From an uncultured Spirochaetota bacterium (GTDB taxonomy: Bacteria > Spirochaetota > Spirochaetia > SZUA-6 > CAVTHK01): a DNA stretch of 64,000 bases. Of the stretch, positions 1-64,000 are shown in pieces; within the stretch, counting starts at the first letter, position 1, and each line of letters starts with the position of its first letter. The stretch covers positions 160,001 to 224,000 of the forward strand of contig CAVTHK010000003.1 of NCBI GenBank assembly GCA_963734495.1, in the 5' to 3' direction. Made by a program: the position numbers and the translations under genes. The notes beneath the pieces were generated by a model that ran no database searches, was not told the DNA's origin, and worked only from the letters and a program-made list of their open reading frames with translations.

Positions 1-1243
1 GTCCGCCAGCCGGTGCTTCGGCGCCTTGTTCTCGCCTTCGATAAAGAGGCCGATCAGGCTCTGGTAGACCTTCTTGAACGGGTCCTCCTTGACCTCCTTG
101 CCCTGGGCGAAGTAGGTGGTCTGGACCTCGTCGACTTCCTTGCCTTCGTCGTTCTTGACCTTCTTGGTCTGGCGCGTCATCGAGAGCGCCATGTCCACGC
201 CGGGGCCCTGGACCCTGACCTTGTCGACGTTGTCGATGTTGACGATAAAGGCGAACTTGTCGACCAGCTTGAAGGGCTTGATGTCCAGGAAGTCCAGCCG
301 GTCGGAGCTCATGGCGTAGGCGTTGTTCTGGCCGGCCACGCGGAAGTAGACCTCCTTGCCGTCTTTCGTCTTGTCGCCGAAGTACAGGTGCAGCGTGTTC
401 TTGTCGTCCTGGAGCAAGAGCTCCGCCGACGGCGACGCGAGCCCGTAGCGCGCCCAGTCCTTGACGTTGTCCTCGACGAACTGGTCGATGGAGAACGACG
501 GGAGCTTCTGCAGCCAGTCGCTCATGGCCTGGGTGTCCGTGGCATAGGGCCTGCTGTACGGCTTGATCATGCGGTAGAGGCCCATGCTGAAGACGACCTC
601 GGAGTCGTCCTGCTCGTCCTTGGAGAGGATGTCGATCGTCGGCTCGCCCCTGCGCGCGATCAGCAGCGTCTTGATCTTCTGCGGGTCGATCGCCGGGAGC
701 TTCTTGTCGCGGAGGTCGTTGACCACCCACTGGAAATGCTCGCCGTGGTTCATCCACACCGCGTACACGGTCGGGTCGCCCTTCTTCTGCAGGTAGTAGG
801 TGTTGCCGGCCGGGGTCTGGTTGCCGAGGTACAGCTCGATCGTCGAGCCGTTCTTGAGCATACGCCGTGGCGGTCGCCACCGGCGGCTGGAGCCCGTAGA
901 CCTTGAGGTCCTTGGGCTCCTTCTCGATGATCTTTTCCGAATACAGCCGCCCGAAGGAGTACCCCAGGTCCTCGACGGCGCTCGTGTCGAGCGTCACCGG
1001 GTACGGGGTGTCCGCCTTCCAGTTGTCGCCCTGCCGGAACAGGCGCAGCTTGCCGTGCGGCGAGTCGACGTCCATCTCCTTGATGTCCGTGAGCTCGACC
1101 TTGGAGATCTCGACCTTGTCCGCGTCGTCGCTGCTCGCCGCCTGCGTGGCCTTTCCCGGCGGCTTGAGGGTGAACCAGACGGCCAGTCCGACGACGACGA
1201 CGAGCGCCCCTGTGAGGGCGACGAGCACGAGCCTCCTGTTCAT
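1..1243 (-). CDS. DUF4340-like membrane-anchored protein of the Gld-type ABC operon (3' end runs off the window; one frameshift near 850)
   Basis: Manual translation from ATG at 1243: MNRRLVLVALTGALVVVVGLAVWF (N-terminal TM), then repeated 'YGLQPP/YGLASP' and 'LYLGNQTP/LYFGDKT' units. The start overlaps the stop of the GldG-like gene. Confidence 0.7.
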   Translation of the reverse strand, partial: MNRRLVLVALTGALVVVVGLAVWFTLKPPGKATQAASSDDADKVEISKVELTDIKEMDVDSPHGKLRLFRQGDNWKADTPYPVTLDTSAVEDLGYSFGRLYSEKIIEKEPKDLKVYGLQPPVATATAYAQERLDDRAVPRQPDPGRQHLLPAEEGRPDRVRGVDEPRRAFPVGGQRPPRQEAPGDRPAEDQDAADRAQGRADDRHPLQGRAGRLRGRLQHGPLPHDQAVQQALCHGHPGHERLAAEAPVVLHRPVRRGQRQGLGALRARVAVGGALAPGRQEHAAPVLRRQDERRQGGLLPRGRPEQRLRHELRPAGLPGHQALQAGRQVRLYRQHRQRRQGQGPGPRRGHGALDDAPDQEGQERRRQGSRRGPDHLLRPGQGGQGGPVQEGLPEPDRPLYRRREQGAEAPAGG

Positions 1244-2706
1244 AGGTGGCGCCTCCTCAGCCAGATGACGAGCCCGCTGCCGAGCACGAGCACGGGCACC
1301 AGGATGACCGCGATGCCCGCGAAGAGAAAGAACTGGAGCTGGTTCATCCGCAGGGGGAGCTGGATCAGGCTCTTGGCCCGTATGGAGATGAGCTCCTTCT
1401 GGCCCTCCAGCCAGCTCAGGGAGTTCAGCACGAAGTCGCTGTTGCCGGGGCCGGTGAGGGGCAGCCCGAAGGCCCGGTCGGGGTAAAGCACGTAGGAGCT
1501 GCCCCCGACGACCAGCCGGCTCTCGATGCTGCTGTCCCGCTCGTCCTTGTCGGTGACCGCGACGACCAGGTTGAAGGGCCCTTTCCGGTCGGCGAGCGTC
1601 TGCTCGTTGCTCTGGCTCTTGAGATCGACTTTGCCCCACGCGCGGTCGCTCGTGGTGAGCACGGGCTCGATCGTGATGGTCCGCCGCTTCGTGTCCAGCT
1701 CCCTGATCGCCTGCGAGCGCGGGAAGAGCACGGGCAGGTCGCTGCTCCGCAGGCTGCTGGTGATGGCGTGATAGCTCATCTGGGGCACGAGGCCGATCGG
1801 CACCTGCGGCACGTGGAAGCTCGGGTCACGCTCGACGACGAGCACGGGGTCGATGGCGACCCCGTAGGTTCTCAGGATCGAGTCGAAGTTCGGGAGGCTC
1901 TTGACCTCCGGGTTCAGATCCATCAGGAAGAGGCCGTTCTTGTGACGGTCGACGAGGAACTCGCGCACCTTCTGCTCCTCGCTCGCCGTGAGGTCGCGCC
2001 GGGGCCCGATGACCACCAGGGTGTCGGCGTCGTCGGGAACCTTGGGCGCCGTGAGCAGGTTGAGGTCGTTGACCACGTAGTTCTCGCCGCGGAGCTGGTC
2101 GCGGAGCTCGAACGGGAAGGTCTGCTCGTCCTGGCCCTGCAGCACGTACACCGTCGGCTGCTTGGCGCTGGTGACGGCAAGGAGGGCGCCGGTCAGCTTC
2201 TGCTCGATCTTGACCGACTGCGCGTAGCGCTGGCCGAACGGGTCGCCTCCCTGCGGCTCGGAGTAGTTGAAGAAGTCGTACTGGGCGATGACCTGGAAGC
2301 GCGTGCCGTTCTCGATGATGATGCTGTTCGCGCCGGGGTCCTTGCCCTCCACCTTGTACTTGGCCAGCAGCCCCGGGTTGCGGTACGGGTCGATGTTCTT
2401 GACGTGGATGTGCTTGCTCTTGAGCCTGTACTTGTCGAGGATCTGCTGGGCGAACTGCATCTCCTTGCCGGTCTCGAAGAGCGTGTAGACGTTCACGTCC
2501 TGCTTGAGCCCGTCGAGCACCTTGACCGTCTGGTCCGAGAGCGTGAACAGCTTGCTCTCGGTGAGGTCCGCCTTGGCCGGGATCTGGTCGACGACGATGT
2601 TCACGGCGACGAGGAGTGCGATCACGATGAACGAGACCAGCGCGGCGTAGCCGCCGTACTTGAACTTCGGATTTCTGAACGATTGAAGGATCTTTCCCAG
2701 ATTCAT
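1240..2706 (-). CDS. GldG-family ABC transporter auxiliary component
   Basis: N-terminal TM, DLTESKLFTLSDQT, IDPYRNP, GQDE, GPRRDL and NSDFVLNSLSWL motifs, and a C-terminal TM ending WLRRR. Probable start is ATG 2706, with an AGGAGG RBS. Confidence 0.85.
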   Translation of the reverse strand: MNLGKILQSFRNPKFKYGGYAALVSFIVIALLVAVNIVVDQIPAKADLTESKLFTLSDQTVKVLDGLKQDVNVYTLFETGKEMQFAQQILDKYRLKSKHIHVKNIDPYRNPGLLAKYKVEGKDPGANSIIIENGTRFQVIAQYDFFNYSEPQGGDPFGQRYAQSVKIEQKLTGALLAVTSAKQPTVYVLQGQDEQTFPFELRDQLRGENYVVNDLNLLTAPKVPDDADTLVVIGPRRDLTASEEQKVREFLVDRHKNGLFLMDLNPEVKSLPNFDSILRTYGVAIDPVLVVERDPSFHVPQVPIGLVPQMSYHAITSSLRSSDLPVLFPRSQAIRELDTKRRTITIEPVLTTSDRAWGKVDLKSQSNEQTLADRKGPFNLVVAVTDKDERDSSIESRLVVGGSSYVLYPDRAFGLPLTGPGNSDFVLNSLSWLEGQKELISIRAKSLIQLPLRMNQLQFFLFAGIAVILVPVLVLGSGLVIWLRRRHL

Positions 2707-2820
2707 GGCGCGCCTCCTACTGACTGTCGAACGCTCTGCATGCCGCCGCCCCCGCCGCCGCACGGTGTCCGGGCGTGCTCTGACCCGGCGTACTCGCCGG
2801 GCTGGAGGACCGCGGCCGAC

Positions 2821-3694
2821 CTACTGCCACCGACGCTTCTCGATGACGCGCACGGTGAGGAACACGAAGACCGCGGAGAAGCTCAGGTAGTACACGACGG
2901 GGCTCAGGCCGAGGATGCCGAGGCTGAAGTCCTGGTAGCGCGCGAGCAGCGAGAACCACTTGAGCACCTTGACGATGAAGCCGTCGAAGTTGGCGGCCTT
3001 GGCCCCGATGACGAACCAGAACAGGGCGATCACGCCGGCGCCGACGACGGCGGTGGCCGCCGAGACGATCCAGTTGCGCACCGTGAAGTAGAGGAACACC
3101 GCCACGCCGAGGATCAGCAGGCCGGCGAACGCGGCGCCCGAGAGGGAGTCGGACGGCAGGCCCTGCTGCAGGGCGTCGAGGATCCACATGATCAGCAGCG
3201 CGGCAAAGGTCACGACGGCCGCGATCACCTGGTTGTCCGTCAGCGACGAGACAAAGAGCCCGACGGCGATGAATGCGCTGCCCAGCAGGAAGAAGCCGAT
3301 GTAGCCCCCGACGACCTCGCTCACGACCACGCTGCCGACGAGCGAGATGCAGGATCGGGTAGAGGAACGTCACCACCAGCGTGAGCAGGAACACCGCGAG
3401 GGCCGCGAGGTACTTGCCGATCACCATGCCGGTGAGCGACAGCGGGCTGGTGAGCAGGAGCTGGTCGGTCTTCTGCCGCGCCTCCTCGGAGAGCAGGCGC
3501 ATGGTGAGGATCGGCACGACGATCAGGAAGATGAAGGTGATCGTGCCGAGCAGCCCGTTGTAGTTCGGGCTCTGCGGGATCAGGTTGTTGAACACGAAGA
3601 AGATGCCCGTCAGCAGCAGGAAGAACCCCATGAAGACGAAGCCGGTGATGTTCTCGAAGTAGCTCTTGAGCTCCCTCAGGAAGACCGCGATCAT
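2821..3694 (-). CDS. GldF-like ABC-2 permease (frameshift near 3340)
   Basis: MIAVFLRELKSYF...PILTMRLLSEEARQKTDQLLLTSP...GKYLA, continuing in ORF 2821..3330 (SSLTDNQVIAA). Confidence 0.85.
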
Positions 3695-4681
3695 TGCGAG
3701 ACCTCCCCGTTCTGGCCGTCGCGCGCCCGGGCGCCTGGCCGGGCTCGTCGGTGGTGAGCTGGATAAAGATGTCCTCCAGGCTGACGTCGCTCGAGCGCAT
3801 CATGAGGATCGGGCAGTCCGCCTTGGCCATGGCGTAGAAGACCGGCCTGCGGACGTCCTCCTCTGGCGCCGGACTCGACGTAGATGTCGGTGCTGCCCTC
3901 TTCGCGGCTGCCGAGGCTCTCGGCGCTCGTGACCGAGGGCACGGCGCGGATCGCCGACGAGCGCCCGCGCCTCGGACCCGGCGACGCGGACGGTGAGCTT
4001 GTGCCCGCCGCTCATGTCGGCCGACAGCTTGTCGATCGAGTCGCTCGCCACGATGCGGCCGCGGTGGATGATGATCACCCGCTCGCAGACCGCGGTGACC
4101 TCGGGCAGGATGTGCGAGCTCAGCACGATCGTGTGCTCCTTGCCGAGCTCCTTGATGAGGTTGCGGATCTCGATGATCTGCCTCGGGTCGAGGCCGATCG
4201 TCGGCTCGTCCAGGATCAGGACCGGCGGGTTGCCGACGAGGGCCTGGGCGAGCCCCACCCTCTGGCGGTAGCCCTTGGACAGGTTCTTGATCAGCCGGTC
4301 CTTGTGGTCGAGGATCTTGACGGTGTCCATGATCGCCGCCCAGGGCAGTCCCTGCGTCCCTTGCGGGCGACCTTCTTGATGTTGGCGACGAAGCCGAGGT
4401 ACTCGCCGACTGTCATCTCGAGGTACAGCGGCGGCTGCTCCGGCAGGTAGCCGATCTGCTTCTTGACCTCCATCGGCTCCTCGAGCACGTCCTTGCCGCC
4501 GACGCGTGACGTTGCCCTCGGTGGCGGAGATGTACCCGGTGACGATGTTCATCGTCGTGGACTTGCCGGCGCCGTTGGGGCCGAGGAACCCGACGATCTC
4601 GCCTTTCTCGATGCCGAAGCTCAGGTGGTCTATGGCCGTGTGCTGACCGTAGCGCTTGGTTAGGTTTTTGACCTCTATCAA
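3691..4681 (-). CDS. GldA-like ABC transporter ATP-binding protein (several frameshifts)
   Basis: Walker A GPNGAGKST, signature LSKGYRQRVG, Walker B LILDEPT, SSHIL; C-terminal SLEDIFIQLT. Probable TTG start at 4681. Confidence 0.85.
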
Positions 4682-4941
4682 GGGTCCCTCCTCGCGCGCG
4701 GAGCGGTTCGTGAGCACGGTTCCCGCCCTGGCGCGGCCCCGGGTGAGGGCCGGAACCGGCCGTGAGCCTACACGATAGTGTTCCTGGAGTTCAAGCCGAC
4801 GCTCGAGGTTCCGGGCCGCGATCCGCCAAGGTCGCGGTCGCATCCCTTTCCCTGATCGCAAGATAATGCGGGCGGCCGGGAGGCGACAACCGCGCAGTGC
4901 GCGTCGAGCGCCGCCGCGACCGGTACGGCGGCGGCGGGGCG

Positions 4942-6892
4942 TCAGCTCGACAGCCCGAGCTTCGCGTCCACCTTCGCCTTGGTCACCGCGAGCACTTCGC
5001 CCGTCTCCACGCGCACCAGCTTGAGGAACAGCTCGAAGCTGTCGCGCCTGCGGTAGAGCGTGCCCGAGAGCAGCACTTCGGCGCCGAGGAGCCTGCCGAC
5101 GCGCGCCGCGTTGGCCTCGTCGGCCAGGCCGGAGAGCTGGAGCTCGAGCTCGGCGAGGATCTTCTGCAGGTCCTTGCGCTCGACCAGTCGTAAAGGTCTT
5201 GTTCCGCGACAGCGCCTGAGTCAGCGAATCGGTAGAAGTACTCCGCGTCGAGCTTGAGTCCCTCGGGGGTCGGCACGAGCGGCACGGCGGCCGCCCGCGT
5301 GCCCGCGGCGATGCGCACGCTGGAGTAGTCGACGAGCTGGGAGAGGGCCATCTCGAAGAGCTTGCCGAGCGTGTCGCCCTTGCTCTCGTCCGCGACGCGG
5401 TCGGCCTGGAAATAGTCCTCTCCCTGGTCCAGCGGCTGGTCGGTCAGGTACGCCAGCTCTTCCCTGGCGAAGCGGATGATGATCGCCTCGAGCTTGTCGG
5501 TCTGGAAGTTGGCGCCGGTGTGGTGGCTGACGCTGCCGGGCGTGCCGCCTTCACTTTCGTCCTTTCTCGCCGTAGGTGAGGAAGATGTACTTGCCGTAGG
5601 TGTACTGGGCCACCTGGCGCAGGAGCAGCTCGCCTTCGAGCGGGAGCCCTCCGGTGCCGACGCTGAAGAACTTGATGCCGAGCCGCCGCGCGTCGTGGAC
5701 CGCGTCGACGTAGGTGTAGGCGGGCCTGTACTCGTCGAGGTGCGCGGGCGCGTCCGTGATGACAAAGGCGAGCCGGATGCCGTCGGGGCTCCACTGGACG
5801 CCCCTGATCGCCCGGCCGAGCGCGGCCTCGAGGTCCTCGGGCGTGTCGCCGCCGCCGTCGGCCTCGACCCTGGCGAGGGCCGCCTGGAACTGCGCGAGGT
5901 CCTCCGTGAAGGGCACGACACGGGTGCGGTACTCGTCGCCGCGGTCCTTGTACAGCACCATCCCGAAGCGCACGCGGGGCTTCGACGCGAGGCTCGCAGG
6001 TTCAGGTTGATGAGCTCGATGGTGGTCTTGAGGCGCTCGATCTCCTCGCCCATGCTCCCGGTCGTGTCCAGCACGAAGAGGATGTCCAGCGGCACGTTCT
6101 GGAAGCGCGACGCGGGGCCGGTCGAAGGCGACCGTGACCGTCCGCGGGCCGCGCCGGTCGATGTCGACCCCGAGCGTGCGTGCGGCTCGAGGTCACCTCG
6201 GCGCGGTAGGCAGCGAGCCTCGCGTCGTGCTCGAGAGGGAAGAAGAGGAAGGTCCCGTCGGCGTACGTGAGCCCCTCGGCGAGAAGGGCGCCGCCGCCGT
6301 TGACGCGCACCTGCGCGTTCGGGACGCTCTTGCCGTTGGCATCCGTGACCTTGAGCACGATCCGCTCGCCGATGGGGATGTCGCGGTGCTCGACGCTCCT
6401 TCGCCGTACTTGTCCAGGAACTGCACGAAGTAGTTGAACTGCTTGTTGTCGTCCGCGAACCCGGCCTTGAGGCCCGAAGCGGCCGGCGCGGCGGCCGCGG
6501 CGGCGCGCGCGGCCCGGGGCGTGCGACGCGAGCCGGCGACGGGGCAGGCGCGGTCGCCGGCGGCAGCGCGGCGGCGCGGCCGCCGCCGTCCTTGGCAGGC
6601 TTTTCAGTCAGCTCGAGAGTCGGCTTTCCGGGAGCCCGTGTCGGCGCCCCGGGTCCGGCGGCTGGCCCGGCGCCTCGGCCGCGGGCTCCGCGGGCTTCGG
6701 CGCGGGCTTCGCGCGCGGCGCCGGTGCTCGGGGCCGGGGCGCCGCCTTGCCGGCGTCGCCGGCCGGCGCCCTGGCCGCCTCCGGCGCGCCCGCGCAGGCC
6801 GCGAGCACGAGCGCGGCGCCGATCGCCACGGCGCAGACGATCGCGAGGCGGGTTGCCTTCTTTACCTCCTTGACCTCCGTCTTCGATCCCAA
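4942..6892 (-). CDS. VWA-domain lipoprotein with an Ala/Pro-rich linker and a C-terminal CsgG/FlgO-like domain (frameshifted)
   Basis: Lipobox LVLAAC; MIDAS LDTTGSM; GGGDTPED; ITDAPAH; C-terminus LQKILAELELQLSGLADEANAARVGRLLGAEVLLSG...LVRVETGEVL, ending TGA at 4942. Confidence 0.7.
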
Positions 6893-6919
6893 GCCCCGAG
6901 TCGGGGCCCACGGCGCAAG

Positions 6920-8048
6920 CTACGGAGCGAAGTTGCGCCGCTCGCGCTCCGGGTTCTCGCGCTCGTACTCCCGGGCGATCGTCGCAGGCGCCCCGGTAGA
7001 AGTCGCCCCAGAGATCACGCCTGTGCGCGCGAGGGTCTCGAGCGCGTTGATCACGATCTCTCCGGTCGCCGGCGAGCGGTTGTGGTAGGCGGGCACGAGG
7101 TCGACTTTCGCGACCGACGGCCCCGGATTGCCCGGCCGCACCACCGCCTGGAAGACCATCGAATCGCCGGTGCGGGCCCACATCCCGTCGGGGTCGCCGC
7201 GGCTGCGCGCGCACGCTCTGGCCGGCGAGAAAGTTGCCGGCCGAGTAGATGATCAGCCGGCGCTCGCCCGCGCTGTCGACCATCTCGCAGGGCTGCAGCA
7301 CGTGGGGGTGATGCCCGTAGACGATGTGCGCGCCCGCGTCGAGCAGGGCGTGGAAGAACCTCTTCTTGGCCGGCGCGGGCTCGGAGACGTACTCGCTGTC
7401 GCCGTGGTAGGAGACGATGAAGAGGTCGTACTGCGGGGCGACGGCCCGCACCTCCTCGAGGAACGCCGCGACCTGGGCCTCGTCGTTGTAGTCGACGACC
7501 GGGAGCAGCGGCTCGGTGACCCATTCGTTGGAGAACTGCGTGACCGCGAGGTAGCCGACGCGCCAGCCCTTGACCCTGATCTCGGCCGGGGCGAACGGGT
7601 CGGCCGCGGCGGGGCGCAGGCCGCTGTATGCCACGGTGCGTCCGCGGCCGGCCGCCTCGCGCGCCAGCGCCTCGAGCGACCGGAGGGTCGCGCGCACTCC
7701 CGCGGGGCCGTAGTCGAAGCTGTGGTTGTTCGCCAGGGAGAACACGTCGACCCCCGCGTCGATCGCGGCGCGCACGTAGTCGGGGTGGTTGTTGAAGCGC
7801 GGGTAGGTCGCGCGCGGGCAGCGCCGGATCGACGACCATCTCGAGGTTGGCGAACGTGAGGTCGTCGGCGAGGAAGAGGTCGCGGATGCCGTCGTAGATC
7901 CGGTCGTAGTCCGCCATCTCGTAGTTGACGTTGTGCGCCATGAGGTCGCCCACGAACGAGAGCCGCAGAGGCTCCGGAGGGCGCGGCCCAGGCGGGCCCC
8001 GCGAGGAGGAGCAGCAGACGCAGAGAGGACCAGGCCCGATCGCTTCAT
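6920..8048 (-). CDS. CapA (PGA_cap) family metallophosphoesterase-like protein (frameshifted)
   Basis: FVGDLMAH, FANLE, SLANNHSFDYG, SYHGDSEY, GHHPHVLQ and IYSAGNF motifs. Confidence 0.85.
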
Positions 8049-8138
8049 GACTCGTCCAGAGTATACCCGCGGCGGGACGCGCCTTTCCACGCGCCGGCCC
8101 GGAGTGCCCGGAGTGCGCGCGCGGCGGGCGCTCGCCCT

Positions 8139-8969
8139 TCACTTTCTCGTTTCGGCTTTCTTCTGCGCGGCAGCGAGCCTCACCGCGATGCAGTCATACG
8201 ACGAGACGGTCGGCGCGAAGGACGAAACCGAACGCGGGATGATCCGCAGTCCGGCCGTGTCGAACGGGAGGCGGCCGGCAAGCGCGGAACCGAGGTCGGC
8301 GGCGGCCTCGATGCGCGCGTGACGTCCCTGTCCTGCGCGAGCACGATCGGCCTGGCGCCGGGGAGCAGGACGATGGAAAGCGGGAACGAGGCTGAGGGAC
8401 GCGAGCAGGTCGGCGGGGAGGCGCTTCGGCGAGCGGGGGCGGCGGCCTGTCTTGCCTCGAGCTGGATCATGCGCGCCTTGACATCGGGAAGGGCGCTCTC
8501 CGTGGCCGCGGCCAGCAGGTCGACGAGCCGGTTTCTCGCCTCGGCGAGGCTCTTCGCGCTGGAGAGCTCGCTCAGGGCCGGGTTCCCGTGGATCGCCCTC
8601 GCGAGGGCGGAGATTTCGCGCAGGTAGGCGTTCTTCTGGGAATCCGGGATGTAGTGCATCACGACGATGCGCACCGGCTTGCCGTCGGGCGACCCGTAGT
8701 CGATGCCCGTCGGGCTCCAGCCGATGGCGCACAGCAGATCGCCTTCGCCCGAGACGCGGCCGTGCGGGCAGGCCCAGCCGAGCGTGATGCCCGTGTTCGC
8801 CGCCCGCTCGCGGGCCATGACGGCGGCGTTGAAGTCGAACCCCGTCCTGAAATCGGGGACCGCCTCGATGAGGGTTCCCAGGTATTGAAGGCTCTTCTCC
8901 TTGTCCGCCTCGGGCAGCTCGATGAGCCTTCCTTCCTGCAGCGCGTCCAGCAGGCTCTTCAGGCCGCAT
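8139..8969 (-). CDS. PTS EIIA (Ntr/Fru-type) domain protein with a C-terminal extension (frameshifted)
   Basis: ARERAANTGITLGWACPHGR (phospho-His motif) and GIDYGSPDGKPVRIV. Confidence 0.75.
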   Translation of the reverse strand: MRPEEPAGRAAGRKAHRAARGGQGEEPSIPGNPHRGGPRFQDGVRLQRRRHGPRAGGEHGHHARLGLPARPRLGRRRSAVRHRLEPDGHRLRVARRQAGAHRRDALHPGFPEERLPARNLRPREGDPREPGPERALQREEPRRGEKPARRPAGRGHGERPSRCQGAHDPARGKTGRRPRSPKRLPADLLASLSLVPAFHRPAPRRQADRARAGQGRHARIEAAADLGSALAGRLPFDTAGLRIIPRSVSSFAPTVSSYDCIAVRLAAAQKKAETRK

Positions 8970-9037
8970 CCCCTGCGCCGGGCCGCTCGAGGCCAGGCGG
9001 GGGGCGCGCCCGCGGCCGTGCGGCCATCATCCGGTCG

Positions 9038-11669
9038 TCACTCCACGCCGAACCGCCGGAAGAACCGGCTCTTCACGACATGGGTGAGCGCGCAGTAGGC
9101 GACGAGGAAGGCGGCGATCCACGCCCAGTAGGCGGCGGGCAGGGCCACCAGGCCGAGGGCGGAAGCCAGCGGCCCATACGGAAGCGCGACGGCAACCGCC
9201 ATGATGCAGCAACGTGAAGAACGTCATGGTCGGGCTCGCCCGGCTCTGCACAAAGGGAACCTTCCTGGTGCGGATGACGTGGACGATCAACGTCTGCGTC
9301 AGGATCGATTCCACGAACCAGCCGGTGTGGAAGAGGGCCTCGTAGTAGGAACGGTCCCCCGGGCTTGCCGCCGGCGAAAGATACCGGGCGCACCCGAAGA
9401 CGAAGAGCATGAGGAGGAACGTGGCGTAGTCGAACAGGGAGCTGATGGGGCCGACGATCGTCATGAACCTGCGGATGTTGCCGATGTTCCACTTGCGCGG
9501 CACCCGCGTGAACTCTTCGTCCACCCGGTCCGTCGGGATGCCGATCTGCGACACGTCGTAGAGGAGGTTGTTGGCGAGCACCTGGATCGGCAGCATCGGC
9601 AGAAAGGGGAGGAAGAGGCTTCCCCCGAGCACGCTGAACATGTTGCCGAAATTGGAGCTCGCTCCCATGCGGATGTACTTGACGATGTTCGCGAACACGC
9701 GGCGGCCTTCGATGATGCCGTCGTCGAGCACGAGCAGGCTCTTTTCCAGCAGCACGATGTCGGCCGCCTCCTTGGCGACGTCGACGGCCGTGTCGACCGA
9801 GATCCCCACGTCCGCTTTCTTGAGCGCCGGCGCGTCGTTGATGCCGTCGCCGAGGAACCCCACGACGTGCCCCTTGGACTGCAGCGCCTGGATGACCTGC
9901 TCTTTCTGCAGCGGCGAAAGCCGCACGAGGATGTTGGCTCTTTCCACGGTCCGGCCGACCTCCTCGGCGGAAAGCGCTTCGAGCTGCGGCCCCGTGAGGA
10001 CGTTCTGCGCGTCGATGCCCACGTCCCTGCACACCTTGCGCGTGACGAGCTCGCTGTCGCCCGTCAGGATCTTGACGCTCACCCCCGCGGCCTCGAGCAG
10101 CCCGACGGCCTGGCGGGTCGACTCCTTGGGCGGATCGAGAAAGGCGATGTATCCCAGGAGGATCAGGCCGTTCTCGTCCGCCGCCGCAAAGGTCGTCTTG
10201 TCCCTCGGGAACTCGCGGTAGGCGATGGCGAGCACGCGGTAGCCGTCCGCGCTGAGCGCCTCGTAGTCCTCGAGGACGTCCTGCTTGACGACGTCGATCA
10301 TGGGGAGGATGTCCCCCTCCACCTGGTAGGAGGCGCAGACCTTGAACACCTCGTCGACCGCCCCCTTGCAGATCAGCACGTGATCGCCCTCGTACTCCAC
10401 GACGACGGACATGCGCCTGCGGGTAAAGTCGAAGGGGATCTCGTCGACCTTGCGGGCCCGCTGCTCCACCTCGAACTCAGTGTGGGCCAGGATGGCCCGG
10501 TCCAGCAGGTTGCGCAGGCCCGTCTGGTAGAAGCTGTTCATGTACGCGTAACGCAGGACCTCGTCGCTCTCCTTGCCCGACACGTCGACGTATTTTTCGA
10601 GGATGACCCTGTCCTGGGTGAGGGTGCCGGTCTTGTCGGTGCACAGGATGTCGACCGCCCCGAAATTCTGGATCGAAGGCAGACGCTTCACGATGACCTT
10701 GCGCTTCGACATCGCCATGGCGCCCTTGGAAAGATTGACCGCCACGATCATCGGGAGCATCTCCGGGGTGAGCCCCACGGCCACGGCGAGGCCGAAGAGC
10801 AGCGCATCGAGCCAGTCGTGCTTGGTGAGCCCGATGATGAAGAACACCAGCGTCACCATCACCACCATGAAACGGATCATGAGCCACGTGAATCCCGCGA
10901 TGCCCTTGTCGAAGCTCGTCTGCGTCCGGCGGCCCGCGAGCCTGCGGGTGATGGCGCCGAAGTACGTGCGGCCGCCCGTGGTGATCACGACGCCGCGCGC
11001 GCTGCCCGAGAGGACGTTGGTCCCCTGGAAGCACGCGCTGGGCAGCTCCAGCGCGGCGCCGTTTCCGCTTCCCGAGCCCGCGGGGCCGGCGCCGGCCGCG
11101 GTCTTCTCCACCGGCATCGATTCGCCGGTGAGGGCGCTCTGGCTGACGAAGAAGTCCTTGGCGGACAGAAGGCGGATGTCCGCCGGCACCACGGAGCCGG
11201 CGTCGAGTGCTACGACGTCTCCGGGCACGACGGCGGCGAGCGCGACCTCGGTCTCCCTGCCGTCGCGAAGAACGTTGACCGTGGTGCGCACCATGGCCTG
11301 CAGGCGCTCGACCGACCGTCCGGACCGTTCTTCCTGGATCGAGGAGAGGCCGACGCTGATGAGCAGCAGGGAGCCGACGACGACGGTCGACCGCAGGTCG
11401 CTCATCAGGAACGACACCCCCGCGATGACCAGCAGCTGGACCACGAGCGGATTGGCAAACCGATGCCACGCGCGGACGAGGGCGCCGGTGCTGCCGGCCA
11501 CGACCTCGTTGGCGCCGAACTGCCTGAGCCGGGCTTCGGCCTCTTCTTCGGTCAGGCCCCCGTCCCTGCTCGAGAGGCGGTCGAGGCAGTCTTCGGGCGA
11601 AAGCGAGCACGCCTGGCTGAGGGTCAGCTCCCCGTCGAAAGTCGTCGCCGGCGCCGCCAGGGTCGTCAT
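9038..11669 (-). CDS. mgtA: Magnesium-translocating P-type ATPase (frameshift near 9205)
   Basis: TGES, GLTPEMLP, DKTGTLT, GDGIND, ASSNFGN, NLLYD and TGWFVES are diagnostic of MgtA/MgtB. GGGAGG RBS before ATG 11669; stop TGA at 9038. Confidence 0.93.
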
Positions 11670-11684
11670 GAGCCTCCCATCAGC

Positions 11685-11714
11685 ATGATACGGTGCGCGG
11701 GGGCCGGCAGACAA
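11685..11714 (-). promoter_or_regulatory. Putative sigma70 promoter of mgtA
   Basis: Minus strand TTGTCT-N18-TATCAT, 15 nt upstream of the ATG. Confidence 0.4.
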
Positions 11715-11767
11715 ATTCGCGGGGCTCCGCGGGCTGCCGGAGGCCGCGGGGAGGGGGCCCCAAGCGA

Positions 11768-11945
11768 GGACATCCTTGTGCTCAGCCCGGGGCCTACGAC
11801 ATCCATGTCGGCCCCGGGCGCGCACGTCCCTGTGCTCAGCCCGGGGCTACGACATCCATGTCGGCCCCGGGCGCGCACGTCCCTGTGCTCAGCCCGGGGC
11901 TTACGACATCCATGTCGGCCCCGGGCGAGCACATCCCGTGCTCAG
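11768..11945 (-). repeat. Tandem array of ~3.3 x 53-54 bp hairpin units with GGA-containing loops (candidate CsrA-binding RNA or REP-like element)
   Basis: GTGCTCAG starts at 11778, 11832, 11885 and 11938. Minus-strand unit: GAGCAC-AGGGAC-GTGCGC-GCCCGGGGC-CGAC-ATGGAT-GTCG-TA-GCCCCGGGC-T. Confidence 0.9.
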
Positions 11946-14253
11946 TACGTGAGGCGCATGTAGAGGCGCGGGAGGACTGCGGGCAGGGCGTCGATGGACG
12001 GCAGGATCGCGAAGCGCCTGCCCGGGGAACATGATCTCCATGTCGGCCCGGCTCGCTTTCTCGGTCGAGATGGCGAAGGTGTGGATGCCCTTGCGCCGGT
12101 TCTCCTCGCAGGCCATGCGGACGTCGAACTGGGCGTAGCGGGTCTCGGGGTCGTAGCCCGCGTCCATCGGCCTGCCGTCGGTGACCAGCAGCACGAGCTT
12201 CTGGCGGCTGCGGCGCGCCCGCGAGCAGCGTCCCCGAGTGGCGCAGCGCGGCGCCGATGCGGGTCGAGCTGCGCGGCGCCGCGCCCATCAGCCTGCGGAT
12301 CGTCTCGGGTCCCCAGGCGGTCGGCGAAGCCCTTGTAGACGTAGTACTCGCAGTTCTCGCGGCCCTGGCCGCTGAAGCCGCAGATCGCGAAGCTGTCGCC
12401 GAGGCCCGCGAGCCCCTGCCCGAGGATCAGGGCCGACTCGCGCTCGATCTCGATGATGCGTCTGCGCCTCCCGCTCCTCGTCCCGGTCGAGCCGCTGCAG
12501 TCCATCAGGATCAGCGTCGCGAGGTCGCGCTTGCGGATGCGCGGCTTCTGGTAGAAGCGCACCGGCGGCGACGGCTCGTGCCTGCGGCTCACGAGGAACT
12601 CCACGAGAAGGTCGACGTCGATCGCGTCGCCGCTCTCCAGCCTCTTTTCCTTGCCGCCAGGTCCGGCTTGAGCCACTCGAAGATGCGCCGCGTCCTCTGG
12701 CCCTGCTCCACCACGCCGGGAGGCAGCCTGGGCCGAGCCGACGGGCTCGGCGGCGATCTCGTGCACGACGCAGTGATCGGGCAGGTAGTCGTGATCGCTC
12801 TGGCTCCACTCGTCGTAGACAAAGCCCGCGCTCCCGGCCGCCGGCGAGCGCTCGCCCGTCGGCTTGCCGTGCGCCGACGACGCGGTCCGCGGCCTGCGGC
12901 CCGGCTCGTCGCGGCTTCTCCCTGGCGCCTTCCGGCGCGTCCCCTCAGGTCCGCGATCGCGGCAGTCCGACGGCGGCGCTCGCTCTCGCCCCGGTAGAGG
13001 AAGTCGGGCAGAAAGCTCACGGGCGCAAGCAGCCTCGCTGCGAGAGCGCCGGCAGCGCCTCGGCGGCCTTCTGCATCGGACCGGCGTGAGGCGGCCGGCC
13101 GTGTCGAACGCGTTGACCGAGGCGGCGATCGTCCGCCGCAGGAGCGCGAGCCCGCCGCGCTCGCCCGAGGCCGCGTCGCCGGCGAGCACCGCGAGCCGGC
13201 CCGCCGCGCCGCCGCGCGCTGCGGCCGCCTCCGCGGCCAGCGCCCAGTCCAGGAGCGGGCGCACGCCCGGCCAGGCGGCGCGGGCGTAGCGCAGCGCGCG
13301 GGCGTACTCGATCACGCTGCGAAGAGGTTCAGCGCGAGCGGGTCGTCTCCCGCACGAGGTCGACGGCGCTGCGGAACGAGGGGTGGCCGTGGATCGCGGG
13401 GAAGGCTTCCCACCTCGTGGAGCGCCGCGGCGCGAGACCGCGGCGAGCACGTACCAGCTCCGGTTGGCATCGCGGCGTGCGGATAGGCGCGCTGCCGCTG
13501 CGGCAGGTGCAGCCTGCCGTGCAGGCACACCGTCGAGGAGCCGCGCTCGGCGAGCCGCTCCTCGTCGAGGCCGCGCCAGGTCGGACGACCTCGACGCGTG
13601 CGGCCGCTGAGCGCCTTGAGCAGCCGCGCGAGGTGGCCGCGACCACGGCCGCGAGCGTGCACTCGCGGCTCAGGGTGCGGATCATCGCCTCGCACCCGGC
13701 CAGGCGTGCCCTCGAGGAAGCGCTGGGCGGTCTTCGGGGTGGCCGCCCTGCATGCGCGAGCGCCTCTTCGACGTAGCGGTCGATCTCCGCCGGGCCGAGG
13801 CGCTCGACGAGCCTGCGATAGCCGCGCAGCAGCGCGAACGCGAGCTCGTCGCCCGCCTCGGCGCGCAGCCTCTTGAGCAGCCTCATGAGGTGCGCGATCT
13901 CGTCGGGCGTGCGGCCGAGCCCGCCCTCGCCGAGGAGACGGAAGAAGGTCGTCCCGTAGTAGATCCGCGACTCGGCGAGCTTGCAGCCCATCTCCGTCAC
14001 GTCGGCGAAGATCGAAGGCAGCGACACGATCCAGCGCGTCTCGGGGTTGAGGGCGCGCAGGAAGTCGTAGAGGACGTGGTCGAAGAGGTTGCGCTCGCTG
14101 CGCTTGAGCAGGTCCAGGAACCGGCGCGTGACCGCCTCGTTCTCGGGCCCGAGCAGGCCCTCGTCGAACAGCGAGCCGATGACGCGCTCGAAGACGCCCC
14201 GGTAGCCCCAGCAGACGCCCTTGAAAGGAGAACCCCTCGAAACGGGCGCTCAC
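11942..14253 (-). CDS. NorD/CbbO-like VWA-domain protein (heavily frameshifted)
   Basis: [37 protein letters not shown] (MIDAS), [18 protein letters not shown] and [13 protein letters not shown], typical of the NorD/CbbO C-terminus. Confidence 0.75.
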
Positions 14254-14299
14254 CCGGCCTCCGCGCGGGCCCGGTCGCTGCCGGCGGGCCCCCCGCCGG

Positions 14300-15168
14300 G
14301 CGCTGGGCCCGGTCGGGCCGTCGCCGGTCGGCGAGCGCCGGGAGCGCGCAAGCTCTCCGAAATGCAGGCTCACGACGCCCTCGATCGAGTCCATGATCTC
14401 GTGCTCGTCGGTCAGGGTCTGGCTGATGGCGCTCCGGCACGCGGTGAGCGCGTCGAGGCCGGACCTCATCAGCCGGCCCACGTACACGAGCAGGCGCGAG
14501 CTCACCCCTTCTTCCAGCCCGAAGCCCTTGAGCTCCCGGAGGCGCGCGCCCATCTCCGCGAGCCTGCGGCTCGTGTCGGCGTCCAGGCCCGTCTCGCGTG
14601 CGCACGATCTCGGTCTCGATCTCCACAGGCGGATGGTCGAATACGAGGCTCGCGAAGCGCTGCTTGGTGGACTGCTTGAGGTCCTTGACGATGCTCTGGT
14701 AGCCGGGGTTGTAGCTGAGCGCCATCATGAAGGCCGGCGTGCGCCCGCACCACCTCGCCGGTCTTGTCGATGTAGAGCATGCGGCGGTCGTCGGTGAGCG
14801 AGTGGATGACGACCGTCGTGTCCTTGCGCGCCTCGACGATCTCGTCGAGGTAGCAGATGCCGCCGTAGCGCACCGCGAGGGTGAGCGGACCGTCCTGCCA
14901 GACCGTCTCGTCGTCCCGCAGCAGGTAGCGGCCGACCAGGTCGGAGGCCGTCAGGTCTTCGTGGCAGGACACGGTCACCAGGGGAAGGCCGAGGGCATGA
15001 GCCATGTGCTCGACAAAGCGGGTCTTGCCGCACCCGGTCGGCCCTTTGAGGATCACCGGGATGCGGGAGGCGAAGGCGGCGCGGAACACCTTCTCCTCCT
15101 GCCCGTGGGGTATGTAGTTGGGCGCGAAAGGGCACCCGGAAGCGCTCGAGGTACTCGGTCCTGTCCAC
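14300..15168 (-). CDS. CbbQ/NirQ/NorQ (MoxR-class) AAA+ ATPase (frameshifted; 3' end approximate)
   Basis: [65 protein letters not shown] and [12 protein letters not shown]. Confidence 0.9.
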
Positions 15169-15331
15169 CCCACACGATTACACCCGCGCGGCCCGCAGAG
15201 GCAAGCGCCGCCCGACACGGCGCCCTGGTCCCGAGTCCTCGAGGGAATGCGGGCCCCGCCGGCGCCAGGCGCCCTGGCCCAGCGTACTCGCTGGGGATGG
15301 CAAAGCCGGCGGGCGCACCCGCCCCCCAGGC

Positions 15332-15360
15332 TTGAATCCGGTGCGGCGGGGCGATAGACT
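15332..15360 (+). promoter_or_regulatory. Putative sigma70 promoter of the hybrid kinase
   Basis: TTGAAT-N17-TAGACT, 11 nt before GTG 15372. Confidence 0.45.
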
Positions 15361-15371
15361 CTGGCTCGCCC

Positions 15372-17295
15372 GTGAACGCACCCTTCCCTTTCGACAACGA
15401 GCTGCTCGCCGACGTCGTGCGCCAGGCGACCGAGTCGATCGTCGTGACCGATCTCGACGGCAACATCGAGTACGTGAACCCGGCCTTCGAGCGCGTGACC
15501 GGCTACGCCGCCTCGGAGGTGCTCGGCCGCAACCCGCGCGTCCTCAGGGCCGAGTCCGCCGCCTACCCGCAGTCGTTCTACGCGGACATGTGGCGGACGA
15601 TCAGCGCCGGTGAGGTCTGGCGCGGCGAGTTCACGAACCGGCGCAAGGACGGCACGATCTACGTCGAGGAGGCGGTGATCTTTCCGATCCGCGAGGCACC
15701 GTCCGGGCCGGATCACGCGTTTCGGCGCGGTCAAGGCGGACGTGACCCGGCGCAAGGAGCTGGAGGGCCGGCTCCGCGAATCCTACGACGAGATGGTCGA
15801 GGCTCAAGGAGCAGGCCGAGCAGGCGAACGCGGCCAAGAGCGAGTTCCTCGCCCACATGAGCCACGAGATCCGCACGCCGTTGAACGGGATCATCGGCTT
15901 CCTCGAGCTGCTGGCGCGCACGCGTCTGGACGACACCCAGGCCGACTTCGTGCGGCTCGTCCGCCGCAGCGCGCAGAACCTGCTGGGAGTCATCAACGAC
16001 GTCCTGGACCTGTCGAAGATCGAGAGCGGCAGGCTGGAGCTCGAGCAGGTCGGGTTCGACCCGCGCCAGGAGCTGGAATCGATCGTCGACCTCTTCAGCT
16101 CGGGGGCGAGCGAGAAGAGCATCCATTTCTACTGCTTTATCGACCCGGCCCTGCCGGCGCGCCTGATCGGGGATCCGCTTCGGATCAAGCAGGTGCTCGC
16201 CAACTTCATCAGCAACGCGCTGAAGTTCACGCCCGAGGGGCGGCTGGTCTCGGTCGAAGTGCGGGTGACCGGGTCGAGCGGCGGGCGCTGCCGGATCCTC
16301 TTCTCGGTCGCGGATGAGGGCATCGGGATCCCCAAGGACCGGCAGCGCACGATCCTGGAGGCTTATACCCAGGGGGACAGCTCGGTGAGCCGGAAGTTCG
16401 GGGGCACGGGTCTCGGGCTCACCATCAGCCAGCGGCTGATCACGCAGATGGGGAGCACGCTCGAGCTCGAAAGCGACGAGGGCAAGGGCACCCGCTTCAG
16501 CTTCGAGATCGAGCTGCCGATCGCCGACGCCGGCAGGAGCGATGGCGGCAAGAGGCTGCGCGTCGCCCTGGCGCACGGCGGGCCGCCTCCGCTCGAGCGG
16601 CTGATCCGCGAGTACCTCGAGGGGCTCGGGTGCGACACGGTGCCCGTCGGAGATCCCGCCGAGGTGCCGCACGGCTGCGACGTGATCGTCATGGTCCACA
16701 CGGGCGGCGACCGCGACGGCGCGAGGGCGTTCGCCGCCACGGGCGTTCCGGTGGTCGTCGTCGCGGAGCCCGCGCAGAGGGCCGAAGCCGACACGCTGCC
16801 GGTCGCGAGGGTGATCTATACTCCGTTGCACGGATCGCGCCTGAACGAGGCGCTGCTCGCGGCCAAGGGGGCCGGCGGCGTCGAGGCGCCGCGGGAGAGC
16901 CGGCCTCGCGGCGCTGCCGCAGGCGCGGGGCCGGGCGCTCGTCGCCGAGGACAACGCGGTCAACCAGAAGCTGATCGGCTACATGCTGCGGGCGGCCGGC
17001 GTCGAGGCCGACATGGCTGCCGACGGCGAGCAGGCCGTCTCCATGTTCGCCTCGGGCAGCTACGACATCGTCTTCATGGACGCGAGCATGCCGGTGCGTC
17101 GACGGCCTGGAGGCCACCCGGCGCATCCGGCTCCTGGAGCGCGAGCAGGGGCGGTGGCACACCCCGATCGTCGCGCTCACGGCCCACGCGGTCAAAGGGG
17201 ACCGGGAGCGGTTCCTGGCGGCCGGGATGGACGACTACCTGCCCAAGCCGATCGACGTCGACGCCCTCGCGCGGCTGCTCGCGCGCCGGCTCTGA
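15372..17295 (+). CDS. PAS-domain hybrid histidine kinase/response regulator (frameshifted)
   Basis: PAS ([12 protein letters not shown]), H-box [11 protein letters not shown]-box NALKFT, G-boxes DEGIGI and GGTGLGL; receiver AEDNAVNQ...FMD...LTAHA...GMDDYLPKP. Confidence 0.9.
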
Positions 17296-17328
17296 GCCGC
17301 GGCTGCCGCCGCGAGTCCTCCGGGGGCG

Positions 17329-17807
17329 TCAGGCCCCGCGCGGATGGAACGACTTCTTCTCGAGCTCCCTGATCTTGTCGACCTTGGGCTGGGAGCGCCC
17401 GCCCTGGAAATCCGAAGGGCAGCCACGCATCGACGATGGACTTCGCGAGCTCCGGCCCGATGACGCGCGCGCCCATCGTGAGCACCTGCGCGTCGTTGCT
17501 CTTGCGCAGACGCTCCGCCGAGTACACGTCGTGCGCCGTGCCCGCGTAGACTCCTTCGACCTTGTTCGCGATGATGGCCATCCCGAGGCCGGTCCCGCAC
17601 ATGAGGATCCCCCTGTCGAAGTCTCCCGCGCGGATCCTCGAGGCCAGGTTGTATCCGATCTCCGGGTAGTCGGCCTTGCGGCTGCCCAGGGTAGTCGAGG
17701 TCGGTGACGTCGACACCTTTCGCCCTGAGGTGAGCGACGATCTCCTTCTTGAGCTCGATCGCGGCGTCGTCGCAGTCGATCGCGAGCCGCACCTTGTTCC
17801 CCGCCAT
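17329..17807 (-). CDS. rpiB: RpiB/LacA/LacB-family sugar-phosphate isomerase (frameshifted)
   Basis: [38 protein letters not shown] and [10 protein letters not shown]. Confidence 0.8.
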
Positions 17808-17903
17808 CAGCGCCCCCTGTTGCGGCCAATGTAGGGGCGCGCGGCCGGCGCGTCAAAGGCGGCCGGGGCGGTGCGGGGCGGTGCAGCCGCGGCCGCGGGG
17901 CGC

Positions 17904-18823
17904 CTACTTCACCTTGACCGTCGTCTCGACCGACATCCCCGGCACGAGGACCGCGCCGGCCGGGATGCCGTCGAAGGTTATCTTGACGGGGATCTTCTGC
18001 GTGATCTTCGTGGACTCGCCGATCGAGAAGGGCGGCGGCACGATCGCGGCAGCCACCTGGGCGACGCGCCCGCGGAACCTGAGCTGCGGGTACGCGTCGA
18101 CCCGATCCGGACCGGGTCGCCGGGATGGATCATGCGGATCTTCGTCTCCTCGTAGTTGGCGACGACCCAGACGTCGCTCAGGTCGTTGATCGAGGAGGAT
18201 CGACTGCCCCCGGCTGGACCACCTCGCCCTGCGAAAACGAGCGCCGGGCCACGACCACGCCGGAGATCGGCGCGGTGATCCTCGCGGCCTGGATCTGGGT
18301 CTCCACGACCCCGAGCTGCGCCCTGGCCGTCTCTACCTGGGCGCCGGGCGATCGCGTGCTGCGCCTCCGCGGCATCGAGGGCCTTGGCCGCGTGATCGTA
18401 CTGCTCGGCGGAGGAGTTGCCCGAGCTGAAGAGGGCCTTGGCCCGCTGGAAGTCGTTTTTCGCCTTCTCGAGGTTGATCCGCCGTGAGGTTCAGGCTGAG
18501 ATCGGCGTTGGTGACGGAGGCCGAGAGCTGCGCGGCCTGCGCGCGCAGCTCCGAGTCGTCGAGCTGCACCAGCAGCTGGCCGGCCTCGACGCGGGTCCCT
18601 TCGTCGACCGGCAGGGACGGCGATGCGCCCCATGATTCGCGAGCTGACGGACACGTGAGCGCCGTCCACCGCCGCGTCGTCGGTCGCGACGTAGCGGATC
18701 GTCCAGATCCAGTACCCGATGCCCGCCCGCCGCCGCGAGCGACCAGGACCAGCAGGACGATCGTGCCGACGAGCGACCGGGCCGCCGGTGGTCCTCCGGC
18801 TTCGGCGAGGCCGACCTTTCCAC
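17904..18823 (-). CDS. HlyD/EmrA-family membrane fusion protein (frameshifted)
   Basis: [47 protein letters not shown] and [11 protein letters not shown]...[13 protein letters not shown]. Confidence 0.8.
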
Positions 18824-18857
18824 GACTGAGAATCCTCGCCCCGCTGGCGGGCGAGAC

Positions 18858-20823
18858 CTATCCGGCGCGATGTGCGTCGCCACTGGCTGCCCCCGTGAAC
18901 TGGCTGTAGTAGAGCTCGGCGTAGAACCCGCCGCTTGGAGCAGCAGGTCCTTGTGATTCCCCATCTCGATGATGCTGCCGTTGTTCATGACGAGGATGGT
19001 CTCGGCGTCGCGGATCGTCGACAGCCGGTGCGCGATCACGAAGCTCGTTCTCCCCTTCATGAGCTCCTGCATGGCCTTCTGGATGTGGACCTCGGTCCTC
19101 GTGTCGACGCTGCTGGTGGCCTCGTCGAGGATGAGGATCGCGGGGTCGGCCAGGATGGCGCGCGCGATCGTGAGCAGCTGCCTCTCGCCCTGCGAAAGCG
19201 TCGAGGCCTCCTCGTTCAGCACCGTACTGTAGCCCTCCGGCAGGGCCCTGATAAAGTGGTCCGCGTGGGCGGCCCTGGCCGCCCGCACGATCTCCTCGTC
19301 GCGTGGCTCCCTCCCTGCCGTAGGCGATGTTCTCCCTGATGGTCCCGTTGAAGAGCCAGGTGTCCTGGAGGACCATGCCGAACATCGTGCGCAGGCTGCC
19401 GCGCCGCAGGTCGCGGATGTCGATGCCGTCCACCGTGATCCTGCCGGAGTCGATCTCGTAGAACCGCATCAGGAGGTTCACCAGCGTGGTCTTGCCCGCC
19501 CCGGTGGGCCCGACGATCGCAATCGTTTGCCCCGGCGCGACGTCGATGCTCATGTCCTCCATGAGCGGGGCGTCCGGCGAGTAGCCGAACCTGACGTGGT
19601 CGAACTTGACCGCGCCCCGGGGCGAATCGATGACCCTCGCGTCCGGGGCCTCGGGGACCTCCTCGGTCTCGTCGAGGAGCTCGAAGACCCGCTCCGCCGA
19701 TGCGATCGTGGATTGCAGGATGTTGGCGATGCTCGCGGTCTGGATGATCGGCTGCGTGAACTGCCGCGAGTACTGGAGGAACGCCTGCACGTCGCCGAGC
19801 TCGATCAGCCTCTTCGTGACGTATATGCCGCCCATGACGGAGACGATCACGTAGCCGATGTTGTTCACGAACCGCATCATCGGGAAAGATGAGGCCCGAC
19901 ACAAACTGCGCGCGCCAGGCGGCGCGGTAGAGCCGGTCGTTGATCTCGCGGAACTCCTGCACCGACCTCGCCTCGTGGCGGAACGCCTTGACCACCTTGT
20001 GGCCCGTGTACATCTCCTCGATGTGCCCGTTGAGCTCCCCGAGCACCCGCTGCTGGGCGACGAAGTGCTTCTGCGAGTGCGCGGGCGATCGTCGAGGTGC
20101 CGACGAAGGACATCGGGCAGGGTCACGATCGCGATGACGGTGAGCATCGGACTGATGGACAGCATCATGACGACGACGCCGAGGATGGTGCAGACCGAGG
20201 TGATCAGCTGCGTCATGCTCTGCTGCAGCGTCGAGCTGATGTTGTCGATGTCGTTGGTGACGCGGCTCATGATCTCGCCGTGGACGTGGGAATCGAGGTA
20301 CTTGAGGGGGAGCCGCGCGAGCTTGTCGTTGGCGTCGCGGCGCATGTCGAACACCGTGAGCTGCGAGACCGCCGGCCATGATGTTCTGCTGCACGAAGCT
20401 GAAGAACGGCGCTGGCGAGGTAGAGCCCGAGCAGCGCCGCGAGGATCGACCCGATGTACTTGAAGTCGATCGTCGGTACCGTCTGGTGCATCCGGTGGGC
20501 CGCGATCTTGGCGATGATCCCGTGAAAGAGCCTGGTCGTGGCGTTGCCCATGATCTTGGGGCCGAGGATGCTGAACGCCGTGCTGAGGACCGCGAACACG
20601 ACGACCGTGACGATCTGAGCGGTGTGCGGCCTCAGGTAGACCATGAGCCTCTTGAGGGTCCCGAGGAAATCCTTGGGCTTCTCGAGCGACGACCGCGAGC
20701 GGACCGCGGCCGGTGAACGCGCCCATGCCGCCCGGCCGCCCGCCGGGCGGTCTGCCCGAAGAACCCGGGCGCCGTCGCCGGCCGCGCCGCGCCCGCCGCT
20801 TCCGGCCGTCGGTCCCCGCTCAC
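18858..20823 (-). CDS. ABC exporter, fused permease/ATPase, subunit B of a heterodimer (frameshifted)
   Basis: [47 protein letters not shown] and IAHRLSTI. Confidence 0.9.
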
Positions 20824-22547
20824 GAGAGCTCCTCCTCCGAAAGCTGCGACGCGACGATCTCCTGGTAGACGCGGCAGGTCCGGTAGAGGTCGCGGTGCGT
20901 ACCCATCCCGGCGATGCGGCCGTCGTCGAGCACGATGATCCGGTCGGCGTCCATGATGGTGGCGACCCTCTGTCCGACGATGATCACGGTGGAATCGGCG
21001 GTTCGGCTCTTCAGGGCGGCGCGCAGCCTCGCGTCCGTCCTGAAGTCGAGGGCCGAGAAGCTGTCGTCGAATATGTAGATCTCCGGCCGGGCTACGATCG
21101 CGCGGGCGATGGAAAGCCTCTGCTTCTGTCCGCCGGAGACGTTGGTGCCGCCCTGCGCGATGATCGCGTCGTACCCCGCCTCCATCGCGTCGATGAACTC
21201 GGTCGCCTGGGCGATCCCTGCCGCCTCCCGCATCTCGGCGTCGCTCGCGTCGAGCTTGCCGTAGCGGATGTTGTCCCCGATCGTGCCGGAGAACAGGACC
21301 GTGGCCTGCGGCACGAGCCCGATCCTGGCGCGCAGCTCGTCCTGCTTGATCTGGCGCACGTCCACGCCGTCGACCTCCACGGAGCCGTGCTGCACGTCGT
21401 AGAAGCGCGGGATCAGGTTGATGAGCGTCGACTTGCCGGAGCCCGTGCTCCCGATGATCGCGACCACCTCTCCGGGCCGGGCGGAGAACGAGATGTTCCT
21501 CAGCGCCGGCTCCTCGGCGCCCGGGTAGCGGAAGGTCACGTCCTTGAACTCGATGAGGCCCCTTCGCCCGTTGACACCCGCGCTCATCGGGGGGTCGACG
21601 ATCCCGGGCACCGTCTCGAGGACCTCGTTGATCCTGGCCGCGGATGCCTGCGCCCGCGGGATCGTGACGAACATCAGCGAGGCCATCATGAGCGAGAACA
21701 TGATCTGCGTCGCATACTGCAGGAACGCCATCATGTCGCCCACGTTCGTGGTCCCGTGCTCGATCCTCACGCTGCCGAACCAGACGACGGCGATGGCGGT
21801 CAGGTTCATGATCAGCGTCATGATCGGCATCATCGAGGCGATGAGCTTTGTCACGGCGACGGTGGTCTCGGTCAGGTCGACGTTGGCGTCGCGGAAGCGC
21901 GCCTTCTCGTGGTCGATGCGGTCGAACGCGCGGATGACCCGCATACCCGTCAGGGTCTCGCGCAGGACGAGGTTGATGCGGTCGATCTTCTTCTGGATCG
22001 CCTGGAACAGGGGGAAGGCTTTCGTCGCGAGGATGACGACCACCGCGGCGAGGAGGGGCAGCACGACGACGAACACCCAGCCGAGCTGCCGGTCCTTGGA
22101 GATCGCGAGGATGATGCCGCCGATGCACGTCGTGGGCGCCATGATCATCTGGCGCATCATCATCAGCGTCACCGACTGGACCTGGGTGACGTCGTTGGTC
22201 GTCCGCGTCACGAGCGACGGGGTCCCGAGCCTGTCGAACTCACGCAAGCTGAAGGTCGAGACGTGCGTGAAGATCTCGTCGCGGAGGATCCGGCCGTAGC
22301 CCATGGAGACCTGCGACGACAGGTACATGCCGACGACCGCGCAGACGGTCCCGCCCCCGGTCACGAGGAGCATCAGGCCGCCGACCCTCACGATGTAGGC
22401 GATGTCGCCGTTGATGATCCCGGAGTTGACGATGTCCGACATCAGGTTGGGCAGGTAGAGCTCGGCCATCGCCTGGGCGAACACCAGGACGATCACCGCG
22501 ATCACGGCAATCCTGTACGGCCTCAGGAACTTCAGCAGCTTGCCCAC
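20820..22547 (-). CDS. ABC exporter, fused permease/ATPase, subunit A of a heterodimer (degenerate site)
   Basis: SLVTRTTNDV, GSTGSGKST, VSGGQKQR and YIFDDSFSALD; probable GTG start at 22547. Confidence 0.92.
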   Translation of the reverse strand: MGKLLKFLRPYRIAVIAVIVLVFAQAMAELYLPNLMSDIVNSGIINGDIAYIVRVGGLMLLVTGGGTVCAVVGMYLSSQVSMGYGRILRDEIFTHVSTFSLREFDRLGTPSLVTRTTNDVTQVQSVTLMMMRQMIMAPTTCIGGIILAISKDRQLGWVFVVVLPLLAAVVVILATKAFPLFQAIQKKIDRINLVLRETLTGMRVIRAFDRIDHEKARFRDANVDLTETTVAVTKLIASMMPIMTLIMNLTAIAVVWFGSVRIEHGTTNVGDMMAFLQYATQIMFSLMMASLMFVTIPRAQASAARINEVLETVPGIVDPPMSAGVNGRRGLIEFKDVTFRYPGAEEPALRNISFSARPGEVVAIIGSTGSGKSTLINLIPRFYDVQHGSVEVDGVDVRQIKQDELRARIGLVPQATVLFSGTIGDNIRYGKLDASDAEMREAAGIAQATEFIDAMEAGYDAIIAQGGTNVSGGQKQRLSIARAIVARPEIYIFDDSFSALDFRTDARLRAALKSRTADSTVIIVGQRVATIMDADRIIVLDDGRIAGMGTHRDLYRTCRVYQEIVASQLSEEELS

Positions 22548-22769
22548 CGACCACCGTCCCCCGGCACCGGGCGACCGGCATCCGGTGCGCCGGACGCCGA
22601 CGGTGTAGCATACCCCGAATCGCGCCCCCGTGTGAGCAGGGGGGCGCCGGCGCCCTGGACCGAACCCGCCGCATTTCCCGCGCGCGCGGCGCCTGCCGTG
22701 CCCCGCCGGCGGCGGCGCTTCACGCGGCTGCCGGGCCACCCGGGCAGTTGCGCGTCCGCGCCATATCGG

Positions 22770-22783
22770 TTATGAATTCTCAA
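22770..22783. promoter_or_regulatory. AT-rich imperfect palindrome upstream of rubrerythrin (possible Fur/PerR-type operator)
   Basis: TTATGAATTCTCAA in a GC-rich background, about 20 nt before the ATG. The regulator assignment is inference. Confidence 0.25.
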
Positions 22784-22802
22784 GTACAAAGGGAGGTCTT
22801 TC

Positions 22803-23375
22803 ATGGAGCTCAAGGGATCCCAGACCGAAAAGAACCTGTTGGGGGCGTTCGCCGGGGAGTCCCAGGCCCGGAACAGGTACACGTATTTCTCCTCCAAGGC
22901 GCGCGAGGAAGGCTTTATGCAGATCGCCGCGATCTTCGAGGAGACCGCGAACCAGGAGAAGGAGCACGCCAAGCGCTTCTTCTCCATGCTCAAAGGCGGC
23001 GACGTCGAGATCGTGGCGGCGTTCCCGGCGGGAGTCGTCGGAAGCACCGCCGACAACCTCAAGGCTGCCGCCGGCGGCGAGAACCACGAGTGGACGAAGT
23101 TGTACAAGGACTTCGCCGAGGTCGCGCGGAAGGAAGGGTTCGATTCGGTCGCCCGGCTGTTCGACGCCATCTCGGTGGCTGAGAAGCAGCACGAGAAACG
23201 TTACCTCGGCTTGCTCGCCAACGTCCAGAACGGCAAGGTCTTCAAGAAGGACAAGAAGGTGGTGTGGCGCTGCACGAACTGCGGGTACCTGCACGAAGGT
23301 CCCGAGGCGCCGGCGGCCTGTCCCGCGTGCGCGCACCCTCGCTCTTACTACGAGGTGCTCGGCGAAAACTGGTAA
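22803..23375 (+). CDS. rbr: Rubrerythrin
   Basis: TEKNLLGAFAGESQARNRY, EKEHAK and EKQHEK di-iron ligands; C-terminal rubredoxin-like CTNCG...CPAC; GGGAGG RBS. Confidence 0.95.
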   Translation: MELKGSQTEKNLLGAFAGESQARNRYTYFSSKAREEGFMQIAAIFEETANQEKEHAKRFFSMLKGGDVEIVAAFPAGVVGSTADNLKAAAGGENHEWTKLYKDFAEVARKEGFDSVARLFDAISVAEKQHEKRYLGLLANVQNGKVFKKDKKVVWRCTNCGYLHEGPEAPAACPACAHPRSYYEVLGENW

Positions 23376-23510
23376 GCCGCGTCGGGACCGTCCCCTGGCA
23401 GCGACGGCCGCCTGCGACGCCTCGCCGGCGGCCGTCGAACGCCTCGAGCCAGCCTTGCGCCCTGCGCGCACGTGTCCTTCGCGGCAACAGAGCTTCGAGG
23501 TGAATAACGC

Positions 23511-23777
23511 ATGACCCGCTCACTTTACTTCACGACGGGAGCCGACGGGGCGCTGGTGGCGGCCACCACGATGGAGCACGCGGTCCTGGAGGTGCTGACC
23601 GTCCCCGACGACTATGACGACGCGGCGGCCCTGCAGATCGCGCAGAGCGTCTTCGGCTCGGGGGTGATCGAGACCCGCGCGCGCACGGGGACCCGGGGAG
23701 GGCCCGTCCGTATCACCTGGGCGGCTCTGGTGGAGAGGGGGATGGAAGCCGGCGTGCTTGGGCAGGAAGACGCCTGA
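23511..23777 (+). CDS. Hypothetical protein (88 aa)
   Basis: GAGGTG RBS, plausible composition and codon use; no recognisable motif. Confidence 0.5.
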   Translation: MTRSLYFTTGADGALVAATTMEHAVLEVLTVPDDYDDAAALQIAQSVFGSGVIETRARTGTRGGPVRITWAALVERGMEAGVLGQEDA

Positions 23778-23779
23778 GC

Positions 23780-26700
23780 GGCCCGGCGGCGGGCCGGACC
23801 CCACCCTCCCGCCCATCGAGCAGGAAGCGTCCGTGCGCTTCCGTTGCCGTTCCCCTTGCCGTTGCCGATTTCCCGCCGCCTTGACGGCGTCCGCCAGCCG
23901 CTGCGCCTGAAGTAGGAACGTCTCCAGGCGCGCCTCCTCGATCTGCGTAAAGACGTTTCCGTCGAGCTCCACGAAGAGGCACGGCAGCACGTCGACGTCC
24001 TTCCTGATCTGCCCGAGCTCGATCTTCCGTCCCGCGTTCCGCGCCGCCCGTTCCTTGCCCTCGACCGTCATCTCGACGGCGGCCACCGCCTCGGTCATGC
24101 GCGCGTTCATGCACCCGAAAGGACCCACGGCGATGATGCCGCAGTACTTGCCGGCGAGATGGTGGAGGGCGGCGCCGGAGGAGAGGCCCGGCTCCCCGGT
24201 GAGCTGCAGCGGGATGAAGTGCGTGGAGTGGGCGAGGTAGGCCCTGATGTCGATGAGCTCGCGCTCGTACAGCCCGCTCCTCGCGAGGAGACGCTTGACC
24301 CTGCGCTCGTGATACAGCTGCACCAGGCCCGAGACGAGCGCCTCCAGTCTGCCGGCGAGCTTCAGCTTCGCCGTGTACAGCCCCATGCCGCGCATAAAGT
24401 CCGTGTAGCGGACCCATTCGGACACGGGGGCGTCCAGCATGACGAATCCGTGCTGCGCCAGCCGCTCGGGGATCCCCATCAGGCAGAAATGGTCCCGGCG
24501 CACGAATATCTCGCCCACCACCCCGATGTACCTGGCTTCGCGGAGCGGCGCGCGGAGCCTGATCGCGGACAGCGCCTTGACGGCTTCCCGCAGCTGCCCG
24601 TACGTGGAGCGGCGGACCGTGCCGTCAAAGGTGCCCAGGAGCTTGCGCGTTTCCGTCTCGAAGATCGCCATCGCGCGCTGCCTGTCCACCGCCAGGGCCT
24701 TGATGGCGGAGCGGACGTCGTCCAGGACGTCGAAGAGGTACAGCGCCTTGACCGCCTCCAGGCGGAACGGGACGCCCAGGCCCGCGTAGCCGTCGTCGTT
24801 CGACAGGAGAAGCATCGCGACGTCGCGCAGCCCCTGCTTCTCGATCATGGCGCGGATGAGGATCTCGTACTGGCCGACGCGGCAGCAGCCTCCGGCGTCC
24901 ACCATGATGACGAGGAGCTTCTCCGAGGGGTCGCTGCGGTGCTTGAGGTACCTGCGTATCTCCCCCAGGATGTTGATGATGGGCAGGCATTCCTTGTTCG
25001 TGGTGACGGCCCTGCCCAGGTCCAGGGCCTCCCTGTCGCAGACGGGCAGCGCCTCCGCGTTCCAGCCCATCCCGCGGAATACGGCGGCCATGCCCTCGGC
25101 GAAGAGGTCCCCCATCGAGGGGACCACGACCTTGACCCTGGGGTCTCTGACCGGGAAGCGCTCGCCGCCCGAATCGACGTAGAAAGCGCGGCCGGCGTGG
25201 TCGATCTCGGTGCGCGCCGCAGCGACGGCCGCCACCGGGTCCCTCACGGCGTCCCTGATCTTGACGTAGTTCCGCACGACGTCGAGGAACGCCTCGATCC
25301 TCGTGTTGACCCCCGCGTCGGCCGTGTGGGAGTCCACCTCGAGGGTGAGGGACGGCTTGGTCTGCATGAGGTCGCGGAAATGCGGCACCATCATGGAGTC
25401 GAGGGCGCAGAGGAAGTTGGTGAGATAGCAGCCGAAGAGCTGCGGGTGCCTCTTGACGATCCGCGCGGCCTTGATGATCTTCTGGCCCATCTCCCAGTAG
25501 GTGTCGCGGAAGTTCTCCTCCTCCTCGAGCGCGAGGAAGTCGAAGGGGATGATCTCGATGCCGCGGGACGCGAACTTGAAGGGGACCCCCTTGTTCGCCT
25601 CGTCGGTGAACGCGTTGTAGGGCCTGCCGAACAGGACCACGGCGATGCGGTCCGGGTCGGCCTCGAGCTCCGCGAGGATCCGCCTTCCCTCCGCCTTGAG
25701 CGCGGCGAAGAACTCCAGCTGCCTTTCCACCGCCAGCCCGTGCGCCCGCTTCGCCCGGGCTTCGTCGAAGCCCATCTCGCGGGCGATCTCGACGAATCGC
25801 TTCTCCTCGGCGCCGTAGCCCGTCATGAAATTGAGCGGCGGCGCGATGAGGCCGGGCGCGCCCGGGCGCGTCGCGGAGGAACGTCGCCCTCTGGTACCAC
25901 GGCTCTCCCTGAAGGAACATGCAGGTGGCCTGGTACTCGACGCGGTACTCCTCCTGCGGCGAGACGTGCATCTCCTTGATCTGGGGCATGAAGATGTAGT
26001 CCGGCTTCTTCGCGAGGAGGTCCTCGAACATGCCCAGCGCGATCTGGCCGGAGAGGCAGAAGCTGGTCATGCCCTTGTCGATGCCCGTCTGCCGCACGGT
26101 GTCCGGCATGACGATCCTGCAGCCCAGCTCCGTGAAGAAGGTCGAGTACATCGGGTAGAGGGTGTGCGTGTGGAACGAGCGGTTGATGCCGACGAGCGGA
26201 CCGGATGACGCGCAGCCCGCCGCGGGGCGGGGCGAAGAGCATCTCGGTGCGCTTCTCCACATGGTTGTACTTCGCGACTTCGTAGCGCACGTTGCCGGAT
26301 CCGGTTGTAGTACTTGTTGCAGGCGCCGCCGAAGGGGAACTTCTTCCCCGCGACGTGGATCATCGCGATCTCGCACTTGCGGTCGCAGTTCTCGGGCTGC
26401 CCCTGGCAGACGAAGCTCTTGCCGTGCTCCACTTCGCGCGCGGCGAGAGCTCGGACAGGTCGAAGCTCCCTCTGCTGCAGGAGACCCAGGGAAAGCATGT
26501 TCTTCAGCTCGAGGGCGACGCCGTACGCGCCCATCAGGCCCGGGTGAGGCGGCACCACGATCCTGCGGCCGATCATGCCCGCCATGGCGATCGGCACCGC
26601 CTTGTTGTAGCAGACGCCCCCCTGCATGAAGACCTTGGCGCCGGTGTGCCGCGAGCCGCGCACGCGGTTGGCGTAGTTGATGCAGACCGAGTACACGAGC

Positions 26701-28208
26701 CCCGCGACGATGTCTTCCTTGCCGATGCCTTCCTGGAACGCCGTGGTGATGTCGGAGGAGATGAACGCCGCGCACTGGTCGGAGAAGTTGGGCGGGCCGC
26801 TTCGCGCGGAGCGCGATGTCGGCGATCTCCTCCATCGGGACGCCGAGGGTCTCCTGCGCGGACTCCTCGAGGAAGCTCCCGGTGCCCGCCGAGCAGGCCT
26901 CGTTCATGGCGTAGTCGGAGGCGACCGAGTTCGTGAGGTAGGTGTACTTCGCGTCCTGGCCGCCGATCTCGTAGATCGTGTCCACTTCGGGGTCGAAGTG
27001 CGCCGCGGCGCGCGCGTGGGCGATGATCTCGTTGATGATGCCGTCGGTGCCCGCGTGGAGCCCCGCGATGTACCTGCCGCTTCCCGTGACGCCCACGCCG
27101 ATCACGTCCACGCCGACGTCCCCGAGCTGCTCCGCGATGGACGCGGTAGCAGTCGCGGGACGCCTTGACGGGGTCCCCGTTGGTGCGCAGGTACACCGAC
27201 TTGAGGATCTTCTCGTCCGCCGCCCGCATCAGCACGGCCTTCGTGGTCGTGGAGCCGACGTCGAGGCCCAGGATGCACTCGTCGCCCGCCCGCGGCTCCT
27301 CGAAGGGCATCTCCTTGAAGTCCACCATCGACGCGAAGTCCGAGATGGGCTTGTGGAACTCGAAGGAGGAGCCGGCGTCCCGGTAGTACTGTCCCCGCCG
27401 CCGGCAGCGCGGTCCTGCCGCGTCCTGAGGGCCCACAGCGCGGCGCCGAGCGCCTCGAAGTACGGCGCTTCCCGCGGGACGGTCACGTCGAAGCTCTCCC
27501 TGAGGAACCCGATGACCACGTCGTTGCGCGCGGTCCCCCCGACGATCAGCACCCTGCGCGCGTTGATCTTGACGAGGAGCTCCTCGATCTTCTTGGCGAT
27601 CATGCGGGCGAGCCCGGCCACGACATCCGCGACCGGCTCCGCCCTTGTTCAGGGCGTGGGTGCAGTCGGACTTGCAGAACACGGAGCAGCGGCCGGAGAG
27701 CTGGTGGGGGTGCGTCGACGTCCGCGCGAGCCTCACCGCCTCTTCGACCGAGACATTCATCCTGCCGGATCTGCTGGAGGAAGAACTCGCCGGTGCCGGA
27801 CGCGCACTTGTTGCCCGAGCCGATGCGCGACACCTTGCCCTTGGCGTCCATCTGGTAGACGAGAAAGCTCTCGGCGCCGGCCGAAACGACCGCGTCGAAG
27901 CGGGCGTCGCCGCCGGCCACGAACGCCAGCGCGTACTCGGTGGCCTCGGGCTCGGTGATGGAAGGCGTCGCGAGGAGGCGCCGGAACTTCCGCCCGGTGG
28001 CGCCGAGGTACTTCCCCTTCAGGTCGCGCCCGTCGAGGCACGCGGCGAGGACCGTCTTGGGATCGCCGTCGTGCTGTCGCTGCACGATGTCGACGACTCG
28101 CACCGACGCCTGCGCGCGACTCGATCTCGACCAGCGAGAGGGTGGAAGCGCCGAGGCACAGGCCCGACCGCGCGGGTGGCCTCTTCGTTTGTACTGCAGG
28201 TTGCCCAT
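23780..28208 (-). CDS. Multidomain CoA-substrate-specific enzyme activase/reductase: 2x BcrAD/BadFG ATPase + DUF2229 + HGD-D-like (PlsA/Ger-like), copy A (frameshifted; 3' end uncertain, last frame open to 23520)
   Basis: GNKCASGTGEF, SGRCSVFCKSD, GLDVGSTTTK, EIGGQDAK, MNEACSAGTGSF, FGGACNKY, LFGRPYN, LTLEVDSHTADAG, KECLP and GPFGCM. Confidence 0.88.
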
Positions 28209-28342
28209 GGATCGCTCAATTCATACACCGGATCGACTCACCCGTGAAAGCCCCGCGGGCGTCCCCCGGGCCTTGCGTCGCGGCCCGCGGGTGTGACGAG
28301 GCATGCAGTCCCGTGAAGACGAACCTTTCGATCCTTCCCGTC

Positions 28343-29503
28343 ATGCTCCGGTCGACGCCCGACTACGTCTGGCCGATCGCGAAGATGTTCGCGAAGAAGG
28401 CGCTGGCCGAGCAGATCGACTACAGGCGGGGATCGGACCGCAGCAAACGACTCGCCTTGGTCACCTTTCGCATAACTCCTCTCTGCAATCTGAGTTGCGT
28501 CATGTGCTGCCAGCGCGGCAAGACGGGCGTCCTCAAAGGCAAGTACGCGCTCGAGGAATCGAAGAAGATCGTCCCCATCCAGCGGTACAAGGACCTGGTC
28601 GACGAGCTCAAGGGAGTCGACCCCGTCTTCTACGTGTGGGGCGGCGAGCCTTTCCTCTACCCGGACTTCATGGACCTCGCGGCCTACATGGCGCGCAAGT
28701 CGAGGGCGTTCACCGTGAACACCAACGGGACCTACCTCGCCGCGAACGCCGAGCGGATCGTCCGCGACCAGTGGACGGGGGTCTACGTGTCCCTCGACGG
28801 GACCGAGGAGGTCAACGACCCCATACGCGGCAAGGGCACCTACAGGCGGGTGGAGGAGTCCTTCCGGGCCCTGAACGCCGAGAAGAAGCGGCAGGGATCG
28901 AAGCTTCCTTACCTCGGCATGGTCACGACCATCAGCAACCTGAATTACCGCCACCTGGAGGAGACGGTGCTGAACGCCCGCCAGTTCGGGCTTTCATGGC
29001 ACATGATCAACCTGGGGACGTACACCGACCAGGCGGCCGTGAGCCGGCAGCAGGCCTTTATGAAGGAGACCTTCGGCATCGAGGTCAACTCGATGCAAGG
29101 GTTCCTCAACGGCTACAACGAGGGCATCGACGGCGCCGAGTTCGCGGAGATCCTGGCAAGGGTGCAGCGGCTCGACTGCGGGCACCCCGTGATCACGGTG
29201 CCGGTGGAGCGGGCCGACCGGATCGAGAAGTACTATACCGACTTCGAGGCCTCGCCCAAGCATCACTGCATCTGCCCCTGGATACAGGTGGACATCGATT
29301 ACAACGGCGACGTGCACCTCTGCATAGACTACCCCGAGTACACGATCGGAAACATCAAGCAGGACGGGCTCCTCTCGATCTTCAACAACGAGAAGGCGGC
29401 CGCCTTCCGCCGCAAGCTCCTGGCCGCGCCCGACGGCATCTTTCCCGGCTGCAGCCGCTGCTATCAGCACATGCTGATGGGCCGGACGAACAAGCGTTTC
29501 TAG
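28343..29503 (+). CDS. Radical SAM protein with a SPASM/twitch domain
   Basis: CNLSCVMC (CxxxCxxC), WGGEPF, NTNG, VSLDG; C-terminal CICPW...GDVHLC...IGNI...CSRC. Alternative start GTG 28313. Confidence 0.92.
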   Translation: MLRSTPDYVWPIAKMFAKKALAEQIDYRRGSDRSKRLALVTFRITPLCNLSCVMCCQRGKTGVLKGKYALEESKKIVPIQRYKDLVDELKGVDPVFYVWGGEPFLYPDFMDLAAYMARKSRAFTVNTNGTYLAANAERIVRDQWTGVYVSLDGTEEVNDPIRGKGTYRRVEESFRALNAEKKRQGSKLPYLGMVTTISNLNYRHLEETVLNARQFGLSWHMINLGTYTDQAAVSRQQAFMKETFGIEVNSMQGFLNGYNEGIDGAEFAEILARVQRLDCGHPVITVPVERADRIEKYYTDFEASPKHHCICPWIQVDIDYNGDVHLCIDYPEYTIGNIKQDGLLSIFNNEKAAAFRRKLLAAPDGIFPGCSRCYQHMLMGRTNKRF

Positions 29504-29517
29504 CAGGACGGAGCGGC

Positions 29518-32500
29518 GTGGAAGCCAACAGAGGTTACGGAGTCTGCATCGGCGCCTCGACGATCAGCGCGGTGGAGATCGCGCGCGACGGCGGTGTCGA
29601 CGGCGCAGCCGGGGGCTCCGGGCGGCCGGCCCGGATCGTCAGGGTCATCCGCAAGGACCACGAGGGGAACCTCAGGGCCGCCTTCAGCGAGGTCGTGGCC
29701 GATCTCGCCGTCGACGGCGGGCCGATCCTCGTGACGGGACGCGCCTTCAGACACTCGGTCGCCATCCCGTCGATCAGCGAGCCCGAGGCGGTCGAGCACG
29801 CCCTGGAGTACCTGCGGGGCAGGCACGACAAGACCTACGACGCCGTGGTGTCCGCCGGCGGGGAGACCTTTGTCGTGTACGCCCTCGACCGGGCGCAGAA
29901 GGTCTCCGGCATATCGACCGGCAACAAGTGCGCGTCCGGGACCGGCGAGTTCTTCCTCCAGCAGATCAGGCGCATGGATCTGGGGGTCGAGCAGGCCATC
30001 GAGCGCGCGCTCACAGGGACCCCCTATGCGGTGAGCGGGCGCTGCTCGGTCTTCTGCAAGTCCGACTGCACGCACGCCCTGAACAAAGGGGTCCCGATCG
30101 CCGACGTGACCGCGGGCCTCTGCCGGATGATCGCGCAGAAGATCGTCGAGATTCTCGACAGGGTGCCCCACGAGAGCACTCTCGTGATCGGAGGCACCGC
30201 CCGCAACGCCGCCGTGGTCGAGCGCCTGAAGGCCGCCGTGCCCGGCGTCGAGGTGCCGGAGGAGGCCGCCTACTTCGAGGCGCTCGGCGCGGCCATCGCC
30301 TCGCTCGAGCAGGGAAGCGCGCTTCCCGCCGCGCTCTTCGACCAGGGGCACGCGAGCTTCTCGTTTCTGCCGCCGCTGCGCGCGGCCGAGCACCTGGTGT
30401 CCTTCAAGACCATCGAGTTCGCCGCGGCGCGGCCCGGAGATCGCTGCATCGTCGGGCTCGACGTCGGCTCCACGACGACCAAGGCGCTGCTCCTGCGCCT
30501 CAGCGACCACGCGTTTCTCGCCTCCGAGTACCTTCGCACGAACGGCAACCCGATCGAAGCCTCCCGCGCCTGCTTCGCCTCGATCCTTGCGAAGCTCGGC
30601 GGGACCGACGTCGAAATCGTCGGGATCGGCGTCACCGGCTCGGGCAGGATGATCGCGGGCCTCTATGCTCTCACCGACGGCATCATCAACGAGATCATCG
30701 CGCACGCCGCCGCGGCCGCGTACTTCGACCCCGAGGTCGACACGATCTTCGAGATCGGCGGGCAGGACGCCAAGTACACCTACCTCACGTCGACCGTCGC
30801 TTCGGATTACGCGATGAACCTGGCGTGCTCGGCCGGCACGGGCTCCTTTCTCGAGGAGTCGGCCAGGGAGTCGCTCGGCATCGCTACCGAGGAGATCGCG
30901 GAGATCGCGATGCGCGGCGAGAAGCCCCCGAGCTTCAACGACCAGTGCGCGGCGTTCATCTCATCGGACATCAAGAACGCGACGCACTCGGGGATCGGGC
31001 TCGCAGACATCGTCGCCGGGCTCGTGTACTCGATCTGCTTCAACTACATCAACCGGGTCAAGGGCGCCCGGCCGGTCGGCAGAAAGATCTTCATGCAGGG
31101 GGGCGTCTGCTACAACCGCGCGGTCCCCATCGCGATGGCCGCCCTCGTGCAGAAGCCCATCGTGGTGCCGCCGGAGCCGGGACTCATGGGCGCCTTTGGC
31201 GTCGCGCTGGAGCTCGAGAAGCGGCTCGGCCTCGGGTTGATCAAGGAGGACCGCTTCGACCTGCGCTCCATCATCGACCGCACGGTGTCGAACGAGAAGC
31301 CCTTTCCTTGCGCCGGCGGAAGAGAGAAGTGCGACCTGAAGTGCTCGATCAACCGCATCAGGGTCGCCGGCAGGGTGTTCCCCTTTGGCGGGGTGTGCAA
31401 CCGCTACTACAACCTCGGGCACCGCGCGGACGCCGCGGAGGACGCCGACGGCGTGGAGGCCGCGACGGATTACGTTTCCCTCCGCAACGACCTCATGTTC
31501 CGCAAGTACGCGCGGCAGGGGCGCGTCGACGCGCGCGCGCCCGTGATCGGGCTGCCGACGACCTTCTTCACCATGAGTCTCTTTCCCCTCTTCCACAATT
31601 TCTTCTCGTCGCTCGGGTGCCGCGTCCTGCTGCCCGACGCCGTCGAGAAGGACGCGGCCAACCACCTCGTGACCTCCATGTGCTACCCCGCGGAGATCGC
31701 GACGGGCCTCTACGAGAACCTGGCGAAGAAGAACCCGGACTGGGTGTTCCTGCCGCTCGTAAAGGAGATGTACGTCCCGGGCGGCAACCACGCTTTCGAC
31801 TACAACGCGACCTGCGGCCTGAGCATGGGAGCCGGGATCTACCTCAGGCAGGCGTTCAGGGGCAAGGAAGGATACGCGAGGATCCTCTCGCCGTTCATGA
31901 ACCTCAGGGAGGGCCTCGAGAACGGCGAGGAGGCTTTTGTCGGAGTCGGCGCCGAGCTCGGGTTCTCGCGGGAGCGAGGCCGCGAGCGCGTTCCGCGCCG
32001 CCCTCGCGCTCCAGAGGGAGTTCGAAGAGGAGTGCCGGGCGATCGGCCGGGCGGCGCTCGAGGAGCTCAAGCGCGACCCGCAGAAGACGGCGATCGTGCT
32101 CTTCGGCCGGCCGTATAACGCCTACGCCCCGGAAGCCAACAAGGGCATCCCCAAGAAGATCACGAGCCGCGGCGAGCTCGTGCTCCCGTACGACATGCTC
32201 CCGATCGAGGAGGAGCCGATCCCCGAGGAGTACGCGAGCTCGATGTACTGGGAGGCGGGGCAGCGGATCCTCAAAGGCGCCGCGATCGTCAAGCGCGAGA
32301 GCCAGCTCTACGGCGTGTTCATCACGAACTTCCTCTGCGGCCCGGACTCCTTTATCGTGTCGTACTTCCGCAGGGTCATGGCGTCGAAGCCCTCGCTGAC
32401 CCTCGAGCTCGACGCGCACACCGCGGACGCCGGGCTCGACACGAGGATCGACGCGTTCCAGAGCATCATCCAGAACCACCGGAAAATACAGGGCAAGGTG

Positions 32501-33927
32501 AAGGACCCCGCGGCGGCGTTCCGCCCGGCGCGGGTGTCCATGGAGAACGCCGGCGCGTTCTTTATCGATTCGAGCGGCAGGAAGCTCAGCTTCACGGACC
32601 CGCGGGTCAAGATCATCTTCCCGCCGTTAGGCGACCACGGCAGCTATCTCATGGCGGCCGGCTGGCGGCGCCTCGGCATGAACGTGATCGCGCTGCCGCC
32701 GGCGGACGCCGAGACGCTGCAGCTCGGCCGCAGCGTGACGAGCGGAAAGGAGTGCATGCCGCTCATCGTCTGCATCGGCGGGCTCATCAAGTACCTGCGC
32801 TCGCGGCCGAAAGAGTCCGAGGACGAGAAGCTCGTCTTCTTCATCCCGCACGCCCTCGGCTACTGCCGCCTCGGCCAGTACAACGTCGCCATCCGCGACT
32901 TCGTTCGCGAGAACAAGGTCAGGGACCTCGCGACCCTCAACCTGAGCATGTCCGACCGGTTCGCGGGCATGGGGCCGAAGGTCCTGTTCAACGCGTGGAA
33001 GGCGATGGTGTGCATCGACCTGCTCGACGACATGTACTGCTCGATCCTCGCCCTCGCGAAGGACCCGGACGGCGGCGCCGCGATCTTCGAGGAGGAGTTC
33101 CGGAAGATCTGCGACTCCTTCGAGGGGATCTCGGGCGCGAAGTTCTACGATCAGCTGCGCGCTTCCTGGCGCGCTTCGCGCGATCCCGCTCAAGGCTTCG
33201 TTCGCGGAGACCGCGCGGATCGGGTTCAACGGCGAGTTCTTCGTGCGAAAGGACGCGTTCTCCAACCTGGGGCTGGCCTACCGGCTCGCGCGCAAGGGCT
33301 TTCTCGTGAGCACCGCGACGCTGACCGAGATCATGTACTACATGAGCTACCTGCAGAAGCACGGCATCAAGAAGGCCAACTACACCCTGGCGGGCTGGCT
33401 GGAGGCGGTCGCGTCCGCGGCGACGCAGCGCGCGGTGGAGAAGAAGATCAAGAGGATCTTCGCGGCCTCCGGCCTCGTCGACACCTCTCTCATCGACGTC
33501 GAGAGCACGACCCGCCATTCGAAGTTCATCGTGCCGAGGGATTTCGACGGCGAGCAGGTGCTCGTGCCCGGCATGACCTACCGGGACGCGTTCACCAAGT
33601 ACTGCGGGGTCGTCAACGTCGGTCCGTTCGGCTGCATCCAGACGCGCCTGGCGGACGCGGTCACGGTGCCGACGGCGAACATGAAGGGGAAGCGGGAGAG
33701 CTTCGCCTGCGCCGGCGTGCCCGTGCTCGCTTGCCGGCTTCTCCGACGACGAGCGCATCCCGTTCCTCACCGTCGAATCGGACGGCAATCCCTACCCGCA
33801 GCTGCTGGAGGCGAGGTTCGAGAGCTTCTGCCTGCAGGCGACCCGCGTCGCGAAGAAGATGGGCAAGAGCGTGGCCGGAGAGCGGAACGGATCGCCGCTG
33901 CCCGCGGCGGGCTCGAACGACCGCTGA
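29518..33927 (+). CDS. Multidomain CoA-substrate-specific enzyme activase/reductase (PlsA/Ger-like), copy B (frameshifts near 31980, 33170 and 33730)
   Basis: Same motif series as copy A (GNKCASGTGEF, GLDVGSTTTK, EIGGQDAK, LFGRPYN, LTLELDAHTADAG, KECMP, GPFGCI, ESDGN); ends TGA 33925-33927. Confidence 0.9.
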
Positions 33928-33976
33928 TTCAGCCGGCCGGAGCGCGGCGCCGGCAGTCAAGGGCTCTCTCGGGGTA

Positions 33977-34048
33977 AGCGCCTGGCCGGAATCGAACCGG
34001 TATCTCAAGCTTGGAAGGCTTGGGTAATGACCATTATACGACAGGCGC
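33977..34048 (-). tRNA. tRNA-Gly (anticodon TCC)
   Basis: GCGCCTG...CAGGCGC-T acceptor stem, anticodon arm CAAGC-CTTCCAA-GCTTG, T-loop GGTTCGATTCC; CCA not encoded. Confidence 0.95.
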
Positions 34049-34059
34049 GGGCTTTCATT

Positions 34060-34111
34060 ATCGTATGAAGGCCGCCCGCCCTTTGTCAAGGCGAAACGGC
34101 CGTGTTATGCT
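34060..34111. promoter_or_regulatory. Overlapping divergent sigma70 promoters (tRNA-Gly on the minus strand, VWA gene on the plus strand)
   Basis: Minus strand TTGACA(34089-34084)-N18-TACGAT; plus strand TTGTCA(34083)-N17-TATGCT(34106-34111). Confidence 0.5.
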
Positions 34112-34117
34112 GAGGCG

Positions 34118-36618
34118 ATGGCGAGGTCGGCTCCTGCCTCTGCGGTCGCCTTTGCGTTCCTCGTTGCATGGCCTCAGCCGATCGCCGCGCAGAACCCGCG
34201 CGCGAGCGTCGTTCTCCTCATGGACCTGTCCTACAGCCTCCGGCTTCGAGAGGGGGGCGTGCGGCGCGTCGACCTGCTGCGCGACGCCGTCTCCTCCCTG
34301 GTCGACGCGCGGGGGATCGAGTGGGCGCTGCTCTCCTTTCGCGACGTGGGCGATCTGCGCGTGCACGTTCCGTTCACGGAGGAGCCGGCCAGGATCCGCG
34401 CCGCACTTCCGGACCTTCCCGACGGCCGGCTGTCGCCCATCCGCGAAGGGATCGGCTGGGCGGGCGAGTACGCCGTCGGTCGCGCGCGCACGAAGAGACG
34501 GGCCGTGGTGCTCGTCTCGGACGGGATCGGGACCGGCGGAACGAGCTTTGCCGCGGCGACAGGAAAGGGTTTTGCCGACGAAGGCGTCGCCCTGTTCGTG
34601 CTCGGCGTCGACCACAAGGACAATCCCCCGATCCGCACGGCGCTCGAGGCTGTAGCGCTCGACACCGGCGGCGGCTACTACACATACCGGCGGGTCTATG
34701 ATCTGTCGCGCGCGCTCGCCCGCTTTGCCGCCGGCAGGGTCGGCGCCGCCGGCGCGGGGCGGCTCACCCGGCTCGCTCAGATCGACACGGGCGGAGCACG
34801 GGCGCGCCCGTCCCGGGCGGCCGCGCTGCCGCTCGACGCGATTCTGCTTGGAGCGGGAGCCGCGGGGCTGGCCGTCTTCGCGCTGCTGCGGATGAAGGGA
34901 AGCCGCACCGGGAGCCGGCGCGCAGCCCCAAGGCGCAAGCGCCTGATCATGCGGCTGGCGATCGTGCACCGCGACGCCCGCGTCGAGCGGCTCCACTTCG
35001 AGCGGCCGCCGGTCCGCGTAGGCGCGGGCAAGGACGCCCGCGTCTCGGTGCCCGGCGCGGGCAAGGCGGGCTTCTCGCTCGACTGGGACCGCGAGAACGT
35101 CTGGCTCGAAGCGGCCGCGCCCGTGATCGTCAACGGCGTCGCGCGCACGCGCAAGACCCTGCACGCGAACGACCGCATCGCGCTGGCCGGCGCCCGCATC
35201 GTCTTTCTCGGCATGCTCGTCCGCGAGGAGAGCGACGAGGCGCCCGCGCCGAGCGAGGGTGGACCTCACGCCGCTCGTGGCCGTTTCCATGGTGCTGGTG
35301 ATTGCGGGAGCGATTGTCGCGGCGGCGCGCGGAATGTCGGCGGCCGCGGCGGCTGCCGCGGCGCGGCCGGTGGCGCGCCTGGCGCCGGCGCCGGCGCCGC
35401 CTGCAGCGCCGCCGGCGACAGCCGCCGCCCGGCCGGAGGGGACGGTGCGGCCGACGGTGGCTGTCGCCCGGGCGGGGACGCCGGAGGCGATCGTCGGCGG
35501 CGGAGGACCCGCTGCGCCACGAGGCGCCCAGGCTCCCGCCGCCGAAGCCCGCCGCCGCGCCGGCGCCGCGGCCCGCAGCCCCGCCGCCCCCGGCCGCCGC
35601 CCGCGCCCGCGCGCGCGCCGCGGCGCAGCCGTCGTTCCCGCGGCCGGTGCCGCCGGCCGCGCCGGCGCCCGCGCCGCTGGCTGAGCCGCTGCCCGCGGTT
35701 GCCGCCGCGGGGGAGCCCGCCGCTGTCCCCGCCGTTGCCGCCGCGGTCCGCGCCGCGTTCGCCGCTCCCGCCGAGACGCGCAGCGTGCCGCGCTCTCCCG
35801 TCCAGCAGGTCGCCCCAGGCGGAGCGGTGCCCTTCTTCAAAATTGACATCCTCTTCTTCCACGCCCACCCGGACGACGAGAGCCTGGATTTCGCGGGCCT
35901 GATGACTCTGGCGGCGCGGCGCGGCCTCAAGGCGGTCGTCGTGCTGTTCACCGACGGCGAGACAGGCGTCGACCAGTACCCCGACCGCGGCGAAGGCTCA
36001 GGCTACCCCGCGAAGGTGCTGACCGGCGCCGACCTGGCGCGCGTGCGCGTCGATGAGGCGGACAAGGCGCTGCAGGTGCTGGGCGCCAGGATGTACGTGC
36101 GGCTCGGCCTGCCGAACCATCCGTACAACACGTCGGCCGACGAGCTGCGGCGCGATCGCATCCTCGAGTCCTGGGGCGGCGAAGAGCGGCTCGTCGGGCG
36201 GGTCGAGGAGCTGATCCGGGGATTCCAGCCGGAGATCGTGGTATCGAGCGATTTCAACGAGAAGGCCTACGAGCACTTCGAGCACAAGGCCGCGGGGTAC
36301 GTCGTGCAGGCCGCGCTCCAGCGGCTCTTCGGCGCCGCGTCCGGGCCGCCGAGGCCCCGCGGCGGCTACCTCGTCTCGGTCGACCCGTTCCAGGGACCGC
36401 TGTACGGAGACGTCGTGCGCCTCGACCTGATGAAGCCGGACCCTGTCTCCGGCCTGAGCTATCGCGAGCTGCAGATGGCGGCGCTCAAGGAGCACGCGAC
36501 GCAGGCGGACGCGTCGCTGCTGGGGGTGGAGTTCCTGCCCAACTTCCGCTACGAGCAGTATCACCCCGTCTACTGGAACCTGCCTGCGGCGCTCCCGGAG
36601 ATGCTGGGGGCGCGATAG
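34118..36618 (+). CDS. VWA + FHA-like + Pro/Ala linker + PIG-L family deacetylase membrane protein (probably one gene with 2 frameshifts)
   Basis: LMDLSYSL (MIDAS-like), LVSDG, TM, VIVNGV...LHANDRIALAG (FHA-like), second TM at 35259, then HAHPDDES, FTDGE and HFEH (PIG-L/LmbE). Confidence 0.65.
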
Positions 36619-36648
36619 CGGCCGCGGGGCGCAGCCGCCGAGCAAGCG

Positions 36649-36693
36649 AAAAAAAAGCCCCGCGGCTCGGGCGCCGCAGGGCATCTGCTCGCG
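36649..36693 (-). terminator. Rho-independent terminator after fba
   Basis: Minus strand GCCCTGCGGC-GCCCGA-GCCGCGGGGC followed by a T run. Confidence 0.75.
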
Positions 36694-36706
36694 AACGGAG
36701 GCGATC

Positions 36707-37711
36707 TCAGTCCCAGGCGTGTCCGGCCGAGCCGAGGACGTCCTTGTTCTTGCGCGCGATCATCTTGGCCAGCTCGTCGCGGGCCGGGCCGAGGTACTTG
36801 CGCGGGTCGAACTCGCCGGGGTTCTCGGAGAGCACCTTGCGCACGATGGCGGTGATCACGAGGCGGCCGTCGGAGTCGATGTTGACCTTGCAGACCGCCG
36901 AGCGCGCCGCCTGCCGGACCTGCTCCTCGGGGATGCCGACGGCGTCCTTCATCTTCCCGCCGTACTTGTTGATGATGTCGATGTACTCGGTGAGCACCGA
37001 GCTTGCGCCGTGCAGCACGATCGGGAATCCCGGGATGCGCTTCTCGATCTCCTTGAGGATGTCGAAGCGGAGCGGGGGCGGGATCAGGACGCCGCGCGCG
37101 TCGCGGGTGCACTGCTCGGGCTTGAACTTGACGGCGCCGTGGGAGGTCCCGATCGAGATCGCCAGCGAATCGACGCCGGACTTCTTCACGAAGTCCTCGA
37201 CCTGCTCGGGCTGGGTGTAGATGTGCTTGGCGGCCTGGACATCCTCTTCGATGCCGGCCAGCACGCCGAGCTCGCCTTCGACCGTGACGTCGAACTTGTG
37301 CGCGTACTCGACGACCTTCTTGGTCTCCGCCACGTTCTCTTCGTACTTGAGGTGCGACCCGTCGATCATGACCGAGGAGAAGCCGCTGTCGACGCAGCTC
37401 TTGGCGGTCTCGAAGGTGTCGCCGTGATCGAGGTGCAGGGCGATCGGAAGCTTCTTGCCTTTGGAGAGCTCCTCGGCGAGGGCGACGGCTCCCTTGATCA
37501 TGAAGGCGAGCAGCGTCTGGTTGGCGTACGCCCGGGCGCCCTTGGAGACCTGGATGATCACCGGCGACGCGGAGTCGACGCAGCCCTTGATGATGGCCTG
37601 CAGCTGCTCCATGTTGTTCACGTTGTACGCGGGGATCGCGTAGCCGCCTGCCATGGCTTTCTTGAACATCCCTCTCGTGTTTACCAGACCTAGCTCTTTG
37701 TAAGTAGCCAT
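36707..37711 (-). CDS. fba: Fructose-1,6-bisphosphate aldolase, class II
   Basis: ALHLDHG, SSVMIDGS, VEGELG, GTSHGAVKF, VLHGASS, KVNIDSDGR and FDPRKYL; AGGAAGG RBS. Confidence 0.96.
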   Translation of the reverse strand: MATYKELGLVNTRGMFKKAMAGGYAIPAYNVNNMEQLQAIIKGCVDSASPVIIQVSKGARAYANQTLLAFMIKGAVALAEELSKGKKLPIALHLDHGDTFETAKSCVDSGFSSVMIDGSHLKYEENVAETKKVVEYAHKFDVTVEGELGVLAGIEEDVQAAKHIYTQPEQVEDFVKKSGVDSLAISIGTSHGAVKFKPEQCTRDARGVLIPPPLRFDILKEIEKRIPGFPIVLHGASSVLTEYIDIINKYGGKMKDAVGIPEEQVRQAARSAVCKVNIDSDGRLVITAIVRKVLSENPGEFDPRKYLGPARDELAKMIARKNKDVLGSAGHAWD

Positions 37712-37880
37712 CTTCCGTTCCTTCCTTGTGCGTTGGTGGGAGCGCCCGTTGGATGTGGGACAGGGCGGGCTGTCACGCGTCTTCGCAGGAAGCGCCGCAC
37801 TCTTCCCGCTACCGATACCCCGTCGTCCCGGAAAAGTCAAGGTCAGGAGGTGGCCCGCATACGCCTGGCCCGGCGCTCAA

Positions 37881-37910
37881 TTGACAAGCGGAGGGGGCCT
37901 TCATTAGTAT
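37881..37910 (+). promoter_or_regulatory. Sigma70 promoter of tRNA-Ala
   Basis: TTGACA-N18-TAGTAT, 12 nt before the tRNA. Confidence 0.55.
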
Positions 37911-37922
37911 GGTCCGGATGCC

Positions 37923-37996
37923 GGGGGTGTAGCTCAGTTGGCTAGAGCGCGTGAATGGCATTCACGAGGTCAGGGGTTCGATTCCCCTCACCTCCA
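37923..37996 (+). tRNA. tRNA-Ala (anticodon GGC)
   Basis: GGGGGTGTAGCTCAGTTGGCTAGAGCG, anticodon arm CGTGA-ATGGCAT-TCACG, GGTTCGATTCC, acceptor 3' strand CACCTCC-A. Confidence 0.95.
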
Positions 37997-38046
37997 GAAC
38001 CCGGAGGCCCCGTGCTGAGCGCGGGGATGCGCGTCAGGGGGCTGTT

Positions 38047-39650
38047 TTGGCCGCAGACGTCGATCCCGATCTTGCCGAGCTTCTAGGAGTTGAGGAAGAG
38101 GGCCCCGATTTCGAGTCCCTGTTCGGCGAGGAAGAGAAGGAAGGACCGGCCGCTCTCGCCGCTTCGACCAGGGAGCGATTCGCTCCGATCAAGGCATTCG
38201 AAGAAGCCCCCAAGCCCTATTTCAACGACAAGGACTACTACAAGACCGTCCTGGCCGGCGCGCCGGCCGATCTCGCCAAGCGGTTTCACACGCTGCTCAG
38301 CAACTACCTGAACGCCACCGACCCGCAGGACCGCTCCATGCACAGGGGCCGGGTGATTCCGGCCTTCTGGGACATGGCCGCCGCCGTCGCGCGGCGGGCC
38401 GGGGGCAAGCTCGCGCCCGGCCATCGCATGCTGCTGCGCTTCGGCGTGCTCTCCCCCACGTTCCTCGAGCCCGAGCACCGCGACGCTCTCGCCCGCGTCG
38501 ATCCTCGACAACAAGACCAAGGAGCCGGTCTACTACGTGGACGAATGGCTCGCCATGGTGGCGGTCGGGAAGGATCAACGCGTCCGAGACCGACGAGATC
38601 AAGCGCGTGCGAAAGGACGCCGCCCAGAAGACGCTCGAGCTCGTGGACAAGCGCAAGGGCCAGGTCGAGGCCGAGCTCTCGATGCTGCGCAAGAACATCT
38701 CCAGTCTCGACGCGTTTGAGACGAACCTCTCGCAGAACGTCGGGCGCATTCTGCAGCACTCCACCCGGCCGGAGTACGGCGACGCCAAGGACGCCTATTC
38801 GGACGACCAGAAAAAGGCGCTGGGCGAGCTCGGCGAGATCGTGCGCAGGCTGCAGGCCGCGGATCGCGAAGTGGCCGCCTCCTACCGCCGCCTCGCGGAG
38901 CTGCACCAGGAGCTCGAGAGCCTCTCGGACAGGGCGGAGGGCGACGGCGCCGCTTCCACGGTCGACTCGGGCGCCGTGCAGAGCGAATTCCAGGTGATCC
39001 GGCAGATGGCCAAGATGTGCGTCGGGAGGCAGGGCAATCACTTCCCGATCCTCATGAAGAGCTATTTCCGCGCCACGCTGTCCGCGGTGGCCACACGCGA
39101 GAACGTGATCAAGGAGCTGGCGGCGGTCGAGCACCTGGACTCGCAGCTGTTCCATCGCTCGTTCAGGGGGCAGACCAACCGGGTCGTCCCGAACGTGATC
39201 CTGATCCCGTGCTACGGCGACGAAGGGGTCTGCTGGGAGCCGTTCGAGCGGCGCAACCGCGCCTCCAGCCGTGGCCGCATCGCCGTTCCCATGTACCCGA
39301 AAAAGGTCAACGAAGCCGTCATCACGAGCGTCGCGGACCTGCGGTGGCAGGTGGCCAAGGAAAGGGCGCAGCACCACTGGATGGAAGAGGGCATCACGGG
39401 GCGCTACTACCAGTGGTTCTCGGACAATAAAATGAAGGGCGACGTCAAGGACGCCTTTGTCCGCGACTACATCCTCTGGATCACCGCCGAAAGCCAGGGC
39501 ATGCAGAAGCTCGACCGCGAGGTGAGGGGCATCTTCTGGCGGATGATGCCGTTCCCGCAGGAGCTCAAGGACCAGCTCCGCAACCGCGGGTTCGTCTACA
39601 ACGACCTGTACAAGAAAGACCAGAACATCGCGCGCTCCGACGGGTACTAG
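38047..39650 (+). CDS. Hypothetical protein with a central coiled coil (frameshifts near 38500-38580)
   Basis: Typical codon usage across ORFs 37951..38997 (5' part) and 38607..39650; TTG start at 38047; aromatic-rich C-terminal domain (WMEEGITGRYYQWF, DYILWI). Confidence 0.75.
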
Positions 39651-39802
39651 GCGGACGCGGTCCTCCGCGTCCAGACCCGTGGAAACCGAGCGGATGGCGC
39701 GCCTGCGTCAAGTCCGACAGGCTGCCAGACCGCCGCGCGGCGCGGGCCCCATCGCCGGGGCGCCCCGAATGGCGACCGCAGGCCGGCGCCAGGGAGCGCC
39801 CG

Positions 39803-40075
39803 CTACCTCTTTTTCGGCGTGAAGATCGGGTGCAGGTACTTGTCGAGATCCCACTTCGCCGAGACGCGCTTCATGATGAACCCGTACAGGAAGAAGCTGC
39901 CCACCAGCGCGGCGAAGAACAGGACGACGCTGATGATCCCGAACGCCTGCTGCAGCTTGTCGCCGAAGATGGCGACGAGCGCCACCATCGGGACCGCGAA
40001 CAGGACCAGCATCAGGACCAGGTTGAAGACAGTCGCGCCCAGAATAAAGAGGGCCGTGTTGACCTTCTTGTTCAT
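39803..40075 (-). CDS. Small two-TM membrane protein translationally coupled to lspA
   Basis: MNKKVNTALFILGATVFNL...; its ATG overlaps the lspA stop. Confidence 0.8.
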   Translation of the reverse strand: MNKKVNTALFILGATVFNLVLMLVLFAVPMVALVAIFGDKLQQAFGIISVVLFFAALVGSFFLYGFIMKRVSAKWDLDKYLHPIFTPKKR

Positions 40076-40575
40076 TCCTTTTTACTCCCTCTTTCCTCTC
40101 TCACGAAGCTCGCGAGCAGCGCGATGCCGGCCACGACGACCGTGGAATCGGCCACGTTGAAGGTCGGCCAGCGCTCGAACCCGAAGATGCCGTAGAACCG
40201 CACGCTCACGAAGTCCACGACGCCCCCGACCCGGAAGAACCTGTCGATGAGATTGCCGACTCCGCCGCCCAGTATAGCGGCAAAGCACCAGCGCTGGAAG
40301 GCCGTCAGGGTCTTCGAGCGAAGGTAGTAGACCAGGATCCCCGCGAGCACCGCGACGGGCAGCGCCCCGAGCACCACCGCGCGGACGCCGGCCGGCAGCC
40401 CGGCCCCCAGGCTGAAGGCCATCGCGGTGTTCCGCACGTGCCACAGCCACAGGAAGTCGCCCCAGACCTCGATGATCTGTCCCACGCGCATGGTCCGTTC
40501 GACGATGAGCTTGGTCGCCTGGTCGATCAGGACGATCGTCGGGGTGAGCAGAAGAGGGACGAGGTTGCGCCGCAC
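40072..40575 (-). CDS. lspA: Signal peptidase II (lipoprotein signal peptidase)
   Basis: DQATK, NTAMAFS, GGGVGNLIDR, GVVDFV and FNVADS motifs. Confidence 0.95.
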   Translation of the reverse strand: MRRNLVPLLLTPTIVLIDQATKLIVERTMRVGQIIEVWGDFLWLWHVRNTAMAFSLGAGLPAGVRAVVLGALPVAVLAGILVYYLRSKTLTAFQRWCFAAILGGGVGNLIDRFFRVGGVVDFVSVRFYGIFGFERWPTFNVADSTVVVAGIALLASFVREERGSKKE

Positions 40576-40580
40576 GGCCG

Positions 40581-41330
40581 CTACAGCCCCGTCGGGATGT
40601 CGAGGAGCACGCTCTCGAGGCCCGTCTTTTTCCGCACGAACTCGCTCATCAGCGTCACCCCCCAGGTTTCGGTCGCGTAATGGCCTGCGAACAGAACGTT
40701 GATCCCGGCCTCGAGCGCCTCGTGGTAGACCTCGTGCGAGGCATCGCCCGTGACGAACAGGTCCAGGCCCTCGTCGATGGCCTGCGAGACGGCGTGCGGG
40801 TCGCCCCCCGAGACGATGCCGACCGACCCGATGTCGGAGCGTCCGAACGGGAGCAGCGAGAGCGGCCGCGCGCCGATCAGGCCGGCCAGCCGTTCGAGCG
40901 GCTGCGGCTCGACGAGCCGGCCTTTGAAGCCGATCCGCATGCCGTGGTAGACGCCGAACGGCTCGATCGACGTGAGGCCCAGCCGCCGGGCGATGCCGAT
41001 ATTGTTACCGAGGTCCGGGTGCGCATCCAGCGGCAGGTGGACGGCGTAGAGCGCGAGGTCGTTCTGCACCAGAAACCTGACGCGGTCGTACAGCGTGCCC
41101 CGCAGCGGCAGCTGGCTGCCCCAGAAGAGGCCGTGATGCACGAAGAGCAACTGCCCGCCGGCCGCGACCGCCCTGCGGAAGCTCTCGAGCGACGCATCGA
41201 CCGCGAAGACCGCTCTGGAGATCTCGGGCCCGGAGCGCGCGACCTGAAGCCCGTTGATGGCCACGTCGTGCTCGAAGCTTCCGAAATCGAGCGTCGTGCG
41301 GACGAGCGCGTCGAAGTCTGCGAGCAGCAT
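40581..41330 (-). CDS. Nif3-like dinuclear metal centre hexameric protein (YbgI family)
   Basis: NGLQV, VHHGLFW, HLPLDAHP.LGNN and AGHYATETWG. Confidence 0.93.
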   Translation of the reverse strand: MLLADFDALVRTTLDFGSFEHDVAINGLQVARSGPEISRAVFAVDASLESFRRAVAAGGQLLFVHHGLFWGSQLPLRGTLYDRVRFLVQNDLALYAVHLPLDAHPDLGNNIGIARRLGLTSIEPFGVYHGMRIGFKGRLVEPQPLERLAGLIGARPLSLLPFGRSDIGSVGIVSGGDPHAVSQAIDEGLDLFVTGDASHEVYHEALEAGINVLFAGHYATETWGVTLMSEFVRKKTGLESVLLDIPTGL

Positions 41331-41466
41331 CCGGCCATTATAGAAGGCGGCGTCGCTTTGGCAATATCCGCGGCCCGGGCCCCCCGGGCCCGCGCGAAGG
41401 CGGCGGGCCGGTCTCGGCGCGGCCGGGCGCGGTGCGGCGGGCAGGCTGGTGCGCGCGCGGCTTTTG

Positions 41467-41494
41467 TTGACACTCGGCCCCCGGCTGCTATACT
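41467..41494 (+). promoter_or_regulatory. Sigma70 promoter of the HDOD operon
   Basis: TTGACA-N16-TATACT with an extended -10 TG. Confidence 0.6.
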
Positions 41495-41520
41495 GGTTCG
41501 GCTCTCAAAATAGGTGGTAT

Positions 41521-43011
41521 ATGGCGCCCCAAGTCGACGTAGTGCAGGTCAAGCGCGCGGTCAGCAACAGCATCCCGCTGACGATCAAGACCTACACGCT
41601 TCCTCACGAGACGGAAGCTTATATCGACCAGATTCTCGAGGTATTCCTCAAGGAGACGGGCTACGAAAACATAGTGACGCCCATCTCTTATTGCGTCAAG
41701 GAGTTGGCGGTCAACGCCAAGAAAGCCAATACCAAGCGGGTCTACTTCAAGGAGAAGGATCTCGATCTCAACAATCCCTCGGACTACGAGATCGGGATGA
41801 AGACGTTCAAGGAAGAGACGCTCGGGAACATAGATCACTTTCTCGAGAAGCAGAAGGCCGACGGCCTGTACGTCAAGCTGGTGCTCCGCGCCAAGAGCGG
41901 CACGCTCACGATTTCGGTGCACAACAACGTGGAGATCACCCGCAAAGAGCAGATGCGCGTCTTTGACCGGATCGCCCGTTCGCGCGCCTTCGAGACGATG
42001 GAAGAGGCGTTCTCGGCGGTCCTCGACAATTCCGAGGGCGCCGGGCTCGGCATCGTCATCCTGATCCTCATGCTGAAAAAGATCGGGCTCGACGAGGAAT
42101 CGTTCGAGCTCGAATACGAGAACGCCGAGACGATCGCCCGCATCGCCATCCCGCTCGACAAGGTGAAGCTCGAAAAGGTGCAGCTGCTCGCGCAGGCGGT
42201 GGTCCGCGAGGTCCAGGGCCTGCCGAAGTTCCCCGAGAACCTGGTCTACCTTCAGAAGCTCATCGCCGACAAGGAGAGCGAGATCCACGAGATCGCGCGG
42301 CAGGTCTCGACCGACCCCGCGCTGACCGCGGACCTCCTCAAGCAGGTCAACTCCGCGCTCTACATGCTGCCCAAGAAGATCGACAACATCGTCGAGGCGG
42401 TCAAGCTCGTCGGGATGCGCGGGCTGCGCAACCTCCTCTACCGCTACGGCAGCCAGAAGATCTTCGAAGGCAAGTACAGCGAGATGCGCGAGCTCTGGCG
42501 CCACTCCTACCAGGTCGCCTACTATGCCTACCACCTCGCGCGCCGCTCGCGCCGCCGCAACGAGGTGCTGGACGACGTGTACGTGGGCGGCATCCTCCAT
42601 GACCTCGGCAAGATCGTGGCCAACGCCCTGCACCCCGACCTCCTCGACCGCATCAAGAAGTTCTGCGCGGACAAGGAGATCCCCGACAAGCTGCTGGAGG
42701 ACTTTTCCATCGGGGTCAATCACGCGGAGATCGGCGCGATGATCGCGAACAACTGGAACTTCCCCGAGCAGCTCGTGGCGGCGATCCGCTGGCATCACGA
42801 GCCCGTGCAGGCGGACGAGCAGCATCGCGAGGTCGTCTCGATCGTCTACCTGGCCAACTGCTTCTCGAACCTCGATCACGGGATGCTCGAGTTCGAGCAG
42901 ATCGAGCCCGACATCCTCGCCCGTTTCGGGCTCAAGACCGGGGAACAGGTGCGCTCGCTCATGGAGGACCTCAAGAAGAACTTCGACAAGGAGCTGCTTC
43001 AGGGGGCCTGA
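41521..43011 (+). CDS. HATPase-like + HDOD domain signalling protein
   Basis: N-terminal ELAVNAKKAN and EGAGLGI; HDOD motifs LPKFP, DPALTADLLKQVNS, LWRHS, LHDLGK and WNFPEQL...WHH. Confidence 0.88.
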   Translation: MAPQVDVVQVKRAVSNSIPLTIKTYTLPHETEAYIDQILEVFLKETGYENIVTPISYCVKELAVNAKKANTKRVYFKEKDLDLNNPSDYEIGMKTFKEETLGNIDHFLEKQKADGLYVKLVLRAKSGTLTISVHNNVEITRKEQMRVFDRIARSRAFETMEEAFSAVLDNSEGAGLGIVILILMLKKIGLDEESFELEYENAETIARIAIPLDKVKLEKVQLLAQAVVREVQGLPKFPENLVYLQKLIADKESEIHEIARQVSTDPALTADLLKQVNSALYMLPKKIDNIVEAVKLVGMRGLRNLLYRYGSQKIFEGKYSEMRELWRHSYQVAYYAYHLARRSRRRNEVLDDVYVGGILHDLGKIVANALHPDLLDRIKKFCADKEIPDKLLEDFSIGVNHAEIGAMIANNWNFPEQLVAAIRWHHEPVQADEQHREVVSIVYLANCFSNLDHGMLEFEQIEPDILARFGLKTGEQVRSLMEDLKKNFDKELLQGA

Positions 43012-43430
43012 TGAGCGCCAAGACGACCGTCCGCTTCGAGGACGGACTCTCGTTCGACGCCGAGCTGCAGGGACATCACTTCAAGCTGGACTCCGACCCG
43101 AAGTTCGGGGGCAGGAACCGCGGCCCGACGCCCAAGCCCTTGATCCTGACCTCGCTCGCGGGCTGCACGGGCATGGACGTCGTCTCGATCCTGGGCAAGA
43201 TGCGCATGCCCTTCGACTCCTTCGAGGTCGAGGTCCAAGGCGACGTCACGGCCGAGCACCCCGTCGTGTACACTCGGATTCACGTCCGCTACGTCTTCAA
43301 GGGCGCGCAGCTCGACCGCGAGAAGATCGCGAAGGCGGTCGACCTGTCGCGCCACAAGTACTGCGGCGTCTACGCGATGCTGGACAAGGTCTGCACGGTC
43401 ACCCACGAGATCGTCACCTCGGCGGCCTGA
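43011..43430 (+). CDS. OsmC-family protein
   Basis: GPTPKPL..SLAGCTGMDV and LSRHKYCGVYAML. Confidence 0.9.
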   Translation: MSAKTTVRFEDGLSFDAELQGHHFKLDSDPKFGGRNRGPTPKPLILTSLAGCTGMDVVSILGKMRMPFDSFEVEVQGDVTAEHPVVYTRIHVRYVFKGAQLDREKIAKAVDLSRHKYCGVYAMLDKVCTVTHEIVTSAA

Positions 43431-43502
43431 GCGCCCGCGCCCGGGCGCAAACGCAGCACGACCCTCGACCCCGTCATCCTTTGCAGGTGCACCCGCAGCG
43501 GG

Positions 43503-43919
43503 GTGCGCCCGCGGAGGTGGAGATTGAAGGGAGTCGTCGTGGATGTCCGGGCCGCCGTCGTTGGCGACCGTCTCAAGGTCGGCGCGCGGGTGAGCACGCA
43601 GCAGGAGGGCCTCGTCGACGCTTTCCTGCCGGATCGGGAGGTGGCCGCGTTTCTCCCGCGCTCGCTGCTGCTGGGGGCGAGGGCCGATGCTCCGAGGAGC
43701 CTGCTCGCGAGCCTCACCCCCATATTGAAGCGCTTCACCGTGGGCCGGGAGGTGAGGGTGTGGAGCTACGAGGAGGAGCGCTACTTCTCGTTTCCGTCCT
43801 GGCGGTCGGTGCGCTTCCGCGCCCAAGACGAGCCCGCGGCGGCCCCGGCCGCTGAGGCCGGTGCGGAAGCGCCGCCGGAGCCCGGCGTCAACGGAGCCGC
43901 GAGTACCACGCCTGCATGA
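43503..43919 (+). CDS. Hypothetical protein
   Basis: Open frame with plausible codon use between osmC and the convergent TrmH gene. Confidence 0.55.
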   Translation: MRPRRWRLKGVVVDVRAAVVGDRLKVGARVSTQQEGLVDAFLPDREVAAFLPRSLLLGARADAPRSLLASLTPILKRFTVGREVRVWSYEEERYFSFPSWRSVRFRAQDEPAAAPAAEAGAEAPPEPGVNGAASTTPA

Positions 43920-44714
43920 GGATGCCGAACGCCACCGCGACGTTGAGCGACGCGCGGGCGCCGGCCATCGGAATGGACACCCGGCCGCCGCTGGACGCCG
44001 CCAGAGCGAGGGCCTCCGGGCTCAGCCCGAGCTCCTCGGAGCCTATCAGGACCGTGCCGCGGGCGGGGAACGCGAACTCATCGATGGGGACGCCGCCGGT
44101 CTCCAGGGCAAAGACGGGCGGTTTCGCCGGGGTGCCGTCGGGCGTGCCCTGATCTCCCGCCTGCGGGGCAATGTCCACGAGCTCGCAGACCGACCAGGGG
44201 ACCACGTCCGAGCATCCGCGCGACGTACGTCGTGGCCCTCGCGAGCGTGGGCAGAGGCGTCCGCGGCGACAGGTGCACGTGCTCCACCCCGAAGGCCTCG
44301 GCGGTGCGGAAGATCGCGCCGACGTTGTACGGAGAGCGGATGTCCTCGAGGTACACCCGCATGGGAAGCACCCGCCGCGTGACCGCGGGCTGCGCTGCGG
44401 CACCCGGGCAGGAGCTGGTCCCACTCGGCCCAGGGAACTTCGAGCTCGGCCATGATCAGGTGCCGCAGCGCGTTCAGGGATCTCAGCGCCTCGTCGCGCG
44501 GACCGGCGAGCCCGCTTTGCAGGGCCGCGGCCTGATCGCGCGGCGCGGGCCCGAGAGCCGACAGAAAGGCTTCGGAGCGGAGCAGCGGCTCGAGATCGCC
44601 GCCGCGGACGGCGCCGCCGGCGCCGAGGCGCGCTTCCTCGTCGCGGATCAGCACGAGGAGCTTGCGCAGGCGCGTCTTCGGAGGCAGTCGCTCGAGCTTC
44701 CGTACGCTGAACAT
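43888..44714 (-). CDS. TrmH/SpoU-family RNA methyltransferase (frameshifted)
   Basis: YLEDIRSPYNVGAIFRTAEAFG, ALETGG, IGSEELGL, IPMAG and SLNVAVAFGI. Confidence 0.88.
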
Positions 44715-44737
44715 GCGGTCTGCGGAGGGTCGCTGCG

Positions 44738-45887
44738 TCAGTACGAGGACTTCAGGATCTCGTACAGGTCGTCGACCGAGGTCACTCGCGGCACGCGGGT
44801 CACCAGGTCCAGCCTGTGGGCCGCCTCCGCGACTTCGACCATCTCTTCGAGGGCGACCCCGAGATCGCGGAGTCGCGTCGGCAGCTTGAGCGAGCCGATG
44901 ATCCCCCGGACGCCTTCGATGGCGCGCCCCGCGGCGTCGGGCACCGAAAGATCGGACAGGTCCTCGCCGAGCAGCCGGCCGACGTCGCGGAGCTTCTCGG
45001 CGGCCGTCGTCAGGTGGAACTCCATGACGCGCGGGAGCAGCACCGTGGCAGCCCACGACTTGGGGACGCGGAGGCGCGCGTTCAGCGCGTAGGAGAGCGC
45101 CGCACCCACCCCCGAGCGCCCCATCGAAAGGCCGAGGGCGGTGAGCAGGCCCGCCCTGGCCGCGCCGGTGCGCGGGGCGAGCTCCTCGCCGCCGGCGAGC
45201 GGATCACGCAGCACCGGGCCCAGGGTCTCGATGGCCTTGAGGAAGAACGTGTCGGAGAGGAAGCTGCCGCCGGTCGCCAGGTACCCTTCGACGGCGTGCA
45301 TCAGCGTGTCGACCATCGTGGCCGCCAGGTACTTGGCGGGCAGGCTCAGGGAGAGCTTGGGGTCGAGGAACACCGCGGCGGCGGCGCCCGCATCGGGCCT
45401 CCCGACGACCGCCGAGCGGTCGCGCGCGTCGGTGACGAGCCACGCCCCGCTGAACATGAACGGGTCGCGGCAGGTCGTCGGGAGCTCGGCGCAGCGGATC
45501 GGCGGCTTGTCCGCGGGAGCGCCTGCGAGGAGGTCGTCGATGTGACGTCGAAGAGGCGGCGGCGATCGCGGCGAGCTTGGCGATCGAGAGGGTCTTGACG
45601 CCGCCGAGGCCGATCACCAGATCGACACGGCCTCCCCTGGCCAGCCTGGCGGCCTCGTCGGCATTCGTGCTGGTCGCGCCGGGGATGACTTCATCGTAGA
45701 CGACAGGCTCGAGTCCCTTGCGGGAGAGCAGGCCGGATACGTGGTCGATGACTCCGCGTTCGTAGAGGATCGCCTCGGTGACGAGGAGGATGCGCCTGCC
45801 CAGGCCCGCGGCCACCCCGCCGAGCCGCAGCGCGCAGTCCACGCCGAAGTACGTTTGAGCGGGCACGTTGAAGAATACGTCGGGCAT
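44738..45887 (-). CDS. Iron-containing alcohol dehydrogenase-family protein (frameshift near 45540; metal ligands appear degenerate)
   Basis: LLVTE, YDEV, IGLGGVKTLSIAK, LPTT, FLDP, DTLMHAVEGY and LPTRLRDLGV. Confidence 0.85.
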
Positions 45888-45920
45888 CGTCCCCTCCGGG
45901 CCGGCACCGGTCGGTCCACC

Positions 45921-45954
45921 TAAAAAAAAGACGGAGACTCGCGTTCTCCGTCTT
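45921..45954 (-). terminator. Rho-independent terminator after flgM
   Basis: Minus strand AGACGGAG-aacgcgagt-CTCCGTCT followed by a T run. Confidence 0.8.
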
Positions 45955-45978
45955 GGATGCCTCTTGCAAGGACGCGGG

Positions 45979-46266
45979 CTAGGAGATCTTGAAGACCTCC
46001 ATCAGCCGGTCTGCGAGCTCACCGATGACCTTGTCCGTGATGTACATCGGGTCGTCCAGCTTGCGCTTGACCTCTTCGATCCGGTCCATGCGCAGGTCCG
46101 GCGCGGACTTGGCGGCCTCCGTCGCGTTGTAGATCTCGGCCTTTTCCATGGCGCCTTCGGACACATTGATCGAGTCTGTCGCCGCGGCCTTCTCGGCCGG
46201 CGCCGGACGTTCGGTCTTTTTGGGTTTGGATACCGGGTCCGGAAAGCCCACCCTTTCGACCGTCAT
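45979..46266 (-). CDS. flgM: Flagellar anti-sigma-28 factor FlgM
   Basis: DSINVSEGA and APDLRMDRIEEVKRKL motifs; 95 aa; sigma-28-like promoter upstream. Confidence 0.85.
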   Translation of the reverse strand: MTVERVGFPDPVSKPKKTERPAPAEKAAATDSINVSEGAMEKAEIYNATEAAKSAPDLRMDRIEEVKRKLDDPMYITDKVIGELADRLMEVFKIS

Positions 46267-46291
46267 CGGAGAGCCCTTCCTTTCATTTTGA

Positions 46292-46319
46292 GTATCGTCC
46301 CCGCGGACGATCAACTTGA
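46292..46319 (-). promoter_or_regulatory. Sigma-28 (FliA)-type promoter of flgM
   Basis: Minus strand TCAA-N16-GACGATAC, resembling the TAAA...GCCGATAA consensus. Confidence 0.55.
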
Positions 46320-46516
46320 ACCCTATTCCGTCTACTAAAGTACCTTTTTTCGCGGCCGCCGGCCTCCCGCGCGACCCGGTTTTCGCGGCCGCCCGGCGAC
46401 TCAGCCATTCTCGACTGTTTGCCGCGCGCAGTCAAGGACAGGGCGTCCCCGTCCGGCGCGCCTCCGTCCGAGCGCCGCGCTGGGAGCCCTTCATCTCATG
46501 TCGCCTTGACCACGCT

Positions 46517-49500
46517 TCACCTCACCACCAGCACCTTGCGGGTCTCGTCGATGCCCGGGCCCACCACCTTGATAAAGTAGACCCCCCTGGCCACCGCGCG
46601 GTCGCCGCGGTTGCGTCCGTCCCAGGTCGTCGAGTACTCGCCCTTGTCCTGCCTGCCCGCGGTACAGGATGTCCACGATGTCGCCCTTGAGGTCGAAAAC
46701 GGTGATCGTGACCGTCGCCCGAGCCCGTCAGCACGTAGCGCAGCGACACGCGCTCGCCCTGGTCCGGGTTGATGACGTTGTTCATGATCGTGACGTCGCC
46801 GCGCTGCGTGCGGATGCCGCGCACGGCCCAGCCCCACGGCCGCGCCGTCCGCGGGTCGCTCCGGTCGGCGACGTCGGCGCAGGGCAGGCCGTTGATCACG
46901 AACACGAACTGGAGGTCCGCCCCGTCCTTGATCTCGGGGTCGGCCGCCGGGATCACAAAGTCGCTCAGCGCGCCGGTCGGCACGCCCGCGAGCGACCGCG
47001 CGGCTCCGTTCGGGAGGTGCCCCTTGTCCTCGCGGTCACGACCGGCAGCCAGAACGGGCCACCGGGTTCGGGGCGTTCACGTCGTAGTAGAGGGTGACGG
47101 CCGGGTAGGGCGCCGTGCCCCAGGCCGCGGTCTCGACGCGCGCCTGCAGCAGGATGTCGAGATCCTGCAGCCAGTCGGAACCGTCGAACACCGTGATGCG
47201 CCCGATGCCTCCGCGCACGGGGTCGCGCTGCGTCACCTGGTCGCTCGCCCACACCGGCGCGATGAGCCCGAGCCCCACGTCGGAGATCCGGTGCGCCGTG
47301 GCCGCCATCGACCTGTTGGCGACCGCGAGGCAGCCGCCCGTCCGCCGTCGCGTTGGGATACCCCGCGGGGTCCACGCGGCCGGCGTACTGCTGATCCCAG
47401 ACCGCGCCCGCCACGGCCGCGACCGTCCGCGGCGCGATCACGTCCGCGTCCGTGATCGGATTGGCGAACTCCAGCATCGCGTCGTGCGCGCCGCCGCTCG
47501 CCGGGCCGAGGAGAGTCAGGGTGAAGGTGTTCGTTCCGCTGTAGGCGAAGTCCGCCCCGGTGATCGAGGCCGTTGCCGCCGCGTCGGTCCACACCGGCTC
47601 CGAGAACGACAGGTAGACGCGCCGCTCGCCGGCGACCGCGAGGGTGTAGGCGATGATCGGGCGCGCGCCGTCGTCCGCGGTGTACACCTTCGCGCCGGAC
47701 TTGACGTAAGCGCCTCCCGCGGTGTTGAACAGCGAAGTGTTGGTGAGCAGCTGCCATGCGGGCCGCGCGTCGGTGTCGACGGCAGGCTTCTCCTGCACGA
47801 GGATGTCGAAGACGTCGTCGCCCGTCCCCGCGCCCATGTACCCGCTCTGGAACCCGGTCACCTGGTAGCCGCTGACCGCCGCGGTCAGTCCCGCCGAAGT
47901 TGTCGTTGAGCGTCGTGCCGGGCCTGACCTGCACGCGGATGCGGTCGATGCGGCCGTTGCCGTCCGTGTCGAGCGTCCAGCTCGCCTCGATCGCGATGGC
48001 GAAGGCCCAGTTGTAGCAGAAGCCGATGTCCTTGGTGGTGTCCGCCGGATCGGGCGTCACGTTCGCGCCCGGGATGGCCGGGGTAGGATCCGCGTAGCTC
48101 AGGGAGACCTGGACGTAGTCGATGGTCTGCGTCCCGGAAATCCGCAGCACCCACTGGTCGGCGTTGACCGGGGCGGTGTCGTAGTCGTAGGACCCGAGAG
48201 GAGGCGGAGCGGGCAGCGGCGCGGTGCTCGTGAGCGTGACGAGCTGGCCCGCAGCTCCGGTGACGGTGAGGTTGTGGCTCACGCCGTGCACGATGCCGCC
48301 GGAGGCCACGACCAGCCCCGTGCCCTGGTTGGCTTCGAATTCGATGCGGGAGCCCGGGACGACCGCGCGCAGGTCGTAGAAGGTCGTGCTCCCGAGGATC
48401 TGGTAGGTGACGGGTCTGGCGAGCTCGACCATGCCCGTGCCGGCGGCGAAGCCTGTCGCCCCGGTGATGTCGACGTCGTTGCGCCAGGTGACCGTTCCGC
48501 TGCTCGTCGCGTCGCCCATCACGATCGTGGCGGCGCCGCCGTCGCGGAGCTGGCCCGCGGCGATGCGCAGGCTGCTCACGATCGTGAGCGTGGCGCCGTA
48601 GGTCGTCGTGCCGCCGTTCTTCTCCAGCGCGTAGAACCGCTCGCTCGTAGCGATCGTCCCGGTGCCGTCGAAGACCACCGTTCCGGCTCTCTGCTGGAAC
48701 GCGGCGTCGCCCGCACTGTTCGTCCAGCCCGCGGCCACGGTGAGCTTCCACGGCCCTCCGGCCGCGGCGTCGTCGACGTCGAGCACGCCGCCCGGTGATC
48801 GCGAGGCTGCCGTTGGCCTCCATGTCGTCCCGCAGGGCCACCGTCTGCGCGCCGGAGGCGACGGTCACGTCCCAGAAGGCCTGACCTGCGCTGGTGATCG
48901 TCTGGAGCGCGCCCAGGCCTCCGTCGAACGTGGTGGCGCCTGCGGTGAACGCCATCAGACCGCCCGCCGCCACGGTCCAGTTGCCGCTCACCGCGAGATT
49001 GCTCGAGTCGGTGAACGTCGCCCCCGCCCCGATGCTGACGTTGTCGAACGACGCGCTGGTGACCGCGATGATGAGGTTGGTGCCCGCCCCGCTGATGCTC
49101 ACGTTGCCGAAGTCCTGAGCGTTGGGCAGCAGTGTCTGGGCTGCCCCTGAGTCAAAGCTGAAGGTTCCCGCGCCCTTGGCGAAGCTGCCGCCCGTGAAGT
49201 CGACGTTGCCCCTGGCGCTCAGCGTGTTGGCGGCCCCCATGCCCGAGGCGTTGAGGCTGCCTGCTATGGCGGCCGCGGTGGTGACCGTCGTGTTGTGCGC
49301 TCCGGTGACGAGCGTGCCTCCCACCGTGAGGCCGCCTGCCAGGGTGAGGTCGCCGGCCGGGGCCACGGAGGCGCCGGCGGGCACGCTGAGGCTGCCGAGG
49401 CTCGTGCTGGTGGTTAGCGTCGCGGGCCCCGCGCCCGTCATCGTCAGCGTGTTGTTGGCTGGCGTCGCGAAGGTCCCGCTGATATTGACGTTGCCTGAAG

Positions 49501-52500
49501 CTGTAATGGTAGTTGCCGCGGAGTTGGTGAACGTGCCCGCGGAAGCAAAGGCTCCGCAGCTGATCGCCCCCGCGCTGCTGACGATGCCCGTGCCGGCCGC
49601 GATGGTCACCGCACCGGTGCCGGTGGCGAGCGAACCGCCGGCGGCGATCGACAGCGTGCCGTCGCTCACCGTCACCGCGCCGTTGGTGGTGCTGAGGCTG
49701 CGCGCGCCGACGTCCAGGGTCGAGCTGGCGCCGTTCAGCGTGATCGTGCTGCCGAACACCGTGTTGCCGTCGAGCACGATGCTCTTCGTTGGCGCCAAGG
49801 AGCACGGCCGGCTGGTAGGCGTTGAGGTTGGCCAGGTGCACCGCCAGGCCGTTGTAGTCGATGTCGCTGCCCGTAAAGGCGAACGTCCCGCCGCTGCTCA
49901 GCGTGGCCGCGAACGCGTTGCTGAGGATGCGCACGATGCCGCTGTTGTTGACGGCCTGCCCGTTGTTGACCGTCAGCGTCACGGCCTGCGCCGTCGGATT
50001 GATCCCCAGGACGGCCGCCGCGCCGACGTTCACCGTGTCCATCGTGACGTTGTCGTTGAGGCGAAGCACGTTGCCCGCCACCGCGCTCAGGTCGACGCGA
50101 CCCAGGTCGTTGCCCCGGGCGACCAGGTCTTTGGCCGCGGCACCCGTGAAGAGCCAGCGGCCGGCGCCCTTGGCAAAGACGCCCGTGCCGCCGAAGCTCA
50201 CGTTGCCGTTCGCTGTCAACGCGTTGGCGGCGCCCATCCCCGAGGCGTTCAGCGTCCCCGTGACCGTCGTCAGGCCCGTCACCGATGCGTTGTTGGCTCC
50301 CGTGGCCAGCGTGCCGCTCACCGCCAGGTTCCGCCCGACCGTGAGGGTCCCGCTCATTGCGCGGACCGCGGCCGTGACCTGCAGGTCGTAGAAGGTCTCC
50401 GCGCTGAGCGAGCCGGCACCGTCGAGCACGACGGTGCCAAGGCGCGGAGTGAAGCTGCCGCCTGTGTGGCTCCAGTTGCCGGCGACGTTGATCTGCCAGT
50501 TGCTGCCCAGCCCGACGTCCATCGTCCCCCCCAGGATCGACAGCGTGTTGCTGACCGTGATGGCCGAGCCCAGGGTGACGGTGCCGTTGACCGTGAAGTT
50601 GAAGAAGGGGTTGGCTGCGGTCACAGAGGGGGCCGTACCCGTAAAGACGACCGTGGAGGAGCCTGCGCTGAACCCCGCAGTCTCGCTCCAGTTGCCACCC
50701 ACCGAGATGGTACGCGCGGTGCCGTTGAAGGCTCCTGTGCCCCCTATGGCGACGTCGGCGCTGACGGTGACGTTGGCGCTGCCGGTCTCGGTGCCGCTGC
50801 CGCTGACTGTGAGGCTGCGCAGGGTCAGCAGGGCGTTGTTGGTCAGCGTGCCTGCCGAGATGGCCGCCCCGCCGGTGGCCCCGTTGGCCGTGGCTGCAGC
50901 CGAGAAGGTGGTAGAGCCGCCGGAGACCAGGATGTCGCCGTCGGCGCCGCTCAGGGTCACGATGCCGCCGAAGGTGTGAGTACCGGCCGAGATGTCCAGG
51001 TCGCCGGTGGTGATGGTCACGGCCGCGCTGCCCCCATAGACGGAGGCGGCGTTGTTGATGGTGAAGTTGTTGGTGACGGTCAGCGTGGTGGGGGCGTTGA
51101 CCGTGAGGTTGCCTCCGCTCATGGTGAGGCTGCCGGCTGCAACCGCCCCCGCGGTGTCGGCGGTCATGCTGCCGCCGTTGATGGTAAAGGCGTTGCTGAC
51201 CGTAAAGCCTGCGGCCGCGGTGCGGGCCCCCGCGCTGATGGTGAGGTCGTAGAAGGTCTCGTTGGTGTTGCTGCCCGCGCTGGTGAGCACCACCGTACCA
51301 GTCTGCGGGTTGAAGCTGCCCCCGGTGCGGCTCCAGTTGCCCGCCAGGTTGATCTGGTAGGGTCCGGCCGCGTTGACGTCCAGTGTGCCGTTGCTGATGG
51401 CCAGGTTGCCGTTGACGTTGAGTGCATCCGTCAGGCGCACCGTGTTGGTTGACGCCACCGTGAAGCTGTAGAAGGACTGTCCGCTGCTCTGGACCGTTTG
51501 CAGCGCACCCCCGTCGAAGGTGGTGATGCCTGCTGAGAAAGCCATGAGGCCGCCTGCGGCGACTGTCCAGTTGCCAGAGACCGCCAGGCTGCGCGAGTTG
51601 GTAAAGGTGGCCCCAGCCCCGATGGCCACGTTGTCGAAGGAGGCGGAGGTTGTGGCGATGGTGAGGTTGGTGCCCGCCCCGCTGATGCTCACGTTGCCGA
51701 AGTCCTGGTTGCTGGGCAGAAGCGTCTGGGCTGCCCCCCGGTCGAAGGTGAAGGTCCCGCTGCCCTTGGTGAAGGTGCCGCCGCTGAAGTCGACAGTGGC
51801 ACCCGTGGCATTCAGTGCCCCGGGTCCGGAGTTGTTCAGCGTGCCGCTAACGGTGAGGTTGCCGTTGAATGTGGTGGTGTTGCCGGCCAACATGCCTGAG
51901 GAGTTCAGCGTGCCTGCTACGGTCGCGACGCCATCGACGGTGGCGTTGTGGGGGCCGATGGCCAGCGTGCCGCCCACGGCGTTCACCGAGAGGGTTCCCA
52001 GCAGGGTGAGGTCGGCGGTGAGCGCCACCGAGGCGGCTGCGGGAACCACGAGGTTGCCGATGGGCACCGCGGCATTCAGCGTAGCCGGCCCGGCGCCGGT
52101 CATGGTGAGTGTGTTGTTGGTCTGAGCCGCGGAGAAGGTGCCGCTGATGGCCACGTTGCCGCTGGCCGTGATGGTGTTGACCCCCGCGTTGGTGAACGTG
52201 CCCGTGGAGGTGAACGCCCCGCAGCTGATCGCACCGTCGCTGGAGAGAGTCCCGGAGTTGCTCAGAGCGCTCGTTGCGGTCAGAGTGAACCCCGCGACAT
52301 TGGCCGAGGCGAGGTTCTGAATCGCGAGGGTGTTCATCGATGCGTCGGCGGTCAGTGTGGCCGGGTAGTTGGGCTGCCCGCTGGGCAGCGTTACGTTGTC
52401 CCATTGGTCGGGCACATAGCCCCAGCTCCAGTTGTCAGGGTTGTACCAGTCGGTGTTGCCCCCGCCGCCGTCCCACGAAATGCCTGCCGGGTGAGCGGGG

Positions 52501-55500
52501 AAAATCCATCCGGGAGCAACCAGGTCGTTGTTGCCATTGTCGCGGCTGGTGTTGGCCGTGATGTTGTTGGCGCCGGCCACGGCGCTGTCCTGCACGAACG
52601 CGTAGACGATGTTCTCGGTCCCTCCGACGTTGTTGATCGTCCACTGGGCGGGCGACGCCTGGCTGAGGAGGTAGATGAGGTTGTCCGCGGCGCCGTTGAT
52701 CCTGAACGTGCCGTTGATCGTCTGCGTGGCGCCCCCCGCGGCGAAACTGAGCGTCTTGTGCAGGGTCGTGCAGGTGAAGTTGAAGAAGGTCGTCGAGCCG
52801 TTGATCAATGCCGTCGAGGCCGTGTTAAAGACCACCGTGCCCGTCCCGCCGTTGAACCCCGCCGCCCCGACGTTGTTCGTCCAGTCCTGCCCGACCGTGA
52901 TCGAGTTGGCTCCGGTCGCGAGCGTCCCGCCGTTGATCGTGACGGTATTGCCCACCGTGATGGCCGAGCCGAGGGTGGTGGTGACGCCGTTGACAGTGAA
53001 GTTGAAGAAGGAGTTGGCCGCGGTCACCGAGGGAGCTGTGCCTGTAAAGACGACCGTGGAGGAGCCTGCGTTGAACCCCGCGGTCTCGGTCCAGTTGCCG
53101 CCGACCGAGATGGTGCGCGCGTTGCCGTTGAAGGCTCCTGTGCCCCCTATGGCCACGTCGGCGCTCACCGTGACGTTGCCGCTGCCGCTCTCGGTGCCGC
53201 TGCCGCTGACCGTGAGGCTGCGCAGGGTCAGCAGCGCGTTGTTGGTCAGCGTGCCTGCCGAGATGGCCGCCCCGCCCGTGGCCCCGTTGGCCGTGGCGGC
53301 AGCGGAGAAGGTGGTGGAGCCTCCGGAGACCAGGATGTCGCCGTCGGCGCCGCTCAGGCTCACGGTACCGCCAAAGGTGTGGGTGCCGGCCGAGATGTCC
53401 AGATCCCCCGTGGTGATGGTCACCGCTGCACTGCCACCATAGACGGAGGCCGCGTTGTTGATGGTGAAGTTGTTGGTGACGGTGAGGCTGGTGGGGGCGT
53501 TGACCGTGAGGTTGCCTCCGCTCAGCGTGAGGCTGGCTGCAGCCACGGCGCCCGCCGTGTCTGCAGTCATGCTGCCGCCGTTGATGGTAAAGGCGTTGCT
53601 GACGGTGAAGCCTGCGGCTGCAGTGCGGGCCCCCGAGCTGATGGTCAGGTCGTAGAAGGTCTCGTTGGTGTTGCTGCCGGCGTTGTTGAAGACCACGGCG
53701 CCGGCCCGAGGCTGGAAGCTGCCGCCCGTGCGGCTCCAGTTGCCCCCCAGCGTGATCTGCCAGTTGCTGCCCAGCCCCACGTCCAGTGTGCCCCCCAGGA
53801 TCGACAGCGTGCTACTGACCGTGATGGCCGAGCCGAGGGTGGTGGTGACGCCGTTGACAGTGAAGTTGTAGAAGGAGTCAGCCGCGGTCAGCGAGGGGGT
53901 GGTGCCGTTGAACAGGACTGTGGAGGAGCCTGCGCTGAAGCCTGCGGTCTCGTCCCAGTCGCCGCCCACCGAGATGGTACGCGAGTTGCCGTTGAAGGCT
54001 CCTGTGCCCCCGATGGCGACGTCGGCGCTCACGGTGATGTTGGCGCTGCCGCTCTCGGTGCCGCTGCCGCTGACGGTGAGAGAGCGCAGGGTCAGCAGCG
54101 CGTTGTTGGTCAGCGTGCCTGCCGAGACAGCCGCCCCGCCGGTGGCGCCGTTGGCCGTGGCTGCAGCCGAGAAGGTGGTGGAGCCGCCGGAGATCTGGAT
54201 GGTGCCGCTGGCCCCGCTCAAGGTCACGGTGCCGCCAAAGGTGTGGGTGCCGGCGGAGATCACCAGGTTGCCGCTGGTGATGGTCACCGCAGCGCTGCCT
54301 CCATAGGTGGAGGCCGCGTTGTTGACGGTGAAGTTGTTGGTGACGGCGAGCGTGGTGGGGGTGTTGACCGTGAGGTTGCCTCCGCTCAGCGTGAGGCTGC
54401 CGGCAGCTACGGCGCCCGCCGTGTCGGCGGTCATGCTGCCGCCGTTGATGGTAAAGGCGTTGCTGACCGTGAAGCCGGCGGCTGCGGTGCGCGCCCCTGC
54501 GCTGATAGTCAGGTCGTAGAAGGTCTCGTTGGTGTTGCTGCCAGCGTTGTTGAACACCACGGCGCCGGCCCGAGGCTGGAAGCTCGCCCGCCCCAGGGTG
54601 GCTCCAGTTGCCCCCCACCGTGATCTGCCAGTTGCTGCCTAGCCCCACGTCCAGCGTCCCCCCCAGGATCGACAGCGTGTTGCTCACCGTGATGGCCGAG
54701 CCGAGGGTGACCGTGCCGTTGACCGTGAAGTCATAGAAAGAGTTGACCATTTGCACGGTCGAGACACCAGTCACAGTTACGTTGGAAGTGCCAGCCGTGA
54801 AAACGCCGCCCGTCATGGTGAGGTTGCCGGCCACGTTCAGGGCGCCGTTGGAGCTGAAGGTGTAGGTGCCGGCTGACATGGTGAAGCCTGCGCAGCTCAA
54901 GGTGCCCGTGCTCTGCGTGATGGTGGCAGCCGCGTTGCTGAGCGACACAGTCCTGCTGCCGGTGGCGCCGTCGAGGGTACCGCTGCCGATGGCGATGGTG
55001 GCGGCAGTGGCCGAGCTCATGGCGAGGTTGCGCCTAGCTCGCAGGGTGTTGCCGTTGAGGTCCAGCGTCCCCTGCGTCATCGTCAGCGTCCCAGTGAGCG
55101 TGACGTTGCTCAGCAGCTGCACCGTGGTGGCTCCCGCCCCCTTGTTGATGGTCAGGGCGTTGAGCGTCGCGGTGGCTGGGGGAGCGTTCAGCGTGGTGCC
55201 GCCGGCTCCCTGCAGTGTCATGGTGGAGGTGACACGCGTAAAGTTGCCCGTCGCGGAGAAGCTCACGTTGCCGCTGATCAGCAGGCTCTCGGAAGCTGTG
55301 GCAGCCAGGGTGGCGCCATTGCGACCGTCACGTTGCCGCCCACAGTCAGGTTCTGGCCCCCCAGGCTGAAGGTGCCCGTGGTGACCGCCAGGTTGCCCGC
55401 AACGGTCAGCGCGCTGGTGGTGATGCTCACCGTGCCCCCGGAGGACAGGGTGAGGTTGTTCAGCTGGTTGCCGCCGGCCACCTGCACGGTTGTGCCTGCT

Positions 55501-58247
55501 CCGGTCATCGTCACCGTGGAGGTGCTGGGTGTGAAGGTGCCGGCTGTGATGGACACGTTGCCGCTGGAGTTCAGCGCGCCGTTGGAGGAGAAGGTGTAGG
55601 CGCCCGCCGACATGGTGAAGCCGGCGCAGCTCAAGGTACCTGTCGATTGTGTGATGGTGGCAGCCGCGTTGCCGAGCGACACAGTCCTGCTGCCGGTGGC
55701 GCCGTCGAGGGTACCGCTGCCGATGGCGATGGTGGCGGCAGTGGCCGAGCTCATGGCGAGGTTGGCGCCTAGCTGCAGGGTGTTGCCGTTGAGGTCCAGC
55801 GTCCCCCGCGTCATCGTCAGCGTCCCAGTGAGCGTGACGTTGCTCAGCAGCTGCACCGTGGTGGCTCCCGCCCCCTTGTTGATGGTGAGGGCGTTCAGCG
55901 TCGCGGTGGCAGGAGGAGCATTCAGCGTGCTCCCGCTGGCTCCCTGCAGTGTCATGGTGGAGGTGACACGCGTAAAGTTGCCCGTCGCGGAGAAGCTCAC
56001 GTTGCCGCTGATCAGCAGGCTCTCGGAAGCTGTGGCAGCCAGGGTGGCGCCATTGCTCACCGTCACGTTGCCGCCCACAGTCAGGTTCTGGCCCCCCAGG
56101 CTGAAGGTGCCCGTGGTGACCGCCAGGTTGCCCGCAACGGTCAGCGCGCTGGTGGTGATGCTCACCGTGCCCCCGGAGGACAGGGTGAGGTTGTTCAGCT
56201 GGTTGCCGCCGGCCACCTGCACGGTTGTGCCTGCTCCGGTCATCGTCACCGTGGAGGTGCTGGGTGTGAAGGTGCCGGCTGTGATGGACACGTTGCCGCT
56301 GGAGTTCAGCGCGCCGTTGGAGGAGAAGGTGTAGGCGCCCGCCGACATGGTGAAGCCGGCGCAGCTCAAGGTACCTGTCGATTGTGTGATGGTGGCAGCC
56401 GCGTTGCTGAGCGACACAGTCCTGCTGCCGGTGGCGCCGTCGAGGGTACCGCTGCCGATGGCGATGGTGGCGGCAGTGGCCGAGCTCATGGCGAGGTTGG
56501 CGCCGAGCTGCAGGGTGTTGCCGTTGAGGTCCAGCGTCCCCCGCGTCATCGTCAGCGTCCCAGTGAGCGTGACGTTGCTCAGCAGCTGCACCGTGGTGGC
56601 TCCCGCCCCCTTGTTGATGGTGAGGGCGTTCAGCGTCGCGGTGGCAGGAGGAGCATTCAGCGTGCTCCCGCTGGCTCCCTGCAGTGTCATGGTGGAGGTG
56701 ACACGCGTAAAGTTGCCCGTCGCGGAGAAGCTCACGTTGCCGCTGATCAGCAGGCTCTCGGAAGCTGTGGCAGCCAGGGTGGCGCCATTGCTCACCGTCA
56801 CGTTGCCGCCCACAGTCAGGTTCTGGCCCCCCAGGCTGAAGGTGCCCGTGGTGACCGCCAGGTTGCCCGCAACGGTCAGCGCGCTGGTGGTGATGCTCAC
56901 CGTGCCCCCGGAGGACAGGGTGAGGTTGTTCAGCTGGTTGCCGCCGGCCACCTGCACGGTTGTGCCTGCTCCGGTCATCGTCACCGTGGAGGTGCTGGGT
57001 GTGAAGGTGCCGGCTGTGATGGACACGTTGCCGCTGGAGTTCAGCGCACCGTTGGAGGAGAAGGTGTAGGTGCCCGCCGACATGGTGAAGCCGGCGCAGC
57101 TCAAGGTACCCGTGCTCTGCGTGATGGTGGCGGCCGCGTTGCTGAGCGACACAGTCCTGCTGCCGGTGGCGCCGTTGAGGGTGCCGCTGCCGATGGCGAT
57201 GGTGGCGGCAGTGGCCAATGGCGAGGTTGGCGCCCAGCTGCAGGGTGTTGCCGTTGAGGTCCAGCGTCCCCCGCGTCATCGTCAGCGTCCCAGTGAGCGT
57301 GACGTTGCTCAGCAGCTGCACCGTGGTGCCCCCGGCCCCTGTGTTCACCGTCACGTTGCGGAAGCTGAACCCGGCGCTATTGATGGTCGCTGCCGCGCTG
57401 TTGAACAGAAAGGTCCCGGTTGTCGTGAAGGTCGCAAGGCTTGTCAGGTTGACCGCGCCGGCAGTGACCGTGACCTGGTTGGCGCCGCAGTTCAACGTTC
57501 CGCCGCCCGCGGCGGCCGAAACCCCCCCCGTCCCGGCTGCCCCGCTGATAATAAGGGCGTCTGCGAGGGTCACGTTTCCGCTCAGTGAGGCAGTCCCCAC
57601 CCTCAGCCCCGCGATCGTCTTGCCCGCGCTGGTGAAGGTCGTAGGGCCGTCGACGAAGTCCACATCGGTCGAACCGGGCGTGTAGGTGATGTTCGTCAGG
57701 TTGACAGTCGCCCCATGCAGGCGCAGACGGCCGGCACCCCCCGCGTTGAGCGTGGCGGTGCCCGCCCCGCTGACAGTGCCGTAGACTTCGACTCTCGTCC
57801 CCGTGCCCGAGGCCCCGGAGAAATTGAGCGTGCCGTTGTTGTTGATGGCCAGGTTGCCGCCGATGGTGAGCGTGTTGTCTTGTGTCACCAGTGTACCGGG
57901 GTTCGCGCCCCCCAGCGTGCAGTTGGCATTGATGGGCAGAGGGTACGTAAGCGTAAGCGAAGCCCCTGTGCCGCGAATCGTGAGCGAATTGATGCTCGTC
58001 CCGACTCCGGAAGGGTCTGTAGCGTAGTCATAGTCCATCACGACCGCGTTGTTGGCTGCGGTAGGGATCGACACGTCATCGGCGGAACCCGGAACCGCGA
58101 ATATGTCCCAGTTGTTGATATTGCTCCAGAGGATCGCCGCCCTCCTCCTGTCCAGGTGGCAGGAGCACAGAGCAACAAAGGGACGAGGAAAAAAAGGGCA
58201 GTCACGCAGACGCGGGCCGGGACGCGCACCTTACCCTCTCCGTTCAT
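46517..58247 (-). CDS. Giant (~3,900 aa) Gly/Thr/Ala/Asn-rich beta-strand-repeat surface protein with a C-terminal FlgD-Ig-like domain (about 10 frameshifts)
   Basis: Signal-peptide-like N-terminus at 58247; continuous repeats across ORFs 53878..58074, 55278..57218, 49152..54560, 47885..49798, 47233..48786 and 46965..47861; DTDGNGRIDRI; C-terminus WDGRNRGDRAVARGVYFIKV...TRKVLVVR. Confidence 0.8.
54843..57326. repeat. Near-identical 735-bp (245 aa) intragenic tandem repeat, ~3.4 copies
   Basis: Near-identical 240-aa antisense ORFs at 55612 and 56347 (offset 735); the same text recurs at ~54877 and ~57082. Confidence 0.92.
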
Positions 58248-58376
58248 CGTAAGTCTTCCCTATGCAGGAGCTTACCACCATCCGCCGTTCAATCACAGAA
58301 GCAAACGGGACCGGCAGCGCGTGCCGGCCCCGCCGTGAGCTTCCCCGCAGGTATCTGGACTATTCAGCCCGAAAGT

Positions 58377-60740
58377 CTAGTTCGACAGCACCCACAATTC
58401 GCTGTCCGAGGAGCCGTCGTCGGCCTGGAAATAGAGCTTGCCGTTGAACGCCATGAACTGGCCCGGATTGCTGTCCCCCGCGCCCGGGTTGATGTCCTTC
58501 ACCAGGCTGACCGTGCTTCCGTCGTACTTGTAGAGCTCCCAGCCCGCGCCACCGCCGTCGTTGCCGGAGAAGTACAGCGCACCGCCATACACCCCCATGC
58601 CGGTGGCAGCAACACCGTCCGCGGAGCCCGGGTTCAGGTCCTTCACCTGGCTGATCGAGCTGCCGTCGTACTTCCACAGCTCCACGCCCGTGCTGCCGTC
58701 GTTGCCCAGGAAATACAGCGCGTTGGCGAAAACCACCATCGCAGCACCGGGAACAGGCGTAACGCTCTTGCTTGCGTCAGCAAGCACGGTCCCCACGCCG
58801 GTCCCGTTGCTCTTCCACAGCCTTGTGTTCGTGCCGTCGTAGGCGGAGAAACACAACAGGCTGTTGAACACGGTGAGGTTCGCCGGGTTGCTGTTGCCGG
58901 CAGGGTTGATGTCCTTGACGAGCGTGATCGTGGTGCCGTTTGTGCTGTACAGCTCCCGCCCGGCTGTTCCCGCGCTGTCCCCGGCCGCCATGTACAACGC
59001 CGTCCCGAACGTCTGCAGGTACGCCGGGGTGACCAGCGTGGTGACGGCGGCAGGCGGCGTCAAGGAGCCGTCGTAGGCGAACAGCGGGAAGTCGATTCCA
59101 TTGGTCGTAGCCTGGAAGTAGAGCTTGGAGTTGAACACTGTCAGGAACGTGGGGTTGCTGGACCCGGTGGTGTTGATATCGTCCACAAGGCTGGGCGAGG
59201 TGCCGTTGTATTTCCACAGCTCCGTCCCGGAGGAGCCGTCGGAAGCGGAGAAATAGAGGGCGCCGCTGAACACGCAGAGGTTGGAAGGGTTGCTCGAGCC
59301 GCTCCCCGCGTTGATGTCGGCGGCGCGGGCGGCCGACGTGCCGTCGTATTTCCACAGCTCCGTTCCCGAGGAGCCGTCTGTGGCGGAAAAGTAGAGGGCG
59401 GTGCCGAACACGCAGGGGCTGGAGGGGTTGCTCGAGCCGGCGCCCGGGTTGATGTCGGCCGCGCGCTGCAAGGCAACCTGGACCGGCGGAACGTACGGAT
59501 CGTAGTAGTGCAGATACCAGTCCGTGAACTCCGCGCCCATGCTCTGTCTCCAGAGCGTGAAGCGGGGATAAGGGATCTCGATGCGCTGACCTTCGTCCGG
59601 GTTCTTCCATGCCGACGGCACAAGAAGCGCCCACGGGAACCCTTGCGAGTCCTGGAAGGAGCTTCCGGAGTTGCGGGAGTTCGGGAGCGCACCTTCGCCC
59701 ATGAGATGGATATCGTATCCGGTGTTGTAGACGTACAGGTAGGGGTTGTACGGCGCCTGGTCGATCTGCGCCGGGTCCTGAGGCGTCTTGAACTCCAGGG
59801 AGAAGTCCGCAGTCTTCCCGACTGAGTCCTTCGTGCTGTCAAAGAGCACGATGTCGGCCTGGCCGCTGACGCTGCGATCCTTGATGCCGCGGCCAGCAGA
59901 CAGCCCGCTGGCGTTCAGGTACGTGACGTTCAGAAGGGCGTCTCCGGCAAAGGGGCTGAAGAAGATGCCGAAGCGATGGTTGTACCCGGCCAGCTTGACC
60001 GTGGCCCTGGCATGGCCTTCGACACGCACGACCTTGTTCGCCGAATCGGTGATCAACGTTATCTGGTACTCGGCGATGAAGTCGTTGTAGTCGGCGTCAC
60101 CGGCCTGGGCCTGCAGGTAAAGATCTTCGAACGCTACAGTGAGCGGTCCGCTGGCTGGGACGTTCAGGGTAAAGGCCGACTGCGGGTCGTCCGGGGAAGC
60201 GTCGTACGCGTCCGGGACGCCGTCGCCGTCCCTGTCCGGAAGGCTAGCGCTCCTGGCGGCGCTGCCCGTGGAGACCAACGCCATCTTCCTGTTGACCTCG
60301 GAGTACCTCCGCATGTCTCGAATGACCACCTGCCTCTCGCCGAAGCCCTCTGCGCTGAGGGTGAGGGTCATGTCTTCCGGGGCAGCCGGAAGGCTCAGCC
60401 CACCGTGAAGTGTGCCGTCCGCCTGCACCTTGCCGGCGTACACGAGGTTTCCCTTGGAATCGTGGAGGTTCGCGATCACCTCAGCCGCGCCAGGCGCGAG
60501 CTTCTCGAGCGCTCCCCGCCCGCTCCCGGATGCAGAATAGAGGTCTACGCTCAGGTTGAGCGCCACGGGGAGAAGTGTCTGAAACCTGAACTCTCCCGTG
60601 AACGGCCGGGAAACATCTGCGACCTGGTCCGCGGGACGAGAAGGAGTGGCGTTGCCTGTGGCCGCTTCGTTCAGCGGGCTGGGACAGCCGCTGAGCAGCA
60701 ACAGAGCCGCCGCGCATGACAAAGGAAAAAGCTTACGCAT
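58377..60740 (-). CDS. LruC/DUF4842-domain lipoprotein with C-terminal ELWxxDGT repeats
   Basis: Lipobox LLSGC; DRDGDGVPDAYDASPDDP Ca-binding motif; AFEDL...GDADYNDF, PYNPY, GFPWAL and YPRF..W (LruC domain); repeated DG..G.ELWKYDG. Confidence 0.88.
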   Translation of the reverse strand: MRKLFPLSCAAALLLLSGCPSPLNEAATGNATPSRPADQVADVSRPFTGEFRFQTLLPVALNLSVDLYSASGSGRGALEKLAPGAAEVIANLHDSKGNLVYAGKVQADGTLHGGLSLPAAPEDMTLTLSAEGFGERQVVIRDMRRYSEVNRKMALVSTGSAARSASLPDRDGDGVPDAYDASPDDPQSAFTLNVPASGPLTVAFEDLYLQAQAGDADYNDFIAEYQITLITDSANKVVRVEGHARATVKLAGYNHRFGIFFSPFAGDALLNVTYLNASGLSAGRGIKDRSVSGQADIVLFDSTKDSVGKTADFSLEFKTPQDPAQIDQAPYNPYLYVYNTGYDIHLMGEGALPNSRNSGSSFQDSQGFPWALLVPSAWKNPDEGQRIEIPYPRFTLWRQSMGAEFTDWYLHYYDPYVPPVQVALQRAADINPGAGSSNPSSPCVFGTALYFSATDGSSGTELWKYDGTSAARAADINAGSGSSNPSNLCVFSGALYFSASDGSSGTELWKYNGTSPSLVDDINTTGSSNPTFLTVFNSKLYFQATTNGIDFPLFAYDGSLTPPAAVTTLVTPAYLQTFGTALYMAAGDSAGTAGRELYSTNGTTITLVKDINPAGNSNPANLTVFNSLLCFSAYDGTNTRLWKSNGTGVGTVLADASKSVTPVPGAAMVVFANALYFLGNDGSTGVELWKYDGSSISQVKDLNPGSADGVAATGMGVYGGALYFSGNDGGGAGWELYKYDGSTVSLVKDINPGAGDSNPGQFMAFNGKLYFQADDGSSDSELWVLSN

Positions 60741-61891
60741 GAGAGACCTCCCGAATCCCGACCTGTCTATGCCGGTTGCGCTCCCCTCTTGCGCAAGCGA
60801 ACGTCAATGGAGCACCCACAGCTCGCTGCCGGTAGTTCCATCGTCGGCCTGAAAGTAGAGCCTGTTGTTGAACGCCATGAACTGCCCGGGGTTGCTGTCC
60901 CCCGCGCCCGGGTTGATGTCCTTCACCAGGCTGACCGTGCTCCCGTCGTACTTGTAGAGCTCCCAGCCCGCGCCACCGCCGTCGTTGCCGGAGAAGTACA
61001 GCGCACCGCCATACACCCCCATGCCGGTGGCAGCAACACCGTCCGCGGAGCCCGGGTTCAGGTCCTTCACCTGGCTGATCGAGCTGCCGTCGTACTTCCA
61101 CAGCTCCACGCCCGTGCTGCCGTCGTTGCCCAGGAAATACAGCGCGTTGGCGAAAACCACCATCGCAGCACCGGGAACAGGCGTAACGCTCTTGCTTGCG
61201 TCAGCAAGCACGGTCCCCACGCCGGTCCCGTTGCTCTTCCACAGCCTTGTGTTCGTGCCGTCGTAGGCGGAGAAACACAACAGGCTGTTGAACACGGTGA
61301 GGTTCGCCGGGTTGCTGTTGCCGGCAGGGTTGATGTCCTTGACGAGCGTGATCGTGGTGCCGTTTGTGCTGTACAGCTCCCGCCCGGCTGTTCCCGCGCT
61401 GTCCTCGGCCGCCATGTACAACGCCGTCCCGAACGTCTGCAGGTACGCCGGGGTGACCAGCGTGGTGACGGCGGCAGGCGGCGTCAAGGAGCCGTCGTAG
61501 GCGAACAGCGGGAAGTCGATTCCATTGGTCGTAGCCTGGAAGTAGAGCTTGGAGTTGAACACTGTCAGGAACGTGGGGTTGCTGGACCCGGTGGTGTTGA
61601 TATCGTCCACAAGGCTGGGCGAGGTGCCGTTGTATTTCCACAGCTCCGTCCCGGAGGAGCCGTCGGAAGCGGAGAAATAGAGGGCGCCGCTGAACACGCA
61701 GAGGTTGGAAGGGTTGCTCGAGCCGCTCCCCGCGTTGATGTCGGCGGCGCGGGCGGCCGACGTGCCGTCGTATTTCCACAGCTCCGTTCCCGAGGAGCCG
61801 TCTGTGGCCGAAAAGTAGAGGGCGGCGCTGAACACGCAGGGGTTGGAGGGGTTGCTCGAGCCGGCACCGAGGTTGATGTCGGCCGCGCGCT
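58387..61891. repeat. ~1.07 kb direct duplication (about 58390-59467 and 60814-61891, offset 2424)
   Basis: Identical antisense ORFs at 58561 and 60985; the core is almost identical and mismatches cluster at both ends. Confidence 0.92.
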
Positions 61892-62021
61892 CGACGACCA
61901 GGGGGGACGGCGTCGTCCCATCCGAGCCGCCGGGGCTGGCGCACCGCAGGACCGGTATGACCAGCACCATAAACAGCAGAAGACGGATGAGTTGTTTCGC
62001 TCGAGACCCACTTTTTCTCAT
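60804..62021 (-). CDS. ELWxxDGT-repeat (beta-propeller) putative lipoprotein
   Basis: Basic N-region, hydrophobic stretch and Cys (VLRC), then about 7 'DINP...SNP...LYF.A.DG..G.ELWKYDG' repeats. Confidence 0.88.
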   Translation of the reverse strand: MRKSGSRAKQLIRLLLFMVLVIPVLRCASPGGSDGTTPSPLVVERAADINLGAGSSNPSNPCVFSAALYFSATDGSSGTELWKYDGTSAARAADINAGSGSSNPSNLCVFSGALYFSASDGSSGTELWKYNGTSPSLVDDINTTGSSNPTFLTVFNSKLYFQATTNGIDFPLFAYDGSLTPPAAVTTLVTPAYLQTFGTALYMAAEDSAGTAGRELYSTNGTTITLVKDINPAGNSNPANLTVFNSLLCFSAYDGTNTRLWKSNGTGVGTVLADASKSVTPVPGAAMVVFANALYFLGNDGSTGVELWKYDGSSISQVKDLNPGSADGVAATGMGVYGGALYFSGNDGGGAGWELYKYDGSTVSLVKDINPGAGDSNPGQFMAFNNRLYFQADDGTTGSELWVLH

Positions 62022-62294
62022 GTTGGGACGCAAAGCGCCTCCGTTTTGCCCGGCCAAGCCCTCCCTCTTGACCCTTCGGGATCATCCTACCACCTCCAGG
62101 CCGGCTTTTCCACTGCCCGCGGCGGTGGCCGATATCGCGGGAAAGCGGGCTAACTGCCTCTGGAAATAGGGGATACGAGCCGGAGGGGGTCGATCATTCC
62201 GAGTCGACGCTTTTGTCCCATGTGGTGGCGATATAAGGCGGGCACAAGGGGCCCGACCACTCCCGTTCGCGGACCGTTGGCAGGCCGGTCGTGG

Positions 62295-62894
62295 TCACGG
62301 CGCCGTGTAGTTCTCGGCGATGACGGTGGCAGTCATCGAGCGCCAGGCTTCATAGGTGTCGGAGGCTATGACCTGTCCGTCACCTGTGACCGTGGCCGTG
62401 ATCGACATCATCCGGAAGACCTGGTAGCCCTCGCTTCCGAGGGGGAAGGGATTATCGCCCGCTGTCAACGTGAGATCCGTGGCTGCCACCGCAGTCACCG
62501 CGCTGTAGACGCCGCTTCCCGTGTTCAGGGCCATGTCGCCCACACGGACACCTGCGGCCACGAAATTGGCAGTCCCGTCAACGAGATGGCCGGCGGACGC
62601 GACGGTGGCGCTGCCCGACGCAATCGGAGGCGGATCAGGGCTCACATCGATGCGCAGGTACACGGGGGGGCGCATCACGTGCTCGTCGTTGTCGTAGTCC
62701 AGCGACCAGGGAAGCCCCGCGCCCGCGAATGTGCGCAACGTGCCCGATTCATCGGCCACGGCCGTGACCGAAACGTTGACCGCCGTGCCACTGAGCCGGT
62801 ATTCGACCGTCGAGTACTCGGGGTCGATGCGCCAGGCGCACCCCGCGAGCAGCGCGGCCAGGGATACCAACAACAACCACCGACAGCTCTTCAT
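62295..62894 (-). CDS. Hypothetical lipoprotein
   Basis: MKSCRWLLLVSLAALLAGC lipobox; GGAG RBS; beta-rich mature part. Confidence 0.75.
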   Translation of the reverse strand: MKSCRWLLLVSLAALLAGCAWRIDPEYSTVEYRLSGTAVNVSVTAVADESGTLRTFAGAGLPWSLDYDNDEHVMRPPVYLRIDVSPDPPPIASGSATVASAGHLVDGTANFVAAGVRVGDMALNTGSGVYSAVTAVAATDLTLTAGDNPFPLGSEGYQVFRMMSITATVTGDGQVIASDTYEAWRSMTATVIAENYTAP

Positions 62895-62970
62895 ACTGGC
62901 TCCGACGCCTATCCCTAAGCATAACCCACTCCGCCGCCGAACCAGGGCACCGGTGGCCCTGCATTTCGAT

Positions 62971-62999
62971 TTGCCAGCAGGCCCAGAGGCGGCTATCAT
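62971..62999 (+). promoter_or_regulatory. Putative sigma70 promoter
   Basis: TTGCCA-N17-TATCAT upstream of the small ORF at 63059. Confidence 0.5.
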
Positions 63000-63058
63000 T
63001 GAACGGGCAAGGGAAATCGGAAGGTCGGGAGGAAGTCCAGCCGCACGGAGGTGCTCCT

Positions 63059-63223
63059 GTGTACAAGCCGAGGCGCAGTCGTCCTTCGACCGATCACATG
63101 CCGAAGCACCCGGCAACGACCGCAGTACCGATTCGCAGGCAGCTGCTGATGGAGGGCCTGCTGATGACTCACGGCACCCGGGGCAAAGCGACCCGGGGAC
63201 CCAGAGGCAACAAGAAGTACTGA
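63059..63223 (+). CDS. Small basic hypothetical protein (54 aa)
   Basis: GGAGGTG RBS 5 nt before GTG; MYKPRRSRPSTDHMPKHP...TRGPRGNKKY. Confidence 0.45.
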   Translation: MYKPRRSRPSTDHMPKHPATTAVPIRRQLLMEGLLMTHGTRGKATRGPRGNKKY

Positions 63224-63245
63224 GCCCGCCTCCTGCGGGGAGACA

Positions 63246-63626
63246 TGCATCCGGCGATCTTCGTCGCGGCCGCGGCCCTCGTCGTCCTGCTGGCGCTGCT
63301 GAGCCTTGCTGTGGCGCGCGGGAGCGGCGCGAGCAGGCGGCGTGGTGCGCGCGCCGCACAGGCGGCGGACACGCTGCCCCGTCTGCGGCTCCGGTCTGGA
63401 CGAGGGCGAGTCCGTCAAGACCGTCGCTTACCCCGGTCGGGCTGAGCGCCTGGTGCACTTGTACGGCTGCCGCCAGTGCTACGGAGCCGGCGCTCACCTC
63501 CCGCGGCGCTGCCCCGTCTGCCGCGCGCTCCTGGAAGCAGAGGACTACCTCGTCGGCAGGCTGCTCGCGGGCGAGCCGCGCGGGCGGGTGCGGGTGTGGG
63601 GTTGCTCACGGTGTCAGCCGCGATAG
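63246..63626 (+). CDS. Membrane-anchored protein with four CxxC motifs (double zinc-ribbon-like; frameshift near 63350)
   Basis: GGGGAG RBS; TM MHPAIFVAAAALVVLLALL; CPVC, GCRQC, CPVC and GCSRC in the second frame. Confidence 0.65.
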
Positions 63627-63632
63627 CGGCGG

Positions 63633-64000
63633 CTACTCGACCGTGACGCTCTTGGCGAGGTTGCGCGGCTGGTCCACGTCCCGCCCCAGGAAGCGCGCGG
63701 TGTGGTACGCGAACAGCTGCATCGGCACGACGAAGAGGAACGGGTACATCAGCTCGTGCGTCTGGGGGATCCGGATCACGTCGTCGCAGACGTCGCCCAG
63801 CCCGTTCGTGCCCTCCGGGGCGACGGCGATGACCGGGCCGCGGCGCGCCCTGACTTCCTTCATGTTGTTGACGACTTTTTCCTGGAGCCTGTCGTTCGGC
63901 ACGAGGAACATGCTCGGCGTCTCGGGGTTGATGAGCGCGATCGGCCCGTGCTTGATCTCCGCGGCGCTGTAGCCCTCCGCGTGGATGTACGAGATCTCCT
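63633..64000 (-). CDS. glmS: Glutamine--fructose-6-phosphate transaminase, 3' end (partial)
   Basis: EISYIHAEGYSAAEIKHGPIALI...DVDQPRNLAKSVTVE. Confidence 0.97.
   Translation of the reverse strand, partial: EISYIHAEGYSAAEIKHGPIALINPETPSMFLVPNDRLQEKVVNNMKEVRARRGPVIAVAPEGTNGLGDVCDDVIRIPQTHELMYPFLFVVPMQLFAYHTARFLGRDVDQPRNLAKSVTVE

Follow-up and report, generated by a model that had tools for sequence, protein, structure and literature searches.

A tandem array of GGA-loop hairpins between a norD-like gene and mgtA as a possible CsrA decoy in a spirochaete

Introduction

CsrA is encoded in most bacterial phyla, and RNA sponges that titrate it are established mainly in Gammaproteobacteria. Lineages bearing FliW are thought to depend on this protein antagonist, and the flaA leader is the only case of RNA titration that these two accounts describe there (PMC7652899, PMC4894983). 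The presence of fliW is also reported to be anti-correlated with the BarA-UvrY system that drives the Csr sRNAs (PMC7652899). In Leptospira, described as having no csrB/csrC homologue, FliW is the CsrA antagonist under discussion, and Leptospira CsrA binds a GGA hexaloop, this binding being abolished when GGA is changed to AAA (PMC8668096). Judging by titles, the literature on CsrA, Borrelia and sponges describes no spirochaete sponge.

The features of a CsrA site are well described. SELEX gave the consensus RUACARGGAUGU, in which AC/GU pairs typically close a six-nucleotide loop; ACA and GGA were invariant (100%) in the selected ligands and only one of these lacked GU, and one CsrA dimer can bridge sites 10-63 nt apart (PMC7652899). 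Apical hexaloops of the CANGGANG type are high-affinity CsrA sites (PMC4894983). A published search method for Csr sRNAs drops repeat-built intergenic regions as unlikely sRNAs (PMC1488887), and GTAG is described as the tag of the largest super-family of REP elements (PMC3733652).

We analyzed a locus in a 64-kb stretch of DNA (the window), part of a 466,515-bp contig; a sequence-only reading of the window had pointed to a series of GGA hairpins. That reading named FliW as the spirochaete CsrA antagonist, which agrees with the Leptospira account (PMC8668096). It also stated that it knew of no such RNA in the phylum, to which one reservation applies: a 'CsrA-like ncRNA' has been predicted by computer in Leptospira biflexa (PMC4863578).

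Results

The genes norQ, norD and mgtA all lie on one strand (minus) of the window. The NorQ/CbbQ-like AAA+ gene (approximately 14360..15060, minus strand) is split over frames, with matches to AAA_5 (5e-30) and CbbQ_C (3.1e-17) in different ORFs and a frame profile that is also split. The NorD-like VWA gene (11942..13528, minus strand) has a last open frame of 528 codons that ends with the stop codon TGA at 11944-11942, and the GC3 frame profile shows several coding-frame changes upstream. It has no Pfam match; its product matches the PDB entry 'Nitric oxide reductase NorD protein' 9qhd_G (E 1.8e-13). Residues 229-526 align to 341-636 of 638 in 9qh6_G, so the C-terminus of the NorD-like protein is at its natural place.

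The downstream gene, mgtA (9027..11669, minus strand, ATG at 11669-11667), encodes a magnesium-translocating P-type ATPase and scores 1041.8 bits against the TIGR01524 equivalog (cut-off 610.75). Its start is supported by the N-terminus, which aligns with those of eight homologues, and its end is affected by a 1-nt frame change near 9206, the conserved C-terminus running on to 9041 in another frame. The tblastn alignment with the homologue P0003 is split at 9207/9205 and resumes in the other frame at 76% identity. The contig contains many single-base frame changes, so the base-level details of the repeat units described below may be inexact. An extended mgtA frame of 932 codons was searched with its first 120 residues for related arrays, and only the window's own protein matched. 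The closest MgtA relatives with an organism name, four at 74-80% identity, are all MAGs labelled Spirochaetia bacterium, which supports the spirochaete label given earlier.

The window also contains a FlgM-like gene, which suggests a flagellar system in the organism, and a histidine kinase gene lies nearby at 15746-17704; several other genes in the window have only partial domain matches. Neither CsrA nor FliW families were named among the 151 six-frame segments of the 64-kb window, and no transposase-like family appeared in its Pfam scans.

The 272-nt spacer upstream of mgtA, from the NorD-like stop (11944-11942) to the mgtA ATG (11669), holds the array (11763..11945, minus strand), and only the first bases of the array overlap the stop codon. 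It consists of three near-identical 53/54-nt units in tandem and in a single orientation (11892-11944, 11839-11891 and 11785-11838, minus strand), followed by the first hairpin of a decayed fourth unit. Tandem Repeats Finder reported a repeat at 11773-11945 with a period of 53, 3.2 copies, 94% matches, 2% indels and a score of 304, together with a weaker half-period of 27 (65% matches) at 11813-11898 inside the array. The array starts one base before the TGA of the NorD-like gene, and this stop codon falls within the first repeat word CTGAGCAC; the other end of the array is some 100 nt short of mgtA. The sequence-only reading had described a 53-54 bp tandem repeat starting at the NorD-like stop and carrying, on the minus strand, the motifs ACGGGATGT (once), ACATGGATGT (three times), ACAGGGACGT (twice) and ACAAGGATGT (once), and the repeat, its start and the motif list were all recovered.

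The units are 94-100% identical, with a mean column identity of 96% in their alignment, in which the terminal units differ by several substitutions plus indels. A covariance model built from the unit gave 82-88 bits for the units and 22.8 bits for the decayed fourth unit (11736-11784), from which the B-type GGA loop is gone. The near-identity of the units indicates recent amplification. The seven GGA sites derive from no more than two hairpin types by recent copying and cannot be counted as seven independent events.

The seven hairpins, all on the minus strand, are of two types, A and B. Hairpin A1 (11927..11943; GAGCAC-GGGAU-GUGCUC, 6-bp stem; GGA at 11936-11934; isolated fold -8.0 kcal/mol) overlaps the NorD-like stop codon. 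Hairpin A2 (11873..11890; GCAC-AGGGAC-GUGC, 4-bp stem and hexaloop; GGA at 11882-11880; -5.2 kcal/mol) has the same sequence as A3 (11820..11837; GGA at 11829-11827; -5.2 kcal/mol). In A4 (11763..11783; GGA at 11775-11773; -4.0 kcal/mol) the stem ACA/UGU closes the loop AGGA, with a C.C mismatch in the lower stem. The B hairpins were found by pattern match: B1 (11892..11926; GGA at 11911-11909; isolated fold -26.1 kcal/mol), B2 (11839..11872; GGA at 11857-11855; -26.5 kcal/mol) and B3 (11785..11819; GGA at 11804-11802; -27.0 kcal/mol). B1 is built from a 9-bp G+C outer stem, a UAA bulge, the inner stem CGAC(A)/(U)GUCG and the loop (A)UGGA(U).

A GGA had been placed at the apex of each stem by the sequence-only reading, and when each hairpin was folded alone on the strand of both flanking genes, the GGA was in the apical loop in 7/7. 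The stem that the same reading gave as GAGCAC/GTGCGC is interrupted by an A.G mismatch, which leaves four contiguous pairs. In the ensemble of a 246-nt transcript, both G of each GGA were unpaired with a probability of 0.62-1.00. The values were 0.86, 0.87 and 0.96 for G, G and A of A1, 0.95-0.98 for A2, 0.95-0.97 for A3, 1.00 for the GG of B1 and 0.62 for the GG of A4. The global minimum-energy fold of this transcript pairs neighbouring units together. Fold strength is alike on both strands (z -5.55 for minus and -5.92 for plus), so the strand is not chosen by the fold.

The sequence around the array was scanned for transcription signals. On the minus strand, the stretch upstream of the array (11945-12200) yielded no sigma-70-like promoter. 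A sigma-70-like match, TTGTCT-18-TATCAT (11685..11714, minus strand, 9/12 positions; one site against 0.1 expected), lies just upstream of mgtA; the promoter previously proposed for mgtA downstream of the array thus has a counterpart, as a consensus match only. The consensus scan found two terminator-like sites in the region against 0.2 expected. The sole terminator candidate is a terminator-like hairpin at 11708..11731 (minus strand), CGCGGAGCCCCGCG then AAUUUGUCUG, with a weak 5-bp G+C stem followed by AATTTGTCTG, and it is possibly the 3' end of an array-bearing transcript.

The loops were compared with the published CsrA site. The pattern ACAnGGAnGU fits 6/7 loops, the exception being A1, whose loop (ACGGGAUGU) departs from CANGGANG. 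A2 and A3 (GCAC-AGGGAC-GUGC) have the typical SELEX shape, with AC/GU pairing, a six-nucleotide loop and at most four contiguous pairs, and ACAAGGAUGU in A4 contains all ten SELEX core bases. The CsrA consensus invoked by the sequence-only reading is thus matched by the array loops, as the site is published (PMC7652899, PMC4894983). When A- and B-type hairpins are aligned at the GGA over 14 nt, they are identical at exactly eight positions, ACA..GGA..GU, and differ at all six others, with both stems remaining complementary. The chance of six randomly placed differences avoiding these eight positions is 1 in 3003, a post hoc figure for a locus picked for its motif. Within the 10-nt core, the A-type copies show base substitutions at no positions other than the two N (G to A and C to U), and GGA is retained in 4/4. 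The GGA sites are spaced 25-29 nt apart, which falls in the 10-63 nt bridging range of a CsrA dimer.

Seven GGA occur on the minus strand of the array, the strand of both flanking genes, against one on the plus strand. ACANGGANGT occurs nine times in the window against 0.89 expected, and 6/9 of these are inside the array. The raw density of AGGA/ANGGA is no outlier, with 6 per 180 nt in the array and 6-8 per 180-240 nt in mostly coding stretches elsewhere. Motif density does not discriminate in this G+C-rich window (67.6%); only the count of loop-GGAs with Watson-Crick stems of at least 4 bp singles out the array, at 6 per 200 nt against 4 for the next best place on either strand. By the features that Kulkarni et al. 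2006 used in their search (PMC1488887), the array is intergenic and has GGA repeatedly in loops (7/7 isolated hairpins); it shows no AGGA/ARGGA excess over the window, and the region is a tandem repeat.

No other copy of the unit was found in the 64-kb window with up to three mismatches, with the palindrome pattern or with the unfiltered covariance model. A model match at 23403-23470 (21.7 bits) was rejected as an unrelated two-hairpin spacer between convergent genes. The hairpin B 21-mer gave five single matches across 185,579 reference genomes, all coding and none a true copy; these matches (Alphaproteobacteria, Streptomyces) were attributed to chance, being inside ORFs and lacking the complementary arm or repeat. 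Plasmid records contained no match to the array in a distant BLAST search. Searches with array-derived ORFs detected no related array: the 88-codon minus-strand ORF had no relatives, and the 113-codon plus-strand ORF retrieved three repeat proteins with PGAQV and KPGVEIPVA repeats, which were set aside as unrelated.

The best Rfam match was RsmW (RF02809, CsrB clan CL00106), on the sense strand at 26.8 bits (E 0.044) in a local scan of 11000-12600, and the GGA loops of the RsmW model align to those of the array. Measured against a gathering score of 52, this match falls far short, and neither the gathering scan nor the E-value scan of the whole window recovered it, so the array is no RsmW homologue. 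The same local scan gave microRNA matches of about 20 bits on the opposite strand of this hairpin-rich sequence. At gathering thresholds, the whole window yielded nothing except two tRNAs. Families of Mg2+-sensing leaders were absent from the 11 Rfam matches at 11000-12600 (E up to 10) and from the window at gathering thresholds.

Discussion

We propose, with a probability of roughly 0.4, that the array is a multivalent CsrA-binding RNA module acting as a 3'-UTR decoy. The proposal starts from direct observations, namely a repeat that folds into hairpins, loops that match the motif, the genes on either side and no further copy in 64 kb. From there we infer transcription and its strand, a CsrA of the organism, binding, and a regulatory effect. 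No terminator lies between the stop codon and the array, which would form the 3' tail of a minus-strand norQ-norD-like transcript that probably stops at the weak terminator-like hairpin at 11731-11708 or else continues into mgtA. Co-transcriptional folding would give seven hairpins, a weak 4-bp hexaloop type alternating with a strong bulged type, each with GGA on top. Neighbouring loops, 25-29 nt apart, could be bridged by CsrA dimers, three to four per RNA, and the decoy may lower free CsrA, tie the stability or read-through of the transcript to CsrA, or do both. The module itself would have originated by recent tandem duplication of a two-hairpin unit. In favour of this reading are the fit of six loops, the SELEX shape of A2 and A3, the positions common to the two hairpin types, the substitutions limited to N positions, the unpaired GGA, the site spacing, the excess of GGA on the strand of the flanking genes, the sub-threshold RsmW match, the lack of dispersed copies within reach, the FlgM-like gene and the Spirochaetia relatives, together with the precedents of RsmW, the flaA leader and the GGA hexaloop bound by Leptospira CsrA.

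Several points weigh against a decoy. The units are 94-100% identical, so they provide at most two independent observations, and if the 27-nt half-period reflects common descent, the seven sites amount to one. The B hairpins (-26 to -27 kcal/mol) are far stabler than the short stems typical of CsrA ligands (PMC7652899). Folding is strand-symmetric, A1 is off consensus, and the decayed fourth unit has lost its B-type GGA loop. Also against it are the exclusion of repeat-built regions by the Csr sRNA search (PMC1488887), the unremarkable raw motif density, the low RsmW score, the lack of CsrA and FliW families in the 64 kb and of related arrays in the ORF searches, the anti-correlation of fliW with BarA-UvrY (PMC7652899), and the frame changes of the contig. 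The fuller claim, that this is the first CsrA RNA decoy in Spirochaetota, a 3'-UTR array of seven GGA hairpins made by recent amplification of a two-hairpin module and working alongside FliW, has a fair chance but is less likely than not.

The alternative that survives best, and which has a substantial chance of being correct while falling short of even odds, is a REP-like extragenic palindrome cluster amplified in place. According to this explanation, a G+C-rich palindrome after the stop codon was reiterated by slippage or unequal recombination, and the GGA loops of this structural repeat are coincidental and were multiplied by duplication. Its role, if any, would be that of structural RNA or DNA, such as a 3' exonuclease barrier stabilising the upstream message, or an insulator. 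Starting 17 nt past the stop codon, the B hairpins form imperfect G+C-rich palindromes (-26 to -27 kcal/mol); their length of 34-35 nt falls within the 20-40 bp range of REPs, and the position of the array directly downstream of a coding region and between same-direction genes is a preferred REP location (PMC3733652). In units 2 and 3 the palindrome GCCCCGGGC...GCCCGGGGC has GTAG immediately before it (GTAA in unit 1), and in the alternative register these GTAG bases form the bulge of hairpin B. Tandem reiteration of REPs with flanking DNA is on record (PMC3733652), AGGA-rich intergenic regions built of repeats were so common that the Csr sRNA search had to filter them out (PMC1488887), and the near-identical, recently amplified units and the equal folding of both strands are as expected of such an element.

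However, high copy number is defining for REPs, yet the mismatch, palindrome-pattern and covariance searches found one locus in 64 kb, and neither 185,579 reference genomes (21-mer) nor the plasmids gave a true copy. Many REP families form pairs of opposite orientation (PMC3733652), but the units here all point the same way, and the Pfam scans of the window found no transposase-like family. REP-like amplification also gives no reason for the two hairpin types agreeing at precisely the CsrA-invariant positions and at no others.

It is improbable that the array works in cis and independently of CsrA, either for mgtA or for a norQ-norD-mgtA operon, as a leader or intercistronic element whose hairpins would govern read-through, processing or differential decay, possibly according to Mg2+ or translation. 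The 272-nt spacer does lie directly upstream of a bona fide mgtA (TIGR01524) with a confirmed start, and the three genes share one strand. Enterobacterial mgtA has leader peptides, and a 35-codon frame running from an ATG in the last GGA loop (11773) to a TGA that overlaps the mgtA ATG is reminiscent of these. This frame was set aside as a leader peptide: it lacks both a third-position G+C signal and a usable Shine-Dalgarno spacing. Since a G+C content of 67.6% makes stop codons rare, such a frame is expected by chance. No Mg2+-sensing or other leader family was found in Rfam (E up to 10 locally; gathering thresholds over the window). The sigma-70-like site and the terminator-like hairpin lie between the array and mgtA, so that the array would fall outside the mgtA message. 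In the literature on CsrA, mgtA and magnesium, one paper ties CsrA to iron and not to mgtA.

A DNA operator array, with sites for a dimeric transcription factor controlling mgtA or norQD, is very unlikely. The inverted repeats GACAT-NN-ATGTC and GCAC-N6-GTGC do recur every 53-54 bp (about five helical turns) directly upstream of the promoter-like site, with the histidine kinase gene at 15746-17704 nearby, but the nested bulged stems and G+C-rich clamps are typical of folded single strands and not of operators, the last bases of a coding region are already part of the array, no regulator gene lies next to it, and the data point to no particular DNA-binding protein. Least credible of all is an assembly artefact, in which the hairpin module is real and the unit number and 53/54-nt differences come from an error-prone assembly: conserved genes do carry many single-base frame changes (mgtA with 76% identity beyond 9206 in another frame, norQ and norD switching frame repeatedly, several other genes with only partial domain matches), but a genuine tandem repeat that is ageing should show just such substitutions and indels in its terminal units and a decayed unit like the fourth.

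If the CsrA decoy is real, Csr control of the sRNA type would reach further than is known, to a dedicated multi-site decoy of a spirochaete, and FliW-type Csr systems could also evolve sponge RNAs. It would mean that sponges can arise quickly from REP-like palindromes, with this locus as a worked example of the birth of a sponge through tandem amplification of a site-bearing hairpin, and the mgtA neighbourhood would hint at a CsrA link to magnesium or to NorQD-type metal-chaperone physiology. If the array is an ordinary amplified palindrome, it serves as a warning that tandem duplication can make a CsrB-like picture from one or two chance motifs.

Among described systems, REP/BIME elements resemble the array as G+C-rich palindromes of 20-40 bp downstream of coding regions, with a GTAG tag and sometimes in tandem (PMC3733652). 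They differ in their high copy number, the array unit occurring once in 64 kb, in no reference genome and in one orientation, and the survey lists only CGTC-type and not GTAG-type repeats for Spirochaetes (PMC3733652). The 'CsrA-like ncRNA' of Leptospira biflexa is likewise a predicted CsrA-regulating RNA of a spirochaete, obtained by an AGGA/ARGGA density method (PMC4863578; cited in PMC8668096). It is a computational prediction likened to the array by description only (PMC4863578), and Leptospira is a distant, low-G+C lineage.

The CsrB/CsrC and RsmX/Y/Z RNAs of Gammaproteobacteria share with the array many loop GGAs in one short RNA, and they sequester CsrA/RsmA dimers (PMC7652899, PMC1488887, PMC4894983). 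They have their own promoter with an upstream GacA/UvrY site and a clear terminator (PMC1488887), whereas the array has no predicted promoter of its own and only a weak terminator-like site. The 94-100% identity of the array units contrasts with the imperfect, old repeats of those RNAs, whose hosts are described as lacking FliW (PMC7652899). The flaA mRNA leader of Campylobacter jejuni, a FliW-type organism, titrates CsrA as part of an mRNA and has its two GGA in neighbouring hexaloops of the CANGGANG type (PMC4894983). Its two sites lie in the 5' leader of the main CsrA target, which is itself translationally repressed (PMC4894983), whereas the seven sites of the array follow a stop codon and have no link to a flagellin gene.

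RsmW of Pseudomonas aeruginosa belongs to a different phylum and is not made of near-identical tandem units, and three of its seven GGA are on outer stem-loops as described (PMC4950607), compared with 7/7 in the array. Its score of 26.8 bits against 52, lost in the whole-window scan, likewise separates the two. RsmW is nevertheless the best-scoring Rfam family for the array, on the sense strand, and, with seven GGA motifs as in the array, it is a precedent for the proposed decoy: an RsmA sponge derived from a 3'-UTR, with no terminator separating it from the gene upstream (PMC4950607).

Layout of the array and its flanking genes

The array of GGA-loop hairpins lies on the minus strand between the NorD-like gene and mgtA, in a window with a G+C content of 67.6%. 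Tandem Repeats Finder placed it at 11773-11945 with a period of 53, 3.2 copies, 94% matches and a score of 304, and also detected a weaker half-period of 27. The sequence-only reading had described a 53-54 bp tandem repeat starting at the NorD-like stop codon; this agrees with the period and with the array start, CTGAGCAC, where the TGA at 11944-11942, inside the first repeat word, terminates the upstream gene. Three units of 53 or 54 nt (11892-11944, 11839-11891 and 11785-11838, minus strand) show a mean column identity of 96% in the unit alignment. They are followed by a decayed fourth unit, which has lost its B loop; a unit covariance model scored it at 22.8 bits and the three good units at 82-88 bits.

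Each unit contains one hairpin of type A and one of type B. Type A (GAGCAC-AGGGAC-GUGCGC) has a hexaloop and four contiguous pairs, at about -5 kcal/mol when folded in isolation. Type B, which reads GCCCGGGGC-CGAC-AUGGAU-GUCG-UA(A/G)-GCCCCGGGC on the minus strand, has an outer stem of nine pairs and a bulge of 2-3 nt, at -26 to -27 kcal/mol in isolation. All seven motifs claimed from the sequence were found on the minus strand of the array, and the GGA loops proposed there were borne out by folding, as the apical loop holds GGA in 7 of 7 hairpins folded singly.

A NorQ/CbbQ-like AAA+ gene (AAA_5 and CbbQ_C) precedes the NorD-like gene, and these two genes and mgtA are all on the minus strand. 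The NorD-like VWA protein, upstream of the array, matches solved NorD structures (9qhd_G, E 1.8e-13); because the alignment of its residues 229-526 to 341-636 of 9qh6_G reaches 636 of 638, the gene ends at its natural C-terminus. Downstream of the array, mgtA encodes the Mg-translocating P-type ATPase equivalog TIGR01524 (1041.8 bits, cut-off 610.75), and its ATG at 11669 was confirmed by N-terminal alignment with eight homologues. A PTS EIIA-2 domain protein (8183-9037, minus) adjoins mgtA downstream on the same strand.

Consensus scans of the array-mgtA interval gave a terminator-like hairpin (5-bp stem 11731-11718, tail to ~11708, minus) and a sigma-70-like match, TTGTCT-18-TATCAT (11714-11685, minus), the latter in line with the suggestion that mgtA has its own promoter below the array. 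If both are real, the array belongs to the 3' tail of the norQD message rather than to the mgtA leader. A 35-codon frame (11666-11773, minus) starts at an ATG inside the last GGA loop, has seven proline codons, and ends in a TGA overlapping the mgtA ATG (ATGA). Neither usable Shine-Dalgarno spacing nor a coding signal was found for it, and in DNA this rich in G+C the frame has probably arisen by chance.

Frame changes on the contig

Many apparent single-base frame changes occur on the contig. A homologue aligns to mgtA in one frame to 9207 and in another at 9205-9041 (76% identity), which places a single-base frame change near 9206 (minus), and therefore the C-terminal tail of the annotated 880-aa product is wrong. 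Across the norQ-like and norD-like genes (12030-15760, minus), the coding frame judged by third-position G+C switches many times, and AAA_5 and CbbQ_C fall in different ORFs, reflecting indel errors of the assembly or else decay of the operon. Partial domain matches to an ABC transporter (18861-20819), CsgG (4945-5220), SpoU methylase (44081-44455) and BcrAD_BadFG (26070-27648) suggest that frame changes are spread across the whole contig, and they have the appearance of indels introduced by the assembly and not of decay. Caution therefore applies to single-base features of the array, such as unit lengths of 53 or 54 nt and the A that loop A1 (the first type A loop) lacks.

Copy number and other features of the window

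Searches of the window that allowed up to three mismatches, or that used the palindrome pattern, gave no further copies of the array unit, and a covariance model with filters off added only one weak match (23403-23470), an unrelated two-hairpin spacer. The 21-mer of hairpin B had five matches in 185,579 reference genomes; each was single, inside a reading frame and without the complementary arm, and was rejected as a relative of the array. The genome of origin is evidently missing from this reference set. Plasmid records gave no match to the array, and billions of predicted proteins yielded no relative of the array-derived ORFs. Judged from these searches, the array is not a dispersed repeat within the 64-kb window, the reference genomes and the plasmid records.

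Other repeats occur in the window. Two neighbouring paralogous genes with ELWxxDGT repeats (58377-62081, minus), one also with a LruC domain, each carry two copies of a 138-bp repeat (59196-59465 and 61620-61889). A 1828-codon ORF (49155-54638, minus) has internal repeats and no Pfam or NCBIfam match; it is adjoined by a region of 735-bp period (55516, 56251 and 56986, spanning to 57275), also without a family match. A cluster of CoA-enzyme-activase type (BcrAD_BadFG and DUF2229 domains) occupies both strands at 23523-34024, where a 1273-codon frame (28297-32115) is overlapped by a radical SAM gene (27959-29503). Apart from two tRNA genes (33977-34048, minus; 37923-37996, plus), nothing in the window exceeded the gathering score of an Rfam family.

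The closest MgtA relatives share 74-80% identity, and all four with organism names are 'Spirochaetia bacterium' MAGs; one relative at 66% is named Kiritimatiellaeota. Besides the LruC-domain and ELWxxDGT-repeat proteins, the window encodes a FlgM-like anti-sigma-28 fragment (45982-46431, minus; Pfam FlgM 4.6e-06), which implies a flagellar regulon. Flagellin, FliW and CsrA families were absent from the window segments scanned.

Loop display and fit to CsrA sites

The CsrA SELEX consensus is RUACARGGAUGU, and in most ligands AC/GU pairing closes a loop of six nucleotides, with at most four contiguous pairs (PMC7652899). According to PMC4894983, CANGGANG apical hexaloops are high-affinity sites, and Leptospira CsrA binds a GGA hexaloop, binding being abolished by GGA to AAA (PMC8668096). 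The type A core ACAGGGACGU and the type B core ACAUGGAUGU each have one mismatch to the ten-base SELEX core; the last type A site, A4 (ACAAGGAUGU), matches 10 of 10 bases, and A1 (ACGGGAUGU) departs from it. Type A hairpins have the typical SELEX ligand shape. The stems of type B greatly exceed typical CsrA ligands in stability, which counts against CsrA binding. The GGA sites are spaced 25-29 nt apart, and a CsrA dimer is described as able to bridge 10-63 nt (PMC7652899).

When types A and B were aligned on GGA over 14 nt, they were identical exactly at ACA, GGA and GU and differed at the other six positions, with complementarity kept in both stems. Random placement of six differences would give this pattern with a chance of 1 in 3003, a figure tempered by the choice of the locus for this very motif. 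This identity is the most telling detail of the fit.

The optimal global fold of a 246-nt transcript joins neighbouring units by pairing, yet both G of every GGA are unpaired in the ensemble with probability 0.62-1.00. Compared with shuffled sequences, the array folds much more stably on either strand (z -5.55 and -5.92), and the strand cannot be told from structure alone. GGA is biased 7 minus to 1 plus. The window holds nine copies of ACANGGANGT, where 0.89 would be expected, and 6 of the 9 are in the array. By raw AGGA/ANGGA density the array is not an outlier (6 per 180 nt; 6-8 elsewhere in the window), nor is it singled out in the window by a permissive count of GGA in any 4-bp hairpin. 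With Watson-Crick stems only, it is the top cluster of both strands (6 per 200 nt, next best 4). All these chance counts make the case look stronger than it is, since two hairpin types, recently copied, account for the seven sites.

Weighing of the readings

We tentatively read the array as a CsrA-binding module, with a probability of about 40%. This is favoured by the consensus fit of both hairpin types, the sense-strand bias of GGA, the site spacing, the single-locus status within the sequence searched and, by analogy, precedents in RsmW and in a FliW-type bacterium. However, the sites amount to few independent observations, and the decayed fourth unit lacks the B loop. An established Csr sRNA search method discards repeat-built regions (PMC1488887), and fliW is described as anti-correlated with the system driving Csr sRNAs (PMC7652899); both count against CsrA binding.

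The main rival, a REP-like palindrome amplified in place as a purely structural repeat, is a serious possibility that we hold with some doubt. Palindrome size fits and tandem reiteration of REPs is known (PMC3733652); the stems are G+C-rich, the array lies just past a stop codon between co-directional genes, and two of the three units carry a GTAG beside the palindrome. However, high copy number, the defining REP trait, was not seen in the sequence available, and the consensus positions common to types A and B are left unexplained. A co-opted REP would reconcile this rival with CsrA binding. A CsrA-independent cis element is unlikely, a DNA operator array very unlikely, and a unit number that is an assembly artefact scarcely credible.

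Comparison with known systems

No description of a CsrA sponge RNA in spirochaetes was found among the papers listed in the literature searched. The only lead there is a 'CsrA-like ncRNA' of Leptospira biflexa, a computational and unvalidated prediction according to PMC8668096 and PMC4863578. Should the decoy reading, in which the array titrates CsrA, hold, it would be a novel variation on a system type already described; otherwise the array is an ordinary local repeat. Judging by the titles of PMC13622538 and PMC7694677, RsmW reportedly derives from a 3'-UTR, and an mRNA-derived RsmA sequester is reported in Xanthomonas. Titration of CsrA by RNA in a FliW-type bacterium has a precedent in PMC4894983. 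RsmW is described as a 3'-UTR-derived sponge with seven GGA and without a terminator after the upstream gene (PMC4950607). It belongs to the CsrB clan and was the best Rfam match to the sense strand in a local scan, at 26.8 bits against a gathering score of 52, and was absent from the whole-window scan. The array shares no homology with RsmW, and the resemblance is a likeness of design.
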